A stretch of 61,533 bases of DNA, taken from the IMG/VR virus record IMGVR_UViG_3300045988_054859; one strand, 5' to 3'. Both the position numbers and the translations under genes were made by a program. Positions 1-61,533 of the stretch are shown here, in pieces; within the stretch, counting starts at the first letter, position 1; each line of letters opens with the position of its first letter. Origin of the DNA: a virus. The notes under the pieces are model-generated. The model was not told where the DNA came from. It did not search any database and was given only the letters and a program-made list of their open reading frames with translations.

Positions 1-119
1 CATTTATCCTGCGCCTCCTTTCGATTAAAATATTTACAGGGGAAACGCTAAATGTTCGTTTTTGGCGTCACGATTTTGCATCAATGACGCGAAACGGGTC
101 GCTTCGGGTTAAAAAAAAG
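1..119. repeat. Terminal direct repeat, copy 1 (identical to 61415..61533)
   Basis: Base-by-base identity read by eye from 'catttatcctgcgcc' to 'ggttaaaaaaaag'. Genes continue across the junction. Confidence 0.95.
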
Positions 120-293
120 GTCGTCGTAGGGATAGCCGAGGGCCTGCTTGATTTTCAGGCTCAGCTTGAGGGACGGGTTCTTGTCGCCGCTCTCAATCTG
201 TGCGTAGTGGCTCCGGCTCACGCCCAGCCGCTCGCTGAAAGTCTGCTGGGTGTAGCCTGCGCCCTCCCGGAGCGTTTGCAGCTTTTTCCGCAT
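81..293 (-). CDS. Cro-like XRE-family HTH regulator (70 aa)
   Basis: Starts MRKKLQTLREGAGYTQQTFSERLGVSRSHYAQIESG, a classic HTH_3 pattern. AGGAGG lies 9 nt upstream of the ATG at 293. Divergent from the CI-like gene. The 3' end lies inside the terminal repeat. Confidence 0.8.
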   Translation of the reverse strand: MRKKLQTLREGAGYTQQTFSERLGVSRSHYAQIESGDKNPSLKLSLKIKQALGYPYDDLFFNPKRPVSRH

Positions 294-318
294 CCTGCCT
301 GTTTCCTCCTTTCTGTGT

Positions 319-366
319 GACCCTTTCGGGGTCTTTCTGTGGTTTATTATAGTCCCTAATTGGGTC
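319..366. promoter_or_regulatory. Two operator-like dyads, GACCC-tttcg-GGGTC (319..333) and GTCCC-taatt-GGGTC (352..366)
   Basis: 15-bp G(T/A)CCC-N5-GGG(T/A)C dyads. One fills the -35/-10 spacer of the leftward promoter and the other lies in its 5' UTR. Centres are 33 bp apart. Confidence 0.5.
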
Positions 367-374
367 AAAGTCAA
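346..374 (-). promoter_or_regulatory. Early leftward sigma70-type promoter TTGACT-17-TATAAT
   Basis: The minus strand reads cTTGACTttgacccaattagggacTATAATaaacc. It sits about 50 nt upstream of the Cro-like gene. Confidence 0.7.
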
Positions 375-400
375 GTTTTTTTCAAAAATTTTTGCTATTT

Positions 401-419
401 ATGACGCAGTTAGCGTCAT
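401..419. promoter_or_regulatory. Perfect dyad ATGACGC-agtta-GCGTCAT in the switch region
   Basis: 7-bp perfect arms with a 5-bp spacer, between the divergent promoters. A near copy lies at 2821..2839. Confidence 0.4.
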
Positions 420-442
420 TTGTCCCCGTGAGGGGATTTTTG

Positions 443-451
443 TGATACAAT
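443..451 (+). promoter_or_regulatory. Extended -10 promoter TGaTACAAT for the CI-like gene and integrase
   Basis: TGnTACAAT lies 28 nt upstream of the ATG at 479, and GGGAGG is between them. There is no good -35. The dyad TCCCC-gtga-GGGGA (423..436) sits just upstream. Confidence 0.45.
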
Positions 452-478
452 ATATAAGTCTTAGGGAGGTACGTCTGT

Positions 479-1042
479 ATGGATAAGTTTTCTGAACGGT
501 TGGTCGCGCTCCGCAAGGAGAAAGATTTGACGCAGGCCGAGTTTGCCCGCCTCTGCGGCAAGCAGCGCACTACGGTCTCCGGCTACGAGACCGAGGGCAA
601 AGAGCCAGATTTCGCCTTGCTCTGCCAGATGGCGGACTATTTCGGGGTAACCACTGACTATCTGCTGGGCCGCGAGGATGAGCGCGCCCACGGTAACGAG
701 GCGTTCCGTCAGGACAATGCAAATTTCAAGCGAAGATATGACGCCCTCCCGAAAGAGCTCCGCGCCGTCGTCTCCTCGACGTTCGATTCGGTCTATGTGC
801 TGCTCTCCCGGTGTATGAACGCGCAGAACGCAGCAGAGCTGGCCCTGTACCGCGAGCTGTTCTCTGAGCTGCAAACCGGTCGCGGCGAGATAAAGAGCAT
901 CCTCGCTGATTGCGGGGGAGACCTGGCAGATGCTTTCCCGCAGATTATGGAGAAGCAGAACACGCTCAAGGCCAAAACCGCCTCTATCCTTGACAGCCTC
1001 TTGCAGGCTGACGTTGCGGCCTTAAAGGATAGCAACAAGTAA
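479..1042 (+). CDS. CI-like XRE-family repressor with C-terminal extension (187 aa)
   Basis: N-terminus is MDKFSERLVALRKEKDLTQAEFARLCGKQRTTVSGYETEGKEPDF...DYLLG (HTH_3), followed by about 115 aa of helical tail. Divergent from the Cro-like gene and upstream of the integrase. Confidence 0.8.
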   Translation: MDKFSERLVALRKEKDLTQAEFARLCGKQRTTVSGYETEGKEPDFALLCQMADYFGVTTDYLLGREDERAHGNEAFRQDNANFKRRYDALPKELRAVVSSTFDSVYVLLSRCMNAQNAAELALYRELFSELQTGRGEIKSILADCGGDLADAFPQIMEKQNTLKAKTASILDSLLQADVAALKDSNK

Positions 1043-1050
1043 CCTTTCGG

Positions 1051-1077
1051 CCTGCGCTCCGGCGCGGGTCTTTTTGT
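1051..1077 (+). terminator. Putative intrinsic terminator or attenuator between repressor and integrase
   Basis: 7-bp GC stem (cctgcgc / gcgcggg, one G.U pair), loop tccg, followed by tctttttgttt. Confidence 0.45.
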
Positions 1078-1089
1078 TTGGAGGTCATC

Positions 1090-2682
1090 ATGGAGCAGTA
1101 TCTCATATATCTGCGCAAGTCTCGTTCCGACCTCGAGGCCGAAGCGCACGGCGAGGGCGAAACGCTCTCACGGCACGAGCACACTCTGCTCGAGCTGGCG
1201 AAAAGGCAGCATCTCAACGTGACCGATATTTACCGCGAGGTCGTCTCTGGTGACACCATCGCTGCCCGCCCAATGATGCAACGGGTTCTCTCCGAGGTTG
1301 AGCAGGGCGTCTGGTCCGGCGTCCTCGTCATGGAGGTCGAGCGTCTGGCGCGCGGCGACACCATCGACCAAGGCATCATCGCGCAGACATTCAAGTTTTC
1401 CGGGACAAAAATAATAACCCCTATAAAAACGTATGACCCTGACAACGAGTTCGACGAGGAGTATTTTGAGTTCGGCTTGTTTATGAGCCGCCGCGAGTAC
1501 AAAATCATCAACCGCCGGTTGCAGCGCGGTCGCCTCGCCTCCGCCAAAGAGGGCAAATGGCCGTCCGGTCTAGCTCCCTTTGGTTATCGTCGGGTAAAGC
1601 TCAAAAACGAAAAGGGCTGCTCGCTCGAGCCAATCGAGGAGCAGGCCGCAATAGTCCGTATGATTTTCGACCTGTACACGGTCGGCTTGCAGGACGAGGA
1701 TGGTTCCGCTCGCCCGCTGTCTCTGGGTTCAATCGCCACGAGGCTCAACGATATGCACATCCCGTCTCCGTCCGGTTCGCAATGGGCAAGAATCACCATT
1801 CGCGGAATCATCAAGAATCCGACGTACATCGGCATGGTGCGCTGGGGCAGCCGTGAGACGAAGAAGAAAGTAGTTGACGGCAAGGTCGTTTCTGTACGCG
1901 GTCCTGCCGACCCAGAGAAAGAGCGCATATTCAAAGGCATTCACCCTCCGCTCATTCCGAAAGAAACATTTGAGCTCGCAAACGATAAGCTCACCCGGAG
2001 TGAGAATACTTCCACGCACAAAGAAAAGGTTGTCCGGAATCCTCTGGCCGGTCTGCTCGTCTGCTCCGAGTGCGGCAGGCAGATGATGCGAATGATAAAC
2101 CCTGTCCATCCAGATATGCCGGTCGTGCGCTGTCCTCGTCGCGGCTGCCCGAATTGTTCGAGCTATCTTCCTATCGTCGAGGAGCGCGTCATACAGGGTC
2201 TCTCCAAGTGGATGAAAGGTTATGAGCTCGAGTGGAGCTCCGCTGCCGCGTCGTCCTCCGTGTCGTCGGTCGGCGTCCGGGAAAAAGCTCTCGCCAGCGC
2301 GGAGGCCGAGCTCCGCAAATTACAGCAGCAGCTCGAACGTACCCACGACTTCCTCGAGCAGGGCATCTACGACACAGACACCTTTCTGTCCCGCTCCCGA
2401 ATGCTCTCCGACAAAATCGCTGCCGCAAAGGATAGTGTCGCCCGCTGCTCCCGTGAGTTGACCGAGGAGAAGCTCCGGGAGACCAGCCGCCGTGACATCA
2501 TCCCTAAGGTTAAGAATTTGCTCGACGTGTACCCGCTGCTCGAAACGGCCGAGGAGAAAAACGCCCTCCTAAAAGAGGTGCTCGAAAAGGTCGTCTATCA
2601 GAAGCTAAACGAGAAGCGCAAAAAGAGTCCTGACGGCTTTACCATTGAGATATACCCGCGCATCCCAAAATCCGAAAAATGA
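1090..2682 (+). CDS. int: Large serine recombinase (integrase), 530 aa
   Basis: N-terminus is YLIYLRKSRSD...GDTIAARPMMQ...VLVMEVERLARG (resolvase catalytic domain). Next comes a recombinase domain (GLAPFGYRR), then a Cys-rich zinc ribbon (CSECG...CPRRGCPNC) and a coiled coil. GGAGG lies 6 nt before the ATG at 1090. Confidence 0.9.
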   Translation: MEQYLIYLRKSRSDLEAEAHGEGETLSRHEHTLLELAKRQHLNVTDIYREVVSGDTIAARPMMQRVLSEVEQGVWSGVLVMEVERLARGDTIDQGIIAQTFKFSGTKIITPIKTYDPDNEFDEEYFEFGLFMSRREYKIINRRLQRGRLASAKEGKWPSGLAPFGYRRVKLKNEKGCSLEPIEEQAAIVRMIFDLYTVGLQDEDGSARPLSLGSIATRLNDMHIPSPSGSQWARITIRGIIKNPTYIGMVRWGSRETKKKVVDGKVVSVRGPADPEKERIFKGIHPPLIPKETFELANDKLTRSENTSTHKEKVVRNPLAGLLVCSECGRQMMRMINPVHPDMPVVRCPRRGCPNCSSYLPIVEERVIQGLSKWMKGYELEWSSAAASSSVSSVGVREKALASAEAELRKLQQQLERTHDFLEQGIYDTDTFLSRSRMLSDKIAAAKDSVARCSRELTEEKLRETSRRDIIPKVKNLLDVYPLLETAEEKNALLKEVLEKVVYQKLNEKRKKSPDGFTIEIYPRIPKSEK

Positions 2683-2684
2683 AA

Positions 2685-2714
2685 AGAGAGGGCCGTTTCG
2701 GTCCTCTCTTTCTT
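2685..2714 (+). terminator. Intrinsic terminator after the integrase
   Basis: 10-bp stem agagagggcc/ggtcctctct (one G.U pair), loop gtttc, followed by ttctt. It starts 3 nt after the stop codon. Confidence 0.55.
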
Positions 2715-2762
2715 ATAGTTATCCTGTTTAGCCATACTCATTAGGATAAACAGGATAACTAT
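2715..2762. other. 48-bp dyad element, candidate attP core
   Basis: Perfect 16-bp inverted arms ATAGTTATCCTGTTTA / TAAACAGGATAACTAT flank a 16-bp non-palindromic centre (gccatactcattagga). It lies immediately downstream of the serine integrase and its terminator. Confidence 0.35.
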
Positions 2763-2820
2763 TTCAGCAGGAACCTCCGGGCTCCTGCTTTCTTTCTGTT
2801 CTGCCGCCGTTTCGTGCATA

Positions 2821-2839
2821 ATGCCGCAAAAAGCGTCAT
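2821..2839. promoter_or_regulatory. Dyad ATGCCGC-aaaaa-GCGTCAT (one mismatch relative to 401..419)
   Basis: Same half-site and 5-bp spacing as the switch-region dyad. It lies 38 bp upstream of the -35 at 2877. Confidence 0.3.
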
Positions 2840-2876
2840 TCTCGAAAACTTTTTGCCACAAATTGCCAGATTTTAC

Positions 2877-2905
2877 TTGACATTGTCCCTTTTAGGGTCT
2901 ATAAT
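2877..2905 (+). promoter_or_regulatory. Consensus sigma70 promoter TTGACA-17-TATAAT (rightward accessory/early operon)
   Basis: Exact consensus hexamers with a 17-bp spacer. The spacer contains the dyad GTCCCttttaGGGTC. Confidence 0.75.
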
Positions 2906-2941
2906 GAGGGTACAAGAAAACGCTATGACCCAAAACGGGTA
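2885..2941. promoter_or_regulatory. Two operator-like dyads, GTCCC-tttta-GGGTC (2885..2899) and GACCC-aaaac-GGGTA (2927..2941)
   Basis: Same motif family as 319..366. The first abuts the -10 and the second abuts the RBS of the first gene. Centres are 42 bp apart. Confidence 0.5.
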
Positions 2942-2954
2942 GGAGGACAAAAAG

Positions 2955-3104
2955 ATGTTTGAAGTGACCTATCAGGAAGTAAACAAGCGCGACGAAGTCG
3001 TCACCAAGCGCAAGTCTTTCAAGACTGCTGCCGCCCGCGACAAGTTTGTCGAGAGAGCATCCCAGAAGGACAACTTCCTTTGTGTTCTCGCTTACGCCGG
3101 TTAA
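2955..3104 (+). CDS. Hypothetical small protein (49 aa, below the ORF-track cutoff)
   Basis: AGGAGG lies 8 nt upstream. Hand translation gives MFEVTYQEVNKRDEVVTKRKSFKTAAARDKFVERASQKDNFLCVLAYAG. Confidence 0.55.
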   Translation: MFEVTYQEVNKRDEVVTKRKSFKTAAARDKFVERASQKDNFLCVLAYAG

Positions 3105-3118
3105 TGGAGGTGCTCAAG

Positions 3119-3277
3119 ATGTTCAAGAAAATCGTGAAATCCATTGCCGCCATCAAGACCGAGAACGACCGCGACGAGTGCTACTGGCAGATTGACCGTG
3201 CATTCGAGGAAGAGCGCATCTCCTTTGAGGACCACGAGCTCCTCTACGGTCTGGCTGGTATGGTTGAGGTCGCTTAA
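3119..3277 (+). CDS. Hypothetical protein (52 aa)
   Basis: GGAGG lies 8 nt before the internal ATG (MFKKIVKS...). No recognisable motif. Confidence 0.55.
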   Translation: MFKKIVKSIAAIKTENDRDECYWQIDRAFEEERISFEDHELLYGLAGMVEVA

Positions 3278-3294
3278 TTTTTTTGCTTTCGCGT

Positions 3295-3340
3295 GTCCCT
3301 TTTAGGGACGTTAAGCAAGCAGTAAGACCCGTTTCGGGTA
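3295..3340. promoter_or_regulatory. Two operator-like dyads, GTCCC-tttta-GGGAC (3295..3309) and GACCC-gtttc-GGGTA (3326..3340)
   Basis: Third paired occurrence of the motif, with centres 31 bp apart. TTGCTT lies upstream but I see no convincing -10. Confidence 0.4.
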
Positions 3341-3350
3341 GGAGGTTTTT

Positions 3351-3773
3351 ATGGAGCTCTACAAGTACACCGGCAGCGTAGCTGTCCTGACCGTTCGCTT
3401 CGGCAAGGCCGAGACCATCACCCTCTACGACAGCTATGACGACAGCGTCGCTCCGGTTCGTCTGGATGTTCGCGGGGCTCTGGCCGAATACATCAAGAAA
3501 ATCGAGGGCACAGACAGCGAGGAGCGGTACATGAATCTCGACTGGTACTACGACTTCAATATGCTGCTCCGGCGCATCGAGGTTCCGGGCGTCCCGTCCG
3601 AAAAGTTCCAGATGGCCGGTGTCCCGGCCAAGGTTCTGACGCAGACCCGCAGCAATCCGGACGAGCTCGTCTGCTTCGGTTGCCCCGACTTCATCAACAC
3701 GAGCAAGCCGGTCTCGATGGGTCAAGATGATTACCAGAACTTCCTCATGTGGAAGCGTGAGAACAGAGATTAA
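3351..3773 (+). CDS. Hypothetical protein (140 aa)
   Basis: AGGAGG RBS. No recognisable motif. Confidence 0.6.
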   Translation: MELYKYTGSVAVLTVRFGKAETITLYDSYDDSVAPVRLDVRGALAEYIKKIEGTDSEERYMNLDWYYDFNMLLRRIEVPGVPSEKFQMAGVPAKVLTQTRSNPDELVCFGCPDFINTSKPVSMGQDDYQNFLMWKRENRD

Positions 3774-3786
3774 GGAGGTGCAGACG

Positions 3787-3951
3787 ATGAAGCGTTACCA
3801 GATTTTGTACAACAAAGCCGGTTTCCCGCTCTGCGTTTGGAAGTCGTCTGAGGAGGAGGCCCGCAGCTTTGCAAACAGGTTTCGGGCTGCTGGTTACTCC
3901 GTCGATGTGTGGGAACACACGGCGACCGGCGCACGAAAAACCAACATCTAA
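3787..3951 (+). CDS. Hypothetical protein (54 aa)
   Basis: AAGGAGGTG lies 6 nt before the ATG (MKRYQILYNKAGFPL...). Confidence 0.55.
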   Translation: MKRYQILYNKAGFPLCVWKSSEEEARSFANRFRAAGYSVDVWEHTATGARKTNI

Positions 3952-4033
3952 CCCCACCTGACGATGGCCGCTGGCGACGGCCGAAACGCCCAAAAGGGCG
4001 TCGCGGGAGCCAAACCGCAAAGGAGTGTCAGCT

Positions 4034-4219
4034 ATGAAAATGAAGTCCTACAAGGCAACTTTCTTCCGCCACAATCCCCAGTTCAAGAATGGCGGTTACG
4101 TCACTGAGCGCAAGATTGAGGCCGTCTCGCTGCCCTCTGCTCGCAAAAGAGCCCGCGAGATTTCCGAGCACTGTGTATACGGCAGCATGGAGCTGCTCGA
4201 CATCGAAATGGAGGCATAA
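4034..4219 (+). CDS. Hypothetical protein (61 aa)
   Basis: AGGAG lies 8 nt before the ATG at 4034 (MKMKSYKATFF...). Confidence 0.5.
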   Translation: MKMKSYKATFFRHNPQFKNGGYVTERKIEAVSLPSARKRAREISEHCVYGSMELLDIEMEA

Positions 4220-4224
4220 GAGAT

Positions 4225-4764
4225 ATGACCGTTCTTGAGCGTTTGAAAGCTGCCGGGTATGACCCGGCCATGTCCCTGTTCCCCGACCGCATCGGCAAGG
4301 CCGGTTCCATGGAGTGCGAGCGTATCCAGATTCGCACGTTCTTCTGCCGTCCTCGCGAAAATGAGGCCGCCATCGGGGTGACTGCAACCGCGATGACCCA
4401 CTTCTCCGACGGCTCGACCCGTCCGTATCCGGACGGCTGGCCGCGTAGCCTTGAGGCCAGTGTCACGCTCTACTTCGCTGGCGACGCGGAATTTCATTAT
4501 TTCGGCAACGTCGCTACCGACCTTGTCGGCTCCGATGCCGAGTTCCGATACAGGCTCTTGAGCCGCTGCATTCAGGACTGCAAGTATTTCCTCGGCTGCG
4601 GCTCGCGTTTCAGCAAGTACCTCTGGGGCTGCTGCGTTGAGAATCATATTCAGGCCATGCGCATCCTGTGGGACAGCTTTTCCGACGACGAGAAGCCGGA
4701 GTGGACCTCTCTCGAGGAGATTGAGCGGTTCAGCAAAAAGATGCTTGAGGAGGAGATTTACTGA
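4225..4764 (+). CDS. Hypothetical protein (179 aa). The C-terminal part resembles standalone polyvalent-protein (LPD-type) domains of Firmicute mobile elements.
   Basis: The pattern YRLLSRCIQDCKYFLGCG...KYLWG...HIQAMRILWDSF..KPEWTSLEEI recalls LPD-type domains from memory only. Confidence 0.55.
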   Translation: MTVLERLKAAGYDPAMSLFPDRIGKAGSMECERIQIRTFFCRPRENEAAIGVTATAMTHFSDGSTRPYPDGWPRSLEASVTLYFAGDAEFHYFGNVATDLVGSDAEFRYRLLSRCIQDCKYFLGCGSRFSKYLWGCCVENHIQAMRILWDSFSDDEKPEWTSLEEIERFSKKMLEEEIY

Positions 4765-5093
4765 TGGCTGCCCGGAATTTCAAGTTGTTCCTCGGCTGTC
4801 TCGGAAACGGCGTAACGGTCTGCAACTCCGCCGTGATGGAGGACGGCGATTTCAAGATGGTCGCTCACATCTCCAACGAGGGAAAAATCACTTGGTACGT
4901 CGGCGAGGATTACCCGCCTGCAGATGCTCTCGCAAGCATCCGGGCCTGCGCAGAGCAGGAGCGGGTAAAGTACGAGACATGGCTCAACGGCCTGTCTCCG
5001 GCCGCGCGCCGGGAGTATCAGCTCGAGCGGCTGCCGCTCCCTGAGTTTCTCGAGGAGCTCCGCAAGGCAAAGGAAGAAAAGGGGGGAGCCTAG
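4764..5093 (+). CDS. Hypothetical protein (109 aa)
   Basis: ATGA stop/start overlap with the previous gene. No recognisable motif. Confidence 0.55.
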   Translation: MAARNFKLFLGCLGNGVTVCNSAVMEDGDFKMVAHISNEGKITWYVGEDYPPADALASIRACAEQERVKYETWLNGLSPAARREYQLERLPLPEFLEELRKAKEEKGGA

Positions 5094-5479
5094 TGTCCCG
5101 CGATATCCACGATTATGACAGCCTCAAAGAGGCGTACAACGACCTGCTCATGTTCGAGCGTTTTCCCGGTCCGGCGCATAGCGAGCGCGTCGAGGAGTTC
5201 GTCATTCAGCTCAAGCGCGACATCCGGGAGTACATCCATCGGGATTCCGATTACCGCATCGTCCGCGACGAGCTCGATTCTTTCGTTGAGCTTGTTGAAC
5301 TGCCCGACTACACCGCCGACTATTCCGAGGAGCGGGCTCTCTTGTGGTTCAAGATGTACCGGTCCTACCGCCTTTTCGACGAGTTGGGCTGCGGCGGGCA
5401 GTTCTTCACCACCGGCGTCAAGCTCTTCCGCCGTCGTGGCCGCTGGTACGCCTATCATTTTGTTTCGGTCGATATGTAA
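5093..5479 (+). CDS. Hypothetical protein (128 aa, GTG start)
   Basis: GTG overlaps the preceding stop codon and a G-rich RBS lies upstream. No recognisable motif. Confidence 0.5.
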   Translation: MSRDIHDYDSLKEAYNDLLMFERFPGPAHSERVEEFVIQLKRDIREYIHRDSDYRIVRDELDSFVELVELPDYTADYSEERALLWFKMYRSYRLFDELGCGGQFFTTGVKLFRRRGRWYAYHFVSVDM

Positions 5480-5489
5480 GGAGGTTCAC

Positions 5490-5912
5490 ATGGAAATCAA
5501 TATCACATACAAAAGCCCGGAGCACGAGGCCGCGTTCCTGTCTGAGCTTCAGCGGATTCCGCACATCGTCAATCCAGAATCCGGTCGCGTCAATCCGTAT
5601 TGGGGCGCGTCCCTGTACCTGCTCTCCGCGCTCACGCGCTGGCCGGAGCTCCGCATTGCCGTCATCGGCGAGGACTACATGATGTTCACGGCCGCAAAGG
5701 AGGCGTTCAATTTGAGCCAGAATGAGCGCATCGTCGTCGAGCTGGCTGCCAATTTCTATAATGCCGGTCTATGGGAGATGCCCGGTTTCGAGATGGTCTA
5801 CGCCACCTGCGACACTGCTTTCACGCTCATTCTTGAGGCGTTCCGCCTGCGTCGTGCAAATCTCTTTTACAAAGACGGGGAGGTGTCCGCAGAATGGGAA
5901 GAAAGAAAATGA
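5490..5912 (+). CDS. Hypothetical protein (140 aa)
   Basis: AAGGAGG lies 6 nt before the ATG at 5490 (MEINITYKSPEHEAAF...). The longer 265-aa ORF in the track is an out-of-context upstream extension. Confidence 0.6.
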   Translation: MEINITYKSPEHEAAFLSELQRIPHIVNPESGRVNPYWGASLYLLSALTRWPELRIAVIGEDYMMFTAAKEAFNLSQNERIVVELAANFYNAGLWEMPGFEMVYATCDTAFTLILEAFRLRRANLFYKDGEVSAEWEERK

Positions 5913-6100
5913 GCCTCCGGCGCGCCGTCGCCATCCTGCGCCTTGTCGCTGCGGATGACCTGTCCTCCGGGCGGGCAATCGACGGGCAGAATGAGGCTGC
6001 CGCCGTCGTGCTGGAAGATTACGAGGAGACAAAGAAAGAGCTCGCAGATTGGGTGAATGCTTCTCCCGAGGAGCTCGCCGATGTTATAGCCGGGATGTAA
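5894..6100 (+). CDS. Hypothetical protein (63-68 aa; start at 5894 or 5909)
   Basis: Overlaps the end of the previous gene. Acidic helical peptide. Confidence 0.45.
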   Translation: MGRKKMSLRRAVAILRLVAADDLSSGRAIDGQNEAAAVVLEDYEETKKELADWVNASPEELADVIAGM

Positions 6101-6113
6101 GGAGGCCTGTACC

Positions 6114-6575
6114 GTGGCTGCTGTCTATCGGACGTTGTATGAGAAGTATGAGCAAAACGACGTTTTGCACGTCGGGATTCAGGAGGTCGTCGAGGCCGAA
6201 AAGGAAATTGACGTGTTCCTCAAGTCTCTCGACCGGAACCAGCGCGACCAGCTCGACACGCTGCTGGGACGTCTGTCCCGTGCCTACGAGATGCAGGGCT
6301 TTCTTTTCGGCGGTCTCGCATCCGGCGCAAAGTGGAACGGCAAGACGGCTCCCGAACCGGGCGACGGATACGGCCGGAGCGTCCGGGCCTATCACGGCTC
6401 AACGCTCGCTCCGGTCTGCCAGATTGACCGCAAGACAAATCAGGTCATACATGAGTATCCGAGTATCGCTGCTGCCTCCCGTGCTACCGGTCTGGATGAC
6501 AGCGCAATCGGAAAGGTATGCAAGGGAAAGTTACCCCATGCGGGCGGTTTCCTCTTCCGGTACATCGAGCAGTAA
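6114..6575 (+). CDS. Putative DNA-binding protein with a NUMOD1/IENR-like C-terminal HTH (153 aa, GTG start)
   Basis: The C-terminus VCQIDRKTNQVIHEYPSIAAASRATGLDDSAIGKVCKGKLPHAGGFLFRY matches the pattern of nuclease-associated modular DNA-binding domains. Confidence 0.55.
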   Translation: MAAVYRTLYEKYEQNDVLHVGIQEVVEAEKEIDVFLKSLDRNQRDQLDTLLGRLSRAYEMQGFLFGGLASGAKWNGKTAPEPGDGYGRSVRAYHGSTLAPVCQIDRKTNQVIHEYPSIAAASRATGLDDSAIGKVCKGKLPHAGGFLFRYIEQ

Positions 6576-6623
6576 ATCTTTCACAGGTACGCAAAAATAT
6601 TTCAAAAAATTGTCATTTTGCTC

Positions 6624-6652
6624 TTGCTTTCCACGCGCTCGCGTGGTATAAT
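6624..6652 (+). promoter_or_regulatory. Promoter TTGCTT-17-TATAAT with TGn extended -10
   Basis: The spacer is filled by the dyad CCACGCG-ct-CGCGTGG (6631..6646), which abuts the -10. Confidence 0.55.
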
Positions 6653-6712
6653 ATAGTCAGTTGAGGGGGTGCTCCTCAATGAGTAAGGTGGCAAGGCCAG
6701 AAAGGAAACGAC

Positions 6713-6853
6713 ATGGACGACGAAATGAATACCGCCGAGGTACTTCGCGACGAGGCAAAGGAGAACCGGACCCGTGAAATTCTTGAGCTTATGCGTAACA
6801 GCAAAACGCTCGAGGAGGCCGTGGAAAAAGTAAAAGCCCTGCTCAACAAGTAA
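6713..6853 (+). CDS. Possible small protein (46 aa)
   Basis: Hand translation gives MDDEMNTAEVLRDEAKENRTREILELMRNSKTLEEAVEKVKALLNK. The RBS is weak. A hairpin gccctgc/gcagggc spans the stop codon. Confidence 0.3.
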   Translation: MDDEMNTAEVLRDEAKENRTREILELMRNSKTLEEAVEKVKALLNK

Positions 6854-6988
6854 GCAGGGCTCTCCGATGAAGAACAAAGGCCGATGACGGCGGCCAGAGT
6901 TCTGAAACGCCGGGGGAGTGAGAAACAGCTTGCAGATGCCTCACTTCTCCGGCATTTCTATTATAGCAGATTCAAGGGGGATTTCAAG

Positions 6989-7198
6989 ATGTCAGCTTTA
7001 ACGCCTGTTGCCGTTCGCATCACCGGGCTGCGCGAGGCTCGCGGGTTGACCCGCACCCGGCTGTCGCAGCTCTCTGGCGTCCCGCTGCGGACACTCGAGG
7101 AGTGGGAGGCCGGTCGCCGGGTCCCGCGCGATGTTTACCAGATTCATGCCGTCGCCGCTGCGCTCGGCATGAGCATTGAGGATTATCTTGGGCTATAA
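6989..7198 (+). CDS. XRE-family HTH protein (69 aa)
   Basis: Sequence reads MSALTPVAVRITGLREARGLTRTRLSQLSGVPLRTLEEWEAGRRVP. GGGGGA lies upstream of the internal ATG at 6989. Confidence 0.65.
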   Translation: MSALTPVAVRITGLREARGLTRTRLSQLSGVPLRTLEEWEAGRRVPRDVYQIHAVAAALGMSIEDYLGL

Positions 7199-7205
7199 TG
7201 AATCA

Positions 7206-7239
7206 GGAGGCCCGGCGTTGTGCCGGGCCTCCCTTTTTG
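7206..7239. terminator. Bidirectional intrinsic terminator between convergent genes
   Basis: Perfect 11-bp stem ggaggcccggc/gccgggcctcc with loop gttgt, followed by ctttttgtt on the plus strand. Confidence 0.7.
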
Positions 7240-7449
7240 TTATTCGGGCATAAAGCCGTAACCGGCCTCAAATGCCGCTACTTCTCGGAGGTAGGCAACG
7301 CGGCCTGCTGCGCGGTCGATGGCGTCGCGCAATTCGCGGTTTTCCACCAGCTTGAGCAACGCGGTGAGCGTGTCCTCTGCCTGCATGATTTCGCGGGTGT
7401 CCTGCGGGTTGACCTGCTCCATGTAGAGCTCATAAATAGACTGTTCCAT
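7240..7449 (-). CDS. Hypothetical small protein (69 aa)
   Basis: TAGGAGG lies 6 nt before the ATG. Helical acidic peptide with no recognisable motif. Confidence 0.55.
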   Translation of the reverse strand: MEQSIYELYMEQVNPQDTREIMQAEDTLTALLKLVENRELRDAIDRAAGRVAYLREVAAFEAGYGFMPE

Positions 7450-7806
7450 GCTTGCCTCCTATGCCCGCCAGCGGTCGAGCCGCTGCCGCGCATACAGGAT
7501 TTGCGCGCGCCGTTCTTCCCGCTGCGGGTGTTTCGGAGCAGCCATTGTGACGGGAGGGCTGTTCGTGGTCCCCGTGCAGCCCTCTCCATCACCTCCCTGT
7601 GGGCCGTCTCCCGCAGGCTGATTTTAACTTGCTGGCTATTTGCCTGTAGCTTTTCGGAGTGCTTTCTCCTGCGTTGAGCCGTAGAACGTCACGAGCACGG
7701 CTCCGGGGCCTCGATTTCGGGCTTTTGTGGTCTGGCCGTAAAGATTGCCGCCTAGCCACCACGACTCTTTGCGGGTCTCCGCAGGAGGCTTTCGTCACTT
7801 GCTGGG

Positions 7807-8805
7807 TCATTTCACGATTTCCGCCAGCCTCTCGACGGTAACATCTGTCTCGATGTACGGGCTGCTGCCGGTGTCGTCTGTGTAGGTTCCGGTTACACCA
7901 TCTGCGCTTTTCCAAAGTATCATGTTTTCCACCTTGCTGCTGTTGCCCTCGCTGAACTCCTCGACCTTGTACTCCGAAAGCGTGATACCAAGCTCTGCCG
8001 CTTTGTCGAACACTGCCTGCGCCGTTTGCTCCGCCACTATCGGGAGATACAGGCCGCCAGAGGAAACGGTTCGAACGGTGAGCGTGTACTTGCCGCTGTA
8101 ATAGAATGCATCAATCGACGATATGTAGGCTGCGCTTTCTTTGTCCAGCGCGTTCAGTGCGGTTTCTTCGAGGACGCTCCGGTTCGTCTCCGGCGTCGAT
8201 ACTCTGGTTGTGCTGGTTGTTCTCTTTCGAGGTGCTATAAGGTCGAATCCGCCAAAAAGCATGAACGCAAAGAACACAGCAACAGCGATGGCTATGATGT
8301 TCGCCTTTTTGTTCTGCTTTTTGCTCGGCTCCGCTGCCGGGTTTTCTTTTTTGGGCTGCTCCGGTTTCTGCTCCGGCGACGGCTCCTCTTTCACGCGGTC
8401 CGCAAAGCTCACTTTTTCTTTGTCATCGCCAAAGTATGCCCAAAAGCACTTTTCCCGTTCGTCCACATACAGGTGTGTCATGTACTTCCAGCCATGCTCT
8501 GTGTGGTATTTTCCTAGTACCTTTTTGTGCAGAACATCTATCACAGCGAATGTTCCGCTGTCCTCGTCGTTCCGGGCGTTGTGCGCTGTCTGGCACACGG
8601 CGTATCTTGAGCCGTCTGAAATGGAGGCCGCGTTTACAAAAGATTCTGTTTCGTACACCAGCTCCGGGGTGAATGAATCGTCCGTGATGTAGAATTGCTT
8701 TCCCCAAAAGCAAGCAATCTTGGAATCCCTGCTCATTACGAAGTTGATTTCGAGCGATGGCTTGTACGCGCACTGCTGTTTCAGCCTCTCCCGTACCTCG
8801 TCCAT
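7807..8805 (-). CDS. Single-pass membrane protein (332 aa as drawn). It is probably the out-of-frame body of a longer gene that starts at 8902.
   Basis: A central TM segment IIAIAVAVFFAFMLFGGF follows a Lys/Pro/Glu-rich linker. There is no SD in front of the ATG at 8805. A strong RBS plus ATG at 8902 is separated from this frame by a G11 tract (see findings). Confidence 0.6.
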   Translation of the reverse strand: MDEVRERLKQQCAYKPSLEINFVMSRDSKIACFWGKQFYITDDSFTPELVYETESFVNAASISDGSRYAVCQTAHNARNDEDSGTFAVIDVLHKKVLGKYHTEHGWKYMTHLYVDEREKCFWAYFGDDKEKVSFADRVKEEPSPEQKPEQPKKENPAAEPSKKQNKKANIIAIAVAVFFAFMLFGGFDLIAPRKRTTSTTRVSTPETNRSVLEETALNALDKESAAYISSIDAFYYSGKYTLTVRTVSSGGLYLPIVAEQTAQAVFDKAAELGITLSEYKVEEFSEGNSSKVENMILWKSADGVTGTYTDDTGSSPYIETDVTVERLAEIVK

Positions 8806-8839
8806 TGGGATGCTGGCCGGGTCTACGAATCGCGCGCTG

Positions 8840-8902
8840 CTACTTGTTACCCCCCCCCCCGAACAGTTGTTCGTGGGTGAGGGACGCAGTTGTGTTGCCC
8901 AT
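8840..8902 (-). CDS. 20-codon leader ORF ending just after the poly-G tract (MGNTTASLTHEQLFGGGGNK)
   Basis: AGGAGG (8912..8917) lies 9 nt upstream of the ATG at 8902. With G11 the frame stops at TAG 8840..8842. With G10 it reads into the 332-aa ORF. Confidence 0.5.
   Translation of the reverse strand: MGNTTASLTHEQLFGGGGNK
8850..8860. repeat. Homopolymer C11 (G11 on the coding strand)
   Basis: Counted by eye as 'a' then 11 c then 'gaacag'. Confidence 0.9.
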
Positions 8903-8942
8903 AACTGTTGTCCTCCTGTCCTGTGTTGGTGGTCGTGCTTTT

Positions 8943-8971
8943 ATGATAGCACCTAACAGGGACAATGGCAA
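8943..8971 (-). promoter_or_regulatory. Promoter TTGCCA-17-TATCAT for the membrane-protein gene
   Basis: The minus strand reads TTGCCAttgtccctgttaggtgcTATCAT. The spacer carries a degenerate copy (GTCCC-tgtta-GGTGC) of the operator motif. Confidence 0.5.
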
Positions 8972-8983
8972 CGGCTTTCGCGC

Positions 8984-9003
8984 CAGCGATTGCAAAATCG
9001 CTG
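8984..9003. promoter_or_regulatory. Perfect dyad CAGCGATT-gcaa-AATCGCTG
   Basis: 8-bp arms. It lies 2 bp upstream of a plus-strand TATAAT (9006..9011) and 13 bp upstream of the minus-strand -35. Confidence 0.35.
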
Positions 9004-9016
9004 AGTATAATATATT

Positions 9017-9051
9017 CTCTACTCTACTCTTCTTTACTCTACTCTACTTTG
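9017..9051. repeat. Seven tandem pentamers (CTCTA CTCTA CTCTT CTTTA CTCTA CTCTA CTTTG)
   Basis: Read directly. The run is entirely pyrimidine-rich on the plus strand. Confidence 0.8.
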
Positions 9052-9074
9052 TCGATTGTTTCGCCGGAAATACC

Positions 9075-9113
9075 CGGAAATGCTGCTTTCAGTGCATATC
9101 CGCGCGGATATGC
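9075..9113. repeat. Repeat unit U1 (GGAAATGCTGCTTTCAGTGCATATCC) overlapping a perfect 20-bp palindrome GCATATCCGC|GCGGATATGC (9094..9113)
   Basis: U1 recurs at 9347..9372 with 4 mismatches. CCGGAAA/TTTCCG(G/C) words recur at least 8 times across 9064..9374. Confidence 0.7.
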
Positions 9114-9346
9114 GTTCAAAACGGTATTTCCGCTCCGGTTATATTGTTTTTCGTGGTATTTTGGGACAACTGCGTGTGTTGTCTCGCATGACCCTTTTAT
9201 CAACTTTTTCCACCCAGTTTTCCACTTTTCGGGTCGTTCTGGTATTTCCGCGCCGTTTTTCTGCGGTTATCCACGGAAATGATAGAAAATGTATCAAAAA
9301 GTGCATTTCTGTCCCGAAAATGTCTTTTTACGAGAATAACCGCGCC

Positions 9347-9372
9347 GGAAATGCTGTTTTAAGTGCGTTTCC
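9347..9372. repeat. Repeat unit U2 (GGAAATGCTGTTTTAAGTGCGTTTCC)
   Basis: Direct repeat of 9075..9100, 272 bp downstream. It lies inside CCGGAAA-N16-TTTCCGG. Confidence 0.7.
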
Positions 9373-9398
9373 GGGGAAGATATTGCAAAAAACAGCAA

Positions 9399-9447
9399 TA
9401 AAAAAAGAGCCTCCCGGCCCTCTTGTGCGAGGAATACCGGGAGGCTC
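9399..9447 (-). terminator. Intrinsic terminator after the lysis cassette
   Basis: The minus strand shows gagcctcccgg...ccgggaggctc (11-bp stem) followed by ttttttt. Confidence 0.7.
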
Positions 9448-9478
9448 GTGCTGTTATGTGGTAGCTGCTGGGGCGTCC

Positions 9479-9733
9479 TTAGTGAATCTGGTTCTTGACG
9501 TTCTCGTAGGTCTTATCGCCCTCGATAGCGGCCTGCGTGAAGGAGTTGTTGTACCACCAGTTAATCAGGGCCGTAACGGTGGTGATGCCCGTGGTGACGA
9601 GCTGTTCCACCGTGCTGCTCTCGATGGGCAGCGGAGACTTGCCGAACGCGCTCAAAATCTGGTTTGCCAGAGCCAGCAGCAGAGCAGCGGTACGGGCGAT
9701 GGTGGCGGCGGAAACTTTGTTATTGTACTTCAT
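9479..9733 (-). CDS. Holin (phiLC3/SPP1-type), 84 aa
   Basis: Contains ARTAALLLALANQILSAFG and the signature WWYNNSFTQAA typical of this holin family. Adjacent to the endolysin. Confidence 0.75.
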   Translation of the reverse strand: MKYNNKVSAATIARTAALLLALANQILSAFGKSPLPIESSTVEQLVTTGITTVTALINWWYNNSFTQAAIEGDKTYENVKNQIH

Positions 9734-9748
9734 AATAGTATTCTCCTC

Positions 9749-10105
9749 TCATTCGACAATGGATTTGATTCCGCAGCGGGAAACGACTTCCCGCTGTGCG
9801 TGTTTGACCTTAGAGGCGTAGTCCAAGGCTGCGTGCATATCACCATTGCAGTGCGCGTCAGGGATGCGCTGAACTGCCTTTGCGGTGGCCTCGCCGAGGG
9901 CGATGGCGGCGAGAGAAGTTTCATAGATGCAGATTTGCAGCTTCTCTCTGCTCTTTTCGCGCTGGGCTTCAATGTTCTCGCGCTTCTTGGCTTCTTCGGT
10001 CCGCTTTCTCTCGTGCTGCTCGATTTTGCGCTCAATCAGCCAGACAGCAAATCCAAAGATTCCAGACGGCACTCCAACGGTGACGAGAATTTGCCATGTT
10101 TCCAC
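9749..10105 (-). CDS. N-terminally anchored coiled-coil membrane protein (118 aa, GTG start), lysis-associated
   Basis: GGAGGAGGTG RBS. TM segment WQILVTVGVPSGIFGFAVWLI is followed by a charged helix. Located between the endolysin and holin. Confidence 0.5.
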   Translation of the reverse strand: METWQILVTVGVPSGIFGFAVWLIERKIEQHERKRTEEAKKRENIEAQREKSREKLQICIYETSLAAIALGEATAKAVQRIPDAHCNGDMHAALDYASKVKHAQREVVSRCGIKSIVE

Positions 10106-10122
10106 TGGTATCACCTCCTCCC

Positions 10123-10782
10123 TCACAGATATTTGTCTGCGCCTGACAGGGCAGTCCAGCTCTTGGGGCCGCAAATGCCATCAGGGACGAGGCCGTGCTT
10201 ACGCTGGGCCGTCATCAGTGCCTTTGTGGTAGCCGGGCCAAAACTGCCGTCGTGCGGGATGCCGAGGAGCCGCTGCAGCATAACCGTAGCTGCGCGGTTA
10301 GCGGCTCCCTCGCAACCCTGCTCGATGGTCGGCAGGACAAACTTGTTGTAGGTGGTGCTGGGATACACGCCGGGCTGTACGCAAAGCCATGTAGCCTTGC
10401 CTCCGCGCGTGTCGGTGTGGACAATGGCGGCCTTGTCGTGCCAGTAGATGCCGACCGCGCCAAAGCCCTGCGCGGCCGCGATGATGCCGAGGGCGACGGG
10501 GTTGACGCTCCGGTCCTTCGTGCGCCAGTCGGCCGCAATGCCGTAGAGGTGGCGGCTTGTCCGGCTGCCGCCGACTTTCGGGTCTGCGTTGTGCTTCACG
10601 CACCGGTAGCCCGACGTAACCTTGATGGCCTTGCCGAGCTTGGTGCGGATGGTCTGCATCTTCTGGACGAGCTCCGGGTCAATCATCTGCGCCGTGCATC
10701 CGCACGGACAGGCGAACTCGTACCGCTCGAAGTCTGTGGTGATTTTCGTGTGGTCGTTCGGCTTAAAGGTAATTACGCTCAT
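10123..10782 (-). CDS. Endolysin: M15-type zinc peptidase domain plus a C-terminal PG_binding_1 domain (219 aa)
   Basis: Contains SGYRCVKHNADPKVGGSRTSRHLYGIAADW (H-x-D/H zinc peptidase pattern). The C-terminus LLGIPHDGSFGPATTKALMTAQRKHGLVPDGICGPKSW is a peptidoglycan-binding repeat. Confidence 0.8.
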   Translation of the reverse strand: MSVITFKPNDHTKITTDFERYEFACPCGCTAQMIDPELVQKMQTIRTKLGKAIKVTSGYRCVKHNADPKVGGSRTSRHLYGIAADWRTKDRSVNPVALGIIAAAQGFGAVGIYWHDKAAIVHTDTRGGKATWLCVQPGVYPSTTYNKFVLPTIEQGCEGAANRAATVMLQRLLGIPHDGSFGPATTKALMTAQRKHGLVPDGICGPKSWTALSGADKYL

Positions 10783-10960
10783 TCTCGACGTCTCCTTTGT
10801 CGGTCTGTTTGAGTACGGAAAATTCTGCGTGTACCACCGCGCGGGCTGCTCCGTAGCCCTCCGGCTCCCCGCAGTTCGTTTCGAGGGAGTATTCCTCCCA
10901 CCGGTCGAGCAGCTTAACGGTGGCCGTCAAAAGCTGTTCGAGCCTCTCCTCGCGGTTCAT
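10763..10960 (-). CDS. Hypothetical protein (65 aa)
   Basis: AAAGGAG RBS. Overlaps the endolysin start by 20 nt. Confidence 0.45.
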   Translation of the reverse strand: MNREERLEQLLTATVKLLDRWEEYSLETNCGEPEGYGAARAVVHAEFSVLKQTDKGDVENERNYL

Positions 10961-10972
10961 TGGCGGCTCCTT

Positions 10973-11416
10973 TCAGCGGCTCTCGCCGCGCCGGAACAGT
11001 GTGTAGTGCGGACGCTCCTCCCCAAACAGCCAGTATCGCAGCCAGTCATCGAGGACGACGGCCGCGATGGACACAAAAATCCACAGGATGCTAAACGGGA
11101 GGCAAATCTGCCCTTTGTAGTTGAGCAGCATCCCGGAGTAATCCCAAACGCCGAGGCCGAGCCAGACGTTGAGAATCATCCCGGTTGCGAGCTCCGCTCC
11201 TGTCACGATGGCCGAGCCGAGGACGCCCTGCCAAATGAGCGGGGTATCCCACTCAAGCAGGCCCTCATTCAGCTCACCGAGAATCAGGAAAAGGAATCCG
11301 CCGAGGACGAACATCGTCCAATGGCTATGTCCTCTGAAAAGCACCTCGAGTCCGAAGTATACAAGCCCTCCGAACACAAAGAGGATGGCAGTTTTACATA
11401 CAGAGTTCCTTGCCAT
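10973..11416 (-). CDS. Polytopic membrane protein (147 aa, about 4 TM), CmpB/'ABC-transporter type IV'-like
   Basis: AAGGAGG lies 6 nt before the ATG at 11416. Hydrophobic segments include ILFVFGGLVYFGLEVLF, MFVLGGFLFLILG and ICLPFSILWIFVSIAAVVL. Confidence 0.55.
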   Translation of the reverse strand: MARNSVCKTAILFVFGGLVYFGLEVLFRGHSHWTMFVLGGFLFLILGELNEGLLEWDTPLIWQGVLGSAIVTGAELATGMILNVWLGLGVWDYSGMLLNYKGQICLPFSILWIFVSIAAVVLDDWLRYWLFGEERPHYTLFRRGESR

Positions 11417-11427
11417 TTCGGTCCTCC

Positions 11428-11898
11428 TTAGGCGGAGAGCTTGTTGATGATGGCCGTAATCTGCGCCTGCGCTGCGCTGAGAATGTCCCCGACTTTCTTT
11501 TCGAGGTCCTCGGGAAGGGCGCATCCGTAATAGATGGAGCCGATAACATTCGGGTCGGTCTCGCGCTTCGCCCACTGGCGCAGCGCATTGCAGTAGGTCG
11601 TCTGTTTGGTGACGAAGCTCTTGTATTCGCTGTACAGAGTAATAATGTCTGCCGCGCTGTACATAACGCACTCGCCGCCATCCGGGTGGTAAGGGTATTC
11701 GGACGCGCCCAACGTAATGGCCGCAAACATCGAGTCGATGTTCGTCTGGTCGTTGGGCATCAGCGAAAAGTGCTGCGTACCGTCGGACAACTCCACGTCA
11801 ATGCCAGCATAAATAAAGTTCTGGCAGGTTTCAGAAGCGTCGTCCGCCACCTTCTGTGCCAGAGTGGGAAGGTCGTTTTTCTTCCATTCAATAGCCAT
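11428..11898 (-). CDS. Hypothetical tail-fibre-associated protein (156 aa)
   Basis: AAGGAGG RBS. Sits immediately downstream of the DGR target gene. No firm motif. Confidence 0.5.
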   Translation of the reverse strand: MAIEWKKNDLPTLAQKVADDASETCQNFIYAGIDVELSDGTQHFSLMPNDQTNIDSMFAAITLGASEYPYHPDGGECVMYSAADIITLYSEYKSFVTKQTTYCNALRQWAKRETDPNVIGSIYYGCALPEDLEKKVGDILSAAQAQITAIINKLSA

Positions 11899-11908
11899 AC
11901 TGTCCTCC

Positions 11909-13168
11909 TTACTGGAATGCACCGCTGACGGCTTCGATGTAGCCGCCCTCGCCGGATTCGCCGCGCTCCACGCTGACGCGGAAGTTAAACGCCGCGCCGT
12001 TGGTGGCGGTCTTATTCTCAAAGACGATGTTCACGCCTTTTTTTACCTCGGTCGTGGCATCCTGCCAGACCGGGGAGCTGTCGAGTGCGTTGTTGGTCAC
12101 TTCGGCTTTGAACTTCGCATCATCGGGGATGGAGCCGGTCACCTGAAGCACGGCAACGGTAATGTCGCCCTCAACGGCCAACGGTTCAGCCAGCGTCACG
12201 CTTGCGGCGTGGACGGCCTTGGTAAAGGTCGCGGACGTGCTGACGGTTTCCTTGCCGTCGCTCACCTCAACGGTGATGGTGTGGTTGCCGTTCAGGATTT
12301 TCTGGAATCCGGCAGCGCTGGCCGTCTGCTCAAAGGTCAGGGCCGTGCCGCTGGCAACGCCGGTGCGGGTCTTGGCGGTCTTTCCGTCCAGCTTTTCGGT
12401 GACGGTCAAGGTGTCGCCGTCGGCATCCCTGACGGTGTACTTCCACGCAAAGGCCGCGTTCTTCCGCCCCAGAGCTGCGCCGTCCGTGCTGACGGTAGGT
12501 GCAGTGTTGACACTGACCGTGCCGTCGTCAGAGACCACGAGTGTAGAGGGAAGAATGAAAGCGGGGCGAACACCATAGGAGAAGTAGCACCAGTGGCCGT
12601 CGTCGGAGCCATCGGTGCTGACGTACCAGACGCCGCTGCCATCGCTGGTGTACGGAGAGCGCAGCCACCAAATGGCAGCGGAGCTGCCATTGTATGCAAT
12701 ACGCTTGCTGTTACCGCTGGAGCTGTTGCCAAAGTATGCCAGCCTCACACCGTCCTTCGGGAAATAGCCGTTGTCGCTGGTCGTCCAACCAACCTCATAA
12801 CCAGACAGCAGGAACACTTTGGTGCTCAGGCCGTTGGAGCCGGTGGCAAGGCTGCCGCCGGAACCAGTGCCGTTCTGGTACGGGATTTTCACCTGCTTAA
12901 TAGCCGCCCGGATGTTGCTGTCGATGAGGTTGTAGAACGTTCCGTTCAGGTATGTGTGGATGCTGGAATCCTTGTAGGAGTTATTGTTGCCGAACGTGGA
13001 CGTGGTGTAGATGTCCTTCATCAGCAGCCACGTTCCATTGCAACTCGAATCATAGGTGCTGGTATTCGGGTTGCCCTGCTGCACAACAATAAAATCTTTG
13101 GACGCGCCGTTGACTTTGATTTTGACAATGCTGCCAACGGCTTTCGTGCCCAGTTTTACGTTTGCCAT
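11909..13168 (-). CDS. DGR target protein (receptor-binding/tail-fibre-like, 419 aa) with an internal variable region
   Basis: AAGGAGG lies 6 nt before the ATG at 13168. VR encodes AAIWWLRSPYTSDGSGVWYVSTDGSDDGHWCYFSYGVRPAF (C-type-lectin-like DGR VR pattern WLRS...GVRP). About 216 aa of beta-rich sequence follow. Confidence 0.8.
   Translation of the reverse strand: MANVKLGTKAVGSIVKIKVNGASKDFIVVQQGNPNTSTYDSSCNGTWLLMKDIYTTSTFGNNNSYKDSSIHTYLNGTFYNLIDSNIRAAIKQVKIPYQNGTGSGGSLATGSNGLSTKVFLLSGYEVGWTTSDNGYFPKDGVRLAYFGNSSSGNSKRIAYNGSSAAIWWLRSPYTSDGSGVWYVSTDGSDDGHWCYFSYGVRPAFILPSTLVVSDDGTVSVNTAPTVSTDGAALGRKNAAFAWKYTVRDADGDTLTVTEKLDGKTAKTRTGVASGTALTFEQTASAAGFQKILNGNHTITVEVSDGKETVSTSATFTKAVHAASVTLAEPLAVEGDITVAVLQVTGSIPDDAKFKAEVTNNALDSSPVWQDATTEVKKGVNIVFENKTATNGAAFNFRVSVERGESGEGGYIEAVSGAFQ
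12561..12680 (-). repeat. DGR variable region (VR)
   Basis: Gapless 120-bp alignment to 14590..14709. All 19 mismatches fall where TR has A on the coding strand. Confidence 0.9.
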
Positions 13169-13188
13169 TGTTACCTCCTTGTTTTCGT

Positions 13189-14418
13189 TCAGGCCCACGG
13201 CATGATCTCCGCGGGCCGCGTGTTCTGCGATACAGAGAGGGACAGGGCTTTGTGCTGCTTCTTGTAGATGCAGCGGCATTGCCTCGCCCGCCGTCTGTCA
13301 CGCGCGAGTTTGTTCGAGTTGATTTTTCGATGGATAGGGATTTTACAGTCAAGCAATTTTTCGAGCCGGTCAGCGTACTTGCGGCGTAAAGAGTAAGTAT
13401 CACCATGGGCGGCATGGGCATCCCACGCATCAAAGCTCCGCAGGATTTCCTGCTTGGTCACTTCGCCTGCGGGGTATGCCGTCTCCCAATATCTGATCTT
13501 GTTCTTCATCCGCTTGGAGCTATCCCGGCGCAGCTTTTGGATGACCGCGCCGGTGTCGGTCAGGTAGCTATGGAATCCCAGAAAATCAATACCGTTCCGC
13601 AGCGGGAAAATGGCGGTTTTCTGGTTCAGCTCAAGGCCGTAACTGTCCATGAGCGCCCGAACATCCCGGAGAATGCACTGCAATTTCTTCTTGTCCGAAC
13701 AGATGATGTAGAAATCATCCATGTATCGGCCATAGTATTTGATGCGGTACTTTTCTTTGATGATGTGGTCGAACTCGTCCAAAAACATGAGGGCGAAAAG
13801 CTGGCTCGTCTGGTAGCCCAGCGGCAAGCCGTCCTCCATCACGTCGATGTAGATGCAAAGCAGCTCATAGACACGCGGGTCAACGCCGCGCTTGTCCAGC
13901 ACGGCTTTGAGCTTGCGTTTTAGCTTCCGGTGGTCGATGCTGGCGAAGAAATGCCGCACGTCGCCTTTCAGCACCCAGCCGTCCGCGCCGTGGCCCTCAC
14001 GGCGGTAATAGTCCACCATGTGGGTTTTCAGGCGCATCAGGCCGTCGTCTGTGCCTTTTCCGGTCTGGCTGGCGTGGCTGTCCCGGATAAAGCTCTTTGT
14101 CAGGGCATCATACAGGATGTTATCGACCAGAGCGTGCAGCACCACCTTGTCCACAAATGCGGGGGCGTGTACCATGCGGCGCTTCGGCTCGTAGACGGAA
14201 AAGACCTCAAACTTACTTGGCACATAGCGTATCTGCTGCCGAATGCTCCCGTCTGGCTGCCGCACATTGCAGACAGCCAGCTTACGGGAGAGCTTTTCCG
14301 TGCAGGCCAGCGCCTGCGCCTCGTACTCGATTGTTTTGCTTTTACTGCGCTTTCCCTTCCGGGCTTCAAGGTAGGCTTTGTAAAGTACCTCAAAGCTGCA
14401 CAGTTCTTCGTATGCCAA
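13189..14418 (-). CDS. DGR-type reverse transcriptase (409 aa)
   Basis: Contains the RT motifs PKRRMVHAPAFVDKVVLHAL, IRDSHASQTGKGT, VLKGDVRHFFASIDH, GLPLGYQTSQLFALMFL and YGRYMDDFYII. Adjacent to the TR. Confidence 0.9.
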   Translation of the reverse strand: MAYEELCSFEVLYKAYLEARKGKRSKSKTIEYEAQALACTEKLSRKLAVCNVRQPDGSIRQQIRYVPSKFEVFSVYEPKRRMVHAPAFVDKVVLHALVDNILYDALTKSFIRDSHASQTGKGTDDGLMRLKTHMVDYYRREGHGADGWVLKGDVRHFFASIDHRKLKRKLKAVLDKRGVDPRVYELLCIYIDVMEDGLPLGYQTSQLFALMFLDEFDHIIKEKYRIKYYGRYMDDFYIICSDKKKLQCILRDVRALMDSYGLELNQKTAIFPLRNGIDFLGFHSYLTDTGAVIQKLRRDSSKRMKNKIRYWETAYPAGEVTKQEILRSFDAWDAHAAHGDTYSLRRKYADRLEKLLDCKIPIHRKINSNKLARDRRRARQCRCIYKKQHKALSLSVSQNTRPAEIMPWA

Positions 14419-14589
14419 AATGACCCTCCGCTGGTTCGCGTTACGGTAGTGGGCTGCATCCGGCAGGGATGGCCCACCTCAGCGGGATGTATTTATCACT
14501 TGCCTGCATCGGCAAGCGACAGGATGTGGTTTCCTTTGATGGGCGCACTGCTTTCAGCTTATGCCTACTCGTCACACGGTTCCATCAGA

Positions 14590-14709
14590 GCGGGGCGAAC
14601 ACCATAGGAGTTGTTGTACCAGTTGTTGTTGTTGGAGCCATCGGTGTTGACGTTCCAGACGTTGTTGTTATTGTTGGTGTTCGGAGAGCGCAGCCACCAA
14701 ATGGCAGCG
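14590..14709 (-). repeat. DGR template repeat (TR)
   Basis: Non-coding and AAC-rich. In the VR frame it translates as AAIWWLRSPNTNNNNNVWNVNTDGSNNNNWYNNSYGVRP. It lies 50 nt after the Avd-like gene and 170 nt before the RT. Confidence 0.9.
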
Positions 14710-14759
14710 TCAGACAAACAAACCGCACCCTTTATGCAAAGCGGTTGCCCGCTGTGCGT

Positions 14760-15335
14760 TTACGGTTCCGGGTAAAGGACGGCTTTCAGGGCGGCAGCCT
14801 GTTCGGTCAGCCGTTTCCGTTCCGCTTCTGCCCGGAGTTTTTCGGCACGTCCGCGTTCCGACGTGAGCCACTTCATCGCCGGGTATTTTACGTCCGTGAC
14901 CTTCTTTGTCCAGATACCGGCTTTCTTCGCACTGATGATACCTTCCTCCGTGCAGATGGTCAGGTATTCCAGCAGCAGAGAGCAGCCGTCCACAACTGCG
15001 CCGATCTTCTCAACGCGCTTGTCGTAGTCGGTCTGGAAATTGACGTTGTTCGCCGCGTGTGCATCCAGCAGGATTTGCCGGGCAGTCAGCCGGATGCCCT
15101 CACCGTACAGACGGAAAGTGCTTTTGGAAAAGCCCTCCCTGTCCCGTGTGTCGAGTGCATGGACGGCAGTGCCACACACCTTCTGGATGTCGCGCACATC
15201 TTCGAGCGCCGCGACTTTCTGGATGATCTTCCGGGCATCGCTCCGGCTGATGTCATCGGTGACGATGCGGGTTGCCCTCTGAGTGTAGCGCAACAGCTCC
15301 CGCGCATTCGCGCCGACCTTGAATGTTTCAGCCAT
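14760..15335 (-). CDS. avd: Avd-like accessory protein candidate (191 aa, basic, helical)
   Basis: Positioned directly upstream of TR, as in avd-TR-RT cassettes. Helical and basic sequence with a C-terminal coiled coil. Longer than classical Avd proteins. Start is coupled (TGATG) to the upstream gene. Confidence 0.45.
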   Translation of the reverse strand: MAETFKVGANARELLRYTQRATRIVTDDISRSDARKIIQKVAALEDVRDIQKVCGTAVHALDTRDREGFSKSTFRLYGEGIRLTARQILLDAHAANNVNFQTDYDKRVEKIGAVVDGCSLLLEYLTICTEEGIISAKKAGIWTKKVTDVKYPAMKWLTSERGRAEKLRAEAERKRLTEQAAALKAVLYPEP

Positions 15336-15721
15336 CAGAACTCCACCCTCGCCTGTTCTGCGTTCCACACGCCGGTGACGGTCAGGCCGTCAAGGCTGCT
15401 GAACGTGGCGGAAAAAGGATTTTTCGTCACGTTTGTGCCGAACTTCAGCTCAATGGCCTTGATGCTGGCGTTCATAGCTGCCACACTGGCACGGATGTCG
15501 CTGTGGGTGTTCTCCGCACCGTTGTGGTTGTCAACGGCCGCGCTGATGCGCTGGTCGGTTTCAGCCTTGGTGTATGCGTCCACCGCCGGACGCTGCGATT
15601 CGGTCAAATGGCCGTCAGCATCCAGCGTGGCAATGCCGCCCGGCACGCCGATCTGGTTAGTGCGGACAACATCTTCATCCGGCGCCTTGCCGGGGCCTGC
15701 GTTAAAAGAACCGTATGCCAT
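15335..15721 (-). CDS. Tail-fibre-like protein (128 aa)
   Basis: Contains GVPGGIATLDADGHL, a motif common near phage fibre N-termini. Confidence 0.45.
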   Translation of the reverse strand: MAYGSFNAGPGKAPDEDVVRTNQIGVPGGIATLDADGHLTESQRPAVDAYTKAETDQRISAAVDNHNGAENTHSDIRASVAAMNASIKAIELKFGTNVTKNPFSATFSSLDGLTVTGVWNAEQARVEF

Positions 15722-16171
15722 TTAGGTTCCCCCTTCCTGTGCAGCCGTGTATTTCACGGTGCTTGTAATGTGATACTGTGCAGAAATTTTCTCGGTCGGA
15801 GCTTTGGCGGCCCTCAGCCGCAGCTTTCCTTCGAGGCTTTCGGTCGCAATAAAACCCACCGCACCCGCCACATCGTAAAATTCCGGCAGTACCGTAACAT
15901 CCACAATGTCGGTAGCCAACAGGCCCGCAATGGGGATGTCACAATAAAAATAGCCGGGGGAGGAATCATCCTCGCCCCAGCCATCGACCGGAATCGTAAA
16001 AGACACCGCAGCCGTGACATCCTGCTTTTCGTGCAGGATGTCATCGGTTTCCTCGAATCCGTTTGCCGTTGCTTCGGAAAGGTCTCCGAGTGCGGTGTTG
16101 CACTGCTTGATGTGGCTGCAAAGCGCGGCAAGCCCTGTGCCCAAAAGCGTTTTGACCTTCGCTTTTGCCAT
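15722..16171 (-). CDS. Hypothetical tail-associated protein (149 aa)
   Basis: Lies within the fibre module. No recognisable motif. Confidence 0.5.
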   Translation of the reverse strand: MAKAKVKTLLGTGLAALCSHIKQCNTALGDLSEATANGFEETDDILHEKQDVTAAVSFTIPVDGWGEDDSSPGYFYCDIPIAGLLATDIVDVTVLPEFYDVAGAVGFIATESLEGKLRLRAAKAPTEKISAQYHITSTVKYTAAQEGGT

Positions 16172-16191
16172 AGAGCTTACCTCCTCATGTC

Positions 16192-17067
16192 TTAGTCAGC
16201 GTCAGCCAGCAGAGCGGCGATCTCCTCTGCGGAGAAGTCCTCCACGTCCTCGTCGTGCAGAACATTCTCCGGCTCGGTGTACACGACGACTTCCTTGCCG
16301 TCGATGTTCACATTGCCGTTGGTGGAGCTGGCGGCAGTCTTGGTTGCGCCCTCAGAGACACCGGCCAGCTTTTCGCCCTCGGCATCGCTCATCAGGCGCT
16401 TGCCAGCCTCGGCGCCCACGAAGTCCGCAGGCTTCTTGCCGCTGTCGGTCAGATTGCCCTCGCCATCCAGCGCAGCAAAGTTGCCGGTGGTGGCACCGGT
16501 GGCCTTATCGGCCTTGCCGGAGATGTCCACTTCCTCAGGGGTGGGAACATACAGACCATCGTCCTTCAGAACCAGGGCGTTGCCGGCAGCAGCGGAAACA
16601 TTGACCTTGACATCCACCTCATAACCAGCGATGGTAACGGTGGTGGATGCGTCCTTGCCAGTGACCTTGGCCTTATAGGTATCGACCAGAGCGGCCATGC
16701 TCAAGAAGGAGTAGGTGCAGGAGTCCGGGTTCTCGCCCTTGACGGCCAGCACCATGACAGGCTTGCCGTCCAGCTTGGGGTCGGTAGCGCCGGGGTAGGT
16801 CGCAGCATCGAACTTGAACTTGGCCACGAAGGTGGTCTTGGTCTGGTCGAGGAACAGCTCAGAGGGGAAGTCAACGGAGAAAGCAGCAGTGCCGCTCTTG
16901 TCGGTAGAGGTGTAGAAGTTCACGGTATTGCCGTCAACGCCAAGAGACTTGATAGCAGCGTTAGCTGCGGCCTGCACAGGGGTAAAGGCGCCCTTCTTAA
17001 CGAAGGTCTTCTTGATCTCGGCGGTCAGGTTGCGGATGGTGGTCTTGGTAGAAATCTGCTTAGACAT
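16192..17067 (-). CDS. Hypothetical tail-fibre-module protein (291 aa)
   Basis: Beta-rich and Thr/Ala/Gly-rich. Located in the fibre module. Confidence 0.5.
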   Translation of the reverse strand: MSKQISTKTTIRNLTAEIKKTFVKKGAFTPVQAAANAAIKSLGVDGNTVNFYTSTDKSGTAAFSVDFPSELFLDQTKTTFVAKFKFDAATYPGATDPKLDGKPVMVLAVKGENPDSCTYSFLSMAALVDTYKAKVTGKDASTTVTIAGYEVDVKVNVSAAAGNALVLKDDGLYVPTPEEVDISGKADKATGATTGNFAALDGEGNLTDSGKKPADFVGAEAGKRLMSDAEGEKLAGVSEGATKTAASSTNGNVNIDGKEVVVYTEPENVLHDEDVEDFSAEEIAALLADAD

Positions 17068-17085
17068 AGTAGTGTCCTCCTAAAA

Positions 17086-18213
17086 TTATTTCAGCATATC
17101 AACGATTTCCTGCTGCGTTTCTTCCTCGTTCAGCAGGTCTTCACTCGTCATAACGGTTTCTTTGCGGACAGTCAGCGCGTTTGCGCTGTCGAAGTCAAGG
17201 CCTTCGCCGATGCGGACGGCAATAGCGCCGCTTGCGTCGCGCTTCAAGCCCTGACCGATGCTTACGCTGCCGGTTTCACCCGAACCACCTCCTTTCCCGA
17301 ACAGGGTTACGGTCGCCTGAATATCTGCTTCCGGGATGCGCTGAGCGAAAAATCTGATGAAACCATCATGCGTTTCGCACCCGTTCAGGACGCCCGCTTT
17401 GGTCGTAGTATAGAAGCTGCCAGGAGATACAACGCCAACGGGTACAAGCTCGCTGGTGCTGTCCGACAGTTCTGCGTCATAAATGCACTGGTAGTAATCC
17501 ATACCGCCAGCGTTTTCGTAATCATCCTCGCTGCGGGCGGGCTTCCACCCGTCAGCTGCAAGGGTGAGTTTGTAGGAGCCATAGTAGCCGCCGCCTGTGC
17601 CGCCGTCCACCTGCTCCTTGATAAGAGCCTTTACCTGTTCTTCGTTCAGGATTTCCCCGGATTCAGACAGGTTCTTCACGGCTGCGCTGACCGCTGCCGT
17701 GATGGTCGCTGCATGGGCATCAGCGGCGGCGTTGTGCTTCTCAATTTCGGCCTTGACCAGCTTCATCAAAGCCTGCATCTGCGGGCTGAGGGCAATTTCG
17801 ATTTTTGCTTTGTTCGAGATTGCAATAAGGGCAGCAATCTCAATTTCAAAATCAGCGTTCACGCTGGATGCAGGGACTTCGATTCCACGTTCATCCTGCA
17901 TGATGAACAGCAGCACTTCGGCATCATCATTCAGGCGGCCATATACGCCGATCTGGTGCATGATGTAAGTGCTTTCTGCTCCGGTAATCTGGATGCTGAC
18001 TTTCCGGGCCGTTTCCTCTCCGTCCTTTACGGTGTCAATCGCAAGGATGGTCAGTTCGTGCGTTTCGCCGCTGACGGTCGTTTCTGCCGACAAGTCGGTT
18101 TCAACGATGCCGGTGCCGCTCACGGCACGGGTGATGGTGAGCGCGCCGCCGGAGAGGGATTCCGACAGGAGCGCGGCACCGGCAGTTGTATAACTGGATT
18201 TTTCCCAGCTCAT
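17086..18213 (-). CDS. Tail fibre protein (375 aa)
   Basis: The N-terminus YTTAGAALLSESLSGGALTITRAVSGTG resembles the tail-collar fibre N-domain. Follows the baseplate genes. Confidence 0.55.
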   Translation of the reverse strand: MSWEKSSYTTAGAALLSESLSGGALTITRAVSGTGIVETDLSAETTVSGETHELTILAIDTVKDGEETARKVSIQITGAESTYIMHQIGVYGRLNDDAEVLLFIMQDERGIEVPASSVNADFEIEIAALIAISNKAKIEIALSPQMQALMKLVKAEIEKHNAAADAHAATITAAVSAAVKNLSESGEILNEEQVKALIKEQVDGGTGGGYYGSYKLTLAADGWKPARSEDDYENAGGMDYYQCIYDAELSDSTSELVPVGVVSPGSFYTTTKAGVLNGCETHDGFIRFFAQRIPEADIQATVTLFGKGGGSGETGSVSIGQGLKRDASGAIAVRIGEGLDFDSANALTVRKETVMTSEDLLNEEETQQEIVDMLK

Positions 18214-18968
18214 GTTGTCTGTCCTCCAATCTTGATGGTTACGGTTTCGTGCGTGTGCGCAAGCCCGCCGGTGGCGTATGCCTGCGCGGTGATGTTTTTC
18301 GGGTGGATGGCTCCGGGCAGTTCAACGGTCGTCTGCATCCGCGCTGCGCTCATAGCACCGGCAACATAGCCACGAGCCGTGACGGCGCGGGGTTTGATGC
18401 TTCCGGGCAGCCGAACGGTGCAAAAGGCAGCCATTCCGCAGGGTGCGGCGGCGACGTAGGCTGGCTGTAAATCCGGAATATATGCAAGAACAAGCGAAAG
18501 CGAAAGATGAGCCGGAATCTTGCGCTTCAAGCATTCCATGACGTCGCTCGATAAGAATGTGGAGTTATCATTTGGGAAGAGCTTCACATAAATTCTGCTA
18601 TTTTTGAATTCAACAGAGGACGAGGCTCCGGTATATCCAAAAACAATATCTTTTATCTCCTGAGAGCCGATGTGGTTGCCGCCGATGAAGTACAAGGCGA
18701 CGAGCTTGCGCCGCGCCTCGAGGGTGCGCTTCTGGTTCAGAGGGATACCGAGGAAGGTTTCCATCTGCGCCAGCGTATCCGTGTCCATCAGGGATACGAA
18801 GTTGTTGTTGACAACAGCGTCCACGCCGTCCTCGATTTCGTCCAGCCCGCCTCCGGCTGCGCGCCAGATAGCGTCCATTTCGAAAACATCCCGGTAGAAC
18901 ACCGGGTAGAATGTTTTCAGCTCCTCGTATGCGCTGGGGAATCCGTTAGGATACAGGGTTGGTTTCAC
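18210..18968 (-). CDS. Baseplate/tail protein, XkdU/DUF2313-like (252 aa)
   Basis: Positioned after the baseplate J gene. The pattern FYPVFYRD...LAQMETFLGIP...RRKLVA fits this family. Confidence 0.5.
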   Translation of the reverse strand: MKPTLYPNGFPSAYEELKTFYPVFYRDVFEMDAIWRAAGGGLDEIEDGVDAVVNNNFVSLMDTDTLAQMETFLGIPLNQKRTLEARRKLVALYFIGGNHIGSQEIKDIVFGYTGASSSVEFKNSRIYVKLFPNDNSTFLSSDVMECLKRKIPAHLSLSLVLAYIPDLQPAYVAAAPCGMAAFCTVRLPGSIKPRAVTARGYVAGAMSAARMQTTVELPGAIHPKNITAQAYATGGLAHTHETVTIKIGGQTT

Positions 18969-20025
18969 TTACTGTCACCTCCCCCAAAACAAATACCTCC
19001 TCTTTTCCGGCCTCGACGTTTGCCGTCTGGCCGTTGAAACGGAGGTTTGCGTAGTCCAGCACTCCCAAGAGGCTGTAAATCGTGTTGCCGACCGTGCTGA
19101 TGCGCAGGGTGGGCGTTTCGCTGTCGTCCGTGGTGAGGTTGATGCTCTTGATTTGAGCTTTGAGGGCCGTCTGCGCTGCGCTCCTGACGCTGGCGAGGTC
19201 TCCTCCCTTTGCAAGCGTCACGGAGAAAGAGATGTTGACCCTTTTCGCCGTGGCGGATGTCGCGGTGAAGTGCGCGCCGATGTTGGCCCGTCCCTCGCCA
19301 AGGCCGGTCCCGCCCGGGTCGATGTACTCCTGTACGCGCTGCACAACAGCCTCAGACGCCGGGCCGCCCTCCGTGCCAATGAGAACGCCTTTGACCGTGT
19401 TCTCTCCCGCCCAAAGGGGAACAATGCGCGCACGGCCGACGCCGGAGATGCTCTCGCACCACGTTTTGTAATGCTGCTGGTTTCCATTTTCTGCCGGTCC
19501 AGCGATTTTCTCCTGTACACGCTTTCGGAGGCTCTCGTCGTCCTCGTCGTCTGCGCCCGGTTCGAGCTCCTCGACGATGGAGCAGGCCGTGAGGCTCCGC
19601 TGCGTGTCGGTCGGCACAACAGAGGTTCCGGCCGGAATGTCGTTCGCCTCCGTTCCGGCTTTCTCCGCCTCGATGTAGATGCCGAGGGCGTCATCCTGCG
19701 CCAGCACAAAATACTGGCCGCTGCAGAAGAAGCGCGTCCCGAGCTCCGGGAGTTCCCCGTCGTACTTGATGCGGTACTTTGCCGTCGCGGCTGCCTGCCG
19801 GTAAACGGCGTATTCCTCCGCCTTGAGCGTCAGGTAATCGCCGGTCGCCGTCACCAGAAACACCATCTCGAACACCTGTTCGAGGTCTGCATAGTATTTG
19901 GCGATTTTGAAAGCGATGCCTGCGACAGCATCGTAGAAGATGCTGCCCTGCCGGAGGTCGATTCCGTCCGGCGCGCGGCTCAAAATCTCCTCCAAAACCT
20001 TGTCGTAGGTCTGGGCTTCAAACAC
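18946..20025 (-). CDS. Baseplate J-like protein (XkdT-like, 359 aa)
   Basis: Begins MFEAQTYDKVLEEILSRAPDGIDLRQGSIFYDAV...YLTLKAEEYAV, typical of the Baseplate_J family. Synteny agrees. Confidence 0.7.
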   Translation of the reverse strand: MFEAQTYDKVLEEILSRAPDGIDLRQGSIFYDAVAGIAFKIAKYYADLEQVFEMVFLVTATGDYLTLKAEEYAVYRQAAATAKYRIKYDGELPELGTRFFCSGQYFVLAQDDALGIYIEAEKAGTEANDIPAGTSVVPTDTQRSLTACSIVEELEPGADDEDDESLRKRVQEKIAGPAENGNQQHYKTWCESISGVGRARIVPLWAGENTVKGVLIGTEGGPASEAVVQRVQEYIDPGGTGLGEGRANIGAHFTATSATAKRVNISFSVTLAKGGDLASVRSAAQTALKAQIKSINLTTDDSETPTLRISTVGNTIYSLLGVLDYANLRFNGQTANVEAGKEEVFVLGEVTVSETNPVS

Positions 20026-20026
20026 T

Positions 20027-20434
20027 CTATATCACCTCCTCGACCTCTGTGGTCCCGTAAATAGTGTCCGCCGTGAAGTGGACGTTGCAGGAATCCTCGT
20101 TGAACTCAAACTCAAAGTCATAGACTTTAAGAATCCGGCCGTCGCAGAGGAGTGCATCCTCCACAAGTCTCGGGATTTCCGCCCTGATGAGCTCCTCTGT
20201 CGCGTTCTCGTCCGTGACAGTGTCCTTGATTTCGCTGCCGTACTGGTTGTCGTAGACGAGGCAGTGGAAACGCGGAGTGAGGAGTGCTTTCAAAATAAAC
20301 TGGTTGACGGCTTCGAGGCCGTCAACCTTTCCGACGATGCGCCCGGTATCGAGGTCGAGCTTGTAGGTGAGCGACGGCTGCTCTTTCTCCTCCTCGATGC
20401 CGGAAATGGGAATGGGAACAAATACTCTGCTCAT
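20027..20434 (-). CDS. Baseplate wedge protein, gp25/XkdS-like (135 aa)
   Basis: Size, synteny and the pattern LTYKLDLDTGRI...EAVNQFILKALLTPR support the call. Confidence 0.5.
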   Translation of the reverse strand: MSRVFVPIPISGIEEEKEQPSLTYKLDLDTGRIVGKVDGLEAVNQFILKALLTPRFHCLVYDNQYGSEIKDTVTDENATEELIRAEIPRLVEDALLCDGRILKVYDFEFEFNEDSCNVHFTADTIYGTTEVEEVI

Positions 20435-20949
20435 ACGATAGCCCTCTCAAGAGCGTAGTAGCTCTTACCGTCGTTGAAGCGGAGAAGGTAGACAGATTCG
20501 CCCGTCTTGAGCGCATTGTAAACGGTCAGCAGACCGCTCTCGATGGAAAAGGTTTTCAGCGAGTGGATGTGCGCGCTCTCCTTGCTGCTCTCGACCTTGT
20601 GATAGTCTCCCACGGGCTTGTCCTTATCGCCCTCAAACGGGCAGCCGACGAGGCCGGTCACTCCTCCGCCTCTGGAATCGAGCAACTGGAACTTGTGGCC
20701 GTGCGCGCCTCCCACATGGGTGTTGCTGTCGATTTTGCCGTCCGCGAGGGCGATGTCTACTTTCACTTGATAGTCGGTCAGGTTCCGGGGGACGAGGAGC
20801 GCGCTGCCAGAGATTTCGAGCTTTTCGTCGTTCTCTATCTGGATGGTGAGCGGGCTCTCTTTCGTGACTGTGCCGACAACGATGCCGCCGTTTTTGGGTA
20901 GCATAGATAGAAAGAGCTGCTTTAGGCTCGTTGCATCTTCTGGGTTCAT
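20431..20949 (-). CDS. Baseplate protein, XkdR/DUF2577-like (172 aa)
   Basis: Call rests on synteny between the XkdQ-like and XkdS-like genes. Confidence 0.4.
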   Translation of the reverse strand: MNPEDATSLKQLFLSMLPKNGGIVVGTVTKESPLTIQIENDEKLEISGSALLVPRNLTDYQVKVDIALADGKIDSNTHVGGAHGHKFQLLDSRGGGVTGLVGCPFEGDKDKPVGDYHKVESSKESAHIHSLKTFSIESGLLTVYNALKTGESVYLLRFNDGKSYYALERAIV

Positions 20950-20961
20950 GTGCAGCTCCTC

Positions 20962-22182
20962 CTATCCGATTTGGCTGGCGTCCACCCATCCATAGACTGT
21001 GCTCTGCTTGTCCGTGTGGATGATGTGGTACGGGTGTTTTGCGTTCTTGCTCTTGGCGATGGCAGTGATTTTCGCCGGTCCCGCTTTCGGGCTGTTGGTC
21101 GGAGACGTCGCGGTGGACGCAACGTACTGGGGACCGCCCGAAAATTGGACCTTATCGCCGACGGAGTGCGAGGTCGAACTCTTTTCATCGCTCGCCTTTG
21201 CGCTCCGCTCGGTGTCTGTTGCCATGTTCAAGGTAAGGCGCATCGCATGGTAGTTGCCCTTGAATGTGTGGGTATCCTCGTCTACATAGTAGCTGTTCGA
21301 GATGCCGAGCGGCCTGATGATGATGCACAGGCCGACGCCAGAAATGACGTTTGCCTGCCCGAGGCCCTCGATTGTCAGCGTTTTGCTGGGGAGCTTCTGC
21401 TCTGCGAGCATGGATTCAGCCATGTCCGTGAGGTTCGCCTCCTCGGTGTTGCTGTCGGGCGTGGAAATGTCCTGCATGATGCCGATGGTCTTTTCGAGCT
21501 CCGTGTCCGCCTTTTCGGCGAGCACTTTGTCCTCCTTAGACAGCAGCTTTATGCGGGTTTTCACCTTCTCGATGCTGCAAGTGTAGTCGTAGCTTATAAG
21601 GTTCCGGCCGGTTTCCACCACCCATTGCAGGATGCTGTCTTTCCGCTTTATCAGGCTCAGTTTTCCGTCGGCTGACGTCACATAATGCCTGATGCCGGTG
21701 GCCTTAAACGTGAGGCTCAAGGCGTCCAGAATAACATCGCAGGCTGTCGTTTTGGCCTTTGGTAGCTCCGAGATGACGTAGCCAGTGTCGGCCACGTCCT
21801 TGTACGGAATCTGGAATCGGTCACAGCAGTCCTTGAAGATTTCGGACGCCTTTTTCCGCTTGTAGCAAAAGCTGTCTTTGTTGTTCGACAGGTAGATACC
21901 CACGTCGTAGGCCTTGATGGTCATGGTCTTTTTCGTGCTCTGCCTCTGCTGCATGATGATGCCGCGAAACAGCTCTGCGCCCTCCCAATAAAAAACACAG
22001 TGGTTTCCCTTGGTGACATCAATGCCGGAACGGGCGTGTTTCCAGCCGTCATCGTCGATAAGCGATACGGAAAGAGTGCGCGCCGGGGAGCCCTTTCGGC
22101 CGCTCCATGTCGCGCTCTCCACCAGCTCGCTCATGTCGTAGGTGGTCTCGCCTTTTGTGACGAGGAATGTAATCTTGCTCAT
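20962..22182 (-). CDS. Baseplate hub / late-control-D-like protein (XkdQ-like, 406 aa)
   Basis: Synteny after the LysM protein. The N-terminus ITFLVTKGETTYDMSELVESATWSGRKGSPARTL fits this family. Confidence 0.6.
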   Translation of the reverse strand: MSKITFLVTKGETTYDMSELVESATWSGRKGSPARTLSVSLIDDDGWKHARSGIDVTKGNHCVFYWEGAELFRGIIMQQRQSTKKTMTIKAYDVGIYLSNNKDSFCYKRKKASEIFKDCCDRFQIPYKDVADTGYVISELPKAKTTACDVILDALSLTFKATGIRHYVTSADGKLSLIKRKDSILQWVVETGRNLISYDYTCSIEKVKTRIKLLSKEDKVLAEKADTELEKTIGIMQDISTPDSNTEEANLTDMAESMLAEQKLPSKTLTIEGLGQANVISGVGLCIIIRPLGISNSYYVDEDTHTFKGNYHAMRLTLNMATDTERSAKASDEKSSTSHSVGDKVQFSGGPQYVASTATSPTNSPKAGPAKITAIAKSKNAKHPYHIIHTDKQSTVYGWVDASQIG

Positions 22183-22191
22183 TGCCTCACC

Positions 22192-22854
22192 TCACGGGAG
22201 CTGCAACACCTGTCCGGGATAAATCAAATTCGGGTTTTTGAGCTTATCCTTGTTCAGGGAATAGATTTCTTTGTACCGGCCTCCGTCGCCGAGGGTCGAT
22301 TTCGAGATGTTGTAGAGGCAGTCTCCGGGCTTGACCGTGTAGGTTTTCGCCTGCACTCGGTTGTCTGTCCGGGTGGAGCCGCCGGAGACGGTCGCAGTTC
22401 CGGTCGAGCTGACTTTGACCTGCCGGATTCTGACCTCTCTGTACTCCTTGAGCTTGATTTTGTAGTAGATGCTCCCGGGGTCGCCGCCTTTTCTGTAAGG
22501 CTGCAAGCTCTGGATAGCCGCGTAGAAGTTTACGCGCGTTCCGGTCAGGATGAGGTGCACCGGCTTCGCGCTGATTTTCCACTCGAAAAGCCGCTGCATC
22601 ATCGCATCCGGTGACGACAGCATAAATGGCGTCTGGATGCCCGGAAAATACGCGGCTGGAAAAAAGCCGTCCCACGATACCTCCACGGCCGCCCGGTCCT
22701 GCAAAACGAGGATTTCGCCGAGGCCACTGATGGTGACGCTCGTGTTCTTCGTCCCGTGAGTGACGTCGAACTTCGTCGGCAGAACAGGAAAGCGCAGTTT
22801 CTCGCGCTCTCCGTTGTGCGTAATCCAGAGCTGCATACTGCTCTCAAAAATCAT
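22192..22854 (-). CDS. LysM-domain tail protein (XkdP-like, 220 aa)
   Basis: The C-terminus YTVKPGDCLYNISKSTLGDGGRYKEIYSLNKDKLKNPNLIYPGQVLQLP is a LysM domain. GGAGA RBS precedes the ATG at 22854. Confidence 0.7.
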   Translation of the reverse strand: MIFESSMQLWITHNGEREKLRFPVLPTKFDVTHGTKNTSVTISGLGEILVLQDRAAVEVSWDGFFPAAYFPGIQTPFMLSSPDAMMQRLFEWKISAKPVHLILTGTRVNFYAAIQSLQPYRKGGDPGSIYYKIKLKEYREVRIRQVKVSSTGTATVSGGSTRTDNRVQAKTYTVKPGDCLYNISKSTLGDGGRYKEIYSLNKDKLKNPNLIYPGQVLQLP

Positions 22855-25800
22855 AGGCAAGGTCTCCTTCCTCGAAGATTTCACCCTTGATGATGCTCAT
22901 AAGGACTGGCTTTGCATGGCGCGTCAGAATATCGAGGACGGATTCCTCATTCATGCCGCCGACGTCGATGGAGCCGCTGCCGTTGATTTCGAGGATAATG
23001 CGTTTGACGGTCTCGCCAATGCTGGGCGCGTCCGAGGAGGAGGCCGGGGCCTCCTGCTGCGCGTCGCTGGCGGCCGGGGCAGTCGTGTTGACCGGGGCCT
23101 CCTCTGTGGGTGCAGCCTCCTCCGTAGTCTGCGCCTGCACCTCCGGTTCGACGTACTCAATGCCGGTGGGCTGTGCATCAGAGCCCTGCCCGTCAGCCGT
23201 GAGATAGGAATACTCCTTGACGGCCTCCATACCCTCCGGCAGGTCATTCTCCGGGAGCGGGCTTGCCGTGGGCTCCGGGGCGTTCGTGGCGTTTTCCGCG
23301 CTGTTCACGGCTGCGAGGATTCTTTCGGTCTCCTGCGTGGGGAACACCTCGGACCCGCGCGCGCCGATGATAAGCTCGGGGCCTTTCTCACCGGCGATGT
23401 AGACGTCCTCCTGTGCGGACAGAGTGCCGTTCGCGTGACCGGCGACTGTCGTTGCGGTGGGCGTCGTTGTCGGCGTGGTTTTCAGGTGGGAGGCGGCTGC
23501 GTTCGCAACGGCCTCCGCTGCGCTCCCGGCCTCGCCGGTCATGGAACGGATGGCATCGCAGTAGGCCTTGATGGTCGCCTGTGCTGCTTCTTTGGCCTCG
23601 TCGGCCATCTCCATTTTTTCGACGGTTCCGGTCATCGTCTGCTCGATGTCCGACATCGTCTTATCGAAGTCGGTCTCCATCTTGGCGATGTTGTCCGCAA
23701 AGGCGTCTTTTGCCTTTTCGGTCTCCTCGAACTTGGAGTTAAACTCGTCCACGAATTTGGAGGCTGCTGCGGGCATACCCTCGGTGCTACCGCCCAGCTT
23801 CTCGATGTTCTGGATGATGGCGTTGATGTAGCCCGCGCTTTCCTCGCTGCCATCACTCAACGACTTAATCAGGCCGTCATCGAGGCCGTATTCTGCGGCC
23901 TTTTTGAGATTTTCAGAGTAGAGGTTGAGGTAGTCCGTCTGGCTCTGCATGGCCTTTTCCATATCGCTGATGGAAAGTTCCGACGAGGTTTTCATCGTGT
24001 CGAACAGACCGATTTGTCCCTCGATGCTCGTCCGGGCCGATTCGTATGCCTTGTCGTAGGCTGCGGTCAGCTCGTCGAGAGCAGACTGCGCGGAGCTCGT
24101 AGCCATGCTGACGGCTTCGTCATAGGTGACGGTCTGGTTCTGCGCGTCCTCGACTGCCTGCGCGACGCCGCGCCACTCGCCCTCGATGTCGGAGAGGGTC
24201 TGCTGGTTCTCGTCGTAGGCAGCTTGCAGCTCCTCGAGGGATTTCTTGTAATCGTCGATGTCGGAAGTCCACGCCACCCACGGACTGTCCTCCATCCAAA
24301 AGCCGCTGCCGCTGACCCAGTCGCCGGTGACGTCGTCCTGCCTCATGCCGCGCCGCTGACGCTCCGCGTCGAGGTTTGCCTCCGCCTCCGCGATTTGCTG
24401 CTCGAGGCTGCTCTGCTCTTTCAGCAGGTCAACATAGGTCTGCTGCTGCTCGGCCTTGTACTCCGAATCAGCCTGCGCCTTTGCGGCTTTCTTGATGGCC
24501 TCGACGGTCGCGTCTACGCTCTCGGTCACGCCGTCGTAGGTCAAGCCGAGACCCGGGACGTCGGCGTTGAGCTGGTCGATGATGGCTTTCATCTCCGTGT
24601 AGCTCGCGGTGGTCTGCGTGTTCTGCGAGGCCAGCTCCCCGAGCCGCTGGGTCAGAGCCAGTGTGCCGAGCTCTTGGTCCTTGATGCTCGAGGTGGAGCT
24701 GTTGTAGGCGTCCATGACCTTGTTGTGGCTCTCGACGAGGCCGTCGCACTCCGCCACAAACTCCTTGACGGTCTGCCGGTTGGCTTCAAACTCGTCGTTG
24801 AGCTGGTCGAGCTGGTAACGCAGGCTGTTGGCCGCGTCGGAGTTCTCGCCGTACTGCTCACAGGCCGCATTGTACTGGTCGTTCAGCCTCTGCAGCTCGT
24901 CGTACTGGTCACGGCAGGTGGCCGTCATACCCTCGTACTCGTCGCTCTGCGTAATCAGCACTCCGGTCAGGGTAACGGCCGCTGCTGTAACAGCAACGAT
25001 GCCTGCTGCCGCGAGGACGTAAGGGTTAGCCGCCAGCGTCGCGGTGAATGCCTCCGTCACGAACTTCGCAGCCGTGGTTGCGAGGTTGTAGGCAGCCAGC
25101 GCGCCCGTGAATCCGCCCACGCCGACCGCAATGGCCGAAATGGCCGCCACGACGGCCGGGTGCTCGTCCACAAAATCACTCATGCCCGCAAATACGTTGG
25201 TGAATCCCTCGTATACCTGCGTGAGCGCGGGGTTGAGCACATCGCCGACAGAGATTTTCAGGTTGTTGAACGCATTCTCCATCCGCTGCTTGCTCTTGTC
25301 GGTCGTGTCCGCCATCGTGGAGTATGCCTTTTCGGTTGCTCCTGCGCTGGTACGCATGGATTCGAGCACACTGTTGTACTTGTCTGCTCCTGCGTTGAAC
25401 AGGGACAGTGCGCCGATACCGGCCTCCGTGGAGTTCCACAGGGCGTTGAACGCTGTGCTGTCTCCATCTACCGCGTTACCCAGCATAGCCATCACATCGC
25501 CGAGCGAGTAGCCCTGCTCCATGAGCTGCGCAAAGGTCTTGCCGGTGGAGTTCAGTAGGACCTCAGAAACGCCGCTGCCGGTGTCGCCGAGCTCATTCAG
25601 CATCGACTTGAGGTAGGTGCCGGATTCTGCGGTAGCGATACCGTTGGCGGTTAGGACAGCGTAAGCCGAGCTAAGATTGTCCATCTGGACGTTGTACGCA
25701 GACGCCAGAGGAATGACCTTGCCGACGCTCTGCGCCAGTTGGTCTACGCTCGTTTTGCCGAGGTTCTGGGTGGTGATAAGGTAGTCGGAAAGCTGCGTTG

Positions 25801-26596
25801 CATCCGACGCCGCGAGGCCGTAGGCATTGATGGCCGTTGTCAGAACGTCAACAGCCGTGGTCGCCGACGTAAAGCCGCCGACGGCCAGCTTGGTCGCGGT
25901 TCCTGCAAAGGCCGCAGCGTCCGCCGTGTTGATGCTGGCTGAAATGGCCTGATAGGTTGCCTCCGCCATGTCGCTGGCCGCCTCGCCGGTCTCGTTGGAG
26001 TAACCGCGCACCTCTTTCGAGATGCTGCTCAAGGATTTCTGGCTTGTATCCGCGATGGTAGCAACCATTGCGGTGGAGGTCTCGAACTGTGCGGCCGCTT
26101 CGGAGCAGTCAAAAAAGCCGTTCTTAATCTCGTTCAGAGTGGCGGCTATTCCGGCAGACGCAAGGACGCCTTGCAGCTCCTTGATGCCGTCGCGGCCCTT
26201 TTTGCTCGATTCCTCGCTCTGCTTGCCAGTTTCCTCGGACTTATCACCGAACTTCTCGACCTCCTCCGAGGCTTTACGGGCTGCCTCCGCTGCCTCGTCG
26301 AGGTTCTTCTCGGTCTCGGTCGTTTTCTCGGACAGGATGCCGGTAGAATTTGCCGCCTGCCCGGTGGCCTTTTCATAGTCCCCGATGGCCGAGGACAGGT
26401 CATCGACGGAATCAGCAGCAGCGTCGGTGCTCTTGGCGGTCTGAGCGGCCGTGCGGGAGACTTTGCTCAACGCTCCGTCTGCCGCCGTGCCGGTGTTCTC
26501 GAACGCCTCAAGAGCCCGTTCGCCGCTCTGCGTCATCTCGTTGAACTTGGAGGAGATTTCGTCGATGGCCTTGAATACGACTTTCAGTGTTGCCAT
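22844..26596 (-). CDS. Tape measure protein (1250 aa)
   Basis: Size, Ala/Glu-rich coiled coils, central TM-like block, and position after the frameshifted chaperone. Confidence 0.85.
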   Translation of the reverse strand: MATLKVVFKAIDEISSKFNEMTQSGERALEAFENTGTAADGALSKVSRTAAQTAKSTDAAADSVDDLSSAIGDYEKATGQAANSTGILSEKTTETEKNLDEAAEAARKASEEVEKFGDKSEETGKQSEESSKKGRDGIKELQGVLASAGIAATLNEIKNGFFDCSEAAAQFETSTAMVATIADTSQKSLSSISKEVRGYSNETGEAASDMAEATYQAISASINTADAAAFAGTATKLAVGGFTSATTAVDVLTTAINAYGLAASDATQLSDYLITTQNLGKTSVDQLAQSVGKVIPLASAYNVQMDNLSSAYAVLTANGIATAESGTYLKSMLNELGDTGSGVSEVLLNSTGKTFAQLMEQGYSLGDVMAMLGNAVDGDSTAFNALWNSTEAGIGALSLFNAGADKYNSVLESMRTSAGATEKAYSTMADTTDKSKQRMENAFNNLKISVGDVLNPALTQVYEGFTNVFAGMSDFVDEHPAVVAAISAIAVGVGGFTGALAAYNLATTAAKFVTEAFTATLAANPYVLAAAGIVAVTAAAVTLTGVLITQSDEYEGMTATCRDQYDELQRLNDQYNAACEQYGENSDAANSLRYQLDQLNDEFEANRQTVKEFVAECDGLVESHNKVMDAYNSSTSSIKDQELGTLALTQRLGELASQNTQTTASYTEMKAIIDQLNADVPGLGLTYDGVTESVDATVEAIKKAAKAQADSEYKAEQQQTYVDLLKEQSSLEQQIAEAEANLDAERQRRGMRQDDVTGDWVSGSGFWMEDSPWVAWTSDIDDYKKSLEELQAAYDENQQTLSDIEGEWRGVAQAVEDAQNQTVTYDEAVSMATSSAQSALDELTAAYDKAYESARTSIEGQIGLFDTMKTSSELSISDMEKAMQSQTDYLNLYSENLKKAAEYGLDDGLIKSLSDGSEESAGYINAIIQNIEKLGGSTEGMPAAASKFVDEFNSKFEETEKAKDAFADNIAKMETDFDKTMSDIEQTMTGTVEKMEMADEAKEAAQATIKAYCDAIRSMTGEAGSAAEAVANAAASHLKTTPTTTPTATTVAGHANGTLSAQEDVYIAGEKGPELIIGARGSEVFPTQETERILAAVNSAENATNAPEPTASPLPENDLPEGMEAVKEYSYLTADGQGSDAQPTGIEYVEPEVQAQTTEEAAPTEEAPVNTTAPAASDAQQEAPASSSDAPSIGETVKRIILEINGSGSIDVGGMNEESVLDILTRHAKPVLMSIIKGEIFEEGDLAYDF

Positions 26597-26606
26597 GTCG
26601 GTTCTC

Positions 26607-26798
26607 CTATCGCCTTATAGGGACGAGCTTCATGGTATCTCTTCTGCACGGGCGCGCGCTTTCCTCCTCCTCGGAGGCGATGTAAAAGAGCTTTTGTCTC
26701 CGGCTCATTCGGTCGAACTCCTCCGGTCGGAGGCCGTGCCGCTGCCAAAGAACATGGGCCCAGTACGTCTCGCTGCCCGCGCTGCGAATCAGTTTTTT
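26607..26798 (-). CDS. -1 frameshift extension of the tail assembly chaperone
   Basis: Slippery A_AAA_AAC (26798..26792) sits directly before the zero-frame stop. The -1 frame is open to TAG 26607..26609 and encodes ...SETYWAHVLWQRHGLRPEEFDRMSRRQKLFYIASEEEE... Confidence 0.6.
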   Translation of the reverse strand, partial: KKLIRSAGSETYWAHVLWQRHGLRPEEFDRMSRRQKLFYIASEEEESARPCRRDTMKLVPIRR

Positions 26799-27277
26799 GC
26801 GTCGTCGATTTCCTTTTCATCGGCCTGCTTCTGCTCCTCCTCGGAGAGCTGGCCGCCGATGCCCAGCAGAGCCATGACAACGCGGGTGACATGAGCAAAC
26901 TCGTCGGCGCGGGAGAAAACCTTTTCCGGCATCTGGGTGATGTCCACGCAGTTGTAATACTTCATCAGCTCCGGGTCGTCCAGCTTGGGGTACTGCAGGG
27001 CCTCAACGAGGATGTGACGGGTGGCCTTTGCATTGTCGCGCTCGTCGCGGAAAACCACGTTGCCGCCGTTGATGTAGGGATTGCCCTTCTTGTCCAGCGC
27101 GACAGTGTGGGTGTGGTACCCCTCATTGATGGCGCGGATACGCTCAGAGGAAAGCACCTTGACCTCGAGCTGGATGACCTTGCCGTTCTCGTCCTTAAAG
27201 CTCTCCGGGGCCGGTACGGTGACGACCTTCTCCACCTCTGCTGCCTCGCGCATAAAATATTTCAGGTTCTTGCTCAT
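26789..27277 (-). CDS. Tail assembly chaperone (XkdN-like, 162 aa)
   Basis: GGAGGAG RBS. Located between the tube and tape measure genes. Acidic C-terminus. Confidence 0.65.
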   Translation of the reverse strand: MSKNLKYFMREAAEVEKVVTVPAPESFKDENGKVIQLEVKVLSSERIRAINEGYHTHTVALDKKGNPYINGGNVVFRDERDNAKATRHILVEALQYPKLDDPELMKYYNCVDITQMPEKVFSRADEFAHVTRVVMALLGIGGQLSEEEQKQADEKEIDDAKN

Positions 27278-27361
27278 AGCTGTCTCCTCCAAAATAAAAA
27301 TCGGAGCCCCTCCACCTAGGAGAGGCTTCGCCTGTATGCTCCCGACCAAAATGTCGGGAGG

Positions 27362-27793
27362 TTAGATGATGTTCTTGATGTTGAAGTTGATGACGTCATC
27401 GACCACGCTGCCGCTCTCTGCATCCAGTGCGGTCAGGGGCAGGTCACCAGTCAGGACGCAACCGACGCAGGTCACGACATCGGAGCCGTGGGCTGCATAG
27501 TAGTCAGAATTAGCGTCGTCCATGATGCCCTGAATCACGAACTCGGGCGTCGCCTTGGTTGCCTGATACTCCTTGATTTTGGTCTTGAGCCAGTTGTTGG
27601 TCCGGCGACGGGTCATGCTGCCGGTGATGGTCGCGCCAACCCAGCGGGTAGACGGAGTGGTTTCGTTCAACTGGCGGCCGGTCCACGTCTCCGGGGTGAA
27701 GTTGATAGTCATCTTCACGCCGTCCATGACCTCGACGCCGTCGATAAGCGCATGGCCCTCGCGGAGGCTAATAGGGTTTTTGTTGTACTGCAT
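27362..27793 (-). CDS. Tail tube protein (XkdM-like, 143 aa)
   Basis: Size and position after the sheath gene. Beta-rich sequence. Confidence 0.75.
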   Translation of the reverse strand: MQYNKNPISLREGHALIDGVEVMDGVKMTINFTPETWTGRQLNETTPSTRWVGATITGSMTRRRTNNWLKTKIKEYQATKATPEFVIQGIMDDANSDYYAAHGSDVVTCVGCVLTGDLPLTALDAESGSVVDDVINFNIKNII

Positions 27794-27811
27794 AACTTAC
27801 CTCCTGCTGCT

Positions 27812-29152
27812 TTAGCGGGTCTTGACGGTGAAGAACAGCTTCTCGGCAGAATCCACAGGCTGGATTGCGACGATGAAATAAACCTCGTCGCCGCTGCTCA
27901 AAGATTCGTCGATTTTGAAGTCCGCGTCATAGTCCACGTTCTTGATGGCCCCCATATCCTCGTACTGCTTGAGGATGGACTGGCCGATGCCCTTCATAGC
28001 GGCGTAGCCGGTCGGGCTGTTGTCGTACTTGTTGGGCGGGAAGTTATTCTGGATGGCCTCCTGAATAGCGTCCAGAGTGCGGATAACGCGGTTCTTGCTG
28101 TACGTCTTGTCCTTGGGCTTCTTGAAAGAGACCAGAGAATTGATGTCGTACTCGATGATGACGTTGCCCGCCTCGGAGTAGGAGAAGAACATCTCGCCGT
28201 TCTTGATGGCCGCAATGGCTGCTTCGTTGTCCTTGGGGTCCACGATGCCGGTCGCGCCGTTGTAGACCTCGTAGGTGTTAGACTTGATGCAGCTTGCGGA
28301 TGCGGTGATGCCCGCAACGAATGCGCAGGCCTCCGCGTGGGTCAGCTCAACGCCGTCAACAACAACAGAGTTTGTGACATTGATGACGCCCTCGTGGTCG
28401 GGGCTCTTTGCGTCCGGCAGAACCACATTCACGCCCTTGCCCATGCTCTCGCGCATATACTTGATTTTGGTGATGGCTGCGGTCTGCAACGTAGCATCGG
28501 TAACGGGGAAGCACAGAGTATTGAACTTGATGCCCTCCATCTTGTCCACAAACGCGGTGACGTCACCGTTTGCGCTGGTGACGTTCGTGCCGCCTGCCAG
28601 CTTCACGCCGGATGCCGCTTTCAGGTCGCCCGTACCGGTGAACTTCACCAGCTTGTCGTCTGCTGCGGCTGCAATAAGCTCCTCGACGGTCTTGACGCCC
28701 TCGTACACAGCGGTGGCGTCAGCATCCAAATACACGGTGACGTCAAAGCCGCCGACGGGGTTTGTGACGACAGAGACGTGAATATCGTTGCCGCGAGTGC
28801 CGCCGTACTTGGCCGTTACGGTCAGCGGAGCAGCGGTTCCGGTTGCGGCTGTGCCGCTCTCCGTGATGTAGACGATGACCTTGGAAGCCTTTTTGAATGC
28901 CTCACGAATCAGGCGCATCTTATCGTTGGTCGCGTCGTAGACGCTGCGGCCGAGCTCCACACTGTAAGCATCCGGGGCCGCTGCCGTCAGGGTGATGGGC
29001 GTCTTGGCGGGGCCAAAGTCGTAGCCAATCAGGGGCAGCAGCACGATGCCGCGCTCAGAGTTGCCGACGGTGTCGTTGCGGTCGCTCTCGAAGTTGATGT
29101 AAGTGCCCGGGCGGGTCTTTCCCGCCAGCTTATCGTATTTACCGCCTGCCAT
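27812..29152 (-). CDS. Contractile tail sheath protein (XkdK-like, 446 aa)
   Basis: Begins MAGGKYDKLAGKTRPGTYINFESD, a typical sheath N-terminus. Size and synteny agree. Confidence 0.8.
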   Translation of the reverse strand: MAGGKYDKLAGKTRPGTYINFESDRNDTVGNSERGIVLLPLIGYDFGPAKTPITLTAAAPDAYSVELGRSVYDATNDKMRLIREAFKKASKVIVYITESGTAATGTAAPLTVTAKYGGTRGNDIHVSVVTNPVGGFDVTVYLDADATAVYEGVKTVEELIAAAADDKLVKFTGTGDLKAASGVKLAGGTNVTSANGDVTAFVDKMEGIKFNTLCFPVTDATLQTAAITKIKYMRESMGKGVNVVLPDAKSPDHEGVINVTNSVVVDGVELTHAEACAFVAGITASASCIKSNTYEVYNGATGIVDPKDNEAAIAAIKNGEMFFSYSEAGNVIIEYDINSLVSFKKPKDKTYSKNRVIRTLDAIQEAIQNNFPPNKYDNSPTGYAAMKGIGQSILKQYEDMGAIKNVDYDADFKIDESLSSGDEVYFIVAIQPVDSAEKLFFTVKTR

Positions 29153-29349
29153 TAAACAACGGCCTCCTTTCCGAGCCACTCGTCGATGTGCTTCCGCATC
29201 TCCTCGACGGTGTATTCACCAGTCATGCCCGCCGTGGCACCGGCGAACGTGCTGGCCGAAACATGAAAAAGCGTCCGGCAAGCCTTTGCCAGACGCTCAA
29301 TAGGGAACTTCTGCGCGGTCTGTGCCGCGCTCGCGTTCTTCTCTGCCAT
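29152..29349 (-). CDS. Hypothetical protein (65 aa)
   Basis: Coupled (TAATG) to the sheath gene. Confidence 0.5.
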   Translation of the reverse strand: MAEKNASAAQTAQKFPIERLAKACRTLFHVSASTFAGATAGMTGEYTVEEMRKHIDEWLGKEAVV

Positions 29350-29360
29350 GCAGATACCTC

Positions 29361-29840
29361 CTATTCAGTTTTTTCCTCGGCCGCTTTGAGGTCGAGGTTG
29401 TAGTGCATCACCTTCTGGCAATCCACCCTGTTGTACGGACGGCGGCTGTCCCAGTGGAGTGTGAGCTGGGCTGTGCCTGTGTCCAGCCGTTTCACGCCTC
29501 CGGGGTCTTTGAGCCGTACTCCGCCTCCTACCGCTGCTCCCGCCTCGTCAATGAGCGGGACAAGCAGGCGGGCTGCGCAAATGGCGTTCAAGGCCGCTGC
29601 CGCGCTTGCGTAGGCGTCCTCGTCCGTGCTGGCGAAAAACTTGATGTACCAGTCATATTCCACCGCATAGGACGCGAACGTGTCGCCGAGAGGTGTGAGC
29701 TCCGGCTGCGGAAAGAAAACAGAGGGTACGACGAATCCCTCCGGGATGTCCCAGTAATAGGGCGTAATCCCGGGTACGGAATCGAGGATAAAGCGGATAA
29801 CGCTTGCGATTTCCTGCTCTAGGGCAGCCATAGGTTTCAC
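29361..29840 (-). CDS. Tail terminator/completion protein candidate (159 aa)
   Basis: Call rests on synteny between the gp10-like gene and the sheath. Confidence 0.45.
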   Translation of the reverse strand: MKPMAALEQEIASVIRFILDSVPGITPYYWDIPEGFVVPSVFFPQPELTPLGDTFASYAVEYDWYIKFFASTDEDAYASAAAALNAICAARLLVPLIDEAGAAVGGGVRLKDPGGVKRLDTGTAQLTLHWDSRRPYNRVDCQKVMHYNLDLKAAEEKTE

Positions 29841-29841
29841 C

Positions 29842-30375
29842 TCACAAAAAATCCTTGAAATACTCGTCCAGCCAGCTCTGCAGCTTCTTTTCGAGCAGCT
29901 CCGGGTAGAGCTTTTCTAGGATTCTGATGGAGCTTTCCCAGTAGTGGGAGCCCTCCACCCATTTCATTTTTAGGACCATCCCGGTCTTTTCTCCCGGGGT
30001 GTAGATGAAGCGGTCCTTTCCGTTCGCTTTTTCCCAGTGTCCGGGAACGAATCGCCTCTCTATCCCTTTCGGGTTGGTCCAGTGGCCGTCATTTACGAAC
30101 TTGGCGTACTCGACGTTCGTGCCGACCTCAAGGGTCAGGCCGTTCTCGTCGAGTGTCCAGACGTTCTCCCCGTCGCCTTTTTGGAAACTGTGGAGCAGCA
30201 GCCGATAGTCCAGCACGTTCCGGCGAACGATTTCATCTTGCAGAATGCGTAGGAACTCAATGCCGAGCCCTTCAAGAAACTTGTTCAGTGCCCGCTTAAA
30301 ATCGCCCTGCGCGGCCGTTCCGAGCCGCTTCACGAAGTTTTCGAGCTCTACTGTGTCGAATGTCACCTGCGCCAT
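29842..30375 (-). CDS. HK97 gp10-family head-tail joining protein (177 aa)
   Basis: Contains LEVGTNVEYAKFVNDGHW, the hallmark of this family. Confidence 0.65.
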   Translation of the reverse strand: MAQVTFDTVELENFVKRLGTAAQGDFKRALNKFLEGLGIEFLRILQDEIVRRNVLDYRLLLHSFQKGDGENVWTLDENGLTLEVGTNVEYAKFVNDGHWTNPKGIERRFVPGHWEKANGKDRFIYTPGEKTGMVLKMKWVEGSHYWESSIRILEKLYPELLEKKLQSWLDEYFKDFL

Positions 30376-30740
30376 TACAATGGCCTCTGTTGGGCTGTGC
30401 GGTATATCTTTACCGTCATGTGATGCCCTCGGATGTTTCGCGGTTGACCTGCGGTGTATTCGAGCCCTGTTTCGCTGCTGACGATTTTGTCGTTGAGCCT
30501 GATGTCCGTTCCTGCCGGGAGCGTGAGCTTTATGTCGCTGTCCATATCGTTCTGCGGTTGCTGCTGGGCGATTTGGATGGACGCGCTACGCACTCCGAAA
30601 TGGCACGGGACTTCCTCGAGGTCCGGCTGTTTGGGGTATTTGAACTTGGGGGAGCCGGGGAGCCCGTAGCCGGGGCTCGTGCTCTCCTGCTGGGTGTGGT
30701 AGATACTGCAACGATGGTCAAAGAAGTCCTCAATAGCCAT
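30375..30740 (-). CDS. Head closure / head-tail adaptor protein (121 aa)
   Basis: Size, synteny and an SPP1 gp16-like pattern. Confidence 0.55.
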   Translation of the reverse strand: MAIEDFFDHRCSIYHTQQESTSPGYGLPGSPKFKYPKQPDLEEVPCHFGVRSASIQIAQQQPQNDMDSDIKLTLPAGTDIRLNDKIVSSETGLEYTAGQPRNIRGHHMTVKIYRTAQQRPL

Positions 30741-30744
30741 TGGT

Positions 30745-31140
30745 TCAGAGGCTCCTTAACCGCATCGTGACGCCGTTGAGCGGCTGCACGACGACGTAAT
30801 CGTCCAGCAGGCTCTCCACGCCCAGTTTCCCGACGTCTATGATGCTGCTCTCTGCCGTGTAGGAGTAGTCGTCAAAGGTCTCGCTTTTGAGGCGGACTTT
30901 GGTCTGCTCAACGGCATTGTGGGCGTATGCCTCCGCGATAAGGAGGACCGCCGTCTTGACGTTCTCCGGGATTTCGGGGTATTTCTCCGGGTCGTCGAAT
31001 CTGTTGTTGCAGTAGTCGATGACCCAGCTCTCCGCCCGGGAGATGTCAATTTTGAGCTTGCTGTCGGCGCGGTTCTTTACTTCCTCAAATTCTGTGTACT
31101 CTTTGAGTTCCTCCGGCGTGACCCACGGCCGTTCGGCCAT
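30745..31140 (-). CDS. gp6-like head-tail connector (131 aa)
   Basis: Pattern VTPEELKEYTEF...DISRAESWVIDYCNNRF...VKTAVLLIAEAYAHN. Confidence 0.6.
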   Translation of the reverse strand: MAERPWVTPEELKEYTEFEEVKNRADSKLKIDISRAESWVIDYCNNRFDDPEKYPEIPENVKTAVLLIAEAYAHNAVEQTKVRLKSETFDDYSYTAESSIIDVGKLGVESLLDDYVVVQPLNGVTMRLRSL

Positions 31141-31592
31141 CAGCCCTCCGGGGTGATGATGGCGGCCGCTGCGGCTGCATCCGCCTCATACTCACGAATC
31201 TTCTGCAAAATGCTGGCCTTAGTGGTGCAGCCGGTCAGGTCAATGCCGTTGTCCTCGGCAAATTCCTTGAGCTCGTCGAGCTTCATCTTGGAAATGTCAG
31301 GGACTTCCACGGGTTCCTCGGCGACGGCCGCGACGACCTCCGCCTTGTCCTTGCCGGTGGTATCGACGCCCATATCGTCAGCCAGCTTGTCGAGCTGCTC
31401 CTCGTCCATCTCGCCGAGAAAGTCGGCGTCCAGATGGCCGGTGACGGTGTGAGCGTCAGGGAGAGCCTCGAAATAGCCACTTTCCAGCAGAGCGGTATAT
31501 TTCTCGGGGTCGTCCACAAAGACGTCAGGATGCGCCGCAGAGGCGCGCACAACGCCATCATAGGACAGACCTTTAATCAGTCTGAGGTGCAT
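31140..31592 (-). CDS. Head-associated protein with a C-terminal HeH/SAP-like motif (150 aa)
   Basis: MKLDELKEFAEDNGIDLTGCTTKASILQKI resembles Rho-N/HeH DNA-binding motifs. Located directly downstream of the capsid gene. Confidence 0.45.
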   Translation of the reverse strand: MHLRLIKGLSYDGVVRASAAHPDVFVDDPEKYTALLESGYFEALPDAHTVTGHLDADFLGEMDEEQLDKLADDMGVDTTGKDKAEVVAAVAEEPVEVPDISKMKLDELKEFAEDNGIDLTGCTTKASILQKIREYEADAAAAAAIITPEG

Positions 31593-31608
31593 AGCGTCCT
31601 GCCTCCTG

Positions 31609-32685
31609 TTAGATAGATGCCAGACCGGTCACAATGGCCGTTGCGTCCAGCTCCTCAACCAGCGTATCGAAGTCGAAATGCACGACATAGAAACGCTTGT
31701 CCTGATAGATGGCCTCCGGGCCCTCGGTGGTCTTGCGGATGACAACGCCGTAGGAGTTGACGACGACCAGATTCTTCGGGTCGGTCAGCATAATAACGTC
31801 GTCGGGCAGGGCCGGGACCTCGATGACGGGAACGCTGGCGGGATTCTCGACGCGCTTGTCGGTGATGATGCCGCCTGCGGTGACTGCCTGATTCAGGATG
31901 TAGCGCTCCCACTCCTGACGGCGGTGGGGGGACATCAGCCAGCGGAGAGTGCCGTTGTTGAACTTGTCGGGAACTGCGCGCAGGCCCTTGTAGAACACAT
32001 CCAGAACCATTGCGCCGGAGTTGATGCCGGACACATCGACAACGTGGCCGCCCTCCTTGAACTGCTTGACCCAGCCGTCGTTCACCTTGAGGAAGTCGGC
32101 GTCATCGACAGTACCCAGCTCGGTGGCCTCGCCTGCGTCAAATGCGCCTGCGGTGTGGGCTGCGGTGTACTGGTAGACCTTCTTGTTGTATGCGACGAGG
32201 TCGCCAATAGCGTAGGTCTCAGAGGAGCTGAACTCCTTGACCTTGGCATACCGTTCGTCGCCGTTCAGGCACAGGTCCTCGCGGTCGCAGCCAATCTGAC
32301 GGGTCATCAGGTTGGTGACGATGGTCTCGTAGTTGGAGCCCTCGATGTTTTCGCGCAGGGTCTCCTCAGTGATTTCCCACGGCAGACGGACAGGGGTGCA
32401 AGCGTATTCCAGCTTGCCATGCTTCACGCCGGAGCGGTAGCCGTCGTCGGTGTCCTCGGTCTTTTTGCGCAGCAGACGGCGGCCGACGCCAATCTTGTCG
32501 ATTTCGCCGGTCTTTGCGGAGCGCAGCTCGTGGCGGACGAGGCCGCTCAGCGGAGTGGCCTCAAAGGTCTGCTGAATGAACTTCTTCGCCTGCTCCGGTT
32601 TCAGTGCGCCGCCAGCGGCCAGACCGGCGGTGGTGATGGTCTGGCCTGCTGCGTTCACGATTGCCTTATTGCTTCTCATGGTCAT
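31609..32685 (-). CDS. Major capsid protein (HK97-fold type, 358 aa)
   Basis: Size, position after the protease/scaffold gene, and general HK97-like pattern. Confidence 0.75.
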   Translation of the reverse strand: MTMRSNKAIVNAAGQTITTAGLAAGGALKPEQAKKFIQQTFEATPLSGLVRHELRSAKTGEIDKIGVGRRLLRKKTEDTDDGYRSGVKHGKLEYACTPVRLPWEITEETLRENIEGSNYETIVTNLMTRQIGCDREDLCLNGDERYAKVKEFSSSETYAIGDLVAYNKKVYQYTAAHTAGAFDAGEATELGTVDDADFLKVNDGWVKQFKEGGHVVDVSGINSGAMVLDVFYKGLRAVPDKFNNGTLRWLMSPHRRQEWERYILNQAVTAGGIITDKRVENPASVPVIEVPALPDDVIMLTDPKNLVVVNSYGVVIRKTTEGPEAIYQDKRFYVVHFDFDTLVEELDATAIVTGLASI

Positions 32686-32700
32686 AGTGCTTGTTCCTCC

Positions 32701-34023
32701 TTACAGGATACCAGCGAGATAGTGCGGCTCGGACTTCTCGACAGGGTCCTCCGGGTCGCCATCATCGTTCAGGTTGGTCGGCAGGCCTGCGGCCTTGCGG
32801 ACGGGTGCGACAGCCTTGGCAACGGCCTTTGCGACGACGTCTGCAACATTCTCGGCGGTCAGCAGCTCCGGGGCCTTTTCGGGCTCCTCCTGCTGGCCGA
32901 GAGCCTTTGCGACGGCTGCCTCGACCATCTTGCCGACGGTCTCGACGGTCAGGCCTGCGGGCTCTGCTGCCGGTTCTGCAGCTTTCTGGACGGGGTCAGT
33001 CGCGGGCTTCTGCTGGGCTTCCAGTGCCTTGGCGACGGCTGCCGCCACGGTATCTTCGATTTCTTTCTTGGTCACTTCGGTTTCCTCCTGTTCTTCTTCG
33101 GGGAATTTATCGAGGAACTCCCCGAGGTTTGTGTAGATGGACTGCAACGTGCTGCGGTTGGCTTTGCTCATGGCCTTGCCAGCCTTGATGACGGCGCAGC
33201 TTTCGAGCGATTTCGCAACGGGCTGTCCTTTGGTGAGCAGCTCGGTGACGATGTTGTTGAAGTCGTTCAGGGCGTTGCGGATGGTCTCCTCGTCCGACGC
33301 GAACTCCCAACGGTCATTCACCCAGTTGTACCGGTACAGAACGTCGTTGAGTGCGTAGAACGCGGTCCAGAAGTTGTCGCTCTGGATGCGCTTGGTGTAG
33401 TTGTCGGCAACTTCGCCTTTCTCGACAACATCAAAGCCGAGGGCAGCGGCCATCTTCTTGAAGATGCCGCGCATACCCTTTTCGGGCTGCTCCTCCGCCT
33501 TTGCCACTCCGTCATCGGGCAGCGGGTCGTCCTCGTCGCTGTACTTGCCGACGCCGCCCATGGAAAAGCCGGTGATTTCGCCTTTCTGGACTTTCTCGAA
33601 AATATCCGGGTCGTCCACCTCGACGGTCATCATCCATGTGCCTTTCTTGATGGCCTGCTCTCCGACGCTCATATCGCAAGGCGCAACATAGCTCTCGACG
33701 ACGGCTGCCTTTTCGAGCGGCTCGAACGAGTGCTGCACATCCACCTGATTGCCGTTCTTGGCGAACCAGTACGCGGCCTTGGTGATTTCCTGCTCCGTCA
33801 TGTAATTGCCGTGGGCGTCCTCTGTGAGGGGCTCATAGACAATGCCGGTGATGTAGTGGCTATCAGCATCCGCGTTGACGATTCGGCCGTAAGAAGCAAA
33901 AGAGGCGGAGCCGTGCTCCGCCTTGGTGATAAGAAACTGTTTCTTGTTGGCCGCCTTGTCTACGAGGCTGACAAAAGAAATCTTTGCATCTGTGATGGCG
34001 TATGCTTTCTCGATTTTGCTCAT
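32701..34023 (-). CDS. XkdF-like prohead protease fused to a scaffold-like C-terminal region (440 aa)
   Basis: The N-terminus ISFVSLVDKAANKKQFLI...GIVYEPLTEDAHGNYMT...GFSMGG matches the XkdF family. The C-terminal half is Ala/Glu/Lys-rich and helical. Confidence 0.7.
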   Translation of the reverse strand: MSKIEKAYAITDAKISFVSLVDKAANKKQFLITKAEHGSASFASYGRIVNADADSHYITGIVYEPLTEDAHGNYMTEQEITKAAYWFAKNGNQVDVQHSFEPLEKAAVVESYVAPCDMSVGEQAIKKGTWMMTVEVDDPDIFEKVQKGEITGFSMGGVGKYSDEDDPLPDDGVAKAEEQPEKGMRGIFKKMAAALGFDVVEKGEVADNYTKRIQSDNFWTAFYALNDVLYRYNWVNDRWEFASDEETIRNALNDFNNIVTELLTKGQPVAKSLESCAVIKAGKAMSKANRSTLQSIYTNLGEFLDKFPEEEQEETEVTKKEIEDTVAAAVAKALEAQQKPATDPVQKAAEPAAEPAGLTVETVGKMVEAAVAKALGQQEEPEKAPELLTAENVADVVAKAVAKAVAPVRKAAGLPTNLNDDGDPEDPVEKSEPHYLAGIL

Positions 34024-34049
34024 GGTTTTCTCACCTCCTCTCTACGCCA

Positions 34050-34361
34050 CTAGGTAGGGCGTCTAATGGTCGGCCATGTGTCCTTGCCGCTGCGCTCAAG
34101 GAGTGCAACGTCAAAGGGCTTGCGGCCTATATCCTCAAGCGATGAATAGAACCAAACGACCATATCATCGCACTGGGGCTCGTCTACGATGGAGAAGATG
34201 CGCCGGAGCTCGTCCTCCGGTGCGTCTGCCGGTGCTGCGCACCACTTGACGATGCGCAGCCTCCCGGGGAGCTGGTATCTCTCGACCCGCTCCACATGGT
34301 ACTTAGGCTTAAAAAGGCGGCGAATAATCGCCGAAACGATGCGGTCAAGTGCTTTCCACAT
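34050..34361 (-). CDS. Hypothetical protein (103 aa)
   Basis: GGAGGAGG RBS precedes the ATG at 34361. Confidence 0.5.
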   Translation of the reverse strand: MWKALDRIVSAIIRRLFKPKYHVERVERYQLPGRLRIVKWCAAPADAPEDELRRIFSIVDEPQCDDMVVWFYSSLEDIGRKPFDVALLERSGKDTWPTIRRPT

Positions 34362-34581
34362 GGGGCTCCTCCTCCGGCATAATGATTTTGACGTTGGGGT
34401 TCTCAATCAGAGCCTCAATCTCGGATAAATCGGCTCCGAATGCAATCCGTAATTCAAGCGTTGCGGGCTGTCCTGCGTCATGGTGCAGGGTGTACCCGTT
34501 TACGATGCTCGCCAGCTCGATGCCGTCGATTTTGAGACTAGGCCACTTTCCAACTCGGGCTTCGTCGATGGTAACTTTCAT
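34345..34581 (-). CDS. Hypothetical protein (78 aa)
   Basis: ATGA coupling to the upstream gene and a GAGGAGG RBS. Confidence 0.5.
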   Translation of the reverse strand: MKVTIDEARVGKWPSLKIDGIELASIVNGYTLHHDAGQPATLELRIAFGADLSEIEALIENPNVKIIMPEEEPHVEST

Positions 34582-35558
34582 GTGTAGTCCTCCTCGTTGA
34601 TGCCTGCGCGCGCCTTGTTCTGCGCGTCGAGTTCTTTCTCCCACTCGCCGTCGTCCTCCGCGATGGCCTGCGCTTGGAGGGCCTGCCGCTCCTCAAGGGA
34701 GAGACCGAGCACCTCCTCACTAACTACCGGCTGCAAAAGGCAATGGCAGTTGACGCTCTCTCTCGGCGGCAAACAGACGTCTCGCGGGGTCATGGGGTAG
34801 TAGGTATTTCCGTCAGCTCCAATCAGGGTGAACGGCTGCCCTTTTGGGACGCGAACGCCGTCCATATCCACATGGTTCTGTCTCGGGTCGTTCCGGTATG
34901 CTCCGGTGTGTTTCCACATCTTCTCCTCGACGGCCGGGCTCTGGATGTAGCTTTCGAGCTGCGCATAGCCGTGCGCCCGGAGCACCTCCGTCAGGGCCAC
35001 GCGCCGCGCGCGGTAGCCCGGGGAGCGGATGCCGCTGTCTGCAATGATGTTTGCGACGTCGTTGATGCCCTTGCCGTCGTTCAGGCCCTTTTTCAGGACT
35101 GCCTCGATTTCGGTCTCGGTGTCCAGCTTCATAATGTCGGCGAGGTCGCTGCTCCACGAGCTTATCCAATCGGTTGTCCGCTTGGTGAGCTTCGTAACGG
35201 TGAGCTCTGCATCCGTTTTCTGGACGTAAGCCTCAACATACGTCGGCATGATGGTGGAAAACTGAGTATGGAAAACATCGAAAAGGTCCTGCGACAGCTT
35301 GCTCTTGTTCTTGAACTTCGGCCAGTTGTCCTTGAAGAAAGTTTCAAGGTCGATGGCGTCCGCCAGCTCCTTGAGCAGGTCGTCGGCGTTGTCCTCGAGG
35401 AGCTTCGTCACGACCTCCTCGATTTCGTCCACGGTGTTCAGGCTCTCTTTTGCCTTGAGGTATCCCTCCATCGTGAGCTGCTCGTACAGGTCGTTTTCTG
35501 CTTTGGCGAGGTATGCGTCGATGGCCTTGATTAGGGGTCCGCAGCGTAAGCACTTCAC
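34578..35558 (-). CDS. Minor head protein, SPP1 gp7 / Mu F-like (326 aa)
   Basis: The C-terminus RNDPRQNHVDMDGVRV...PPRESVNCHCLLQPV is typical of the family. Follows the portal gene. Confidence 0.7.
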   Translation of the reverse strand: MKCLRCGPLIKAIDAYLAKAENDLYEQLTMEGYLKAKESLNTVDEIEEVVTKLLEDNADDLLKELADAIDLETFFKDNWPKFKNKSKLSQDLFDVFHTQFSTIMPTYVEAYVQKTDAELTVTKLTKRTTDWISSWSSDLADIMKLDTETEIEAVLKKGLNDGKGINDVANIIADSGIRSPGYRARRVALTEVLRAHGYAQLESYIQSPAVEEKMWKHTGAYRNDPRQNHVDMDGVRVPKGQPFTLIGADGNTYYPMTPRDVCLPPRESVNCHCLLQPVVSEEVLGLSLEERQALQAQAIAEDDGEWEKELDAQNKARAGINEEDYT

Positions 35559-37258
35559 TCCGCGTCGCCCTCCTCCTGTTTCATGTCAGCCAGCAGGCGG
35601 CGGACCTCTTTCATCACGGCGACGAGCTCCGTCTCATTAGCGGCTGCCGCTTTCTGAATCTGGCCGTCGAGCTGTTCCTCTACGCTAGGCCCGCCCTGCT
35701 GGGCGTTCTGTGCGGGCTTTGTCTCCGGTTGTGTGTTTTTCTTGCCAGCGTCAGAACCGACATTCTGCGCCACGCTGGGGCCGTTTCCAGCCACGGTGAT
35801 GGCTGCGGCCCGCTGCTGTGCGTTGGTAAACGCCAGCGGAATGTCGCCCCACTCCTCGGGGAAGTCCTCCGAGGTCTCGCCGAGGGCCTTGTACAGGACG
35901 CTCTTTGCCTTGTTCGGGGTGAGGCCGCCAGCGTTGTTGCAGACGGTCAGCAGCTTGTACAGGTCGTCCGGGTTGGAAACGTCCGGCGCGCGGAAGAACA
36001 CCTCGACGTACTTGAACTGATAGCAGTTGAGCAGCCTGTTGTTGATGGCCCACGCCAGACGCCGCCGCTCCGGCTGGAATACCTGTTTCTCGGTCACTTC
36101 CATGGCGGTCTGCGCGGTGGCGCGGTTGAAGTCCGTCGTGTATCCGGTGTACAGGTCCGGGAGCTGGAACGCGCTCTGCACCTTCCGCCGGTTGTTTTCG
36201 AGGTAGTCTTGGAAAAGCTCGTCCTTTTGCAGGATAGCTGCAAGGTCCTTGACCTCGACCTCCGGCCGGTTCTCGGCGTTGAATCCGGTGCGGTTGTCTG
36301 CCGCCTCCGTTTCCAGAACCATAAAACTGTGCTGGCCCGCCTCGCCTCGGATGCCGTTCATGTACTCCTTGAGCTTGGCGAAACTATCGTCCGTCAGGCT
36401 GCCGCCTTTCACCATAATCAGCAACGGGGTGTGTCGGCCGTTCAGGAAATAGTTATTGTTGAGGCTCTCCGCTCTCCGGGCCCCATCTACGGTAAGGATG
36501 GAACCAACCCACCGGACCTTGCCGTATGTTGCGGTCCCGATGGCGAACTCGATTATTTCGTTGGCGCGGCTCTTGAACTCGAGCTCGGTGACGTACTCTC
36601 CGCTCGTCGGGTCCATGATTCGCGGGTCTCCGAACTCCTTGTAGTAGACCGTCTTGCCGTTGACGGTCTGCTTATACTTGCGGAACTTCCTCATGCGGTT
36701 CTCGGTGTGGTCCCGGTGGAAATACGTCACCTCGACGCGCGGGTCCAGCCTCCGGCTCTTTTCCACGCTGGGGGTGTCCTCGATGAACTCGAGCTGTATG
36801 ACGTTCCCGTCCATATCCCGGATGACCTCTGCGTATGCGCAGCCGTAGGTTTCCCGGGCCTCCACGATGTCCTCAAAGAGCTCATTGCTCTCCTGCTCCA
36901 TGTTGAGCATCTCGACGACCTCCGCCGCCCGGTCCCATTCCGCTTTCATCTCCGGGGTTTCGTCCGCGTCCGCAAAGTCGTCTTTGTACCGGATGTCGAT
37001 GCCAAATCCGGCGATGTTTGACTTGTAGGCCCGGATGCACTGCGGGAGTATGGTGCTTTCGTCCACCATCTTGGAAAGCCCTCGGAGGTCGAACGGCGGC
37101 TTTGTCCAAATACCTGCCGTGCACGCCTCCTCCGGCGAGATTTGCAGGGAGCCGTCTGCTTTGGCGATGGGCTTCATCCCGCCGCGCTGCTCCGGGTCGT
37201 CCGCTTTAACGATGCGGACGTTTACCCGCTGCTGGGCGGGCTGCTTCTTGTCGCTCAC
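35555..37258 (-). CDS. Portal protein (567 aa)
   Basis: Size and position after terL. Pattern resembles PBSX-type portals. Confidence 0.8.
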   Translation of the reverse strand: MSDKKQPAQQRVNVRIVKADDPEQRGGMKPIAKADGSLQISPEEACTAGIWTKPPFDLRGLSKMVDESTILPQCIRAYKSNIAGFGIDIRYKDDFADADETPEMKAEWDRAAEVVEMLNMEQESNELFEDIVEARETYGCAYAEVIRDMDGNVIQLEFIEDTPSVEKSRRLDPRVEVTYFHRDHTENRMRKFRKYKQTVNGKTVYYKEFGDPRIMDPTSGEYVTELEFKSRANEIIEFAIGTATYGKVRWVGSILTVDGARRAESLNNNYFLNGRHTPLLIMVKGGSLTDDSFAKLKEYMNGIRGEAGQHSFMVLETEAADNRTGFNAENRPEVEVKDLAAILQKDELFQDYLENNRRKVQSAFQLPDLYTGYTTDFNRATAQTAMEVTEKQVFQPERRRLAWAINNRLLNCYQFKYVEVFFRAPDVSNPDDLYKLLTVCNNAGGLTPNKAKSVLYKALGETSEDFPEEWGDIPLAFTNAQQRAAAITVAGNGPSVAQNVGSDAGKKNTQPETKPAQNAQQGGPSVEEQLDGQIQKAAAANETELVAVMKEVRRLLADMKQEEGDAE

Positions 37259-38652
37259 TTCTTAACGTCTCCTCTCCTCTTGGGTTTGACCGGCAGGCAC
37301 AACAGGAGGATGCAGTCGGCCTCGTCGGGCGAGTGCATCCCGCGCTTTTTCATGGCGTCCTTGCTCTCCACGCGGATTTTGGCGTCGTCGGTCATGGAAT
37401 ACTTTCGTGTGGAAAGCTGGCCGACGAGGTCGTTATCGTTCGGGAGAATGAGCTGGACGGGCTTCTGTGCGCCCTCCGGCGTCTGCGGTGCAAGTAGATT
37501 CTTTACGACGCTCATCATGTAGGTGGTGCTATCGTAGTAAAAGTCATGGTGTATGCGCTGGCCGAAGTAAACGGGGATAATATCCATCCACCAGAACCGC
37601 TCCGGCTGCTCGCGCTTTACGCGCCGCAGACGGTCCGTGACGCCGCCGCCGAGGCCGCTGTCGTCTATCTTGATGGGGATAGCCTTGTCGAACCGGTACT
37701 TTTCCATGAGCTTTAGGCCGAGCTCCATGATGTCGTCGGCCGTCTGCATAAGGTCCTGCCCACTCTTTCGCTTGTAGAACATGGCCTTTTCGTCCACCTT
37801 GTAACCGATTACGGTGCGGTCGTCACCATAGCGGGCAACGTCGCAGCCGATGTCGATGCGGGCGGGCTTTGTCGGTTCCGTCCACTCGGTCATAATGGAT
37901 TTTTCGACTAGCGGCAGAGGGATGAAAACATCGTTCTCCTGCCGGGGGAACTCTCCGGCGACACGAACACGGAAAACGTCCGAATCCTCGCCGTACATCT
38001 GGATGATGGTTTTGACGAAGTCGTCCGAGACGCGGCTGCTGTTCCGGCCATCAACATGGAATGTGGTGTAGCTGCCTCTGTTCTTATGGTGGCTGTCATA
38101 AAAAAAGCCCGACAACTGTGTCGGGTTTCCGCACATGAGCAGCCGCGCTCCGGGCGTCGAAAGTGCGCCCAGCACCGGCTCGAACACCTTGTCGTCCACG
38201 CCGCTGGCCTCGTCGATGATGTAGAGGATGTCGTCAGCGTGGAATCCCTGCAGGGCGTCCGGCTTGCTGGCCGTTCGGGCCACAGCGAACCACTCCTCGG
38301 GGTACTGCTTCATGTAGACCTTTTCCTTTGTCCACATCAGCTCCCGCTCGAGGGCTTTATTGTTGCGCAGCCACTTGCTTATTTCCGCCCACAGAATATC
38401 GAATAGCTGATGCTGCGTCGGGGCCGTGCAAGGGATTTTGGGAAATGGCCGGGTTGACATAAACCAGATAACGGTCCACGCCTCGACCGCGCTCTTGCCG
38501 ATGCCGTGGCCGCTGCGGACGCTCGTCATCTGATTCTTTGCCACAGAATCCAATATGGCGCGCTGGTTCTTGTCCGGCGTAACGTGGAGCAGGTCCTCGA
38601 CAAAATCAGCCGGGTTGTCTGCGTAGTACAGGATAGCCTCTTGGGTCATCAC
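37255..38652 (-). CDS. terL: Terminase large subunit (465 aa)
   Basis: Walker A-like RSGHGIGKS, a downstream acidic Walker B (LYIIDEASGV), and a C-terminal nuclease-like region. Confidence 0.85.
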   Translation of the reverse strand: MMTQEAILYYADNPADFVEDLLHVTPDKNQRAILDSVAKNQMTSVRSGHGIGKSAVEAWTVIWFMSTRPFPKIPCTAPTQHQLFDILWAEISKWLRNNKALERELMWTKEKVYMKQYPEEWFAVARTASKPDALQGFHADDILYIIDEASGVDDKVFEPVLGALSTPGARLLMCGNPTQLSGFFYDSHHKNRGSYTTFHVDGRNSSRVSDDFVKTIIQMYGEDSDVFRVRVAGEFPRQENDVFIPLPLVEKSIMTEWTEPTKPARIDIGCDVARYGDDRTVIGYKVDEKAMFYKRKSGQDLMQTADDIMELGLKLMEKYRFDKAIPIKIDDSGLGGGVTDRLRRVKREQPERFWWMDIIPVYFGQRIHHDFYYDSTTYMMSVVKNLLAPQTPEGAQKPVQLILPNDNDLVGQLSTRKYSMTDDAKIRVESKDAMKKRGMHSPDEADCILLLCLPVKPKRRGDVKK

Positions 38653-39167
38653 GTCTGTTCTCCTCGTTTCCGGTTCTCGTATGCGGCCGCGATTTCATCG
38701 GCGAGGGAGAGCGTTGTTTCCTCCTGCTCCTCCGCCGTCTTGCCTCCGGCCGTGACGCCTGCCTCCTCCATCCGGTTATCCCGCTCAAGCTCTGTGGCCT
38801 TGTCGAGGAACTGGATAATGTCCTTTGGCGTCATCGACCCGTCCGGCAGATTCTTGAGCTCCGCGAGGGCTTTCTCTTGGAGCTGCAAGGCGATGCCGAT
38901 GTGGCGGGTCCTCATTTTTTTGTACTTTCGGAGTGCCTCTTGTCGGGCTACGTCATCCAAATGGTTGTCATACGCTCGGCAGCGTTCTCCCCACTTTTTC
39001 TCGCGGCTCCAACGCTTGATAAGCGTGTCACTCTTGGATAACTGTTCGGCAACGACCCGTAGGCTCCTGTTTGAGCCCATGTCTCGGTAGATGGCAAATG
39101 CCTCGTAGGCCTGCGCGCTTTCGCCCGGTTGACGCTCCCAAAGGTCGTCTTTGGTCCTATTCGGCAT
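38649..39167 (-). CDS. terS: Terminase small subunit (172 aa)
   Basis: Contains ESAQAYEAFAIYRDMGSNRSLRVVAEQL (HTH typical of Firmicute-phage terS). GGAGAGGAGG RBS. Overlaps the terL start. Confidence 0.7.
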   Translation of the reverse strand: MPNRTKDDLWERQPGESAQAYEAFAIYRDMGSNRSLRVVAEQLSKSDTLIKRWSREKKWGERCRAYDNHLDDVARQEALRKYKKMRTRHIGIALQLQEKALAELKNLPDGSMTPKDIIQFLDKATELERDNRMEEAGVTAGGKTAEEQEETTLSLADEIAAAYENRKRGEQT

Positions 39168-39186
39168 TGTCCTCCTCTCCTCACTT

Positions 39187-40032
39187 TCAGCTCTGTCCCG
39201 GGCTGCGAGGCTCCGCGCCCGTAATCCAGAATAGGGTGCTTTCCGGTGCGATGCCGGAGCTTCTAAACCACTGCATCGTCTTTGCCTCGTAATGAGGATG
39301 CAGGCGAATGCCCCCCCATGTAGCCGCTGCGGACTTCTCATAGACGAATCCGGGGCTGTGGAAAAGGTCGTGGTACTCAAACTCTCGGTCTGCGCCGTAC
39401 TTTTTGAGGGTCTCATGGATGAATCCGCGCCGGTCCGGGGCCGTGGCTACGAGGTGCATCCTCTTGACCCGTTTCCCGTACCTGTGCAGTCCTATCATCA
39501 CGCCGGTGGCGGTGATGCCGCTGCCGCAGGTCATCACGAGGTTTTCTATATCGTCCGGGAGGTTCTCTGTCTGCGCCGCAACTGCGGTTAGCAGCGTGTC
39601 GCCGTACCCGATGATATTGATGCCGTACTGGACAATAAAGCTGTTTTCCTGCGCCGCCAGCTCTTTTGCGCGGGCGTGTAAAATGCTGTGGCGGCCGGAA
39701 CGTGCTGCGAGCACTATGGACGCCCCATATTTCATCGCCAGCCGGGGCATAGGCAGAGCCGCAACGCTCTCCCGGGTGGTTCCGCCGTACACGATTCTGC
39801 ACGGCATCCCGTTTGCCCGGGCAACCGCTGCGGTGATGGGTGCTTGCGGGGAGTGGATGCTGCAATACGTCAGCAGGCTCTTGTAGTCCTTCTTGACGCT
39901 GTTCACCAGCATCACGCATTGCCGGAGCTTTCCTCCGTTCACCTCTCCGGGGCCAAACGGGGCATAAAGGTCGTCCCGCTTGATGTGCAGCCCGTCCACC
40001 TCCTGAACCGGCGTCAGGCTGTACTCATTCAT
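39187..40032 (-). CDS. Fold-type-II PLP-dependent enzyme, ACC-deaminase/D-cysteine-desulfhydrase-like (281 aa; an alternative TTG start lies at 40074)
   Basis: Contains LHIKRDDLYAPFG...NGGKLRQ (the family signature is KRDDL...GNKxRKL). A glycine-rich TCGSGITATG loop is also present. The ATG at 40032 overlaps the upstream stop codon. Confidence 0.65.
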   Translation of the reverse strand: MNEYSLTPVQEVDGLHIKRDDLYAPFGPGEVNGGKLRQCVMLVNSVKKDYKSLLTYCSIHSPQAPITAAVARANGMPCRIVYGGTTRESVAALPMPRLAMKYGASIVLAARSGRHSILHARAKELAAQENSFIVQYGINIIGYGDTLLTAVAAQTENLPDDIENLVMTCGSGITATGVMIGLHRYGKRVKRMHLVATAPDRRGFIHETLKKYGADREFEYHDLFHSPGFVYEKSAAATWGGIRLHPHYEAKTMQWFRSSGIAPESTLFWITGAEPRSPGQS

Positions 40033-41044
40033 CCAGTCCAAACACCTTTCTGTGGTAGTCGGTCTTTTTGGCAAGCTCCTCCTGCATCAGGCCGTAAAAG
40101 CTCTGCTTTGCAATTTTGCGCCCGCTGCCCGCGCTCTGGTTCAGCGTCTTGAACGGTCCGCCCGTCCCGACTTCTTTCATCTTTTCCGTCGGCTCCGGGT
40201 TCTTGCCGTTCATCAGCATACAGAGGTTATACTCGTTCGGCCGGAATCCGGGCAGGCCGTCGATGCCGCAGCAAGTCATGCTGTCGCCCATTGCGCGGAG
40301 CCTGTTCTCGCCGCTGTAGAATTTCAGGCCGTACCGATGGCACTCCGCCTTGATGGCTTCAAAATCGTGCCGGAGGCGGGGCAGCGGATAGCAGAAGTCA
40401 CCGCCGATTTTCGTCATGCCGGGTTTGGCCTTAAAGAACTTCATGCCCTCCACGATGACGCCGTAGGCTCCTGCCTCCGCGATGCGAGGGATGTTCTTCA
40501 TAACGTCATGGAACACCTCGGGCATATACGGCTGGATGCGGACGATGGTGCGCTGCACTCTGGCCGATACCGTCTTGAGGATGGCGAGCCGCTCCTCGTA
40601 GCTGGGCGTCCCGCGTTCGAGGCGGTCGTACTTGCTGCACACCATGCTGATTTGCAGCACACAGTTGCACTGTGCCAGCAGGTCGAGGTACTCCGGGTCC
40701 GCAATGAGGCGGCCCTTTGTGCTCACCACAAACGGATATTTCGTCTCCGCCAGCAGCTTGAGGCATTCGTAGCTGGCGCGAATCTGCTTTTCGACCGGCT
40801 GGAACGGGTCACTCATGCCTCCCCAGTGGATAGGGATGTTCCAGTCGCACCACTCCGTTTCGTTGCCGCGCTTGCCCTCGATAAAGGAGCGCAGGCCGTC
40901 TACGCTTTCGTCGCGCTCGATGTGGCTAATGTCGTTCTTCTTCTGTGCGAAGCAGTACCGGCAGCCGTGTGAGCAGCCGCGATAGGTGTCGAAACGCACA
41001 GGAAGGTTACAGAGAATAATCTGGCTCCCGCATTTGCAGCCCAT
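40025..41044 (-). CDS. Radical SAM enzyme, spore-photoproduct-lyase/'DNA repair photolyase' (COG1533)-like (339 aa)
   Basis: CxxxCxxC cluster in the context YRGCSHGCRYCFA near the N-terminus, followed by a TIM-barrel-length body. TAATG coupling to the upstream gene. Confidence 0.7.
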   Translation of the reverse strand: MGCKCGSQIILCNLPVRFDTYRGCSHGCRYCFAQKKNDISHIERDESVDGLRSFIEGKRGNETEWCDWNIPIHWGGMSDPFQPVEKQIRASYECLKLLAETKYPFVVSTKGRLIADPEYLDLLAQCNCVLQISMVCSKYDRLERGTPSYEERLAILKTVSARVQRTIVRIQPYMPEVFHDVMKNIPRIAEAGAYGVIVEGMKFFKAKPGMTKIGGDFCYPLPRLRHDFEAIKAECHRYGLKFYSGENRLRAMGDSMTCCGIDGLPGFRPNEYNLCMLMNGKNPEPTEKMKEVGTGGPFKTLNQSAGSGRKIAKQSFYGLMQEELAKKTDYHRKVFGLDE

Positions 41045-41613
41045 TAAATCTCACCTCTAATCTTCTGGACGATGACGGCAACAAGGTCCTCTTTGCCGTT
41101 GTCCTTTATGTACTCTTTCAGGACGTCGCGGTCCTCCGCGCTAAACTTGAGCGAGATGTTGAACGTCTCCTCAATGCTCTTGAGCTCGCTGTCGAGGAAG
41201 TCGCCGTCCACGAGGGCGTCCACGTTGTTCTCAAGGGCCTCGATTTCGTACAGGTCGAATCCCGTCTCCGGGGCTGCGTCTCCAAGGCCGTCCAGCAGCT
41301 CCTTGAGCTTTACCTCGTCCCATTCGCCGGTCACTTTGTTCATAGCGATGTTGAGCTGCTTTTCTGCGGTCTCGTCGAGGTCCACCACGGACACGTCCAC
41401 CTCGGTTACGCCCTCGTTCATAAGGACGGTGAGCCTCTGGTGGCCGGACACGACGCGGTTGGTGCGCCTGTTCCAAATGACAGGGACGACCATGCCGAAC
41501 CGCTCAATGTTCCGCTTGAGCTTCTCGTACTCGTCATCACCGGGCATCAGCTCCACGCGAGGGTTGTACTCCGCGCGCTCCATGTCGGTGATTCTTTTTT
41601 TGATAATTTCCAT
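41044..41613 (-). CDS. ParB/Srx-fold N-domain protein, paralog 2 (189 aa)
   Basis: Contains YNPRVE...RNIERFGMVVPVIWNRRTNRVVSGHQRL...NIAMNKVTGEWD...TGFDLYEIE. This is the ParB module usually fused to phage DNA methyltransferases, but no MTase domain is present. Confidence 0.7.
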   Translation of the reverse strand: MEIIKKRITDMERAEYNPRVELMPGDDEYEKLKRNIERFGMVVPVIWNRRTNRVVSGHQRLTVLMNEGVTEVDVSVVDLDETAEKQLNIAMNKVTGEWDEVKLKELLDGLGDAAPETGFDLYEIEALENNVDALVDGDFLDSELKSIEETFNISLKFSAEDRDVLKEYIKDNGKEDLVAVIVQKIRGEI

Positions 41614-42200
41614 CAGATAAGCCCCTTCGCCTTGTTCACGAGCAACTGCGCCAGTTCGACCTTGCCTGCGGGGTTCTCGTCAATGTACTTATCCATTGCC
41701 TCATGCACCTCCTCGGGCAGGGTGAACGTCATGGTGTAGCTTGTCGGCTCGCTCTTGCCGGTGTCGGAAAAGTCCTCGTTCAGCAGGTCCTCGATATGGT
41801 CGTATGTCACCTTGAGGGCGTCGAGTTCCCAGTCCTCGAAACCAGTGAGGGCCATTTCGTCCTGCTCTTTCAGCTCGTCCAGAATCGCGGTGAGCTTTTC
41901 GTTGTCCCACCGGCCGGAGATTTTGTTGAGCGAGACGTTAAGGATGCGCTCCTCCTGTTCGTTGAGCTCGACCTCGACGACTTCGACCGTCTTGTAGCCC
42001 TGCTCCACCAGCACCTTGAGCCGCTGATGGCCGCCTACGATGTTGCCGGTGGTCCGGTTCCATACGATGGGCTCAACATAGCCGAAAGTCTCGATGCTCC
42101 GGGCCAACTTGTCGTACTGCTTGTCGCCCGGTGCGAGGTCTTTCCTCGGGTTGTAGTCCGCCGGATGGAGGTCGCTCACCGGCAGGGTGATAATTTTCAT
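41613..42200 (-). CDS. ParB/Srx-fold N-domain protein, paralog 1 (195 aa)
   Basis: Contains YNPRKD...RSIETFGYVEPIVWNRTTGNIVGGHQRL...NVSLNKISGRWD...TGFEDWELD. GGAGGA lies 7 nt before the ATG at 42200. Confidence 0.7.
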   Translation of the reverse strand: MKIITLPVSDLHPADYNPRKDLAPGDKQYDKLARSIETFGYVEPIVWNRTTGNIVGGHQRLKVLVEQGYKTVEVVEVELNEQEERILNVSLNKISGRWDNEKLTAILDELKEQDEMALTGFEDWELDALKVTYDHIEDLLNEDFSDTGKSEPTSYTMTFTLPEEVHEAMDKYIDENPAGKVELAQLLVNKAKGLI

Positions 42201-42215
42201 CTGCCGTTCCTCCAC

Positions 42216-42230
42216 GACCCTTTTCGGGTC
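42216..42230. promoter_or_regulatory. Operator-like dyad GACCC-ttttc-GGGTC
   Basis: Perfect member of the G(T/A)CCC-N5-GGG(T/A)C family. It sits between the leader terminator and the RBS of the first late gene. Confidence 0.4.
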
Positions 42231-42240
42231 TATAACACAT

Positions 42241-42276
42241 AAAAAAATAAGGACCGCCCGGAGTCGGGCGGTCCTT
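42241..42276 (-). terminator. Strong intrinsic terminator separating the early genes and leader from the late operon
   Basis: Perfect 12-bp stem aaggaccgcccg/cgggcggtcctt with a 4-nt loop, followed by attttttt on the minus strand. Confidence 0.8.
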
Positions 42277-42340
42277 TGTCAAGAAGGGGAATTTATTATG
42301 ATGCCAAGAAATTGTCTCTGTGCGCGGTTTTACCGCCTAC

Positions 42341-42369
42341 ATTGTATCTCAGACCTTGCGCCCTGTCAA
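42341..42369 (-). promoter_or_regulatory. Promoter TTGACA-17-TACAAT
   Basis: The minus strand reads TTGACAgggcgcaaggtctgagaTACAAT. It lies about 65 nt upstream of the terminator stem. Confidence 0.65.
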
Positions 42370-42410
42370 TGCCGCGTTTATGCCCCAGAACGGGTCGTTT
42401 CGTTACATAG

Positions 42411-43052
42411 TTAAGCCTTCTTGATGCCGTCGATGCCGAAAATCAAGGCCGACAGTGTGGCACAGGCTGCGTCCACATCCTTGTAGACGGTTCTCTTGTC
42501 GATGCTTTCCATCTCTGCTACGGCGGCCGGAGAGAGGGGCCGGTCCCGCAGATACAGGGCCTCGATAACGCGGTAGTGCCTCTGTTCGGCCTCGTCCAAA
42601 CTGTTCCCGCATACCGCCTTGTAGATGTCGAGCATCCGGTTCACATGGCGCATGATAATCTGCGTCCGGGCTGCGGACTTCATGATGCTTTCTACCTTGA
42701 GGTCGTCCTCAAGCAGCTCGTCCAGTGCCTCCACAATTTCTTCAACGCTCTCCTCGCCGGTCGCTGCGCTGGCCGCGTCGTATACTGCATTGGCACAGTT
42801 GGCATTAAGCGTGGTATAGTTACGCAGCAGGAGCTTTGTGTTACGGAATCTCCGGTCGCTACGGCTGTCCCGGAACTTCTTGCGCTCCTGCTCCACGGCC
42901 TTGATGCTGGCCTCCGCTCCGAGGCGGGCAGCGTCCGTCACAGCGGCTTCTACGCTCTCCTGTATCTCTTTCCCCAAGATGGCTCGAACGGCAGCAACAG
43001 CCGCCTTTGCCGCCACCTCTGCGGCCATTACCACAATTTCTTTTTCAGTCAT
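42411..43052 (-). CDS. ArpU/RinA-like late-gene transcriptional regulator (213 aa)
   Basis: The C-terminus AEQRHYRVIEALYLRDRPLSPAAVAEMESIDKRTVYKDVDAACATLSALIFG resembles sigma region 4. Its position just upstream of the packaging genes is typical. Confidence 0.55.
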   Translation of the reverse strand: MTEKEIVVMAAEVAAKAAVAAVRAILGKEIQESVEAAVTDAARLGAEASIKAVEQERKKFRDSRSDRRFRNTKLLLRNYTTLNANCANAVYDAASAATGEESVEEIVEALDELLEDDLKVESIMKSAARTQIIMRHVNRMLDIYKAVCGNSLDEAEQRHYRVIEALYLRDRPLSPAAVAEMESIDKRTVYKDVDAACATLSALIFGIDGIKKA

Positions 43053-43950
43053 TATGTTCCTCCTCGGTAACACCCGGCAGCTCGTCGAGCAAGGCTTTGG
43101 AAATTTTCTTGAGTGTCTCACAGGCAGTCACCACTTCGAGTGCGGAGACCCCGCTTTTCTTCATGGCCTCTGCGAGCTTGCCCGCGCTGTCCTCCGTGAT
43201 GGGGACACCCATAAATGAGAATATCGGTTTTTCCATGTTCGGCTGCTCCCTCCGTATTTCGTTCACCAGCATAAAGCGTTCCGGCGTCGTCCAGTTCATC
43301 AGGCGGCTCAACCTGCACACGGCCGCGCGCCACTCGTCCGTCTCTGGCTTCGTCCCGTAGGACATCCCGCAGAACGCCGTGAGCACGTCGCTCGCGCACG
43401 AGAGCTGGTCGATGTCGTCCATCGTGGGGATGTCCCGCAGCAGGTCCGGGGTAAAGCCCGGGCCAAACCGTACCGCGTATTCCTTGAGGTCCGGCTCCGT
43501 GACATAGCTCCGGCCGTACCGCTGCTTCATGCTGCGCCAGACTGTCCACGGGATTCTGTACATCCGTAGCCCGTCGAATGTGGCGACGATGAAGCAGTGC
43601 GCGCCGAGGGCTTCGTAGGAATCGAGCTTTTTGGCCTGCTCCGGGAGAACGCGGTCTTTGTTCAGCCTGCCCGTCCCGGTGCTCTTTGCCTCGAACATCA
43701 CCGCGCGGCCTCCGAGCATGACGCCTTTGAAATCAGGTTCCGCCTTTTTGGTATACACCGCGCGGAACTGCCCCGACTTGTTCGGCTGGCTCACCGGTTT
43801 CATCGGCTCCGGCGTCTTGCTTATGTCGGCTCGGCCCGTCTCTGTCAAAAGAGCGCATGAGGCTTCTATCTGTTCTTCCAGCCTCCCTCCCTGCGCGCGG
43901 CTCCGTGCTCCCTGTAAGGCCCGGAGCGGGTCCTTTACCGGACCGCTCAT
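43045..43950 (-). CDS. recU: RecU-like Holliday junction resolvase with a roughly 130-aa C-terminal extension (301 aa)
   Basis: Contains GGRLEEQIEASC...ADISKTPEPMKPV...FRAVYTKKAEPDFKGVMLGGRAVMFEAKST...GAHCFIV, the RecU core pattern. Confidence 0.6.
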   Translation of the reverse strand: MSGPVKDPLRALQGARSRAQGGRLEEQIEASCALLTETGRADISKTPEPMKPVSQPNKSGQFRAVYTKKAEPDFKGVMLGGRAVMFEAKSTGTGRLNKDRVLPEQAKKLDSYEALGAHCFIVATFDGLRMYRIPWTVWRSMKQRYGRSYVTEPDLKEYAVRFGPGFTPDLLRDIPTMDDIDQLSCASDVLTAFCGMSYGTKPETDEWRAAVCRLSRLMNWTTPERFMLVNEIRREQPNMEKPIFSFMGVPITEDSAGKLAEAMKKSGVSALEVVTACETLKKISKALLDELPGVTEEEHND

Positions 43951-44219
43951 TCGAGGTAGCCCTGCTCTCGGGCGAACTCTGCGATTTTGTAGGCGGTCGC
44001 GCTCTTGATGCCCTTGCACTCTCCGGCGTCGAGCTGTTCGAGGAGTTGCGGCAGGGTCTTGCCCGGGGACGGGGTCGATGCGCGCTGGGCCTCGGCTTCG
44101 GAGTAGCCGGTGTTGTAGGCCTCCTCCCGAATGTGGTCGATGTGCTCAACGAGCTTGTCGTCGGTCATCTTGCGCAGCTTCACGGCGCGCTCATGTACAT
44201 TCTTCTCCTCACCGGTCAT
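43947..44219 (-). CDS. Hypothetical protein (90 aa)
   Basis: ATGA coupling to the recU-like gene. Confidence 0.45.
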   Translation of the reverse strand: MTGEEKNVHERAVKLRKMTDDKLVEHIDHIREEAYNTGYSEAEAQRASTPSPGKTLPQLLEQLDAGECKGIKSATAYKIAEFAREQGYLE

Positions 44220-44236
44220 CCGGCAGTTTCTTTTCT

Positions 44237-44413
44237 TCACTTGGCTCCCTCTCTTTCCAGCCGCTTGCAGCGGCCATTCTCATAGGCCATGCACTTCTTT
44301 TCCGAGCACCAGCCGAAACGCTCCGTTGTAATCTCGGTCCGGCTAATCCACGAGTAGCTCACTTCCCGTTTCGTGCTTTTCTTGTACGGGCAAAACATAC
44401 CATCATCGCTCAT
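44237..44413 (-). CDS. Hypothetical Cys-containing small protein (58 aa, below the ORF-track cutoff)
   Basis: AGGAGA lies 7 nt before the ATG at 44413. Hand translation begins MSDDGMFCPYKKSTKREVSYSWISRTEITTERFGWCSEKKCMAYENGRCKRLER... Confidence 0.45.
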   Translation of the reverse strand: MSDDGMFCPYKKSTKREVSYSWISRTEITTERFGWCSEKKCMAYENGRCKRLEREGAK

Positions 44414-44424
44414 TGTGCTGTCTC

Positions 44425-44670
44425 CTATAAAATATTCATGTGAAGCGGCTGCCCGGTGTCAAGCTGCCGATGGATGAACTCACGCTCGAGGCAGTTACTC
44501 ACCATAACGAGGGCTCGCAGCTCTCCGGGGAGAATCTTGCTGTCGAGATAGAGCTTCTCAATTTCCGGCCCCCGCGCGTGGAGCTCCCGGATGGCCGCCT
44601 CCGCGTCCTCCCACTCGGTCAGGTCGTACAGCTCGCCGAGTGCCTTGTCGAACTCACTTTTTTCCTGCAT
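44425..44670 (-). CDS. Hypothetical protein (81 aa)
   Basis: Lies in the early operon. No recognisable motif. Confidence 0.5.
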   Translation of the reverse strand: MQEKSEFDKALGELYDLTEWEDAEAAIRELHARGPEIEKLYLDSKILPGELRALVMVSNCLEREFIHRQLDTGQPLHMNIL

Positions 44671-45337
44671 CGCTGGCCTCCTGCTTTGCCGTCTCTTTGT
44701 CCAGATTATCCTTGAGCCGGTCGAGCTTGTCCCATACGATTTTCGTGATGTTTACCAGCTCGTGAGGGTTAAAAATTGCAAAGAGCTGCACCAGCATGAT
44801 GAAAACATCAGCAGTTTCCTCCTCGATGTTCGAGTACACTTCCTGCGCCTCCCGGTTGAACGGGGTATCATACTTGCGCTTGCACTCTTTGAGCTTGCAG
44901 AGAGCTTTGGTGAGCTCCGACATTTCCTCCACAGCCTTGGTGAGCTGGGCGTCTTTGCCGTAAGTACCGATGGCGCGGTCGATGGTCTGCAAGCCCTCCG
45001 GCATAATCTCCGGGATGAGCGCGTCCTCGTAGTGCTTGAGCTTGTCGCGCAGCGAGGCGAGAGCCCACGAGAGGGTGTAGTGCTCTGCCAGCAGGCCCTC
45101 GATGGTCTCCGGGCCGTCGAACAGGTGCTCGCACAGGGTCATGTCGAACTCCTCCGGCGTTCCCTCGGTGTCAATATCTGCGTTGTGTGCCTTGATAAGC
45201 TGCTTCATGTAGTCGTTGAGGCTGATGCTCCGGCTGGGCATCTGCACCCAGCCGTCCTCGCCGCGCACGAACAGGTTGAGAGCCTGCGAGTAATTCCCAT
45301 CCGGGGTGTCGGTCGTCATTCTTCTCTGCGGAAACAT
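44654..45337 (-). CDS. MazG-like nucleotide pyrophosphohydrolase domain protein (227 aa)
   Basis: The C-terminal half has AVEEMSELTKALCK...EEETADVFIMLVQL (EExxE...ExxD metal motifs). The N-terminal roughly 110 aa are uncharacterised. GGAGGA RBS. Confidence 0.6.
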   Translation of the reverse strand: MFPQRRMTTDTPDGNYSQALNLFVRGEDGWVQMPSRSISLNDYMKQLIKAHNADIDTEGTPEEFDMTLCEHLFDGPETIEGLLAEHYTLSWALASLRDKLKHYEDALIPEIMPEGLQTIDRAIGTYGKDAQLTKAVEEMSELTKALCKLKECKRKYDTPFNREAQEVYSNIEEETADVFIMLVQLFAIFNPHELVNITKIVWDKLDRLKDNLDKETAKQEASDAGKK

Positions 45338-45433
45338 AAATTTTGTCCTCCATTTTTCAAATTTGGTGGTCAAAGATTGAAATATGCTTAAATCGTTTTC
45401 AAGTTTCGTGGTTGGATTTTGCTTGTTTTTCTT

Positions 45434-45694
45434 TCATGCCTGCCCATCCTCCGTGTATTTATTGTCGTAGAACATCCCGTCTTGCCCGATGGAAAAATCT
45501 TCATCTTCCCAGTATACGCCACAACCGTTTTCACAGGCCGCTACGCTCTCGCTTAGTTCTCCGCTTCTGGATACATAGCGTTTCGGAACTTTTCCGTCTT
45601 TTCGGATTGTGTAGTCCCGTGCGTTCTGGTAAAATTCCGAATAAATAATTTTCCCGCCACACCTCGGGCATCGGCCCCGAATGACTCCATTCAC
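45434..45694 (-). CDS. Zinc-ribbon protein (86 aa)
   Basis: Contains CPRCGG...CENGCG. Confidence 0.5.
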   Translation of the reverse strand: MNGVIRGRCPRCGGKIIYSEFYQNARDYTIRKDGKVPKRYVSRSGELSESVAACENGCGVYWEDEDFSIGQDGMFYDNKYTEDGQA

Positions 45695-45909
45695 GTTTCA
45701 TCCTCCTTTTTTGTTTTCTTCAACTGGCGGCCGCACTCCGGGCAGAAGTTCAGCGGCCGTCTTTTGTGAGTGTAGGTTGAGGCAAGTCCGCAGCCCTTTC
45801 TGAGGGTTCTCTCATAAAGGCAGACGTAATACTTTGTGTATAACTCTCTGCCGGTCTTTGGCCTGTGCTTCTTGCTCCACTCGTAATCTTCGCAAAATTG
45901 GCAGTTCAT
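45691..45909 (-). CDS. Zinc-ribbon protein (72 aa)
   Basis: Contains CQFC...CPECG. Confidence 0.5.
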   Translation of the reverse strand: MNCQFCEDYEWSKKHRPKTGRELYTKYYVCLYERTLRKGCGLASTYTHKRRPLNFCPECGRQLKKTKKEDET

Positions 45910-46436
45910 GCGCTTTCCTCGATTACTTTGAGGTCATACCCGCTCTTGACAAACTTCATACACAGTTCGTGTTTGATGCCGTTGCCGAGGTAGGTGTAGA
46001 TGTACTCCATGTCCTCCTGCGTGAAATTGGTGTCAAGCAGCTTGTTGACGCCATCAAGATGCTCCTTGCGCAAAGGTTTCGTGTAGCCCTTGCTTGCCAA
46101 ACGGGAGCAATTCTCGATGATTTTGGCTTTGAACTCGTCCGGGGTGCTGCAGTGGTTGAGGTTGATGTATGTGTTCGTCCTCGGGACGAGAATCAGCTCG
46201 AAGTTCATGGTGACGTAGGCTTTCGGGAAAGCGCGCTGAATCTTCCCGCACCACGGAGCCGCGAACGGGCTGAACCACGGCAGCATATAGCTGCGGAGCT
46301 CCTGCTGACTGACTGCTGGGGCGTCCTGAATGTGGTCGATGCAGCGCTCGATGGCCTCCCGCTCTGCGAGGCTGTCCGCCTCCTCGAGCCATCCGTTGAA
46401 TACACGGACGGTTTCCTCTGCGTTAATCGGTTTCAT
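45906..46436 (-). CDS. Hypothetical protein (176 aa)
   Basis: Overlapping stop/start codons on both sides. Confidence 0.55.
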   Translation of the reverse strand: MKPINAEETVRVFNGWLEEADSLAEREAIERCIDHIQDAPAVSQQELRSYMLPWFSPFAAPWCGKIQRAFPKAYVTMNFELILVPRTNTYINLNHCSTPDEFKAKIIENCSRLASKGYTKPLRKEHLDGVNKLLDTNFTQEDMEYIYTYLGNGIKHELCMKFVKSGYDLKVIEESA

Positions 46437-47095
46437 AACTGTCCTCCAAATTGCTCTGCAAATGCTCGAGCGACTCCCGGGAATGTCTTTGCGCGATTTC
46501 GCGCTCTGTCTCTCGTAAACATTCCCTTGTTTTTTTCATCATGTTTGTGGGAATAAGAGCCAGATGGGCACCACGTTGCAATCGGCTCAACAATGTTCGT
46601 CGGCGCGACCGGGTCAAGATTTTTCAACCATAGACAGGTTTTCTTGCTGTATGGGTGTCCAAACTGGTACGGCTGAATAATCTGCGTGTACTCTGGGAGA
46701 CAAAATACCCTGCTCGGCACCGGATTCTCAACGCATATTCTCGGGATGTCCGCCCACCAGAATCTCATAAACAGGTCGCGTCCTAAAATTCCTTTCATTA
46801 CGCGGTCCTCTTGTAGCTGGTGGCCTTTCCACAGATGTCGTGCTCCGGCGTTTGAAAGATATGTGCATGGCGGGTGCGCAATGAGCAAGTCCCACGCATC
46901 AATGTAATGCGCTTTGTCGTCCATTGTGACGATTTGCCCCCCCCCCCGCAGAGCCGGTACGGCGTCTCCGAGGATATGCCATTCCGGGTGGCCTCCGGAC
47001 GGTTCCTGCACATCGCAGGAGTAAGCCTCATGCCCTAAAGACCGAAATGCCTTACAAACTTCCTGCGATTCCTCGCAGGCAATTAAAACTTTCAC
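46433..47095 (-). CDS. Short C5-cytosine DNA methyltransferase-like protein (220 aa) containing a G11 tract
   Basis: Contains VLIACEESQEV (motif I-like), AHPPCTYLS (PC motif IV), CVENPV (ENV motif VI) and a C-terminal RNRAKTFPGVARAFAEQF. The frame is intact with 11 G. Confidence 0.6.
   Translation of the reverse strand: MKVLIACEESQEVCKAFRSLGHEAYSCDVQEPSGGHPEWHILGDAVPALRGGGQIVTMDDKAHYIDAWDLLIAHPPCTYLSNAGARHLWKGHQLQEDRVMKGILGRDLFMRFWWADIPRICVENPVPSRVFCLPEYTQIIQPYQFGHPYSKKTCLWLKNLDPVAPTNIVEPIATWCPSGSYSHKHDEKNKGMFTRDRARNRAKTFPGVARAFAEQFGGQL
46937..46947. repeat. Homopolymer C11 (G11 on the coding strand, encoding RGGGQ) inside the methyltransferase gene
   Basis: Counted by eye as 'gatttg' then 11 c then 'gcagag'. 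Confidence 0.9.
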
Positions 47096-47403
47096 GTTTC
47101 TTCCTCCGTTCCGTCCTCAAGTCTGTCCCCGCAATAGGGGCAATACTTGAAATGCCCGATAACGTGAGCACCGTACTCCCAGCCAAGGCAATGATTGCAG
47201 CCATCGCAGAACACACCGTCTTTGGTTTCTGGTACATATCCACGGATGATGTGCGCCGTTGGTCGCAGCGTTTCCGGGTCGATGGTCGGGGCTGCCTGAA
47301 TCAGCCCGAGTGGAACCGCGTGACACGCAGAGCCCTTCGGCCCGGTGATGTAGATGGCCTTTTCTTCCAGTTCGTTGGCGTCAATGAGCCTTTTTTCTGC
47401 CAT
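47092..47403 (-). CDS. Cys/His-rich hypothetical protein (103 aa)
   Basis: Contains CDGCNHC...CPYCG. Confidence 0.5.
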   Translation of the reverse strand: MAEKRLIDANELEEKAIYITGPKGSACHAVPLGLIQAAPTIDPETLRPTAHIIRGYVPETKDGVFCDGCNHCLGWEYGAHVIGHFKYCPYCGDRLEDGTEEET

Positions 47404-47653
47404 TCGTGATAGCCTCCTTTACAAGATTTAGAGCACGTTCTTTGAGTGGAACACACTGGCAGAGCCTCCGCTTTCCTGCCTGTCTTAGTCTTACGCTGAC
47501 GACTTCGATTTCGTCACACTCGCGGTGTTTCTTCCGCCCTGCTTCGTGTCCGAGGTACTCTGCCTCTTTTTGGTCGTCTGCCATGACTGCGACGCCGAAG
47601 TAGCAGGTGGAGCTCTCTGTCCTGCCCTCAAGGAACACATCATACCTCGGCAT
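47381..47653 (-). CDS. Hypothetical protein (90 aa)
   Basis: Internal ATG (MPRYDVFLEG...). Confidence 0.45.
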   Translation of the reverse strand: MPRYDVFLEGRTESSTCYFGVAVMADDQKEAEYLGHEAGRKKHRECDEIEVVSVRLRQAGKRRLCQCVPLKERALNLVKEAITNGRKKAH

Positions 47654-47993
47654 CCGGTTCCTCCTCGTATTGGTGGACATCGACGAAGATGGCTTTCTTC
47701 CACGGGAGCGCGTTGTACGCCGCCCGCGTCTCCTCCTCCGTCATGTTGTCCACCAGCTCCGGGTCATAGCGTTCGTAGAGAACGTCGTTCATCTCGCAAA
47801 TGTCGTCCTCCCGGTAGTAGGTTCTCTCTCTGCCGATGACGAACTCCTGAACCGCGCTCTCTCCCCATGAGCCAAGCCAGCAGTAATACTCGTCGCCGCT
47901 GACCACATCCCCATCTACACAGGGGATGACCGGGAGCTCCGGGTTTGCCTGCATAAGCTCGAGGAGCTGCGCGAGCTTTTCGCTCTGTTTCAT
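47640..47993 (-). CDS. Hypothetical protein (117 aa)
   Basis: ATGA coupling to the upstream small gene. Confidence 0.5.
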   Translation of the reverse strand: MKQSEKLAQLLELMQANPELPVIPCVDGDVVSGDEYYCWLGSWGESAVQEFVIGRERTYYREDDICEMNDVLYERYDPELVDNMTEEETRAAYNALPWKKAIFVDVHQYEEEPDAEV

Positions 47994-48172
47994 GTCATTC
48001 CGTCCTTTCTTTTCCGGGGCTCCACCCGGGTTGCTTTCTGCTCGGCGGCCTTGTGCCATACATAGGCCGCAACAACTATTACTGACAAGGCGACGGCCGC
48101 AAAGGAAAGCCAGTAAGTTAAGGTTTCCAGCAGGTCGTCAAGCTCTAAAAGAACCTCGTACATAGTCACCAC
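47990..48172 (-). CDS. Small single-TM protein (60 aa)
   Basis: Contains the TM segment LSFAAVALSVIVVAAYVW. Confidence 0.45.
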   Translation of the reverse strand: MVTMYEVLLELDDLLETLTYWLSFAAVALSVIVVAAYVWHKAAEQKATRVEPRKRKDGMT

Positions 48173-48176
48173 TCCT

Positions 48177-48365
48177 TTACCTGAATTTCTTCTTGAAACT
48201 GCGCACGATGGCTCGGTGCGTCCACCTACGGCAGTAGGGGTTTCGGACGCTCCCGTCGTACTCCTGCTTCATCTTCTGGTATGCCGCCTTGTTCTCCGCA
48301 TACCGTTCGCAATGGTCGTGGCATCCCGGGTGTCTGTCCGGGCACTCTTTCGGGCAGATAGTCAT
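48177..48365 (-). CDS. Cys/His-rich small protein (62 aa)
   Basis: Contains CPKECPDRHPGCHDHC. Confidence 0.45.
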   Translation of the reverse strand: MTICPKECPDRHPGCHDHCERYAENKAAYQKMKQEYDGSVRNPYCRRWTHRAIVRSFKKKFR

Positions 48366-49087
48366 AAGCCGAGCATAACGCTGGCCCGTTTCCGGGCGGC
48401 CGTCATGGTTTCGTCGTACTTCGCTGCGCTGTATACCGCGAGCGGAGCCACTGCCCGGGCTGCTCTGGCCCTCCTGAATATCTCCGAGTAGACAGCGGCC
48501 GTCTCGTATACGCTGGGGCCTCTGCCCGGGGTCGAAAGCATCCCCTTGCGGTCGTCGGTGTCAGTGACGCGGAGGTCCTCTTTGAGGGCGTCCTGTACGC
48601 ATCTGCGCAGACGGTCGAGGGCGAGGTCCTTATCCTCTTTTTCCCACTCGAGGTACTGCTTGTAGTTGTTCATGGAGTTCTGCTTGAGGCGCGCCAGCCG
48701 GTCTCTCCCGTAGCCGAACGTCTCGTGACAGGTGGCCGCCATAACAAGCCACGCGATTTCTGCGCCCTGATTGCTTGCCATGCGGAGCTGCTCCTCCCGG
48801 CGTCCTCTCGGAGCTCGGTCAACCGGCAGCCGGACCTCAAAATCACAGATGCCTTTGAGGTTCTCCCTCATGGCGTCCGTTGCGTTCTTGCTGCTGCCGT
48901 ATAGGATAGCCGTCTGGTATTTTTTCTCAAAAGCGTCCATCTCGTTACACGCCCGCAGGAGGCGGGACGCGCCAATGCCGTCGTCTTGGTGCATAGAAAC
49001 GACGATGCACCACATAAAGAGCTGCGCGGAGCGGTCGCGCTGGTCCTCGCGCTCCTGCTGGATGTTGTGGGTCAGTGCTTTCATCAT
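48362..49087 (-). CDS. Hypothetical protein (241 aa)
   Basis: Lies in the early operon. No recognisable motif. Confidence 0.55.
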   Translation of the reverse strand: MMKALTHNIQQEREDQRDRSAQLFMWCIVVSMHQDDGIGASRLLRACNEMDAFEKKYQTAILYGSSKNATDAMRENLKGICDFEVRLPVDRAPRGRREEQLRMASNQGAEIAWLVMAATCHETFGYGRDRLARLKQNSMNNYKQYLEWEKEDKDLALDRLRRCVQDALKEDLRVTDTDDRKGMLSTPGRGPSVYETAAVYSEIFRRARAARAVAPLAVYSAAKYDETMTAARKRASVMLGL

Positions 49088-49097
49088 CCAGCCCTCC

Positions 49098-49659
49098 TTA
49101 CGTCGTATAGCAACGCTTGGCCGGGTTCCACGTGAGCTTCGGGATGCTCCGGCCGCAAACGCAGGAGAACTTCTCGTTTACGATTTCGGCGTCCTCGACG
49201 TTCGTCCGACCGTAGCTCTCCTTCTTGCAGACCGGGCAGGTGAACTCGAACCGTGCCAGCGCGTCCAGCGGGATTTTCGCGCCGCACTTCCGGCACTCGT
49301 TGGTCGTTTGCGGTTCGCGCAAGAACTGTACAAACTCGCTCTTGCATTTCGGGCAGCGCAGGAGCATGAGCCCCTTTGCGCCGACGGGCGTAAGCCAGCT
49401 TACCGGCTTCTTGGGGGGGGGCTTTCTTGTCCGCCGTGGAAACTACCGAGGCGGCCTGCTTCGGCTCGCTGGTGACGCTCTTTTCCGCCTCCGGCGCGCT
49501 GTCGCCGTTGTACAGCGTCGTGGTCTTGGCGATGGTCTCGAGTGTTTTGAGCGCGGTGTCGAGCTCTGCGGGGCTCTTGCCGGTCAGCGTGACGCTCACA
49601 TCCGGTTCTCCCTGAAACTTGAAAATTTCCATCGAGACTTCAAACTTCGTACTTGCCAT
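49098..49659 (-). pseudogene. Gene split by a C9 coding-strand homopolymer: N-terminal part (from ATG 49659) and zinc-ribbon C-terminal part (ORF 49098..49367) in different frames
   Basis: GGAGG RBS precedes the ATG at 49659 (MASTKFEVSMEIF...ADKKAPPQ). After the tract the zero frame becomes Arg-rich nonsense. The -1 frame is open and runs into LLRCPKCKSEF...CPVCKKE... Confidence 0.5.
49413..49421. repeat. Homopolymer G9 (C9 on the coding strand)
   Basis: Counted by eye as 'cttctt' then 9 g then 'ctttc'. Confidence 0.9.
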
Positions 49660-49664
49660 GTCGG

Positions 49665-50354
49665 TTATGCCTCCTGTTTCTTTTCTTCCAGCTTGTTTGA
49701 CGGGTCGAATTTCCTGCCGTCCTCGACGCCGCGCCATGCTGCGTCGAGCTCTCCAACCGTCTTTGGCTGGGGCGTCTTTTTGAACTCTTTCGGCGGTCCA
49801 ATCTTTTCGAGCTCGTCTTTGACCTCCTCCGGGACTTTCAGCACAAGGCCGTATTCTTGATTTTCCTCATTCTGTCTTGTGAACGCCTCGTATACACCTC
49901 TGGCGAACCCATAGCCGTAGGAATCGCAGATTTTTGCAATCTCCTGCGGTGTGTAATAGTCCCGGTGCTGTTTGCGGAGCTTCTTCTGCTCCGATTTAAT
50001 GCACCGGACCGCATACCGGAATATCTTTACGCAGATTTCAATATCGCCCTCCAAGCCGATAAATCCGACGTGCCAAACGGTTGTTTTTGCGCTAATTTTG
50101 CATCGAAACGCCGAGCAGCAGTAGTTTTCTCCAATAACGATTGAGAGCGGGTCCATCCACGAGTTTGCTTTCTTGGAAAACTTCTCGCCGATGGCCCGTT
50201 TTATGACCGTAGTGTTCCGTTCCTCGAGGTCCCGCTCGCTGAGCTTGTGCTCCGCCATAAGCTTGCGGGCCTTGAGCAGGGCGAGCTTTGCCTCCTCCGG
50301 CTCCGGGCTCTTTGCAAGAGCGAGGAGCTTTCGGATTTTGTCCTTGTAGTCCAT
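49665..50354 (-). CDS. DUF2786-like protein (229 aa)
   Basis: The N-terminus KIRKLLALAKSPEPEEAKLALLKARKLMAEH is the typical DUF2786 helix pair. Confidence 0.5.
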   Translation of the reverse strand: MDYKDKIRKLLALAKSPEPEEAKLALLKARKLMAEHKLSERDLEERNTTVIKRAIGEKFSKKANSWMDPLSIVIGENYCCSAFRCKISAKTTVWHVGFIGLEGDIEICVKIFRYAVRCIKSEQKKLRKQHRDYYTPQEIAKICDSYGYGFARGVYEAFTRQNEENQEYGLVLKVPEEVKDELEKIGPPKEFKKTPQPKTVGELDAAWRGVEDGRKFDPSNKLEEKKQEA

Positions 50355-51031
50355 TAGGCTTCAACCTCCTGCGCTACAACTCCCAGTAGCTTACAGCGTG
50401 TAAGCATCATCCTCTCTAGCGAGGACTGGTACTTCTGAACTGGCTCCGCAGAGCCCTCAAAACACCGTCCTGCGTACCGCCATGTGCCGCCCTGTCGCTT
50501 GAACGTAAGGTAGGTCGGCTGCCAGCGTCCGTTGACATCCTTTGCGGTGCTGATTTCTCCGCCCACCTGCAACAGGCCTGCGCGGTTTGTGCGTGGCGGT
50601 AAGACGTCAAGAAAGTAGCCAATCAGGTCCTCGTCTACCTCGTCGCCCGGTTCGAGATAGTCCTCTGCGGTCGGGAGGCCGCTCTCAAACCATTTCCCGA
50701 GCGTCTTGAGGCCGGTTCCTGCGCACTCTGCGCGTTGCCTCTCGACTTCGTTGGCAATTAACGCCATCTGCGTGTTGCTCAAAAAAATGTCGCTGCCGTC
50801 GTCGAGCCGGAGATAAACGACGCCCGCCTCGAGGAGTGTTACAGGGAGGTCGAGGTATGTCGTTGTCGCTCCGCTCCTGTCAACTACCGGGATGCAGATG
50901 CGCTCGCGGGCGGCTCGTCCGCCCCTGTGGTAAAGTATCCTGTCGAATGCGTACCTGCGGCAGTCGCATTTCTCGGTGCAATAATTGACCGCGTCGTCCG
51001 GCCACAGGCCGATAATCATAAGTCGCTTCAT
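50354..51031 (-). CDS. Hypothetical protein (225 aa)
   Basis: GAGGAGG RBS precedes the ATG at 51031. Confidence 0.55.
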   Translation of the reverse strand: MKRLMIIGLWPDDAVNYCTEKCDCRRYAFDRILYHRGGRAARERICIPVVDRSGATTTYLDLPVTLLEAGVVYLRLDDGSDIFLSNTQMALIANEVERQRAECAGTGLKTLGKWFESGLPTAEDYLEPGDEVDEDLIGYFLDVLPPRTNRAGLLQVGGEISTAKDVNGRWQPTYLTFKRQGGTWRYAGRCFEGSAEPVQKYQSSLERMMLTRCKLLGVVAQEVEA

Positions 51032-51041
51032 GCTGTCCTCC

Positions 51042-51839
51042 TCAAACGTAATCGGCGTACCGGGTGCTGATGCTCTGCACCCACTCTTCGTCCAGCTTGT
51101 TGAGGTATGTGCTCCACGCCTCCTCGTAACTGTTCCACCACCATTTCCGGCTCTTGAGGGCAACAATAAGCTGCTGCCGAGGCTTCATAACGAACTTGAT
51201 GTACGCCCGGTCGCCCATCGTGTAGGCGACGAGGTTCTCGTCCTCGAAAAACTTCTGCCGGTTCAGGTTTGCGAGTTTGCCCTCTTTCCCGGCCGCGTAG
51301 AGCTTGGCGATGACGCTGTTCTTGCGCCAGCGGTACTTTTCATGGAGCTTCTCGTAATACTCCATGAAGAGCTCCGGGTCCTTGTTGGCGAGCTCGCATA
51401 GGCTCGCGGTAGGATTAAGCGTCGGCCGCTCGATGCAGAATTTGATGTCATCGACCAGCCGCGCAATCTCCTTTGCGTCCTTGTCCTCGATACGGCCCTG
51501 CCAGACTTGCTCCTGCAGGCCGTTGAACCACTCCACGAACTCAGAGGAAAGGCGGAGAATGGTGTCGCTGTGGTCCAGCTTCTTTGCGTTGTACCGCGCC
51601 GGTCCTGCGACGGCGACGCTCACATGGGCTGCCTCGTGCCGGAGCTGCTCGCTCCACTTGGCATAAATCTGGTCCACGATTTTCTGCTTGCGGCTGTCCG
51701 GGATGTTCCAGCTCATAACTTTCTGGCAGTAGACCTCGTACTCGTGGGCCGAAATGTCGCCGCGCTGGCCGCTCATGCTGTTGCTGTTCGCCTGATGAAT
51801 GAGGCTCTTGTCCAATTCCTTGATTTTCACCTCACTCAT
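51042..51839 (-). CDS. Hypothetical protein (265 aa)
   Basis: No firm motif. The C-terminus has KSRKWWWNSYEEAW. Confidence 0.55.
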   Translation of the reverse strand: MSEVKIKELDKSLIHQANSNSMSGQRGDISAHEYEVYCQKVMSWNIPDSRKQKIVDQIYAKWSEQLRHEAAHVSVAVAGPARYNAKKLDHSDTILRLSSEFVEWFNGLQEQVWQGRIEDKDAKEIARLVDDIKFCIERPTLNPTASLCELANKDPELFMEYYEKLHEKYRWRKNSVIAKLYAAGKEGKLANLNRQKFFEDENLVAYTMGDRAYIKFVMKPRQQLIVALKSRKWWWNSYEEAWSTYLNKLDEEWVQSISTRYADYV

Positions 51840-52089
51840 GGTAGACCTCCTGCCGGTTCAGCGGCGGTTTAGGGATAGAGGGCTTCTGCGGGGCCAAAAC
51901 CAGCTCGTAATCGGATGCCTGTTGCGGGGCGAGCGGTGTGGCGTACTCAATGTAGCCCCATGCTTTATTGTCGATTTCCTCGCAATAGGTCCGACCGCTC
52001 TCGAAGTTTACGATTTCGGTAACGCTCTCCGTAGAGGGGATTCCGCCCACCATCAGCGGGCGGCGTGTGCTGTAATATCTGTAAGCCAT
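51832..52089 (-). CDS. Small protein resembling DarA_N/polyvalent-protein N-domains (85 aa)
   Basis: The pattern MAYRYYSTRRPLMVGGIPS...VNFESGRTYCEEIDNKAWGYIEY is recalled from anti-restriction polyvalent proteins. This is from memory only. Confidence 0.4.
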   Translation of the reverse strand: MAYRYYSTRRPLMVGGIPSTESVTEIVNFESGRTYCEEIDNKAWGYIEYATPLAPQQASDYELVLAPQKPSIPKPPLNRQEVYHE

Positions 52090-52610
52090 AATTTTCTCTC
52101 TGCCTCCTGCAATTCAAATGCGAGCTCGTCAAGCTCTTTCTCGATTTCCTCCGCGTCGTGGACAATCTGCCGCGCGCCCGGAACGCCCTTCGTACCGTTC
52201 TGCTTTGCCTCAATCCACATCGCAATATGCTCGTCCGGGTCAAAGCTGTCGGAGTAGTCCAGAATCTCGTCCGGGAAGTTCTCGACTTTCACGCAGACAA
52301 TGAAGTCCTCTCCGGCCGGTGAATACCACTCGAGCTCAACGCGGCCGTCGTCCGTATAATCGCAAACGCTCCATTCACGTTTCTCGAGAATATCCAAATA
52401 CGCCTGCGGCAGCTCCTCTTTTGGCCTTTCGGTCTTATTCGAGCGGTTCGGGTCCAGCCAAATAGAGATGTTGTAGATGTACTGACCGCACCGAACGCAT
52501 ACATCATGTTTGCCCCAATATCCGAGCTTTTTCATGCCTCGGACGCTGCCGGTATAATGGATTGATGGATGCCGTTCTTTTTGCTCGTCAGTTAATTTCA
52601 TGTACTTCAA
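52053..52610 (-). CDS. Hypothetical protein (185 aa, TTG start)
   Basis: AGGAGG lies 9 nt before the TTG at 52610. Confidence 0.5.
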   Translation of the reverse strand: MKYMKLTDEQKERHPSIHYTGSVRGMKKLGYWGKHDVCVRCGQYIYNISIWLDPNRSNKTERPKEELPQAYLDILEKREWSVCDYTDDGRVELEWYSPAGEDFIVCVKVENFPDEILDYSDSFDPDEHIAMWIEAKQNGTKGVPGARQIVHDAEEIEKELDELAFELQEAERKLWLTDITAHAAR

Positions 52611-53554
52611 CGTCTGCTGCCTCCTGTTCTATAATCGGGCCACGCCATCGTGATGACCGTTGAGACCTCCCGCAGGCGGCTTATGATGGCCCGGGCTTTT
52701 GTGCCGTCTCCGCCTTTCGGGGTCAGTGCTCGCACCAGCTCGTCGGCGTTGTAGTTCGTCGTGATGATGGTCGGCTTCATATCCTCGTACCGGTCGTTCA
52801 GGATGGAGTAGAGGGTGCTCACGCTCCAATCGGTACATTGCTCTTTCCCGAGGTCGTCCACAATGAGCAAATCGACCGTTTTGTACGCTTTGAGTATCTC
52901 GTACTCGGTGGCGTCGCTGTTGTCGAAAGCCTCCTTGATGTCGGCCAGCAGGTCGCCGGACGTCTTGCAGACGACCGGGACGCCGCATCCTATGAGCTGC
53001 AAGGCGATGGCGGCCGCGAGGTGCGTTTTGCCGGTTCCGTATGTTCCCTCTATGTAGAGGCCCTCGCCACGCTCTGCGCGCTGTGGAAAGCTGTCTGCAT
53101 AGGTTTTGGCCGTGTCGTAGCACCGCCGCCGCTCCGGGGTGTCCCGGATGAAGTTGGCGAACGTCCGCTGCTGGAAGCGTTTCTTGATGCCGCTCCTGCC
53201 GAGCAGCCTCTCGATTTTGGCGCGCCGTTTGGCCTGCGCCGCCTCTTTCTCGGCCTCCGCCTTTTGTCTGGCCTCCTCTGCGTCCGCCTCCGCCCATTTG
53301 GCTTTTGCCTGTTCACAGGTGCATCTCTGCGGGAACGGGGCAAACATGAGGACCGTTCGGCCCATCACGAGGGCCTCGTGGTACAGTTTCCGGCCGCAGA
53401 ACTCGCACTCGACCGGCTCCGGGATTTCGCGCTGGCAGTTGTAACCACCAGCCAGAATATCCTTGCTTGTCGGCCGTCGGTGCTGTGTGGTCTCAGCCGA
53501 ACGAGCCGAATCCGCCGGACGGAGTGAATCCAGCATAGCCGTCATCGTTTCCAC
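52607..53554 (-). CDS. DnaC/IstB-like helicase loader ATPase (about 315 aa; start uncertain, GTG 53554 preferred)
   Basis: Walker A GTYGTGKTHL, Walker B LLIVDDLG, sensor TIITTN. An N-terminal Cys cluster is present. Confidence 0.75.
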   Translation of the reverse strand: METMTAMLDSLRPADSARSAETTQHRRPTSKDILAGGYNCQREIPEPVECEFCGRKLYHEALVMGRTVLMFAPFPQRCTCEQAKAKWAEADAEEARQKAEAEKEAAQAKRRAKIERLLGRSGIKKRFQQRTFANFIRDTPERRRCYDTAKTYADSFPQRAERGEGLYIEGTYGTGKTHLAAAIALQLIGCGVPVVCKTSGDLLADIKEAFDNSDATEYEILKAYKTVDLLIVDDLGKEQCTDWSVSTLYSILNDRYEDMKPTIITTNYNADELVRALTPKGGDGTKARAIISRLREVSTVITMAWPDYRTGGSRR

Positions 53555-54335
53555 GCTGCTCACCTCCTGTGTAGTCGTTCATGTAGCCTTTTGCATTAAG
53601 CCAGCTTGCCGGGTTTGGCGTGAATTGCCGCTCCCGGAACCGGCTGTCATATTTCTTTGCGGCCTCAACCGCCGCGATGATTCTGTCGGTCGCCGCGTCG
53701 TCCGGCTCCGGGTTGATTTTGGCCCACGCCCGCTCTGCCGTGGCCCGGTCCACCTTTTTCGGGTAGGCCGCGTAGAAGCGGTCAAACCGTTCGGCCTGCT
53801 CTGCCGAGAGGCTCCCGGCTTTACGCCGGGGAGCTTTCGGTTTGTCGTGCTCCTCCGGCGTGGGCTCCGGTACGGCCGGTGGCGTTTCCTCCGCCTCTGT
53901 GGCCGCTGCAGGCTCCTGTGCAGGGCTTTCCGCCCTGCGGCCGGGAAAGTTATCGACCGACGGTTTCGTCGGTGCTGCGGTGCGCTTTGAGTAAAGCTGG
54001 CGGAGGTTCTCAAGGAGAGACTGCACCCAAATGACGCGGCAGCTCTCCCACAGCTCTTTGTCCACCTTTCCCATGGAGGCGAGCGTGTTCAGGATGGCCT
54101 CCGCCGTTTCGGCTGTAACTCCGGTGACGGCGAGTAGGTACTCCCATCCCATCTTGTCCCAGCAGTCGTAATACTGGCCGTCTGCCGCGCAAAGAAGTTC
54201 GAGCAGCTTAAACCAAAAGGCATACCCGTCGTTTCCCCAGTTCTTTTCAAGGATGAACTTTGTCCGGCTCTTTTCCCCGACGTAATGGGGGAAGTAGTCG
54301 GCGGTCTGCCTGTTGCTTCTTCCCAAGTCTCGCAC
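53493..54335 (-). CDS. Replication initiator / replisome organiser (DUF4373 N-domain plus DnaD/O-like C-domain, about 277-280 aa)
   Basis: The N-terminus has ADYFPHYVGEKSRTKF..GNDGYAFWFKLLELL. The C-terminus has FDRFYAAYPKKVDRATAERAWAKI...PNPASWLNAKGY. The start is GTG 54335 or TTG 54326. Confidence 0.65.
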   Translation of the reverse strand: MRDLGRSNRQTADYFPHYVGEKSRTKFILEKNWGNDGYAFWFKLLELLCAADGQYYDCWDKMGWEYLLAVTGVTAETAEAILNTLASMGKVDKELWESCRVIWVQSLLENLRQLYSKRTAAPTKPSVDNFPGRRAESPAQEPAAATEAEETPPAVPEPTPEEHDKPKAPRRKAGSLSAEQAERFDRFYAAYPKKVDRATAERAWAKINPEPDDAATDRIIAAVEAAKKYDSRFRERQFTPNPASWLNAKGYMNDYTGGEQRGNDDGYAGFTPSGGFGSFG

Positions 54336-54354
54336 CTCCTTTCTGCTGGTGATT

Positions 54355-57300
54355 TCAAGAGTAGATGACCTTGCTGCCCTCCGCCGTCTTTACAACGTCA
54401 ACGGCCTGCGGGAAACGGGCTTTCATCTCCGGGTCGTGAGTGATAGCCATAATCTTGAGCGAGGAATACCGTTTCTGGATGGCCTCGAGGGCGTCGCAGT
54501 AGGCCTGTACACCCTTGTCGTCGAGGAACGGCGGCTCGTCGATAAACAGGAATCCGAGCTGCACTCCTGCGGTGCTGCTCTTGAGCTCTGCCAGCGCAAG
54601 GATGACCGAGAGGGCCGCCTTAACGCGCTCGCCGCCGGAACGGCTCATATAGGGCAGAGCTCCGGTCGCCGCGTCGTTTACGATGATGTCCAGCGCGGTG
54701 ACCTCTTTCTTGCTGTTGCTCTTGAGGGTCTTTTCCATGCGCATCTCAATGCTCATGTGGCCGCCTGACATCTGGCTGATGATGCTCGTCGCGGTCGCCT
54801 CGAACAGCGGGACGATGCTGCGGACGATGTTATGCGGAATACCGTCCTGAGAGAAAGCCCGCTTGAGCTCCTCATAGCCCGCTGCAAGCTGGCCCTGTTC
54901 CGTCGCCTGACGGCGAAGGACTTCGAGCTTTGCCTCTGCCGTCTCGATTTCTTCCATCTGCCTGCGGCTGTGTCCGGCCTGCTGGTCCAGCTCTTCAATG
55001 CGGATATTGTCCACCGTGAGGGCTGCATCCGCCTCCGCGTACTGCTCCTTGAGTTCGTCAACATCAGCCTGCGCCTTTGCGAGGGTCAGAATCTCCGCAT
55101 TGATGCCATCAATCGCCGTCCGGGTCTTTTCTGCGTAGGTCAGGAGCTCCGTGAGGCGGGTCTGCGCTGCGCTCTTTTTAGCCTCCGCTGCCGGGAGCAG
55201 CTTTTCCAGCTCGATGTATTTCTTAACGTCCGAAAGCTGCGCCTCAATGCTGGCGAGCTCCGCTGCGTTCTGCCGGAGCTTTTTCAGCTCGTCCTCAACG
55301 ACGAAACGGTCTGCCTCGAGGCTCTCGATATTGGCCGGAATGGTTTCAAGCTCCTCGTCGATGGCCTTGATGCGCTCTTTAACTTCCGCGAGGCGTTCTT
55401 TCTGCGCCGCCAGCTTTGCGAACCGCTCCGAGGCTTTCCGCAGGTCTGCAACGAGGAAACGCTGGGCCTGCAAATCCTTGCGGCAGTTGAGGCCCGTTGC
55501 CTTTTTCTTTGCGGCCTGATACTCAGCGTCGAGCTGCTCGGCGCGCTCCTCAGCCTGCTGCCGGTAGGTTTCCAGTTCCGTCTCGGCCGCAGGCAGTTTC
55601 TTTTTCGCCTCCACTGCATCCTGCAGGAAACGGCATTCCGGGTTCTCGACCGGGCAGCCGCAGGTCTCGAGCATGATGGCCCGGGAGCGGATATGTGTGA
55701 CCTCGTTCTCTTTTATGTCGAGCCAAGACTGTATCCGCGCGGTTTCTGCGTTCTTGGTTTGGAGCAGCTTCATGGCCTCTTGGTCTGCTGCGAGATACTG
55801 CTCGTCCTGTTCTTCCAGCGCGGTGAGCCGTTCGCTCGCTCCTGCGAGGTCTGCCGCTTTCCGCTCGAGCTCGTCATAGTCCGCGAGGGCCTGCTCATAG
55901 CTCCAACACGTTGCCTGTGCAGAAAGTTTTTCGGCCTCGAGACTGCCTTTCTTTTTCCGCTGGGCAGAGAGCGCGGCCATAACGTCCCGCAGCTTTTCTT
56001 CCTTGGGCTGAATCAGGGCCGCCGTTCCCAGCAGCTCCTCCCGCCGTGCGGAAAGTTTTCCGTAACTCTGGCTGCCTGCCTCTACCTCCTCGCGCTTATC
56101 GAGGAGAGCCTGCGCATCGGAAATCTGCGCTCTGCAAACAGCCTGCGCGCTGGCGTTCGCGTTCTTCTCCGCAATCCAAGAGCCGAGCTCGCTGGCGAGT
56201 TTTTCCGACCGCTTCTGTGCCTGCTTGGCAATGTCGAGCTTTGTCTGCGCCTCGCTCATGGCCTTTGTGTGGATGGCCCTGTCTGCTACCGCGCTGGCCT
56301 TTTCGACGGCCGTCTTGTTCATGGCCGCCTCGACCGTTGCCTTGTCCGGCATCGTCCGCCCGGTCTCCTCCTGCAAATCCGCGACGCGCCGGAGCTCCCG
56401 GTTGGCGTCTGCTGCCCGGTTGGCCGCCATGCTCTCCATGCGGTCATAAATGCCGAGGCCGAGGATGTTGCCGAGAATTGCCATGCGGTCCGCCTTGTCG
56501 GCCTGCAAAAAGAGGCCGTACTGGTCCTGCATGATAAGGCCGGTCGCCTTGAGCGTCAGGCTGTCCATGCCGATGGTGTTCTCGATGATGGCCTGCGTAT
56601 CGCGGTATTTCTCCGCGCTGCGGTTCTGCCAGCTCTCGTCCACATACTCGGAGAGATTCAGCGTCGCCTTGCCGCTCTTTGTGCGGGTGCGTGTCACGCG
56701 ATACAGCTTGGTGCCGAGGTAAAACGTGAACTTGATGGAACCGCTGCGGGCATCCGGGTCGTTGCAAATCCAGCCAGTGAGGTCGCCCTCCCGGGGCTCC
56801 TCGAAAAGGGCGTCCAGCATGGCGTCCATGAACAGGCTGGACTTGCCTGCGCCGTTCTCGCCGTTGATGGTTGCAAAGGAAATGCCGTCGTAGCTGAACA
56901 GTTCGTCGCGGTAGTTGCGGTAGTTCTTGACCTCTATTTCCACCGGCATAAACAAGCCGGTCGGGGTCTCAAGGCGGCCTTTTTCCATTGCCTCCGAGAT
57001 AATCGGGCGGGCCAGCTCGATTATGCGCTGGGCGTCCTCCGGGCTCTTTTCCTTTTCGGCGAGGTACTCGGCGAGGTTCTGCTCCGGGCTGTTGTCGCCA
57101 TGGAGCTCGTCGCGGTTCACGCTTGTCGTGATTTCCTCCGGCGTGATTTCGGAGACATAGAACACACCACCGTCATAGAGCCTTTTCTCAAGGACAGCTT
57201 TGTTGAAAGCCTTGTTTGTTTCGTCCGAACAGGTGTAGAGAACGCGGACGATTTTTCCCTTGAGGCGGTCAGGTACAACGACCCGCTCCGCGCTCAACAT

Positions 57301-58191
57301 TGTGCAGACATCGTCCTCGTTGAGGCGGATGGTCTCGAACTCCCGGTAGGGCGTTTCGATGTACTCACTCCATGCCTCCCCGTCGTCGTCGATGTCGTGG
57401 ATGTAAAAGCCTCGCGGCTGGCCCTCGTCGTTGAAGTTGAGGCCTGTAATGCTGCCGCAGTAGAACACCGCACGGCCTGCCTCCGGGAGCTGCTGCGGCC
57501 GGTGGATGTGGCCGAGTGCTACGAGGTCAAAGTCTGCAGCTTTCAGGGTGTCTGGGTAGATGACGGGCTCAAACTGTGCAAATAGCGCGGTCTGGCCGCT
57601 CTCCATGTTGCATCCCGGGACAGTGAAGTGCGTAGACAGGATGCTCGTCACACCGGGCTCGCACTGTGCTTTCAGGCCGAGAACGACCTTTGCCAGCTCG
57701 TCCGTGAACACCTGCGTTTCCTCCTCTCGAGAGAGACCCGGGTGCGCTGCCCGGTGTACGCCACGGTCAAAGCCCGGAATACACGCCACATCTACGCGCT
57801 GCCCGTGGTAGGTGTGGATGTGGATCACCTCCGGCTCCGTTACGACGCTGACCGAATCATCGCCGTAAAAAGCCGTCGTCAGCATCTCGAACTGCTCCTC
57901 GCTGTCGTGGTTCGGAGTGCCACGCAACACGACGGTCGGGGCCACGTTGGAAAGCCGCCGGATGTGGTCTATGGCTGTCCGGCTCTCGCGGAGACCTCTG
58001 TCCGACCATACGCGGGCCTGATGGAAAATGTCGCCAGAGACGACGATAAGGTCCGGCCGGTGCTCCTCCGCGTACATCGCCTGAAAATCAAGGCAGCGGC
58101 AGATGTCCTGAAAACGGGCATTCTGTCCGCCGACCTCTGGCCCGGGGAAACTGCCGATGTGCCAGTCTCCGGTGTGCAATACTTTCAGCAT
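54355..58191 (-). CDS. Fused SbcD(Mre11)-SbcC(Rad50)-like nuclease-ATPase (1278 aa)
   Basis: The N-terminus has LHTGDWHIG...VSGDIFH...GTPNHD...GHIH (calcineurin-like phosphoesterase). Next come Walker A NGENGAGKSS, about 600 aa of coiled coil, the signature SGGERV and Walker B FLFIDEP. Confidence 0.75.
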   Translation of the reverse strand: MLKVLHTGDWHIGSFPGPEVGGQNARFQDICRCLDFQAMYAEEHRPDLIVVSGDIFHQARVWSDRGLRESRTAIDHIRRLSNVAPTVVLRGTPNHDSEEQFEMLTTAFYGDDSVSVVTEPEVIHIHTYHGQRVDVACIPGFDRGVHRAAHPGLSREEETQVFTDELAKVVLGLKAQCEPGVTSILSTHFTVPGCNMESGQTALFAQFEPVIYPDTLKAADFDLVALGHIHRPQQLPEAGRAVFYCGSITGLNFNDEGQPRGFYIHDIDDDGEAWSEYIETPYREFETIRLNEDDVCTMLSAERVVVPDRLKGKIVRVLYTCSDETNKAFNKAVLEKRLYDGGVFYVSEITPEEITTSVNRDELHGDNSPEQNLAEYLAEKEKSPEDAQRIIELARPIISEAMEKGRLETPTGLFMPVEIEVKNYRNYRDELFSYDGISFATINGENGAGKSSLFMDAMLDALFEEPREGDLTGWICNDPDARSGSIKFTFYLGTKLYRVTRTRTKSGKATLNLSEYVDESWQNRSAEKYRDTQAIIENTIGMDSLTLKATGLIMQDQYGLFLQADKADRMAILGNILGLGIYDRMESMAANRAADANRELRRVADLQEETGRTMPDKATVEAAMNKTAVEKASAVADRAIHTKAMSEAQTKLDIAKQAQKRSEKLASELGSWIAEKNANASAQAVCRAQISDAQALLDKREEVEAGSQSYGKLSARREELLGTAALIQPKEEKLRDVMAALSAQRKKKGSLEAEKLSAQATCWSYEQALADYDELERKAADLAGASERLTALEEQDEQYLAADQEAMKLLQTKNAETARIQSWLDIKENEVTHIRSRAIMLETCGCPVENPECRFLQDAVEAKKKLPAAETELETYRQQAEERAEQLDAEYQAAKKKATGLNCRKDLQAQRFLVADLRKASERFAKLAAQKERLAEVKERIKAIDEELETIPANIESLEADRFVVEDELKKLRQNAAELASIEAQLSDVKKYIELEKLLPAAEAKKSAAQTRLTELLTYAEKTRTAIDGINAEILTLAKAQADVDELKEQYAEADAALTVDNIRIEELDQQAGHSRRQMEEIETAEAKLEVLRRQATEQGQLAAGYEELKRAFSQDGIPHNIVRSIVPLFEATATSIISQMSGGHMSIEMRMEKTLKSNSKKEVTALDIIVNDAATGALPYMSRSGGERVKAALSVILALAELKSSTAGVQLGFLFIDEPPFLDDKGVQAYCDALEAIQKRYSSLKIMAITHDPEMKARFPQAVDVVKTAEGSKVIYS

Positions 58192-58574
58192 CACATATCC
58201 TCCCTGAGCAGCTCTTTGATGATGTCGTCGAGCTTGCCGCGCCGCGCTGCATCCGCACGAGACTTCGCGCACTGAATATTCCTCATTTCATCTTCGGTCG
58301 GAACCTGCGCGTAGACCTTGTGGCCAGAGCTGATGCTGAACGAAATGTAGTCCAGCGCGAGCTTTGCGAGCTCGGTGCGGTCCGGGCTGCGGAACGTCCC
58401 GATAGGGCAGCAGGTGCGCTCGGCGTTGGTGTAACGTCCGCCGCCGGAAATAAAGATGGTCGCCATGAGCTGTGCCTCGTGAGGGATTGTTTCAGTCTCC
58501 TTGACCTCAAACATTGCCACGTTGTCCGAATTGACGGCGACCATGCCGTCCTGCGAAAGAATCATCATAATCAT
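58191..58574 (-). CDS. Hypothetical protein (127 aa)
   Basis: ATGA coupling on both sides. Confidence 0.5.
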   Translation of the reverse strand: MIMMILSQDGMVAVNSDNVAMFEVKETETIPHEAQLMATIFISGGGRYTNAERTCCPIGTFRSPDRTELAKLALDYISFSISSGHKVYAQVPTEDEMRNIQCAKSRADAARRGKLDDIIKELLREDM

Positions 58575-59602
58575 TTCCTCCATGTATGGTTTCTCTGGCA
58601 GTCGCGGCAATAAGCCACTCCGCCGAAATGCTTGCGGCTGTACTCTGCTACGTCGAGGCCGACCTGCTTACCGCAGTCCGCGCAGAACTCGCTGTCGCCG
58701 TTCCGGCCCTGCTGTCGGTTGCTCGGCGTGGGCTGCTGCTGGCGAGGCCGCTGCGCCGGTCTCTCGGGCTGCTGCTCCTGCTGGGGCTGCTCCTGTCCGA
58801 CCTCAAAATCCGGCTCCGGCTGCACATAGCCGTCGTCGTCATCGTCCACATAGACCGTGTGGCTGGTTTTCGGGCGGCTGCCGTACAGGTCATTCGCCGC
58901 GCCAAACATGGACTTTACCGCCTCCTCACGGACGGTCGGATTGTCAAGGTTCGGGACGAGGTAAGCCACAACAAAGGGCTTTCCGAACTCCTCGATAAGG
59001 TAACTGGACTTAATCTGCATCGCGGTGCGGAGGGCGCGGTTGAGAGCCTTGCTCTCGCACATCTCGCTGCGGAACTTCATAAATTCTGCCCGCTGCTTCT
59101 CTGTCATCCCAGCCGTCACATCATCCACCGCAATTTCCTTATGGGCGACGATGGTGACGTTCTCGCCGGTGAGCTGCGGGACGCTGATTCGGACCTCGTG
59201 CTTGACGTCCTTGTTGGGGCAGCCTCCGCAGCGAATCGGCTTTCCGATGCTGCGGTTGACCTCAGCGCACTTCTGGCAGGTGGACGGGACGACCGGGCGG
59301 CTGGAAAGAATCTTGATGCCTGCAGCTCGCATGAGCTTGGTGAGACCCTTTTTGGTGAGGGCGTACTTGGCCGGGGTCGCTTTGTGGACGTACCCCTTGC
59401 TGTCGCGCCACTCGTCCTTGGCTTTCTCCATCTCATAGATTTCGCCGTCATTGAGGTCGGTGCTGATTTTCACGGAGTTCATCACCGGCTTTTGGATGTC
59501 GGCAATCTCCGTCACGGTCTGCATCGGGACGAGGAGGTTGTACTGCGCGGGCGGGTACTGCTGCGCAATGGTGAGCGCAGCGTGTTTGTTTTGTTCGTTC
59601 AT
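58571..59602 (-). CDS. Putative single-strand annealing / recombination protein with a C-terminal zinc ribbon (343 aa)
   Basis: Lies next to the SbcCD-like nuclease. Has a central CQKC...CGGC, a Gln/Pro-rich linker and a C-terminal CADCG...CRDC. The family assignment is not secure. Confidence 0.35.
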   Translation of the reverse strand: MNEQNKHAALTIAQQYPPAQYNLLVPMQTVTEIADIQKPVMNSVKISTDLNDGEIYEMEKAKDEWRDSKGYVHKATPAKYALTKKGLTKLMRAAGIKILSSRPVVPSTCQKCAEVNRSIGKPIRCGGCPNKDVKHEVRISVPQLTGENVTIVAHKEIAVDDVTAGMTEKQRAEFMKFRSEMCESKALNRALRTAMQIKSSYLIEEFGKPFVVAYLVPNLDNPTVREEAVKSMFGAANDLYGSRPKTSHTVYVDDDDDGYVQPEPDFEVGQEQPQQEQQPERPAQRPRQQQPTPSNRQQGRNGDSEFCADCGKQVGLDVAEYSRKHFGGVAYCRDCQRNHTWRK

Positions 59603-59616
59603 GGTTCACGCTCCTG

Positions 59617-59694
59617 TTGACTTTTGGTGTGGAGCGAGATACAATAGGCTTGTCCGACAAGAGGGTCGCGCTTTCGAGCGCGGCTCTTTTTTTA
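59617..59694 (+). ncRNA. Candidate roughly 40-45-nt antisense RNA unit: promoter TTGACT-17-TACAAT plus a UUCG-tetraloop terminator
   Basis: -35 at 59617..59622 and -10 at 59640..59645. Terminator has an 8-bp stem (59665..59684) with loop ttcg, followed by tcttttttt. It is on the strand opposite to all neighbouring genes. Confidence 0.45.
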
Positions 59695-59889
59695 TGCCTG
59701 TGTATCCGGCTCCTGCTGCTCTGCCGCTGCTGCGGCCTCCTGCTCGTCCAGCTCCTTGAGCAACTGGGTGATGGTCTTGCCCGTTTCCTTGCGGCAGCAG
59801 GTCGAGCCCATACCGACGCGACGGGCGGCCGCGCTGCGCAGCTTGCGCGAGCATCTGCCGCAGAGGCAGAAAAGGTTCTGTTCAGCCAT
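59692..59889 (-). CDS. DUF6011-like small Cys protein (65 aa)
   Basis: Contains CLCGRCSRKLRSAAARRVGMGSTCC. AAAGGAGGTG RBS. Confidence 0.5.
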   Translation of the reverse strand: MAEQNLFCLCGRCSRKLRSAAARRVGMGSTCCRKETGKTITQLLKELDEQEAAAAAEQQEPDTQA

Positions 59890-59904
59890 GTGGTTCACCT
59901 CCTT

Positions 59905-60132
59905 TCAGTGGTCCTTGAGCATCTTGAAAAATGCGTTGTTGATGATGTGGAACGCCAGCAGGGTGACGCCCAGCACGATAAGCCACTCGCCTCCGAAAGC
60001 GTAGTAGCCGCGCGCTGCGTAACTGGCCGGGACCAGTGCCAGCGCGGCGATGAATCCGCAGATACCGGCCGCGAGGACCTCTGCAATCCAGATAGCCGCA
60101 ATGAGCAATGCTCTGTGAATCTTCCAGTTCAT
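59905..60132 (-). CDS. Small polytopic membrane protein (75 aa, 2-3 TM)
   Basis: Hydrophobic throughout (LLIAAIWIAEVLAAGICGFIAALALV, WLIVLGVTLLAFHII). Confidence 0.5.
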   Translation of the reverse strand: MNWKIHRALLIAAIWIAEVLAAGICGFIAALALVPASYAARGYYAFGGEWLIVLGVTLLAFHIINNAFFKMLKDH

Positions 60133-60747
60133 TTACTGCTCCTTTCTCTTGAGGCTCTGCGCCGTCTCGAGGACTGCGCGGCTGTACTTGCTGCTGTGCT
60201 GGCCCTTGCTCCACGCGGCTTTCATGCCGCTGTCGCCCATGTTGTAAGCCATGAGGGCTTTATCCGGGTCGTCGTACTTCTGGAACGCCTGCCCGAGGAT
60301 GTAGATGCCTGCCTCGATGTTCTGCTCCGGGTCCATCACGTCCGTAATGCCGAGTTCCTCGTAGAGCCAGCGGTGGTTGCAGACGTTAATCTGCATGAGG
60401 CCGAAGTCTCCGGTGTCGCTGACCGCGTCCGGCTTGTAGCTGCTCTCCCGCTCGATGACGGCGAGGGCGATTTCAAACGGGACGCCCTGCCGTTCCGCCT
60501 GCTCCCGGACGTACCGTTGCAGCTCGTCGCTCATCGGTACGTCGTAGAGGAGCTCCGGCTCCTGTTCGGCCTCTGGCTGCACCTCCATGTAGGCGAGCGT
60601 CACATATTCCGTTACCGGTGCTGCAGCTGTCTGCTGTGCGAGGTTTGCTGCGGCCGTCGTCGCGCAGGAGTAAGCCGCAATGAGCGCGGTGACTGTGCAG
60701 AAAAACGCAACGGCCGCAATCTCCATCTTTCTTTTAAGCGCATCCAT
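60133..60747 (-). CDS. Membrane-anchored SLT-family lytic transglycosylase (204 aa)
   Basis: An N-terminal TM/signal-like segment is followed by AVIERESSYKPDAVSDTGDFGLMQIN...AYNMG, the SLT catalytic pattern. Confidence 0.7.
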   Translation of the reverse strand: MDALKRKMEIAAVAFFCTVTALIAAYSCATTAAANLAQQTAAAPVTEYVTLAYMEVQPEAEQEPELLYDVPMSDELQRYVREQAERQGVPFEIALAVIERESSYKPDAVSDTGDFGLMQINVCNHRWLYEELGITDVMDPEQNIEAGIYILGQAFQKYDDPDKALMAYNMGDSGMKAAWSKGQHSSKYSRAVLETAQSLKRKEQ

Positions 60748-60922
60748 AATCAGGTGTGGCGGCTGCCGTGAGCGAGCCGACCGTCCTCCGTGCGACGCGG
60801 TCGAGGATTTCCTTGACCTCTCCGCTCGTCCGGGTCCGGCAGAAGTCGTCGCAAATCTTGATTCGGGTGTTCCCGATGGTGAAGTCCTCTACGACGTTCC
60901 CGCTCTGCTTCGCCTCCAACAC
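60734..60922 (-). CDS. Hypothetical small protein (62 aa)
   Basis: Contains the TIGNTRIKICDDFC motif seen in small proteins of Clostridial mobile elements (from memory). Confidence 0.45.
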   Translation of the reverse strand: MLEAKQSGNVVEDFTIGNTRIKICDDFCRTRTSGEVKEILDRVARRTVGSLTAAATPDYGCA

Positions 60923-60925
60923 TTT

Positions 60926-61417
60926 TTACACCTCCTGTTTTCCGAATTGCTTTCTATAAATGAGCTTCAAGGTCTGAGCCTTGTTCGTTATCTCGTCGAG
61001 TACCTCGAGGTACTGCTCCATGCGCGGCTTTTCGCTCGCGTCGATGACGCCGTCGGCCGCGATGTCGATGATTCCGTCCTTGACCTCCGGCAACGACTTC
61101 ATTGCCGAAATGAGCTGTAATGTGACCCGCTCGAGCTCTTCCAGCTCAATCGGTGAAATTGTCCCGATGCCGAGCGGGCAGAGGTGCGAGCAGAAATGGT
61201 TTTGCAGCTCCGGCGCGTTGTAGGTGTCCGACAGCATCAGGACCTCCTCCGGGTGCGGGTTGATGGTTCCGAGCTCGATGTTGGCGAGCCGCGTCCGGTC
61301 GATGCCGGTCACCTCTGACGCACCCTCTCTGCTGCCTAACCGGTCGTTCCACGATGCCGCCGCGATTCGTGCCTTGTAAAACACGTTGTCAGCGGCTTTC
61401 GTCGCCATTTTGGGCAT
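60926..61417 (-). CDS. XRE-like HTH regulator, second gene of the early leftward operon (163 aa)
   Basis: Contains SEVTGIDRTRLANIELGTINPHPEEVLMLSDTY (HTH). The AAAGGAGG RBS lies inside the terminal repeat, confirming continuity across the junction. Confidence 0.6.
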   Translation of the reverse strand: MPKMATKAADNVFYKARIAAASWNDRLGSREGASEVTGIDRTRLANIELGTINPHPEEVLMLSDTYNAPELQNHFCSHLCPLGIGTISPIELEELERVTLQLISAMKSLPEVKDGIIDIAADGVIDASEKPRMEQYLEVLDEITNKAQTLKLIYRKQFGKQEV

Positions 61418-61533
61418 TTATCCTGCGCCTCCTTTCGATTAAAATATTTACAGGGGAAACGCTAAATGTTCGTTTTTGGCGTCACGATTTTGCATCAATG
61501 ACGCGAAACGGGTCGCTTCGGGTTAAAAAAAAG
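61415..61533. repeat. Terminal direct repeat, copy 2 (identical to 1..119)
   Basis: See copy 1. Confidence 0.95.

Follow-up and report, generated by a model that had tools for sequence, protein, structure and literature searches.

Repeat-mediated phase variation belongs to the textbook biology of mucosal pathogens. To our knowledge it is barely documented in phages, and we know of no description of a multi-locus phasome strategy in phages of gut commensals. According to the review PMC11959909, which cites Sorensen et al. (2021, Cell Rep), hypermutable polyG tracts occur in receptor-binding genes of Campylobacter Fletchervirus phages, and the Campylobacter phage case is termed "exceptional". 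As in Fletchervirus, poly-G runs within coding genes of the phage described here vary in length and give ON/OFF variants, a likeness met by three tracts. In contrast, Fletchervirus phages are virulent myoviruses of a Gram-negative host with tracts in virion genes, whereas the present phage is temperate and its inferred host is the Gram-positive Faecalibacterium. None of its three tracts is in a receptor-binding or virion gene; they belong to an accessory gene beyond the lysis genes, to a gene annotated as a methyltransferase, and to an early zinc-ribbon gene. One of them forms part of a conserved leader cassette with exchangeable cargo.

Among prophages, a related design is seen in E. coli K1, where neuO on CUS-3 is termed a "mobile contingency locus" (Deszo et al. 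2005, cited in PMC3046976); there, slipped-strand changes in a heptanucleotide VNTR shift the frame, and its in-frame copies add functional heptads to an O-acetyltransferase (PMC3046976). The locus studied here shares with neuO a prophage-borne accessory gene whose 5′ coding repeat sets the frame. It differs in being a mononucleotide run with several alternative cargos behind the switch and in its unrelated fold; there is neither a heptanucleotide VNTR nor a left-handed beta-helix O-acetyltransferase, but a WD40-like N-domain and an alpha/beta external domain. Homopolymeric-tract contingency loci are known from Neisseria, Haemophilus, Campylobacter, Helicobacter, and Bordetella (PMC5084427, PMC1891110), and they resemble ours in having a G/C run of at least 8 nt near the 5′ end of an ORF, ON/OFF control by frame, and several independent loci per genome. 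Their products are surface-associated. The mucosal-pathogen loci are chromosomal, whereas here the tracts sit on a phage whose inferred host is an obligately anaerobic Firmicutes commensal of the gut. The literature search turned up no comparable loci in gut commensals of the Firmicutes, and a paper on DGR-rich Faecalibacterium prophages makes no mention of homopolymers or frameshifts.

Phasevarions rely on phase-variable Type III mod and other methyltransferases (PMC13076061). The second tract of the present genome likewise toggles a methyltransferase-annotated gene, which is intact or frameshifted in near-identical phages. Unlike the phasevarion genes, it is an orphan, phage-encoded, only 220 aa long, and without a Pfam DNA_methylase match. 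Ltp of TP-J34 and Sie2009 are superinfection-exclusion membrane proteins or lipoproteins of Gram-positive temperate phages, and we know of no phase-variable protein of this type. The switched gene here would similarly yield a small prophage-expressed envelope protein near the lysis/lysogeny junction, and its cargo B counterpart is a lipoprotein; in contrast to Ltp and Sie2009, a cytoplasmic location is predicted for cargo types C and D, and no sequence or fold similarity to those proteins was detected in the libraries searched.

Layout of the poly-G locus

The G11 run is probably a locally hypermutable tract through which translation of a prophage accessory gene is turned ON or OFF. It lies in a window (the whole 61,533-nt stretch of DNA analysed) that represents a circular 61.4-kb temperate phage genome with a serine integrase and also a DGR. 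The original prediction had placed a promoter, an AGGAGG, an ATG at 8902, the G11 run, and a stop 8 nt after it in this order, and re-checking base for base upheld these and all its other sequence statements (Table 1). From ATG 8902 the run occupies codons 15-18, satisfying the expectation of a homopolymer of at least about 8 nt inside the 5′ part of an ORF, and the TAG of the G11 frame begins 8 nt past the last G. Translation bore out the claim that one G fewer or two more would join the leader to the 332-aa ORF: with G10 or G13 the frame reads MGNTTASLTHEQLFGGG(G)VTSSSARFVDPASIPMDEVRERL... and on to the stop at 7807. The in-frame product of leader and cargo A is a 364/365-aa protein with predicted membrane topology. 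More generally, tract lengths of 3n+1 (7, 10, 13, 16) give a protein of 364-366 aa, and all others stop after 17-39 codons. An interrupted-tract form considered for reporter fusions is GGAGGTGGC.

The promoter assignment is a consensus match only. Comparison of relatives finds this promoter kept in all four cargo types. The cargo gene follows an SPP1-type holin gene (9479..9733), an M15 endolysin gene (10123..10782), and the terminator-like hairpin, in agreement with the predicted position behind its own promoter and after the lysis terminator. The hairpin may shield the switch cassette from late transcription. No Rfam family was found in the whole window.

Table 1. Positions of the switch cassette, its cargo, and the two further tracts
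Feature	Position	Strand	Basis or remark
Promoter, sigma-70-like with extended -10: TTGCCA, 17 nt, TGcTATCAT	8943..8971	-	10/12 consensus matches, TG present
Promoter boxes: -35 TTGCCA; 17-nt spacer; -10 TATCAT with TG before it	-35 8971..8966; -10 8948..8943	-	consensus comparison
Shine-Dalgarno AGGAGG, 9 nt 5′ of ATG	8912..8917	-	invariant in relatives
Start codon ATG	8902..8900	-	opens leader frame
Leader including start codon, 14 codons, MGNTTASLTHEQLF	8861..8902	-	same leader before cargo types A, B, C, and D
Hypervariable poly-G tract, G11 here, out of frame (OFF)	8850..8860	-	lengths among relatives
Premature TAG ending the 20-codon product of the G11 allele (frame GGGGNK)	8840..8842	-	translation
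Cargo slot, cargo A here	7807..8843	-	homology breakpoints; from 6 nt after tract to stop codon
332-aa ORF inside cargo slot, continues leader when tract is in frame	7807..8805	-	ORF translation
Beta-rich N-domain, predicted cytoplasmic, residues about 20-170 of 364-aa form	8392..8805	-	AlphaFold pLDDT >95
Single TM segment ANIIAIAVAVFFAFMLFGGFDLI, residues 200-222	8236..8304	-	topology prediction
External alpha/beta domain, residues about 239-364	7810..8187	-	alignment; model pLDDT about 95 over domain
Terminator-like hairpin after holin gene	9403..9424	-	conserved in relatives
Tract 2, G11 inside 220-aa gene 46433..47095, in frame (ON) here	46937..46947	-	frame comparison
Tract 3, C9 on coding strand, gene starting at 49659, out of frame (OFF) here	49413..49421	-	relatives

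Tract length and frame among related contigs

Both states occur in natural populations of this phage, on DNA that does not otherwise differ, as comparison of about 90 related contigs has shown. The tract is hypervariable among them, from G7 to G16, even where the flanks match exactly over 1,000 nt on either side; the G11 of this genome, a G10 (L001), and a G9 (L258) have 0 mismatches over the 1,000+1,000 flanking nucleotides, and one identical 1,038-nt CDS was found behind G8, G9, G10, G11, and G12. The informative IMG/VR contigs, retrieved by leader DNA alone, comprise 18 in-frame and 15 out-of-frame alleles (n=33; p=0.0097 against one third), and those from ENA gut metagenomes 26 and 21 (n=47; p=0.0016). 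In-frame lengths make up 54-55% of the alleles, compared with 33% expected. These binomial p-values are optimistic because the alleles are not phylogenetically independent, and ten OFF contigs (L249-L258) were found with the OFF-form protein as query, a route that selects for the OFF state. The interrupted tracts GAG8, G7AGG, and G7A6 all keep the frame. The 364/365-aa forms and the 332-aa calls coexist in public data within one protein cluster. G9 is much commoner than G11 among metagenome alleles; under-calling of long G runs by short-read assemblers could account for part of this excess.

Length polymorphism on near-identical DNA and the occurrence of both states in nature, two properties expected of such a switch, are both met. 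The proposal of a slipped-strand, frame-toggling switch that starts at 8902 and is OFF in this assembly thus draws support from the comparative data (G7-G16, identical flanks, intact ORFs), although clonal switching has not been shown: all variation lies between assemblies, and no reads were available, so none was seen within one clone. The original prediction would have fallen if a single tract length kept the frame broken in every relative or if only G10 existed and the rest were assembly error; the first was not the case in the contigs compared, nor the second at contig level.

The pure G run is kept against both codon bias and a genome-wide avoidance of G/C runs. The genome holds three G/C runs of at least 9 nt where 0.31 are expected (P=0.003) and two of at least 11 nt against an expected 0.03; runs of 5-6 nt are about fivefold depleted, and GGG is the rarest Gly codon (6.6% of Gly codons). 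The tract stays pure in front of all four cargo types and on diverged backbones, even though synonymous changes could easily interrupt it. The cargo ORF is intact over its full length behind 38/40 out-of-frame alleles, compared with 37/38 in-frame alleles, and its median dN/dS is 0.14. Because of this intactness and constraint, the out-of-frame states appear young or reverted rather than decaying. Intact ORFs, dN/dS, and the pure tract together fit a gene maintained by selection despite OFF states. The idea of a decaying pseudogene was rejected on the same two figures for the out-of-frame ORFs.

Alternative readings of the tract

Homopolymer miscalling in short-read metagenome assemblies, with a true tract of G10 everywhere, must be weighed, as the contig itself is of short-read style (circular, its ends sharing a k-mer overlap of 119 nt), errors are frequent in long G runs, G9 is the leading length among out-of-frame alleles, and four contigs end inside the tract. 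Random miscalling is nevertheless not expected to enrich in-frame lengths, and it fits poorly with lengths from G7 to G16 that include in-frame G13 and G16 and with out-of-frame alleles at 17-22x coverage in different projects and assemblers. It would also leave unexplained the conservation of a pure run built from the rarest Gly codon where G/C runs are otherwise avoided, and we consider such an artefact very improbable. Only marginally more credible is recoding, in which transcriptional slippage or ribosomal frameshifting would make full-length protein from "OFF" alleles and the tract would set the level. RNA polymerases and ribosomes are known to slip on long homopolymers, and in a G9 allele they would meet the slippery context G GGG GGG. 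However, the DNA length itself varies widely, so recoding is not needed to obtain two forms, and no stimulatory or otherwise unusual structure was found in the leader mRNA, whose folding is not more stable than that of shuffled sequence (z=-0.58). At most, recoding could make the switch leaky. We attach next to no weight to the possibility that the 20-codon frame is a leader peptide regulating a 332-aa ORF whose own start would be the internal ATG at 8805. Distant N-domain homologs do begin at about Met33, but no purine-rich sequence that could serve as a Shine-Dalgarno was found upstream of 8805, as had been predicted, L009, L012, and every D-type allele have GTA in place of the ATG, no internal start exists in cargo types B and C, and over half of the alleles fuse leader and body in frame. 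ATG 8902 is accordingly supported as the true start by comparison of the alleles.

The more serious competitor, which we still judge unlikely, is a mutational hotspot without an evolved switch, where OFF alleles are merely loss-of-function variants of a dispensable moron and switching is not selected. Reversibility has not been shown, the cargo is without known function, and deletions or a duplication adjoin the tract in some alleles (L291, L293, and L160), all of which would suit such a hotspot. Mere loss of function is difficult to reconcile with the near-complete integrity of the out-of-frame alleles and their low dN/dS, with the purity of the tract across cargo types and backbones, and with the recurrence of the same design in three independent genes of one genome. 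The selected ON/OFF switch remains our preferred reading. Under it, length changes would arise by slipped-strand mispairing during prophage or lytic genome replication, and if these changes are frequent and reversible, a lysogen lineage would keep yielding expressing and non-expressing cells.

Cargo slot, further tracts, and phage context

The tract marks the 5′ edge of a slot with exchangeable contents. Homology among relatives covers 600 nt upstream, is lost 6 nt past the tract, and returns at the stop codon, and the conserved promoter, leader, and tract precede four different cargo ORFs (types A-D). At least four cargos are found in the slot, namely a membrane protein, a lipoprotein (cargo B), and two TPR proteins. 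The predicted cytoplasmic location of types C and D is at odds with a slot that serves surface functions alone. For cargo A, the predicted topology agrees with the earlier description of a single-pass membrane protein with a cytoplasmic and an external domain. The N-domain is similar to about three blades of a WD40-type propeller (best E-value in Foldseek 1.4e-5, to Cdh1, Cdc20, and WDR5), is followed by a K/P/E-rich linker, and is frequently fused to TPR repeats in its homologs. Distant homologs begin near the position of Met33, and 8805 may be an ancestral start. The external domain belongs by alignment to a small family of mostly lipobox lipoproteins; cargo A and the cargo B lipoprotein have the same external domain, carried on a TM anchor in cargo A.

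No cargo had a match in Pfam, PHROGs, NCBIfam, or PADLOC, even with E values of up to 10 allowed, Foldseek gave no significant PDB match for the external domain, and a BFVD search gave generic WD-repeat matches only. These searches showed no sequence or fold similarity to a described superinfection-exclusion or defence family. A role in lysogenic conversion, exclusion, or abortive infection is therefore only inferred, as no match to a family, a defence system, or a structure tells what the protein does. When switched ON, cargo A would be made as a bitopic membrane protein with a cytoplasmic propeller-like interaction domain and a lipoprotein-family surface domain, and it would most likely alter the cell envelope by phage exclusion or surface change; the OFF state would spare the cost of expression or of recognition.

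Three independent genes of this genome share the same frame-toggling tract design when compared with relatives, in which tracts 2 and 3 also toggle the frame. The tract 2 gene is intact with G11 here and frameshifted with G9 (L057) or G7 (L065) at 98-100% identity, and G9 and G10 alleles are frameshifted in the wider family. It matches phrog_757 "DNA methyltransferase" (E=6.7e-54), and PPC and ENP (ENV-like) motifs are readable, while 220 aa is short for a C5 methyltransferase and no match was found in Pfam (including DNA_methylase), NCBIfam, or PDB sequences. At C5, C8, or C11, tract 3 fuses an N-domain to a double zinc ribbon that ends at 49098 in the early region. Since these two tracts behave like the first, the phage has, on this comparative evidence, a small set of independent switches besides the DGR. 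Neither the three tracts per genome nor the position of the switch at the edge of a swappable cargo slot was part of the original prediction. More tentatively, with slightly less than even confidence, promoter, 14-codon leader, and poly-G may work together, at a hotspot for prophage cargo, as a portable cassette for stochastic expression that places any recombined ORF under heritable ON/OFF control and, with the two other tracts and the DGR, constitutes a multi-locus "phasome" diversifying the lysogen phenotype and the phage epigenetic state.

The host is inferred to be Faecalibacterium of the human gut. The leader DNA pattern was absent from 185,579 species-representative genomes, so the host was read from a flanking gene on the prophage-bearing scaffold, a 479-kb Faecalibacterium-like sequence that contains an integrated relative (prophage L167). 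Among GenBank phages, no similarity to the switch locus was found, and for the terminase region the only matches were a 4-kb fragment and a lemur-gut virus with 66% identity. The switch design appears at three loci in a common temperate phage of Faecalibacterium, which is among the most abundant human gut bacteria. If confirmed, lysogens of the same strain would differ stochastically in prophage surface or accessory functions and possibly in DNA methylation, which would matter for how phage and host coexist, for immunity to superinfection, and for strain-level heterogeneity in the gut. Such loci also call for caution in annotation, as gene callers split switch genes or begin them at internal ATGs; the 332-aa call occurs on 192 contigs.

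Anatomy and length alleles of the leader tract

The cargo gene is preceded by a leader that is joined to the ORF body or cut off from it according to the length of a poly-G run (tract 1). Reading of the minus strand of 7600..9300 together with scripted checks bore out all the sequence elements placed there by the original prediction, demonstrating the anatomy and the frame logic of the locus; the promoter is a consensus match only. The scripted checks indicate that G10 or G13 fuses the leader with the 332-aa ORF to yield 364 or 365 aa (ON), and that G9 and G12 cause termination after 17–18 codons (OFF).

Features of the switch locus, the two further tracts and the surrounding phage genome
Feature	Coordinates	Strand	Details
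Promoter	-35 8971..8966; -10 8948..8943	minus	TTGCCA, 17-nt spacer, TGcTATCAT; promoter scan 10/12, extended -10
Shine-Dalgarno	8917..8912	minus	AGGAGG; sequence reading
Start codon	8902	minus	ATG; sequence reading
Leader	between ATG 8902 and G11	minus	MGNTTASLTHEQLF; sequence reading
Tract 1	8860..8850	minus	G11; sequence reading
Premature stop	8842..8840	minus	GGGGNK, then TAG; sequence reading
Terminator-like hairpin	9424..9403		between lysis genes and cargo gene
Holin	9479..9733		SPP1-type, upstream of cargo gene
Endolysin	10123..10782		M15, upstream of cargo gene
Tract 2	46937..46947	minus	G11, in 220-aa gene 46433..47095
Tract 3	49413..49421	minus	C9 on coding strand, gene 49659..49098
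Serine integrase	1078..2682		phrog_95, E=6e-102
DGR variable repeat	12555..12680	minus	within DUF6273 tail-region gene 11909..13279
DGR reverse transcriptase	13189..14418	minus
DGR template repeat	14584..14709	minus

The internal ATG at 8805 lacks a Shine-Dalgarno sequence, as had been claimed. Because, in addition, GTA replaces it in two related contigs (L009 and L012) and in all D-type alleles, and no counterpart of it exists in cargo types B and C, we judge from sequence that it is not the functional start. Distant homologs of the N-domain start near this position, so an ancestral start appears to have gained the leader and tract in front of it.

Tract 1 varies widely in length among natural relatives. 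The same protein occurs at 93–100% identity in 17 IMG/VR loci, with G8, G9, G10, G11, G13, G16 and two interrupted tracts, and two of these contigs end at the tract. A second survey used the leader DNA alone as the query, which favours neither ON nor OFF. It found 35 viral contigs, with 33 informative alleles including that of the window (18 in frame, 15 out), and 56 ENA gut-metagenome contigs, of which 47 were informative. The 26 in-frame ENA alleles were G10 (21), G7 (3), G13 and G16; the 21 out-of-frame alleles were G9 (14), G8 (3), G11 (2), G12 and a single G10 carrying an additional indel. Without selection, one third of the alleles should be in frame; the observed share is higher in both the viral (p=0.0097) and ENA (p=0.0016) sets. 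These tests ignore shared ancestry, and the alleles are non-independent samples. The exact 332-aa product of the window was found in 192 contigs, and a cluster of 2,619 members holds this product together with the 364- and 365-aa forms.

The polymorphism is demonstrably confined to the tract. The window (G11) and two relatives, L001 (G10) and L258 (G9), show no mismatch in 1,000 nt on each side of it, and an identical 1,038-nt coding sequence sits behind G8, G9, G10, G11 and G12. Tract length changes far faster than substitutions accumulate.

Several related contigs carry unusual alleles: a duplicated tract, G13-AAAAAACGGAC-G8 (L160), G7A6 (L139), a T-to-G change giving an in-frame G11 (L142) and deletions beginning at the tract (L291 and L293). 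Four others (L003, L012, L147 and L159) terminate inside or at it. These observations suggest that the site is also fragile or recombination-prone and breaks assemblies.

Proposed reversible switching versus decay and sequencing error

The predicted frame-toggling switch would have been refuted by a single tract length that leaves the frame broken in every relative, or by G10 alone behind a misassembled homopolymer. Neither holds, as multiple lengths and both frame states occur in natural relatives. Short-read data may have under-called some longer tracts as G9, and the relatives L249–L258 were found using the OFF-form protein as the query; contigs at 17–22x coverage (L283, L285 and L300) also carry out-of-frame alleles. 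Base composition does not explain tract 1. G 9-mers number 7 against 0.59 expected from shuffles, and a first-order Markov model predicts 0.31 G/C runs of at least 9 nt (3 observed, P=0.003) and 0.03 of at least 11 nt (2 observed). Under the Markov model, runs of 5 are about fivefold depleted (15 versus 76 expected) and runs of 6 about ninefold (2 versus 19). This scarcity of 5–6-nt homopolymers indicates that slippery G/C runs are avoided genome-wide outside three switches. GGG is the rarest glycine codon (6.6%).

Among out-of-frame alleles with enough downstream sequence, the full-length cargo ORF is otherwise intact in 38 of 40, compared with 37 of 38 in-frame alleles; the median pairwise dN/dS of cargo A is 0.14 (23 distinct sequences), and the interrupted or shortened tracts, GAG8, G7AGG and G7A6, are in frame in all three cases. 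Selection on both the ORF and tract purity is demonstrated, and the out-of-frame states are thus recent or reverted forms of a gene under purifying selection. Intact, selected OFF alleles are expected of a contingency locus and not of a dying pseudogene. Slippage during transcription or translation may make expression leakier but is unnecessary for explaining the data. For a contingency locus, we infer that slipped-strand mispairing during prophage or lytic-genome replication would change tract length often and reversibly, although there are no read data on within-clone heterogeneity, rates or reversibility. Lysogen lineages would therefore continually yield ON and OFF cells, a mixture that would hedge what the cargo gains against what it costs.

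Exchangeable cargo behind a conserved leader

The leader MGNTTASLTHEQLF-GGG stands in front of at least four different proteins: the window's 364-aa membrane protein (A), a 318-aa lipoprotein with an LTGC lipobox, a domain related to the external domain of A and an extra domain (B), a 342-aa protein that ends in a TPR tail and has a distantly related N-domain (C), and a 279-aa protein joining an A-like N-domain to the same tail as C (D). DNA alignment demonstrates the cassette boundaries. About 600 nt of upstream backbone (holin end, terminator, intergenic region, promoter, RBS and leader) are near-identical, homology breaks 6 nt past the tract, and in 4/4 cargo types it picks up again precisely with the stop codon, T[G/A]A-AATGACCC.... 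In-frame and out-of-frame alleles are present in each type. The locus is best read as a conserved leader-tract cassette with exchangeable cargo at a cargo hotspot.

Cargo A has nothing matching it in Pfam, PHROGs, NCBIfam or PADLOC. AlphaFold models residues 20–170 as a beta-rich domain (pLDDT >95) resembling about three WD40 propeller blades (best Foldseek E-value 1.4e-5), whose homologs are often TPR-fused and never carry an enzymatic domain. This domain is followed by a linker rich in K, P and E and then by a single TM helix (residues 200–222). The external domain, modelled from its own alignment, is an alpha/beta fold (pLDDT ~95) without a significant PDB match; most of its homologs are small, lipobox-bearing lipoproteins, which supports a putative N-in, C-out topology. 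From position, anchoring and lipoprotein relatives we infer an envelope role, e.g., phage exclusion or surface alteration, but the function is unknown, and a reading restricted to the cell surface does not accommodate types C and D, which are predicted to be cytoplasmic.

Of the 16 CGGAAAT copies in the genome, six are clustered in a 290-nt stretch of the intergenic region that precedes the switch promoter (9065..9352), partly as inverted repeats (e.g., 9075..9132), forming an iteron- or operator-like array conserved in relatives. A perfect 8-bp palindrome, CAGCGATT-TTGC-AATCGCTG (8984..9003), precedes the -35 hexamer by 12 nt; among relatives the stem is conserved and the loop varies; a GTAGA-like 5-nt tandem repeat of about six copies (9017..9048) differs by one unit in some relatives. 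The palindrome and tandem repeat may give the switch a further, transcriptional layer of control. Between the cargo stop and a 69-aa ORF (7240..7449), a conserved 357-nt non-coding stretch (7450..7806, minus strand) contains the direct repeat CCAGCAAGT...GCCTnCTGCGGnAGAC and is more stably folded than its shuffled counterparts (z=-2.9), with no Rfam match.

Further tracts and the phage that carries them

The only other G/C runs of at least 9 nt are tracts 2 and 3, both intragenic and on the minus strand. The tract 2 gene matches phrog_757 'DNA methyltransferase' (E=6.7e-54); it is in frame and intact in the window, and the closest relatives, L057 (G9) and L065 (G7), at 98–100% identity, carry it in frameshifted form. 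Across 80 related loci, the tract ranges from G6 to G11. In the wider family, short G6–G8 alleles are nearly all intact, the sole frameshifted one being L084 (G7); G9/G10 alleles are frameshifted in L081, L086, L087, L088 and L096, and one G10 (L097) is intact. This gene is a candidate phage-borne phase-variable methyltransferase, the enzyme class underlying phasevarions (PMC13076061). At tract 3, C5, C8 or C11 yields a 185–187-aa fusion of an N-domain with a double zinc ribbon, and C7, C9 and C10 give no fusion; the window's C9 is OFF and enters arginine-rich out-of-frame sequence. Relatives carry C8 (13), C11 (2), C5 (1), C9 (7, window counted), C10 (6) and C7 (3). ON/OFF combinations at the three tracts vary between contigs, so the tracts appear to switch independently.

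Campylobacter phages provide a precedent for poly-G switches in phage genes, one that a 2025 review termed "exceptional" (PMC11959909). Those phages are virulent, with tracts within receptor-binding genes, whereas the present phage is temperate and has a Gram-positive commensal host. The prophage 'mobile contingency locus' neuO of CUS-3 in E. coli K1 (PMC3046976) relies on a heptanucleotide repeat rather than a homopolymer. We found no literature in which homopolymer switches are described for phages of gut Firmicutes, a study of Faecalibacterium prophages rich in DGRs makes no mention of such switches, and GenBank phages contain nothing similar at the switch locus. What is new here is a temperate phage of a Gram-positive commensal that has three such loci, together with a cargo hotspot at which leader and tract form a conserved cassette.

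The two ends of the window (1..119 and 61415..61533) share the same 119 nt, so the assembly is circular, with a genome of 61,414 bp. Among its products are a serine integrase and a repressor-like protein, and its close relative L167 is integrated within a 479-kb bacterial scaffold. Homology to this prophage stops at 2738, adjoining the integrase gene, where attP likely lies (~2738, just past that gene); this boundary puts the cargo gene some 5 kb from one end of the prophage. The host gene beside L167 is 98% identical to Faecalibacterium intestinale, and the G+C content of the window (57.5%) is consistent with that genus. A diversity-generating retroelement (DGR) spans 11909..14709 on the minus strand, and 19 of the 21 mismatches between its template and variable repeats fall at template adenines.

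Follow-up and report, generated by a model that had tools for sequence, protein, structure and literature searches.

Near-identical versions of the cassette discussed here have been described as a diversity-generating retroelement (DGR) in FP_Toutatis (NC_047915; Cornuault et al. 2018, PMC5883640), in Lelie (PP479942; PMC11792537), and in Toutatisvirus phages (bioRxiv 10.1101/2024.10.15.618418). What we call the window is the whole 61,533-nt stretch of the IMG/VR virus record IMGVR_UViG_3300045988_054859 that was analyzed, and all genes, repeats, and RNA helices given below lie on its minus strand. Its cassette is already known, as essentially the same DGR has been published for Toutatis and Lelie, and as a DGR it holds nothing new, having been reported in FP_Toutatis in 2018 and re-analyzed in 2024. 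The window and FP_Toutatis share the order Avd-TR-RT-target downstream of a tail fiber, with identical TRs (120/120), Avd proteins that are 100% identical (FP_Toutatis gp79), and identities of 98.8% for the reverse transcriptase (RT), 89% for the target, and 89% for the tail fiber; the Toutatis target also consists of DUF6273 and Ig-like domains. In contrast, the VRs differ, with 15 A sites changed in Toutatis and 19 in the window, in different combinations, and the surrounding genomes show no nucleotide similarity in the early region, the head and baseplate genes, or the lysis genes. A phage-wide tblastn search with the window capsid protein had no Toutatis among the matches listed. Lelie has ~94% nucleotide identity to the window over the mosaic block discussed below, an identical TR, and a VR1 in a large DUF6273 target, but it also has a second VR in orf58, a 215-aa DUF6273 protein of the early region (L161 10452-10555), whereas the window has no orf58 homologue and no similarity to the Lelie early region. 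A VR2 gene has likewise been reported in the Toutatisvirus core genome (bioRxiv 10.1101/2024.10.15.618418), and a second target of this kind was not found in the window.

BPP-1 (mtd/avd/TR/brt) shares with the window adenine-specific TR-to-VR differences, an Avd-family protein, a structured spacer between TR and RT, and a GC-rich 3′ end common to both repeats, and its RT (8ub7) is the closest solved relative of the window RT, although at low identity. The gene order is target-avd-TR-RT in BPP-1 and avd-TR-RT-target in the window. BPP-1 carries its VR at the C-terminus of the Mtd trimer, whereas the window target is a DUF6273 plus Ig-like protein with the VR in its N-terminal domain, and the window Avd has a 43-aa insertion and a C-terminal tail, unlike that of BPP-1. 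Finally, BPP-1 has a hairpin 3′ of its VR, whereas no stable hairpin or cruciform was detectable in the 120 nt downstream of the window VR (z 0.28). The tentaclins (Baykov et al. 2023, PMC10743442) resemble the window target in having an N-terminal DUF6273 domain with the VR, followed by Ig-like domains, and in belonging to gut-phage DGR cassettes; the tentaclin phages of that study have two targets, whereas the window has one.

The window element is very likely a complete DGR, made up in order of an Avd-like gene, TR, a spacer RNA, RT, and a DUF6273 plus Ig-like target, and the RT, Avd, and target ORFs are all intact. The AAC-rich TR (14590..14709) and the VR (12561..12680) provide the central evidence. 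Read on the minus strand (14709..14590 against 12680..12561), they align without gaps over 120 nt, and with blastn the match is a single base longer, at 121 nt. All 19 mismatches fall at a TR adenine and at codon position 1 or 2, where all 34 TR adenines are found in the target reading frame. The 19/34 altered adenines (13 A>G, 5 A>T, and 1 A>C) cause 15 codons to differ between TR and VR. An earlier note on this DNA had claimed 120 gapless base pairs with 19 mismatches confined to TR adenines, 15 diversified codons, and a particular TR and VR peptide, and the alignment and codon count reproduced all of these exactly. That note also had the homology ending right after a GC-rich, IMH-like block, and it does end just after CGCCCCGC, one nucleotide beyond the GC-rich 3′ end GTTCGCCCCGC that both repeats have. 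TR has 20 variable codons, of which 14 are AAY; none of the 20 can be turned into a stop codon by adenine substitution, and the coding capacity is 1.2e20 possible variants. When the TR with its adenines masked was compared with the whole 61.5-kb window, no further matching site was found.

Related phages allow the same pattern to be followed across a population. A set of 53 related public loci together with the window gave 54 VRs, and 56 related TRs with that of the window gave 57 TR copies. The TR sequence is identical in 53/57 copies, and the VRs are all different (54/54 distinct). Across these VRs, 866 changes fall at A sites versus 19 at non-A sites, with 53% of A sites still being A, and the A sites have a per-site heterozygosity of 0.536 versus 0.008 for the non-A sites. 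By this measure the non-A sites of VR are also less variable than the 120 nt that follow it (0.075), as would be expected if TR repeatedly overwrites VR. One relative (L086) has four non-A substitutions in its TR, and all four are also present in its VR. These results, all of which come from comparisons between genomes, support mutagenic homing with a transfer that appears to run one way, from TR to VR. The hypervariability restricted to TR-adenine positions that had been predicted is seen in these related phages.

The population data bear directly on two other accounts of the repeats. In one, no retroelement would be at work: a simple duplication would have produced TR and VR, and the two copies would then have grown apart through point mutation and positive selection or through recombination. 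We regard this account as having a negligible chance of being correct. The existence of two repeats fits it and nothing further does, but all 19 mismatches fall at one base of one copy, the population-wide excess of A-site changes accompanies a constant TR, and a DGR-clade RT and an Avd gene come with the repeats. Because the A-masked TR matches nowhere else in the window and the 54 VRs have so strong an A bias, the resemblance of TR and VR is not a matter of chance, and the 19/19 adenine mismatches together with the population count refute a plain duplication. The other account, which we consider unlikely, is a fossil DGR that was once active in the lineage and is silent or defective in this genome, such that the VR is a frozen variant. 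Reads from induced Lelie cultures show no excess variation at the VRs (PMC11792537), and the missing cruciform-like element 3′ of the window VR fits the same account. However, the RT, Avd, and target ORFs are not only intact but conserved, as the Avd and RT identities to Toutatis attest, and the window TR is the population consensus. In addition, every VR is different (54/54) among cassettes with RTs 97-99% identical, and diversification is therefore far faster than background divergence and hence recent.

The RT gene (13189..14418; 409 aa) has a TTG start with GGAGGG before it, begins 171 nt downstream of TR, and encodes YMDD and the motif-4 sequence LGYQTSQLFA. The motifs GLPLGYQTSQ, SHASQTGKGT, and YMDDF that had been noted previously are present in this ORF (14418..13189). 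The protein matches Pfam RVT_1 (E 4.8e-19), and its top PDB match is the BPP-1 bRT (8ub7, E 7.7e-25), aligned through PIGSLTSQLFA and YMDD, with group II, retron, and Cas-linked RTs at E 1e-7 or worse and all other RT classes at 2e-8 or worse. Wherever the flanking DNA sufficed, RT relatives down to ~25% identity all have their own adenine-specific TR/VR pair (~70 relatives), and the close ones keep the order avd-TR-RT-target. It is barely conceivable, then, that this is a retron, group II intron, or defense RT (DRT/Abi) to which the repeats are merely adjacent. Such an assignment could draw on NCBIfam matches to group II, Drt3a, and retron models, but these matches reflect the common RT fold, and their scores are all far below the family cut-offs (89 vs 300 bits for group II, 68 vs 200, and 48 vs 235). 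Against it also stand the BPP-1 DGR RT as closest solved relative, the motif-4 "...SQLFA" signature, the adenine-specific repeats that accompany every relative, and the Rfam search, in which neither intron RNA domains nor a retron msr/msd came up.

The Avd-like accessory gene (14760..15335) encodes a 191-aa protein that matches PHROG 3206, "Avd protein of DGR" (E 5.5e-36), and its position upstream of TR is kept in ~100 loci. Alignment with relatives of 122-159 aa, whose genes occupy the equivalent place ahead of related RTs, gives a predicted four-helix-bundle core with a ~43-aa insertion after helix 1 (~residues 27-69) and a ~30-aa C-terminal extension; the bundle is predicted from sequence only, as the structure model has a pLDDT of 47.2. 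The window protein has no match in Pfam because of its insertion. Pfam bAvd (PF22296) is matched along its whole length by five of eight short relatives, at E values of 1e-7 to 3e-4, although these matches do not reach the curated cut-off. We would annotate the 191-aa product as an insertion-bearing Avd, and it is this insertion that accounts for the 2018 paper finding no Avd homologue in Toutatis (PMC5883640). The earlier note began the unit at 15335, which is the start codon of the Avd-like gene; the small correction concerns the target, whose likely start is at 13168.

The spacer between TR and RT (14419..14589), a candidate DGR "Sp" region, encodes a conserved structured RNA. Rfam RF03077 RT-2 matches it weakly but at full length, scoring 21.2 bits where the gathering score is 40; the E value is 0.073 in a search of 5.5 kb and 0.0066 in one of 0.5 kb. 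A structure was drawn by hand on a MAFFT alignment of 22 spacers whose DGR RTs are ~40-100% identical. Helix P1 (14586-14582 with 14542-14538) starts 4 nt past the end of TR/VR homology and is accompanied by P2 (14565-14563 with 14558-14556), P3 (14534-14532 with 14524-14522), and P4 (14519-14511 with 14504-14496). In these 22 spacers 92.2% of cells are paired versus 34-49% with slid partners, compensatory changes occur in 13 of the 21 base pairs, and the covariation score of 0.345 compares with 0.137 in shuffles, with 0/500 shuffles reaching it. The multi-helix structure of the spacer RNA is conserved among these DGRs.

Taken with the repeats, these components suggest how the element would operate. 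An RNA covering TR and the structured spacer would be transcribed, and the RT and Avd-like protein would copy TR into cDNA while misincorporating opposite template adenines. The cDNA would then replace VR in the target gene, one way from TR to VR and guided by the common GC-rich 3′ end, with priming and homing chemistry presumably as in BPP-1. In this way randomization could reach as many as 20 codons (14 AAY), all of them for a single surface region of the N-terminal DUF6273 domain, giving ~1e20 possible proteins while a stop codon would be impossible and TR would stay constant. The proposal of a DGR with adenine-specific mutagenic homing beside tail-fiber genes, made in the earlier note, is supported throughout, by the TR/VR signature, the 8ub7 match, the Avd gene upstream, and the A-confined variability.

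The target gene (11909..13168) encodes 419 aa and likely starts at ATG 13168, which has AAGGAGG before it. An upstream ATG at 13279 was rejected as the start because it would overlap the RT gene. The protein has an N-terminal DUF6273 domain (residues 44-208; Pfam E 1.3e-37), followed by beta-rich Ig-like C-terminal domains with a weak Big_9 match. The VR encodes residues 164-202 of 419, placing it not at the C-terminus of the protein but at the C-terminal end of the DUF6273 domain. Judged from Pfam domains alone, the architecture appears to be tentaclin-type. The AF2 model has a pLDDT of 44.6, which is low because all of the at least 120 homologues listed are 91-97% identical, and the beta-strand C-terminal half is visible only in that low-confidence model. 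The only solved homologue of the target domain is 9qa6_A, the N-terminal domain of an IgA protease (E 6e-11). AlphaFold models of DUF6273 domains in the literature have a C-type-lectin fold (PMC10743442 and bioRxiv 10.1101/2024.10.15.618418), which would make the domain a ligand binder of the C-type-lectin-like kind.

Diversification of such a domain would be expected to change the ligand, host receptor or otherwise, to which the virion binds. Receptor tropism switching through the target, as the earlier note had it, is plausible. The target could instead be a capsid-decoration or environment-binding adhesin of the "Hoc-like" or tentaclin kind, with, for example, mucus or another gut ligand as its partner, in which case the DGR would tune adherence and not host tropism; we see this as a genuine but doubtful possibility. 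It is consistent with the match of the target to PHROG 10993, "Hoc-like head decoration" (E 5e-144), with the DUF6273 plus Ig-like layout shared with tentaclins, which are proposed to attach to cells of the intestine or the immune system (PMC10743442), with the secreted gut-bacterial IgA protease as the source of the sole solved homologue, and with a VR in the N-terminal domain when the literature proposes the C-terminal Ig domain as the virion anchor. However, the "Hoc-like" label stems from the Ig-like repeats and does not in itself point to a capsid location. Moreover, the target gene is the last in the tail-fiber cluster and moves with the fiber-module genes as one mosaic block between backbones, and this joint travel is what a host-range module predicts. 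A narrower version, that the diversified DUF6273 domain binds a host-mucosal ligand (for example, secretory IgA or mucin glycans) and not a bacterial receptor, is a long shot. Hints in that direction are the IgA-protease homologue, the "Hoc-like" Ig stalk, and the separate second DUF6273 target in Toutatis-type phages. If it were true, the fiber and DGR block would be a portable, self-diversifying module for gut adherence that moves between unrelated Faecalibacterium phage backbones.

The extent of this block is set by blastn boundaries at 11850..18465, within which the window and Toutatisvirus have ~93% nucleotide identity over the whole DGR, its target, and four fiber-module genes that immediately precede the cassette (15335-15721, 15722-16171, 16192-17067, and 17086-18213). 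Of the four, the gene at 17086..18213 alone has a tail-fiber annotation, through PHROG 27381, "tail fiber protein" (E 9e-194), and the same annotation is given to the Toutatis counterpart. The PHROGs matched by the other three have no known function, and Toutatis and Lelie list these three as hypothetical proteins. Protein identity to Toutatis is 89-100% inside the block and falls just outside it to 31% (P2-I-like protein) and 22% (baseplate J), and megablast found no match to Toutatis or Lelie in the window outside 11850-18465. The backbone genes include tail sheath, baseplate, and large serine integrase, which bears out the earlier description of a temperate myovirus; the genome is that of a temperate gut Faecalibacterium-type myovirus with a backbone different from that of Toutatisvirus. 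Each of the two backbone contexts is found repeatedly among public virome sequences (48 and 13 contigs). A ~93% identical block in two otherwise unrelated Faecalibacterium myovirus backbones argues that the DGR, the target, and the neighboring fiber genes were exchanged together, and the DGR thus appears to travel with them as one exchangeable 6.6-kb block. The second, backbone-encoded target of Toutatisvirus would be left behind when the block moves. The evolutionary point is modestly interesting, as a DGR with tail-fiber genes in an otherwise unrelated phage genome is the only mildly new part.

The cassette is of practical use mainly for annotation, which two smaller observations also concern. 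A small ORF over TR (14717..14565; 50 aa) is TR itself and no gene, and should not be named as one; RefSeq labels its Toutatis counterpart "DUF6273 domain-containing protein". Because VR is hypervariable, in turn, protein databases clustered at 90% identity spread this one protein over thousands of clusters.

The diversity-generating retroelement (DGR) of the window closely resembles elements that have already been described. The stretch 11850-18465 is ~93% identical at the nucleotide level to the Faecalibacterium phages FP_Toutatis and Lelie, and relative to Toutatis the template repeat (TR) is identical at 120/120 positions, the accessory protein Avd is 100% identical, the reverse transcriptase (RT) 98.8%, and the target protein and tail fibre 89% each. 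A DGR was described for Toutatis in 2018 (PMC5883640) and for Lelie, with two variable repeats (VRs) and DUF6273 targets, in 2024 (PMC11792537). A 2024 preprint treats the Avd-TR-RT cassette of Toutatisvirus as cargo carried in a hypervariable hotspot and assigns VR1 to a "Hoc-like"/tentaclin target and VR2 to a core gene (bioRxiv 10.1101/2024.10.15.618418). With a near-identical cassette already published, the DGR of the window is a re-discovery, and only the mosaic transfer of a fibre-plus-DGR block and the insertion-bearing Avd go beyond the literature. The cassette is very likely a true DGR with all its parts, and probably an active one; the Lelie DGR showed no read-level activity in culture (PMC11792537).

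All elements of the cassette lie on the minus strand. An Avd-like gene encoding 191 aa (15335..14760) comes first and is followed by TR (14709..14590), a 171-nt TR-RT spacer and the RT gene (14418..13189), which has a TTG start with GGAGGG before it and a product matching Pfam RVT_1. The target gene (13168..11909) has an ATG start with AAGGAGG before it and encodes a protein of 419 aa in which VR makes up residues 164-202. Pfam DUF6273 covers residues 44-208 of the target (E 1.3e-37; a match to Big_9 is weak), so VR lies at the far end of this N-terminal domain and not at the C-terminus of the protein. A promoter and terminator scan gave no signal over background, and no hairpin was found in the 120 nt downstream of VR. 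A sigma-70-like site in the 3′ portion of the Avd gene (TGGACA-16-TAAAAT, 14885-14912, minus strand; 10/12 matches), ~175 nt upstream of TR, is a consensus match only, in a scan that was not enriched overall, and could be a driver of a TR-spacer transcript. A 50-aa ORF over TR (14565-14717, minus strand), whose Toutatis counterpart gp80 is labeled "DUF6273 domain-containing protein" in RefSeq, is the template repeat itself and no gene.

The earlier note had aligned TR with VR (12680..12561), found every difference at a TR adenine and placed the end of homology at a GC-rich block, and its observation on the two repeats proved right in every detail. The alignment is ungapped over 120 nt, all 19 of 19 mismatches fall at TR adenines, 15 codons differ as had been counted, and homology ends one base beyond GTTCGCCCCGC. 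The changes are 13 A>G, 5 A>T and 1 A>C and affect 19 of the 34 TR adenines. In the target reading frame TR encodes AAIWWLRSPNTNNNNNVWNVNTDGSNNNNWYNNSYGVRP and VR encodes AAIWWLRSPYTSDGSGVWYVSTDGSDDGHWCYFSYGVRP, and every TR adenine sits at codon position 1 or 2. Twenty TR codons are mutable, 14 of these being AAY, and a stop codon can be reached from none of them (0/20); the theoretical repertoire of the target VR is 1.2e20 proteins.

The window cassette serves one VR. Neither a scan of the window with an A-masked TR nor blastn-short and tblastn searches over it returned a TR-like match besides the known TR and VR, and a DUF6273 HMM run against all six frames found no second DUF6273 domain. 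A weak 18-nt match to TR at 32332-32349 lies inside the major capsid gene and was dismissed as chance. The window differs in this respect from Lelie (locus L161), where VR2 lies in orf58, a 215-aa DUF6273 protein at 10025-10672 with no homologue in the window by tblastn, and from Toutatisvirus, for which a second DGR target was reported.

Assignment of the RT to retrons, group II introns or DRT systems, the first two of which the earlier note had named as kin that would speak against a DGR, was weighed against structures, family models and relatives. The top solved relative of the RT is the BPP-1 DGR RT (8ub7, E 7.7e-25), with PLGYQTSQLFA aligned to PIGSLTSQLFA and the YMDD motif aligned too; structures of Cas6-RT-Cas1, group II, retron and Drt3a enzymes match at E 2e-8 or worse. 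Matches to the NCBIfam group II, retron and DRT models are found, every one of them far under cut-off. In addition, every relative of the RT with enough flanking sequence, down to ~25% identity, comes with an adenine-specific TR/VR pair of its own. On the NCBIfam scores, the 8ub7 match and these pairs, the other three assignments were rejected.

To compare repeats between genomes, 80 IMG/VR and 76 GTDB genome loci were fetched with an RT probe and joined by Toutatis and Lelie. Among close relatives together with the window, 53 of 57 TR copies are identical, and no two of the 54 VRs (53 relatives and the window) are the same. The hypervariability confined to TR-adenine positions that had been predicted was borne out in this comparison between genomes: the 34 A sites account for 866 changes and the 86 non-A sites for 19, and A is retained in 53% of the A-site cells. 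Within VR, heterozygosity per site is 0.536 for A sites and 0.008 for non-A sites, compared with 0.075 and 0.067 in two 120-nt stretches downstream of VR. The non-A positions of VR vary less than the sequence around them, which is what repeated overwriting of VR from an unchanging TR would produce. One related locus (L086) has four non-A substitutions in its TR, and all four are also in its VR, which is direct evidence of TR-to-VR transfer. Both outcomes that the earlier note had set as refuting were answered in favor of a DGR, at the level of comparisons between genomes. The outcome at TR adenines is heavily skewed in the 54 genomes (G 577, T 240, C 49), with C nearly absent at codon position 2; the skew may stem from a bias in what the RT misincorporates or from selection acting on the protein. 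On an IMG/VR contig (L020, 3710-3829), a copy at the TR position has six A-site changes and resembles a hybrid of TR and VR. The assembly probably joined the two repeats into a chimera; alternatively, the copy may be a mutated TR.

The Avd-like protein matches PHROG 3206, "Avd protein of DGR" (E 5.5e-36), and homologues lie directly upstream of TR in ~100 related loci. Sequence searches returned no Pfam, NCBIfam or PDB match, and sequence and profile searches against the PDB gave nothing significant, the best Avd-family-like match being 2gsc (E 0.63). Distant homologues are only 122-159 aa long, and 5 of 8 short ones match Pfam bAvd (PF22296) over its full length (E 1e-7 to 3e-4), under the curated cut-off of 40 bits. 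In an alignment of these proteins (A1), the window Avd consists of the short-homologue core, an insertion of ~43 residues after helix 1, before helix 2, and a charged C-terminal extension of ~30 residues. Both additions are common to relatives with an RT at least ~54% identical and missing in more distant ones. They hide the protein from Pfam and explain why no Avd homologue was reported for Toutatis in 2018 (Cornuault et al., PMC5883640); RefSeq labels the same Toutatis protein Avd, after PHROGs. A single-sequence AF2 model is all-helical and too uncertain for use (pLDDT 47.2).

The TR-RT spacer matches Rfam RT-2, an RT-associated motif of Weinberg et al. 2017 (PMC5737381), over its full length at 21.2 bits, below the gathering score of 40, and no Rfam match was obtained at the gathering threshold in 16 related loci. 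Twenty-two spacers from DGRs with RTs ~40-100% identical to the window RT were aligned with structure-blind MAFFT. RNAalifold recovered only 6-7 pairs from spacer alignments because the MAFFT alignment is gappy within hairpins, so the structure was drawn by hand and tested by pair counting. The drawn structure has six short helices, which form groups P1-P4 in the window. Helix P4 is followed by a conserved GAUAAAYACA segment, a candidate region for priming. Over the 22 spacers, 92.2% of cells are paired, and sliding the 3′ partners by 1-3 columns brings this down to 34-49%. Compensatory changes occur in 13 of the 21 pairs (59 cells), and the covariation score of 0.345 (0.137 in shuffles) is reached by 0/500 shuffles. 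As the structure was drawn by eye from the same sequences, the pairing test leans in its favor; the slid and shuffled controls serve as the safeguard, the slid ones being the relevant ones. P1 is displaced in the alignment in the window's own group (4 sequences) yet still forms, as GAUGG/CCAUC in the window and GGCUG/CAGCC in a relative (L059), with three compensatory pairs between the two. Since P1 starts 4 nt past the end of TR/VR homology, the predicted structure would occupy the place expected of a DGR "Sp" RNA.

An exact 119-bp direct terminal repeat (1-119 and 61415-61533) shows that the window is a complete phage genome that assembled as a circle, with 61,414 unique bp, and a GenBank virome fragment (MT836754) crosses the terminal junction. 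Genes for a tail sheath, tape measure, portal, terminase, baseplate wedge, endolysin and large serine integrase are present and support the earlier label of temperate myovirus. Only the 6.6-kb block 11850-18465, with four fibre-module genes and the DGR, resembles Toutatis and Lelie; megablast of the window outside it found no similarity to either. Protein identity to Toutatis falls from 89-100% within the block to 22-31% in the adjoining baseplate genes (P2-I-like 31%, baseplate J 22%), and the best named relative of the major capsid protein is Dulem virus 37 (56.6%). The fibre-module genes and DGR therefore form a mosaic block common to two backbones. Downstream flanks of 76 related loci are Toutatis-type in 48, window-type in 13 and too short or untypable in 15, and two RT sub-types (97-99% and ~86-87% identical) are both found in both contexts. 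Elsewhere in the genome, the integrase (534 aa, 1078-2682, plus strand) lies near the genome end, and a 1305-aa ORF (54355-58272, minus strand) matches SbcD-like and SbcC-like PHROGs, with the look of a fused nuclease.

The target gene is the last of the tail-fibre cluster and moves with it, which favors a role in host recognition. Its DUF6273 plus Ig-like architecture is that of tentaclins and "Hoc-like" proteins, and structure models in the 2024 preprint gave DUF6273 a C-lec-like fold (bioRxiv 10.1101/2024.10.15.618418). Tropism switching through VR diversification is the leading inference and not a result. An AF2 model of the target from 35 database homologues reached pLDDT 44.6, with the DUF6273 domain <50 throughout. 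The best 120 database matches are all 91-97% identical, and as these are VR variants of the same protein, the alignment is shallow and defeated structure prediction. In the protein database, no fewer than 8000 distinct clusters at 90% identity match the target, one with 29,878 members, and much of the difference between clusters appears to lie in VR. Target residues ~26-209 correspond to residues 63-264 of 9qa6_A, a solved DUF6273 homologue from the N-terminal domain of an IgA protease, in which the WWLRSP...GVRPA core framing VR is kept.

Follow-up and report, generated by a model that had tools for sequence, protein, structure and literature searches.

A four-gene cassette heads the late operon

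The window, a 61,533-nucleotide stretch of viral DNA (IMGVR_UViG_3300045988_054859), comes from a temperate phage of gut anaerobes. Its minus strand carries a cassette of four translationally coupled genes, which encode two ParB-like proteins (ParB-A and ParB-B), a radical SAM enzyme (rSAM) and a fold-type-II PLP enzyme, flanked by a promoter/terminator leader on one side and by terS-terL on the other (Table 1). Four consecutive minus-strand ORFs between a leader/terminator and terS had been predicted here, and both the ORFs and their place as the first genes of the late operon were borne out. All three predicted stop/start overlaps were also found, with TGATG at 41613 between ParB-A and ParB-B (originally read as TAATG), TAATG at 41044 between ParB-B and rSAM, and ATGAATGA at 40032-40025 between the rSAM and PLP genes.

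Table 1 Features of the cassette and its surroundings
Feature	Coordinates	Strand	Description
Sigma-70-like late-operon promoter	42341..42369	-	TTGACA-17-TACAAT, 11/12 consensus matches
Leader hairpin, intrinsic-terminator-like	42249..42276	-	12-bp stem, 9 GC pairs, T run
ParB-A	41613..42200	-	ParB/Srx N-terminal module of phage-methyltransferase type (by sequence), C-terminal tail of ~50 aa
ParB-B	41044..41613	-	ParB-A paralog; start overlaps ParB-A stop
Radical SAM enzyme (rSAM)	40025..41044	-	COG1533/SplB-like superfamily
PLP enzyme	39187..40032	-	281 aa, fold-type-II, ACC-deaminase/D-Cys-desulfhydrase clade, gp52 relative; accessory
terS (context)	38649..39167	-	First packaging gene, 20 nt past PLP stop; phrog_6299, E 1.6e-32
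terL (context)	37255..38652	-	ORF; assigned from downstream homologs in related loci

The promoter call is one site, and across the region such sites were no more frequent than expected from shuffling. The hairpin lies between the promoter and ParB-A and may act in antitermination control. The ParB-A ORF is open to GTG 42215 (ORF span 41613-42215), but ATG 42200, with its GGAGG ribosome-binding site, is the more likely start; the PLP reading frame extends without a stop as far back as TTG 40074. Pfam called ParB_N, Radical_SAM and PALP domains on the cassette proteins, and Terminase_6N/Terminase_3 domains were found in the terL homologs of two related loci, L005 and L165. In many phages the slot before the terminase gathers unrelated accessory genes, so position by itself is weak evidence.

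Family assignment of the cassette proteins

ParB-A and ParB-B align along their whole length at 40% identity and share the motifs YNPR, G(G/S)HQRL, NK(I/V)(S/T)G.WD and TGF. ParB-A matched Pfam ParB_N (28.9 bits), phrog_498 and phrog_620 (E about 1e-45) and the N-terminus of PADLOC MTase_II (E 5e-40), and its residues 1 to about 145 were 44-62% identical to the N-termini of phage adenine methyltransferases. Nearly all matches to the module, among the best 40 of 151 matching GenBank phage records, lay under annotated DNA (mostly adenine) methyltransferases. Judged by sequence, the cassette module is of the methyltransferase-associated type. In place of the ParB P-motif GERRxR these proteins have G(G/S)HQRL, which makes NTP binding by them uncertain, and their DNA binding is putative. 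The ParB-methyltransferase fusions of Firmicutes phages (phrog_498; PADLOC MTase_II, PDLC03229) have the module in common with the cassette, and in two records inspected the fusion genes occupied an analogous place before the terminase genes, with several small genes between. Unlike the fusions, the cassette ParBs lack a methyltransferase domain, are free-standing and duplicated, carry their own tail and are coupled to the rSAM gene.

The rSAM cluster motif, C24-x3-C28-x2-C31, lies within YRGCSHGCRYC. Other family-invariant residues are C12, C258 and C259, and the invariant motifs include PIHWGGMSDPFQPVE, STKG, RIQP and ENRLRAMGD. With the AlphaFold2 model (pLDDT 94.2), Foldseek placed spore photoproduct lyase (SPL) on top (E 1e-7, TM 0.53). 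The protein matched Pfam Radical_SAM; its NCBIfam Rv2578c/PA0069 match was far under the cutoff, and the NCBIfam SPL models gave no match at E <= 0.1. The family HMM scored 80-100 bits against cellular Rv2578c/PA0069-type proteins, 44 against gp53 of Pseudomonas phage M6 and 15.5 against SPL. The closest relatives by sequence were uncharacterised COG1533 "SplB-like" cellular proteins, a group reported to be SOS-regulated repair genes (PMC8565304). Thus, the characterised or context-informed relatives (SPL, M6 gp53 and COG1533) are every one DNA-linked. SPL itself (SplB; PDB 4fhc/4fhe/4k9r) acts on duplex DNA itself, at the methyl group of thymine, and was the best solved-structure match (TM 0.52-0.53 over ~280 columns), but identity was 14-15%, the rSAM Fe-S motif begins at residue 24 and so leaves no room for an N-terminal domain, and the conserved cysteines differ in position (C12 and C258/C259 vs C140/141 in SPL).

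The PLP enzyme carries the motifs IKRDDL and NGGKLRQ, with K35 as the predicted Schiff-base lysine. It matched Pfam PALP (46.7 bits), phrog_3650 (E 6.5e-48) and, second best, phrog_7093 (E 4.7e-14), of which M6 gp52 is a member. Foldseek with the AlphaFold2 model (pLDDT 94.4) returned D-Cys desulfhydrase (E 6e-13, TM 0.70) and 1j0a (TM 0.74). The fold is that of D-cysteine desulfhydrase/ACC deaminase (PDB 4d8t, 1f2d, 1j0a; TM 0.70-0.74), and conservation extends to the lysine motif (GGKLR vs GGNKLRK), to the GSG loop and, near the C-terminus, to the Y..K and TG motifs, whereas the phage enzyme is ~50 residues shorter and has a phage-specific context. It reached 32 bits against a D-Cys desulfhydrase family cutoff of 289; its family HMM gave 38.9 bits against D-Cys desulfhydrase and 25.8 against M6 gp52. 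These matches agree with the original prediction, which had named a phage-methyltransferase ParB module without a methyltransferase domain, an SPL-like rSAM and an ACC-deaminase/D-Cys-desulfhydrase-type PLP enzyme, and all the motifs it quoted are present.

ParB and rSAM form the conserved unit

The cassette order was found again in dozens of independent phage contigs with rSAM identities of 62-100%, which argues against a chance run of ORFs. A ParB-like gene preceded the rSAM gene directly at 86/86 loci in one set and 73/74 in a second, down to about 35% rSAM identity (L165) and across differing terS, terL and portal families. The same adjacency occurs in prophages of Lachnospiraceae, Ruminococcus, Peptoniphilaceae, Collinsella and Victivallis. 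Two ParB paralogs are present in the source-phage lineage, and one in most others. In close relatives the PLP gene was intact at 54 loci, split at 6 and cleanly absent from 23 (about 28%), its gain and loss being clean indels even among 99%-identical phages, and it was detected in 0/35 more divergent viral loci. A distant phage (L161, with a 427-aa rSAM) also has a gp52-like PLP gene, 3 kb off. The conserved unit is therefore ParB plus rSAM rather than the full set of four genes, and the PLP enzyme is accessory. This variation fits the expectation that a terminal tailoring step is dispensable. At one locus (L108) a protein with a SAM-synthetase N-terminal domain is encoded immediately past rSAM, and at another (L155) a Mom-like DNA-modification protein is a neighbour, both of which fit DNA modification and a high SAM demand.

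Relation to known DNA-modification systems

The rSAM/PLP pairing has a precedent in phage M6, where gp53 is a radical SAM N-alpha- to C-alpha-glycinylthymidine isomerase and gp52 a PLP decarboxylase that converts C-alpha-glycinylthymidine in DNA to 5-NedU (Lee et al. 2021, PMC8989533). In both phages an SPL-like rSAM gene adjoins a short ACC-deaminase-clade PLP gene, though in reversed order. By hhalign the rSAM family matched gp53 at 98.5% (E 2e-15, 16% identity) and the PLP family matched gp52 at 96.2% (E 2.5e-9, 25% identity), each over about 250 aligned columns. The homology to gp52 runs end to end with the predicted Schiff-base lysines aligned (K35 vs K36), and CxxGCxxC and SDPF(Q/L)P(V/I)E are common to the cassette and M6 proteins. 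In contrast to rSAM, gp53 is extended by ~115 aa at its N-terminus, and its C-terminus is rich in Cys. rSAM did not match phrog_9252, the presumed family of gp53. Since the bit scores to gp53 were below those to Rv2578c/PA0069, and those to gp52 no higher than to D-Cys desulfhydrase, the homology is at superfamily level and orthology is not indicated.

The M6 pathway requires a dUMP hydroxymethylase, a 5-hmdU kinase and a glycine:DNA transferase. A search of the source phage for a dUMP hydroxymethylase, P-loop 5-hmdU kinase, amino-acid:DNA transferase or TET/JBP found none, so the M6 pathway cannot run here as published. The original prediction, a likeness to thymidine hypermodification lacking the hydroxymethylase, kinase and transferase, thus stands. 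M6 is also a virulent Pseudomonas phage with no ParB partner, as opposed to two in the cassette of this temperate phage.

A second parallel comes from a phage ParB-like protein that a thymine dioxygenase strictly requires as activator to act on dsDNA after replication, in modules often near terminases (O'Toole et al. 2026, PMC13229309). ParB176, the partner of 5mYOX176, resembles the cassette ParBs in being a short protein with a nucleotide-binding domain and a C-terminal region, without a recognisable HTH, and in both cases the ParB-like gene adjoins that of a DNA base-modifying enzyme, putative in the cassette. The catalytic partner differs, being an O2-dependent Fe(II)/2-oxoglutarate dioxygenase there and an oxygen-sensitive rSAM in phages of strict anaerobes here. 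The cassette lineage, moreover, has two ParB paralogs, and ParB activation of rSAM is putative.

A candidate post-replicative DNA base-modification module

We consider it somewhat probable that the cassette is a late-expressed, post-replicative, ParB-assisted rSAM module for DNA base modification with optional PLP tailoring. DNA, the target originally proposed, is the likely substrate, as the rSAM and PLP homologies and the ParB type suggest. An alternative is that ParB and rSAM add a simple carbon or sulfur substituent from SAM alone. ParB plus rSAM is complete without another conserved partner, so SAM may be the only co-substrate, and the SAM-synthetase-like neighbour suggests high SAM use. 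For C-methylation by an RlmN/Cfr-like ping-pong, C12 and C258/C259 would be the methyl carrier and resolving cysteine; a conserved Cys just before the cluster motif with a far C-terminal pair recalls the cysteine layout of RlmN. For thiolation or methylthiolation, the PLP enzyme would supply sulfide, D-Cys desulfhydrase being its best structural match, and an accessory sulfur donor would parallel DndA, which is often missing. Against this, RlmN and Cfr were not among the 50 best Foldseek matches listed for rSAM, and MiaB, LipA and BioB appeared only at ranks 22-50. The isomerase gp53 also has a Cys shortly before its cluster motif (by eye) and may align one CC-motif cysteine, in a low-quality alignment. 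Only three extra rSAM cysteines are invariant and two of them are vicinal, which makes poor auxiliary-cluster ligands, and the PLP enzyme scores far under the desulfhydrase cutoff. Nothing in the analysis supported the sulfur transfer onto DNA of the original prediction, and we regard addition from SAM alone as unlikely, if the least so of the alternatives.

Slightly more doubtful is DNA repair, in which rSAM would remove a thymine-thymine or other radical-repairable lesion before packaging while the ParBs scan or load. The structural match to SPL, the reported SOS regulation of the COG1533 relatives (PMC8565304) and the presence of several related prophages in Clostridia-class genomes favour it, but rSAM is not an SPL by sequence, the genes lie in a late operon rather than being damage-induced, and the gut is an unlikely place for UV lesions. 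Repair also leaves unexplained the gp52-like PLP enzyme, the SAM-synthetase-like and Mom-like neighbours, and a ParB module that is elsewhere fused to methyltransferases. The least probable reading places the chemistry away from DNA bases, with the ParBs serving packaging or partition (pac-site marking, terminase accessory) or NTPase/nuclease anti-defence, and rSAM and the PLP enzyme in an auxiliary metabolic or anti-defence role, with a small molecule, a nucleotide or a protein as substrate. The cassette does lie directly upstream of terS, ParB-fold proteins have varied NTPase/nuclease roles (PMC12704722, PMC10853773), and some long-form rSAM relatives have no detectable ParB neighbour, one of them, in a cellular setting, adjoining a NACHT protein. 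On the other side, the ParB/rSAM stop/start overlap recurs in almost every viral locus across terminase families, which argues that the two genes function together and independently of the packaging machinery; moreover, the ParB module is of the methyltransferase-fused type, and every informative relative of rSAM has DNA as its target.

For the favoured base-modification module, the following mechanism can be proposed. The ParB-like proteins, probably derived from the module found N-terminally in phage DNA adenine methyltransferases, would load the catalytic partner onto duplex DNA or activate it there, as in the ParB-dependent thymine dioxygenases. The rSAM [4Fe-4S] cluster would split SAM to a 5'-deoxyadenosyl radical, which would take a hydrogen atom from a flipped-out base. 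The likeliest site is the C5-methyl of thymine, or an adduct that it carries, because SPL and gp53 both act there. C12 and C258/C259 may be hydrogen-atom donors or a radical relay. Where present, the gp52-like enzyme would carry out final tailoring of an amino-acid-like adduct with a free alpha-amine, for which decarboxylation is the closest precedent. With expression from the late-operon head, concatemeric DNA would be modified immediately before it is packaged.

We found no published description of a ParB + rSAM (+ PLP) cassette, in line with the novelty first claimed for the combination, although the rSAM/PLP pairing has its precedent in M6 and ParB-like activators of phage DNA-modifying enzymes have now been published (PMC13229309). 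In this so far undescribed combination, the cassette would bring together known kinds of chemistry, rSAM/PLP tailoring and ParB activation.

Organization of the cassette in the window

The window, which encodes a serine integrase, a repressor, an SbcCD-like nuclease, a replication initiator and a DnaC-like loader, belongs to a temperate phage with gut Clostridia as hosts. The four ORFs of the original prediction were real and lay on the minus strand, and the proposed families, namely ParB, a radical-SAM protein (rSAM) resembling spore photoproduct lyase (SPL) and a PLP enzyme, were confirmed; the Pfam domains were ParB_N, Radical_SAM and PALP. PHROGs placed terS downstream of the cassette, and a RecU resolvase, the phrog_1558 protein and a MazG-like pyrophosphatase upstream. 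The predicted overlaps of stop and start codons were found as TAATG at 41044 (ParB-B/rSAM) and as the 8-nt overlap ATGAATGA at 40032-40025 (rSAM/PLP), while the ParB-A/ParB-B junction at 41613 reads TGATG, not TAATG. From the PLP stop to the start of terS there are 20 nt. The promoter, the hairpin and the neighbouring phrog_1558 gene together look like an antitermination-controlled late-operon leader.

Features of the cassette and its surroundings in the window
Feature	Coordinates	Strand	Remarks
ParB-A	41613-42215 as listed; likely start ATG 42200	minus	GGAGG site precedes ATG 42200
ParB-B	41044-41613	minus	ORF; 40% full-length identity to ParB-A
Radical-SAM protein	40025-41044	minus	Pfam Radical_SAM
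PLP enzyme	39187-40032	minus	Pfam PALP
Promoter TTGACA-17-TACAAT	42369-42341	minus	Near-consensus, upstream of ParB-A
Hairpin with T run	42276-42249	minus	12-bp, GC-rich; strong, intrinsic-terminator-like; 65 nt past promoter, just before ParB-A
phrog_1558 gene, sigma-region-4-like	42411-43121		Immediately upstream of late-operon promoter
MazG-like gene (pyrophosphatase)	44654-45373		Upstream of cassette; PHROGs
C5-methyltransferase-like protein, 220 aa	46433-47095	minus	phrog_757 'DNA methyltransferase'; PPC and ENV motifs
SbcCD-type nuclease, apparently fused	54355-58272	minus	Single 1,305-aa ORF; SbcD-like (N-terminal) and SbcC-like (C-terminal) PHROGs; replication/recombination module

The 220-aa phrog_757 protein matched no Pfam family, and a SAM-binding motif I (FxGxG) could not be recognised in it. 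Its gene showed no sign of travelling with the cassette, being detected in only 2 of the 86 related loci, of which few extend far enough upstream to show it.

The ParB-rSAM pair is conserved and the PLP gene is accessory

The rSAM had 1,319 cluster-level relatives in a large protein collection (clusters at 90% identity), with relatives also on at least 305 IMG/VR contigs. Across a set of 86 loci with 62-100% rSAM identity, ParB-A, ParB-B and rSAM occurred together without exception, and terS and terL followed wherever the contig extends far enough. Of these loci, 54 carried an intact PLP gene and 6 a split one; 23 had none, and in this last group rSAM directly adjoins terS. Three loci (L018, L020 and L043; about 9017-9035) carry an rSAM 99% identical to that of the window, yet their PLP gene is gone by a clean cassette-type indel, with a 45-nt spacer where the window has the gene (39167-40032) and slightly altered final rSAM codons. 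These loci and the window are natural isogenic-like alleles without and with the PLP gene.

A second set of 74 loci included 35 that are more divergent (about 50% identity). The ParB ORF ended at the rSAM start in 73 of the 74, the remaining locus being broken by the contig end. Most of the divergent loci encoded just one ParB, and a PLP gene was detected in none of the 35. The terS, terL and portal genes that the ParB-rSAM pair precedes are of several unrelated types, and the order ParB-rSAM-terS-terL is retained even at locus L165, which encodes a 406-aa long-form rSAM of about 35% identity. The gene linkage that had been predicted therefore held for ParB and rSAM, but not for a four-gene unit.

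Among species-representative genomes, true members of the rSAM family were confined to anaerobes, chiefly from the gut or otherwise associated with a host (Lachnospiraceae, Ruminococcus, Peptoniphilaceae, Collinsella, Coriobacteriaceae, Ellagibacter and Victivallis), with ParB upstream of rSAM in every case where the flank was present. Prophages of the family include examples in Faecalispora jeddahensis and Anaerotruncus colihominis (P0009, P0073). Annotated cultured relatives are lacking, since tblastn of rSAM against GenBank phages returned only two matches, unannotated and at about 24% identity.

Apparent fusions joining ParB to rSAM, rSAM to PLP or ParB to PLP (proteins P0005, P0076, P0087 and P0172) were rejected as evidence of functional linkage, because they were 94-100% identical to unfused neighbours or came from a single deletion contig; given the 1-nt stop/start overlaps between cassette genes, frameshift fusions are trivial. 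In P0172 (L249:4492-5730), the first ~125 residues of ParB-A run straight on into the PLP enzyme, ParB-B and rSAM being deleted; this single metagenomic contig probably represents cassette decay or a misassembly.

Several related loci differed in gene content. The order was ParB-rSAM-ParB in L153, L155 and L156 (L155:5021-8002). The next gene was Mom-like (phrog_1384) in L155, the only one of the three scanned, and apparently the same in L153 and L156; this would put two distinct DNA-modification chemistries next to each other. At the divergent ParB-ParB-rSAM locus L108 (4754-5548), the gene after rSAM encodes an S-adenosylmethionine synthetase N-terminal domain (phrog_1569), a neighbour that hints at heavy SAM consumption by the cassette. 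The phage-like contig L161 (2478-7284) carries a long-form rSAM relative (427 aa) with no detectable ParB, and a PLP enzyme like gp52 of Pseudomonas phage M6 (phrog_7093, E 1e-31) 3 kb upstream, with a MazG-like pyrophosphatase in between. In the apparently cellular locus L163 (6001-13221), a 406-aa long-form rSAM is followed by proteins of unknown function of 252 and 169 aa and a 1,623-aa NACHT/AAA protein, a setting that may be a defence island.

The ParB paralogs resemble the N-terminal module of methyltransferase fusions

ParB-A passed the Pfam ParB_N cutoff (28.9 bits against 26.3), whereas ParB-B scored under it (18.6 bits). The first 130-145 or so residues of both matched the N-terminal module of ParB-methyltransferase fusions (phrog_498, E 8e-46; PADLOC MTase_II, E 5e-40). 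Matches to this module occurred in 151 GenBank phage records; of the best 40, nearly all coincided with Firmicutes-phage genes annotated as DNA methyltransferases, mostly adenine-specific, with identities of up to 62%. A canonical chromosome- or plasmid-partition ParB was ruled out by the P-motif, in which G(G/S)HQRL replaces the canonical GERRxR, by the lack of any HTH family match in Pfam, and by a TIGR00180 score of 23.6 bits against a cutoff of 58.45.

The last ~50 residues of both paralogs (41044-41200 and 41613-41770) form a conserved beta-alpha-alpha tail, TFxMTFTLPxE...YI...GK.ELA..IINKVKG, which is missing from the ParB-methyltransferase fusions. A ribbon-helix-helix DNA-binding domain was considered for this tail and set aside as a resemblance only, PDB and Pfam profile searches having given no significant match. 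Apart from the ParB match to the methyltransferase N-terminus, a PADLOC scan of the four proteins found no known defence component.

The radical-SAM and PLP enzymes are distant relatives of phage M6 gp53 and gp52

The rSAM family carries the cluster motif C24-x3-C28-x2-C31 preceded by C12 (window numbering), together with the motifs PIHWGGMSDPFQPVE, STKG, RIQP, ExxK, ENRLRxxGD and CCG (C258, C259). Because a phmmer search of rSAM against the PDB gave only noise, we turned to structure prediction and Foldseek. The AlphaFold2 model was confident (pLDDT 94.2), and four SPL entries headed the Foldseek ranking (E 1e-7 to 9e-7, TM 0.52-0.53), ahead of generic radical-SAM folds. By sequence, SplB sensu stricto was ruled out: no NCBIfam SPL model matched at E <= 0.1, phmmer found nothing in the PDB, and the family profile gave SPL 15.5 bits (E 0.08). 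The same profile gave 44 bits to M6 gp53 and 80-100 bits to cellular COG1533 proteins of the Rv2578c/PA0069 type, an uncharacterised group reported to be SOS-regulated (PMC8565304).

The PLP enzyme was also modelled confidently (pLDDT 94.4), its closest structural matches being Salmonella D-cysteine desulfhydrase (TM 0.70-0.72) and 1j0a, an ACC-deaminase homolog (TM 0.74). Despite this good fold match, membership of either family was rejected, as scores fell far under every curated cutoff (TIGR01275, 32 bits against 289; TIGR01274, 22 bits against 392). Its lysine motif, glycine loop and C-terminal motifs were invariant across 51 homologs, so the enzyme is probably active. In PHROGs it ranked phrog_3650 first (E 6.5e-48) and phrog_7093 second (E 4.7e-14).

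In phage M6, the SPL-like rSAM gp53 (motif CTVGCAFC) converts N-alpha-glycinylthymidine to C-alpha-glycinylthymidine in DNA, and the product of the adjacent gene, the PLP enzyme gp52 (Schiff-base lysine K36), decarboxylates it to 5-(2-aminoethyl)uridine (Lee et al. 2021, PMC8989533). The gp52 homolog ViI gp226 was modelled on PDB 1j0a (PMC8989533). M6 gp53 has been described as the first validated radical-SAM enzyme installing a DNA modification (PMC11472151), and our literature searches found no second one. The two genes were traced in the M6 genome (L248) and their products set against the window family profiles. Results showed that the rSAM family aligned with gp53 over 251 columns (hhalign 98.5%, E 2e-15), and the PLP family with gp52 end to end over 251 columns with the lysines aligned (96.2%, E 2.5e-9). 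On these alignments, the rSAM/PLP pairing, adjacent in both phages, has a homologous, experimentally characterised precedent acting on DNA.

The kinship is nonetheless at superfamily level only, because the PLP profile favours D-cysteine desulfhydrase (38.9 bits) over gp52 (25.8 bits) and the rSAM profile favours cellular COG1533 proteins over gp53. M6 gp52 itself scored 530 bits against phrog_7093. The window rSAM had no PHROGs match to phrog_9252, presumably the gp53 family; together with its 44-bit score and the higher-scoring COG1533 proteins, this led us to reject gp53-family membership. The original prediction had seen no 5-hmdU pathway enzymes, and indeed no dUMP hydroxymethylase, P-loop 5-hmdU kinase, amino-acid:DNA transferase or TET/JBP dioxygenase was found among the scanned ORFs (~38.6-61.5 kb plus selected left-end ORFs), so the M6 pathway as published cannot run in the window phage. 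M6 gp53 acts late in a multi-enzyme pathway; the window rSAM is tied to a methyltransferase-type ParB module.

Discussion

We lean, at slightly better than even confidence, towards the cassette being a late-expressed, post-replicative module for DNA base modification. Its core would be the methyltransferase-type ParB module and the SplB-superfamily radical-SAM enzyme, with the ParB protein or proteins loading or activating rSAM on duplex DNA and the gp52-like PLP enzyme serving as an optional final tailoring step. The earlier proposal of a DNA-modification candidate thus stays plausible and is now better grounded, with the PLP enzyme reduced to an accessory. Its claim to lack precedent needs narrowing: we found no description of a ParB + rSAM module in the searchable literature, and a ParB-CTPase survey makes no mention of radical SAM (PMC12704722), but M6 gp52/gp53 and the ParB-dependent dioxygenases are precedents. 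In the latter, thymine dioxygenases that act on dsDNA after replication strictly require activation by their cognate phage ParB-like proteins, which lack a DNA-binding domain, and terminases are frequent neighbours of these modules (O'Toole et al. 2026, PMC13229309). In the cassette family, a ParB gene near-universally adjoins the rSAM gene, whose DNA-modifying role is predicted from homology only; this partner is a radical-SAM enzyme rather than a TET/JBP Fe(II)/2-oxoglutarate dioxygenase.

Because the hosts are strict anaerobes, we infer that a radical-SAM enzyme would be a natural oxygen-independent stand-in for a dioxygenase in C-H functionalisation. A bolder version, which we hold to be possible but doubtful, is that ParB + rSAM is the anaerobic counterpart of the ParB-dependent thymine dioxygenases, in which ParB-loaded rSAM directly functionalises a canonical base and bypasses the 5-hmdU/kinase/transferase route. 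A thymine C5-methyl radical would be the most plausible route, with the optional gp52-like PLP enzyme trimming the adduct afterwards. If true, as few as two or three genes would make up a minimal pathway to a hypermodified base, and the pathway would be widespread among gut-anaerobe phages.

DNA modification by other chemistry, a simple methyl or thio transfer that uses SAM alone or draws sulfide from the PLP enzyme, seems unlikely. Dnd/Ssp phosphorothioation is defined by a fold-type-I cysteine desulfurase, a PP-loop DndC/SspD and DndD/E; it was rejected here, the PLP enzyme being of fold type II and none of the four proteins matching Dnd/Ssp in PADLOC, and the sulfur transfer suggested in the original prediction is without support. 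An SPL-like repair function, to which the Foldseek ranking might point, is rated slightly lower. In SPL, a Tyr directly follows the third cluster Cys and the H-donor Cys lies about 45 residues beyond the cluster (positions in part from PMC8989533), but rSAM has F32 right after C31 and no invariant Cys 40-50 residues past the cluster, its extra invariant cysteines being C12 and C258/C259. The predicted match to the SPL fold (TM 0.53, with the C24/C28/C31 core present) is a resemblance only. Least probable is a function aimed elsewhere than DNA bases, a reading against which the methyltransferase-type ParB module and the DNA-acting relatives of rSAM both count.

The cassette family is large and phage-borne; it is abundant among phages of the human gut, and prophages carrying it span several gut phyla. 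In this family, an rSAM of the same superfamily as gp53 is tied to a methyltransferase-type ParB module without the known upstream enzymes. The naturally occurring PLP-plus and PLP-minus alleles would allow the proposed tailoring step to be tested directly. If the cassette modifies DNA, it would be a new, oxygen-independent way of derivatising DNA bases and would extend the recently discovered activator role of ParB-like proteins to a second enzyme superfamily. It would also mean that abundant human-gut phages carry an unrecognised modified base, with a bearing on restriction evasion, sequencing artefacts and enzyme discovery.
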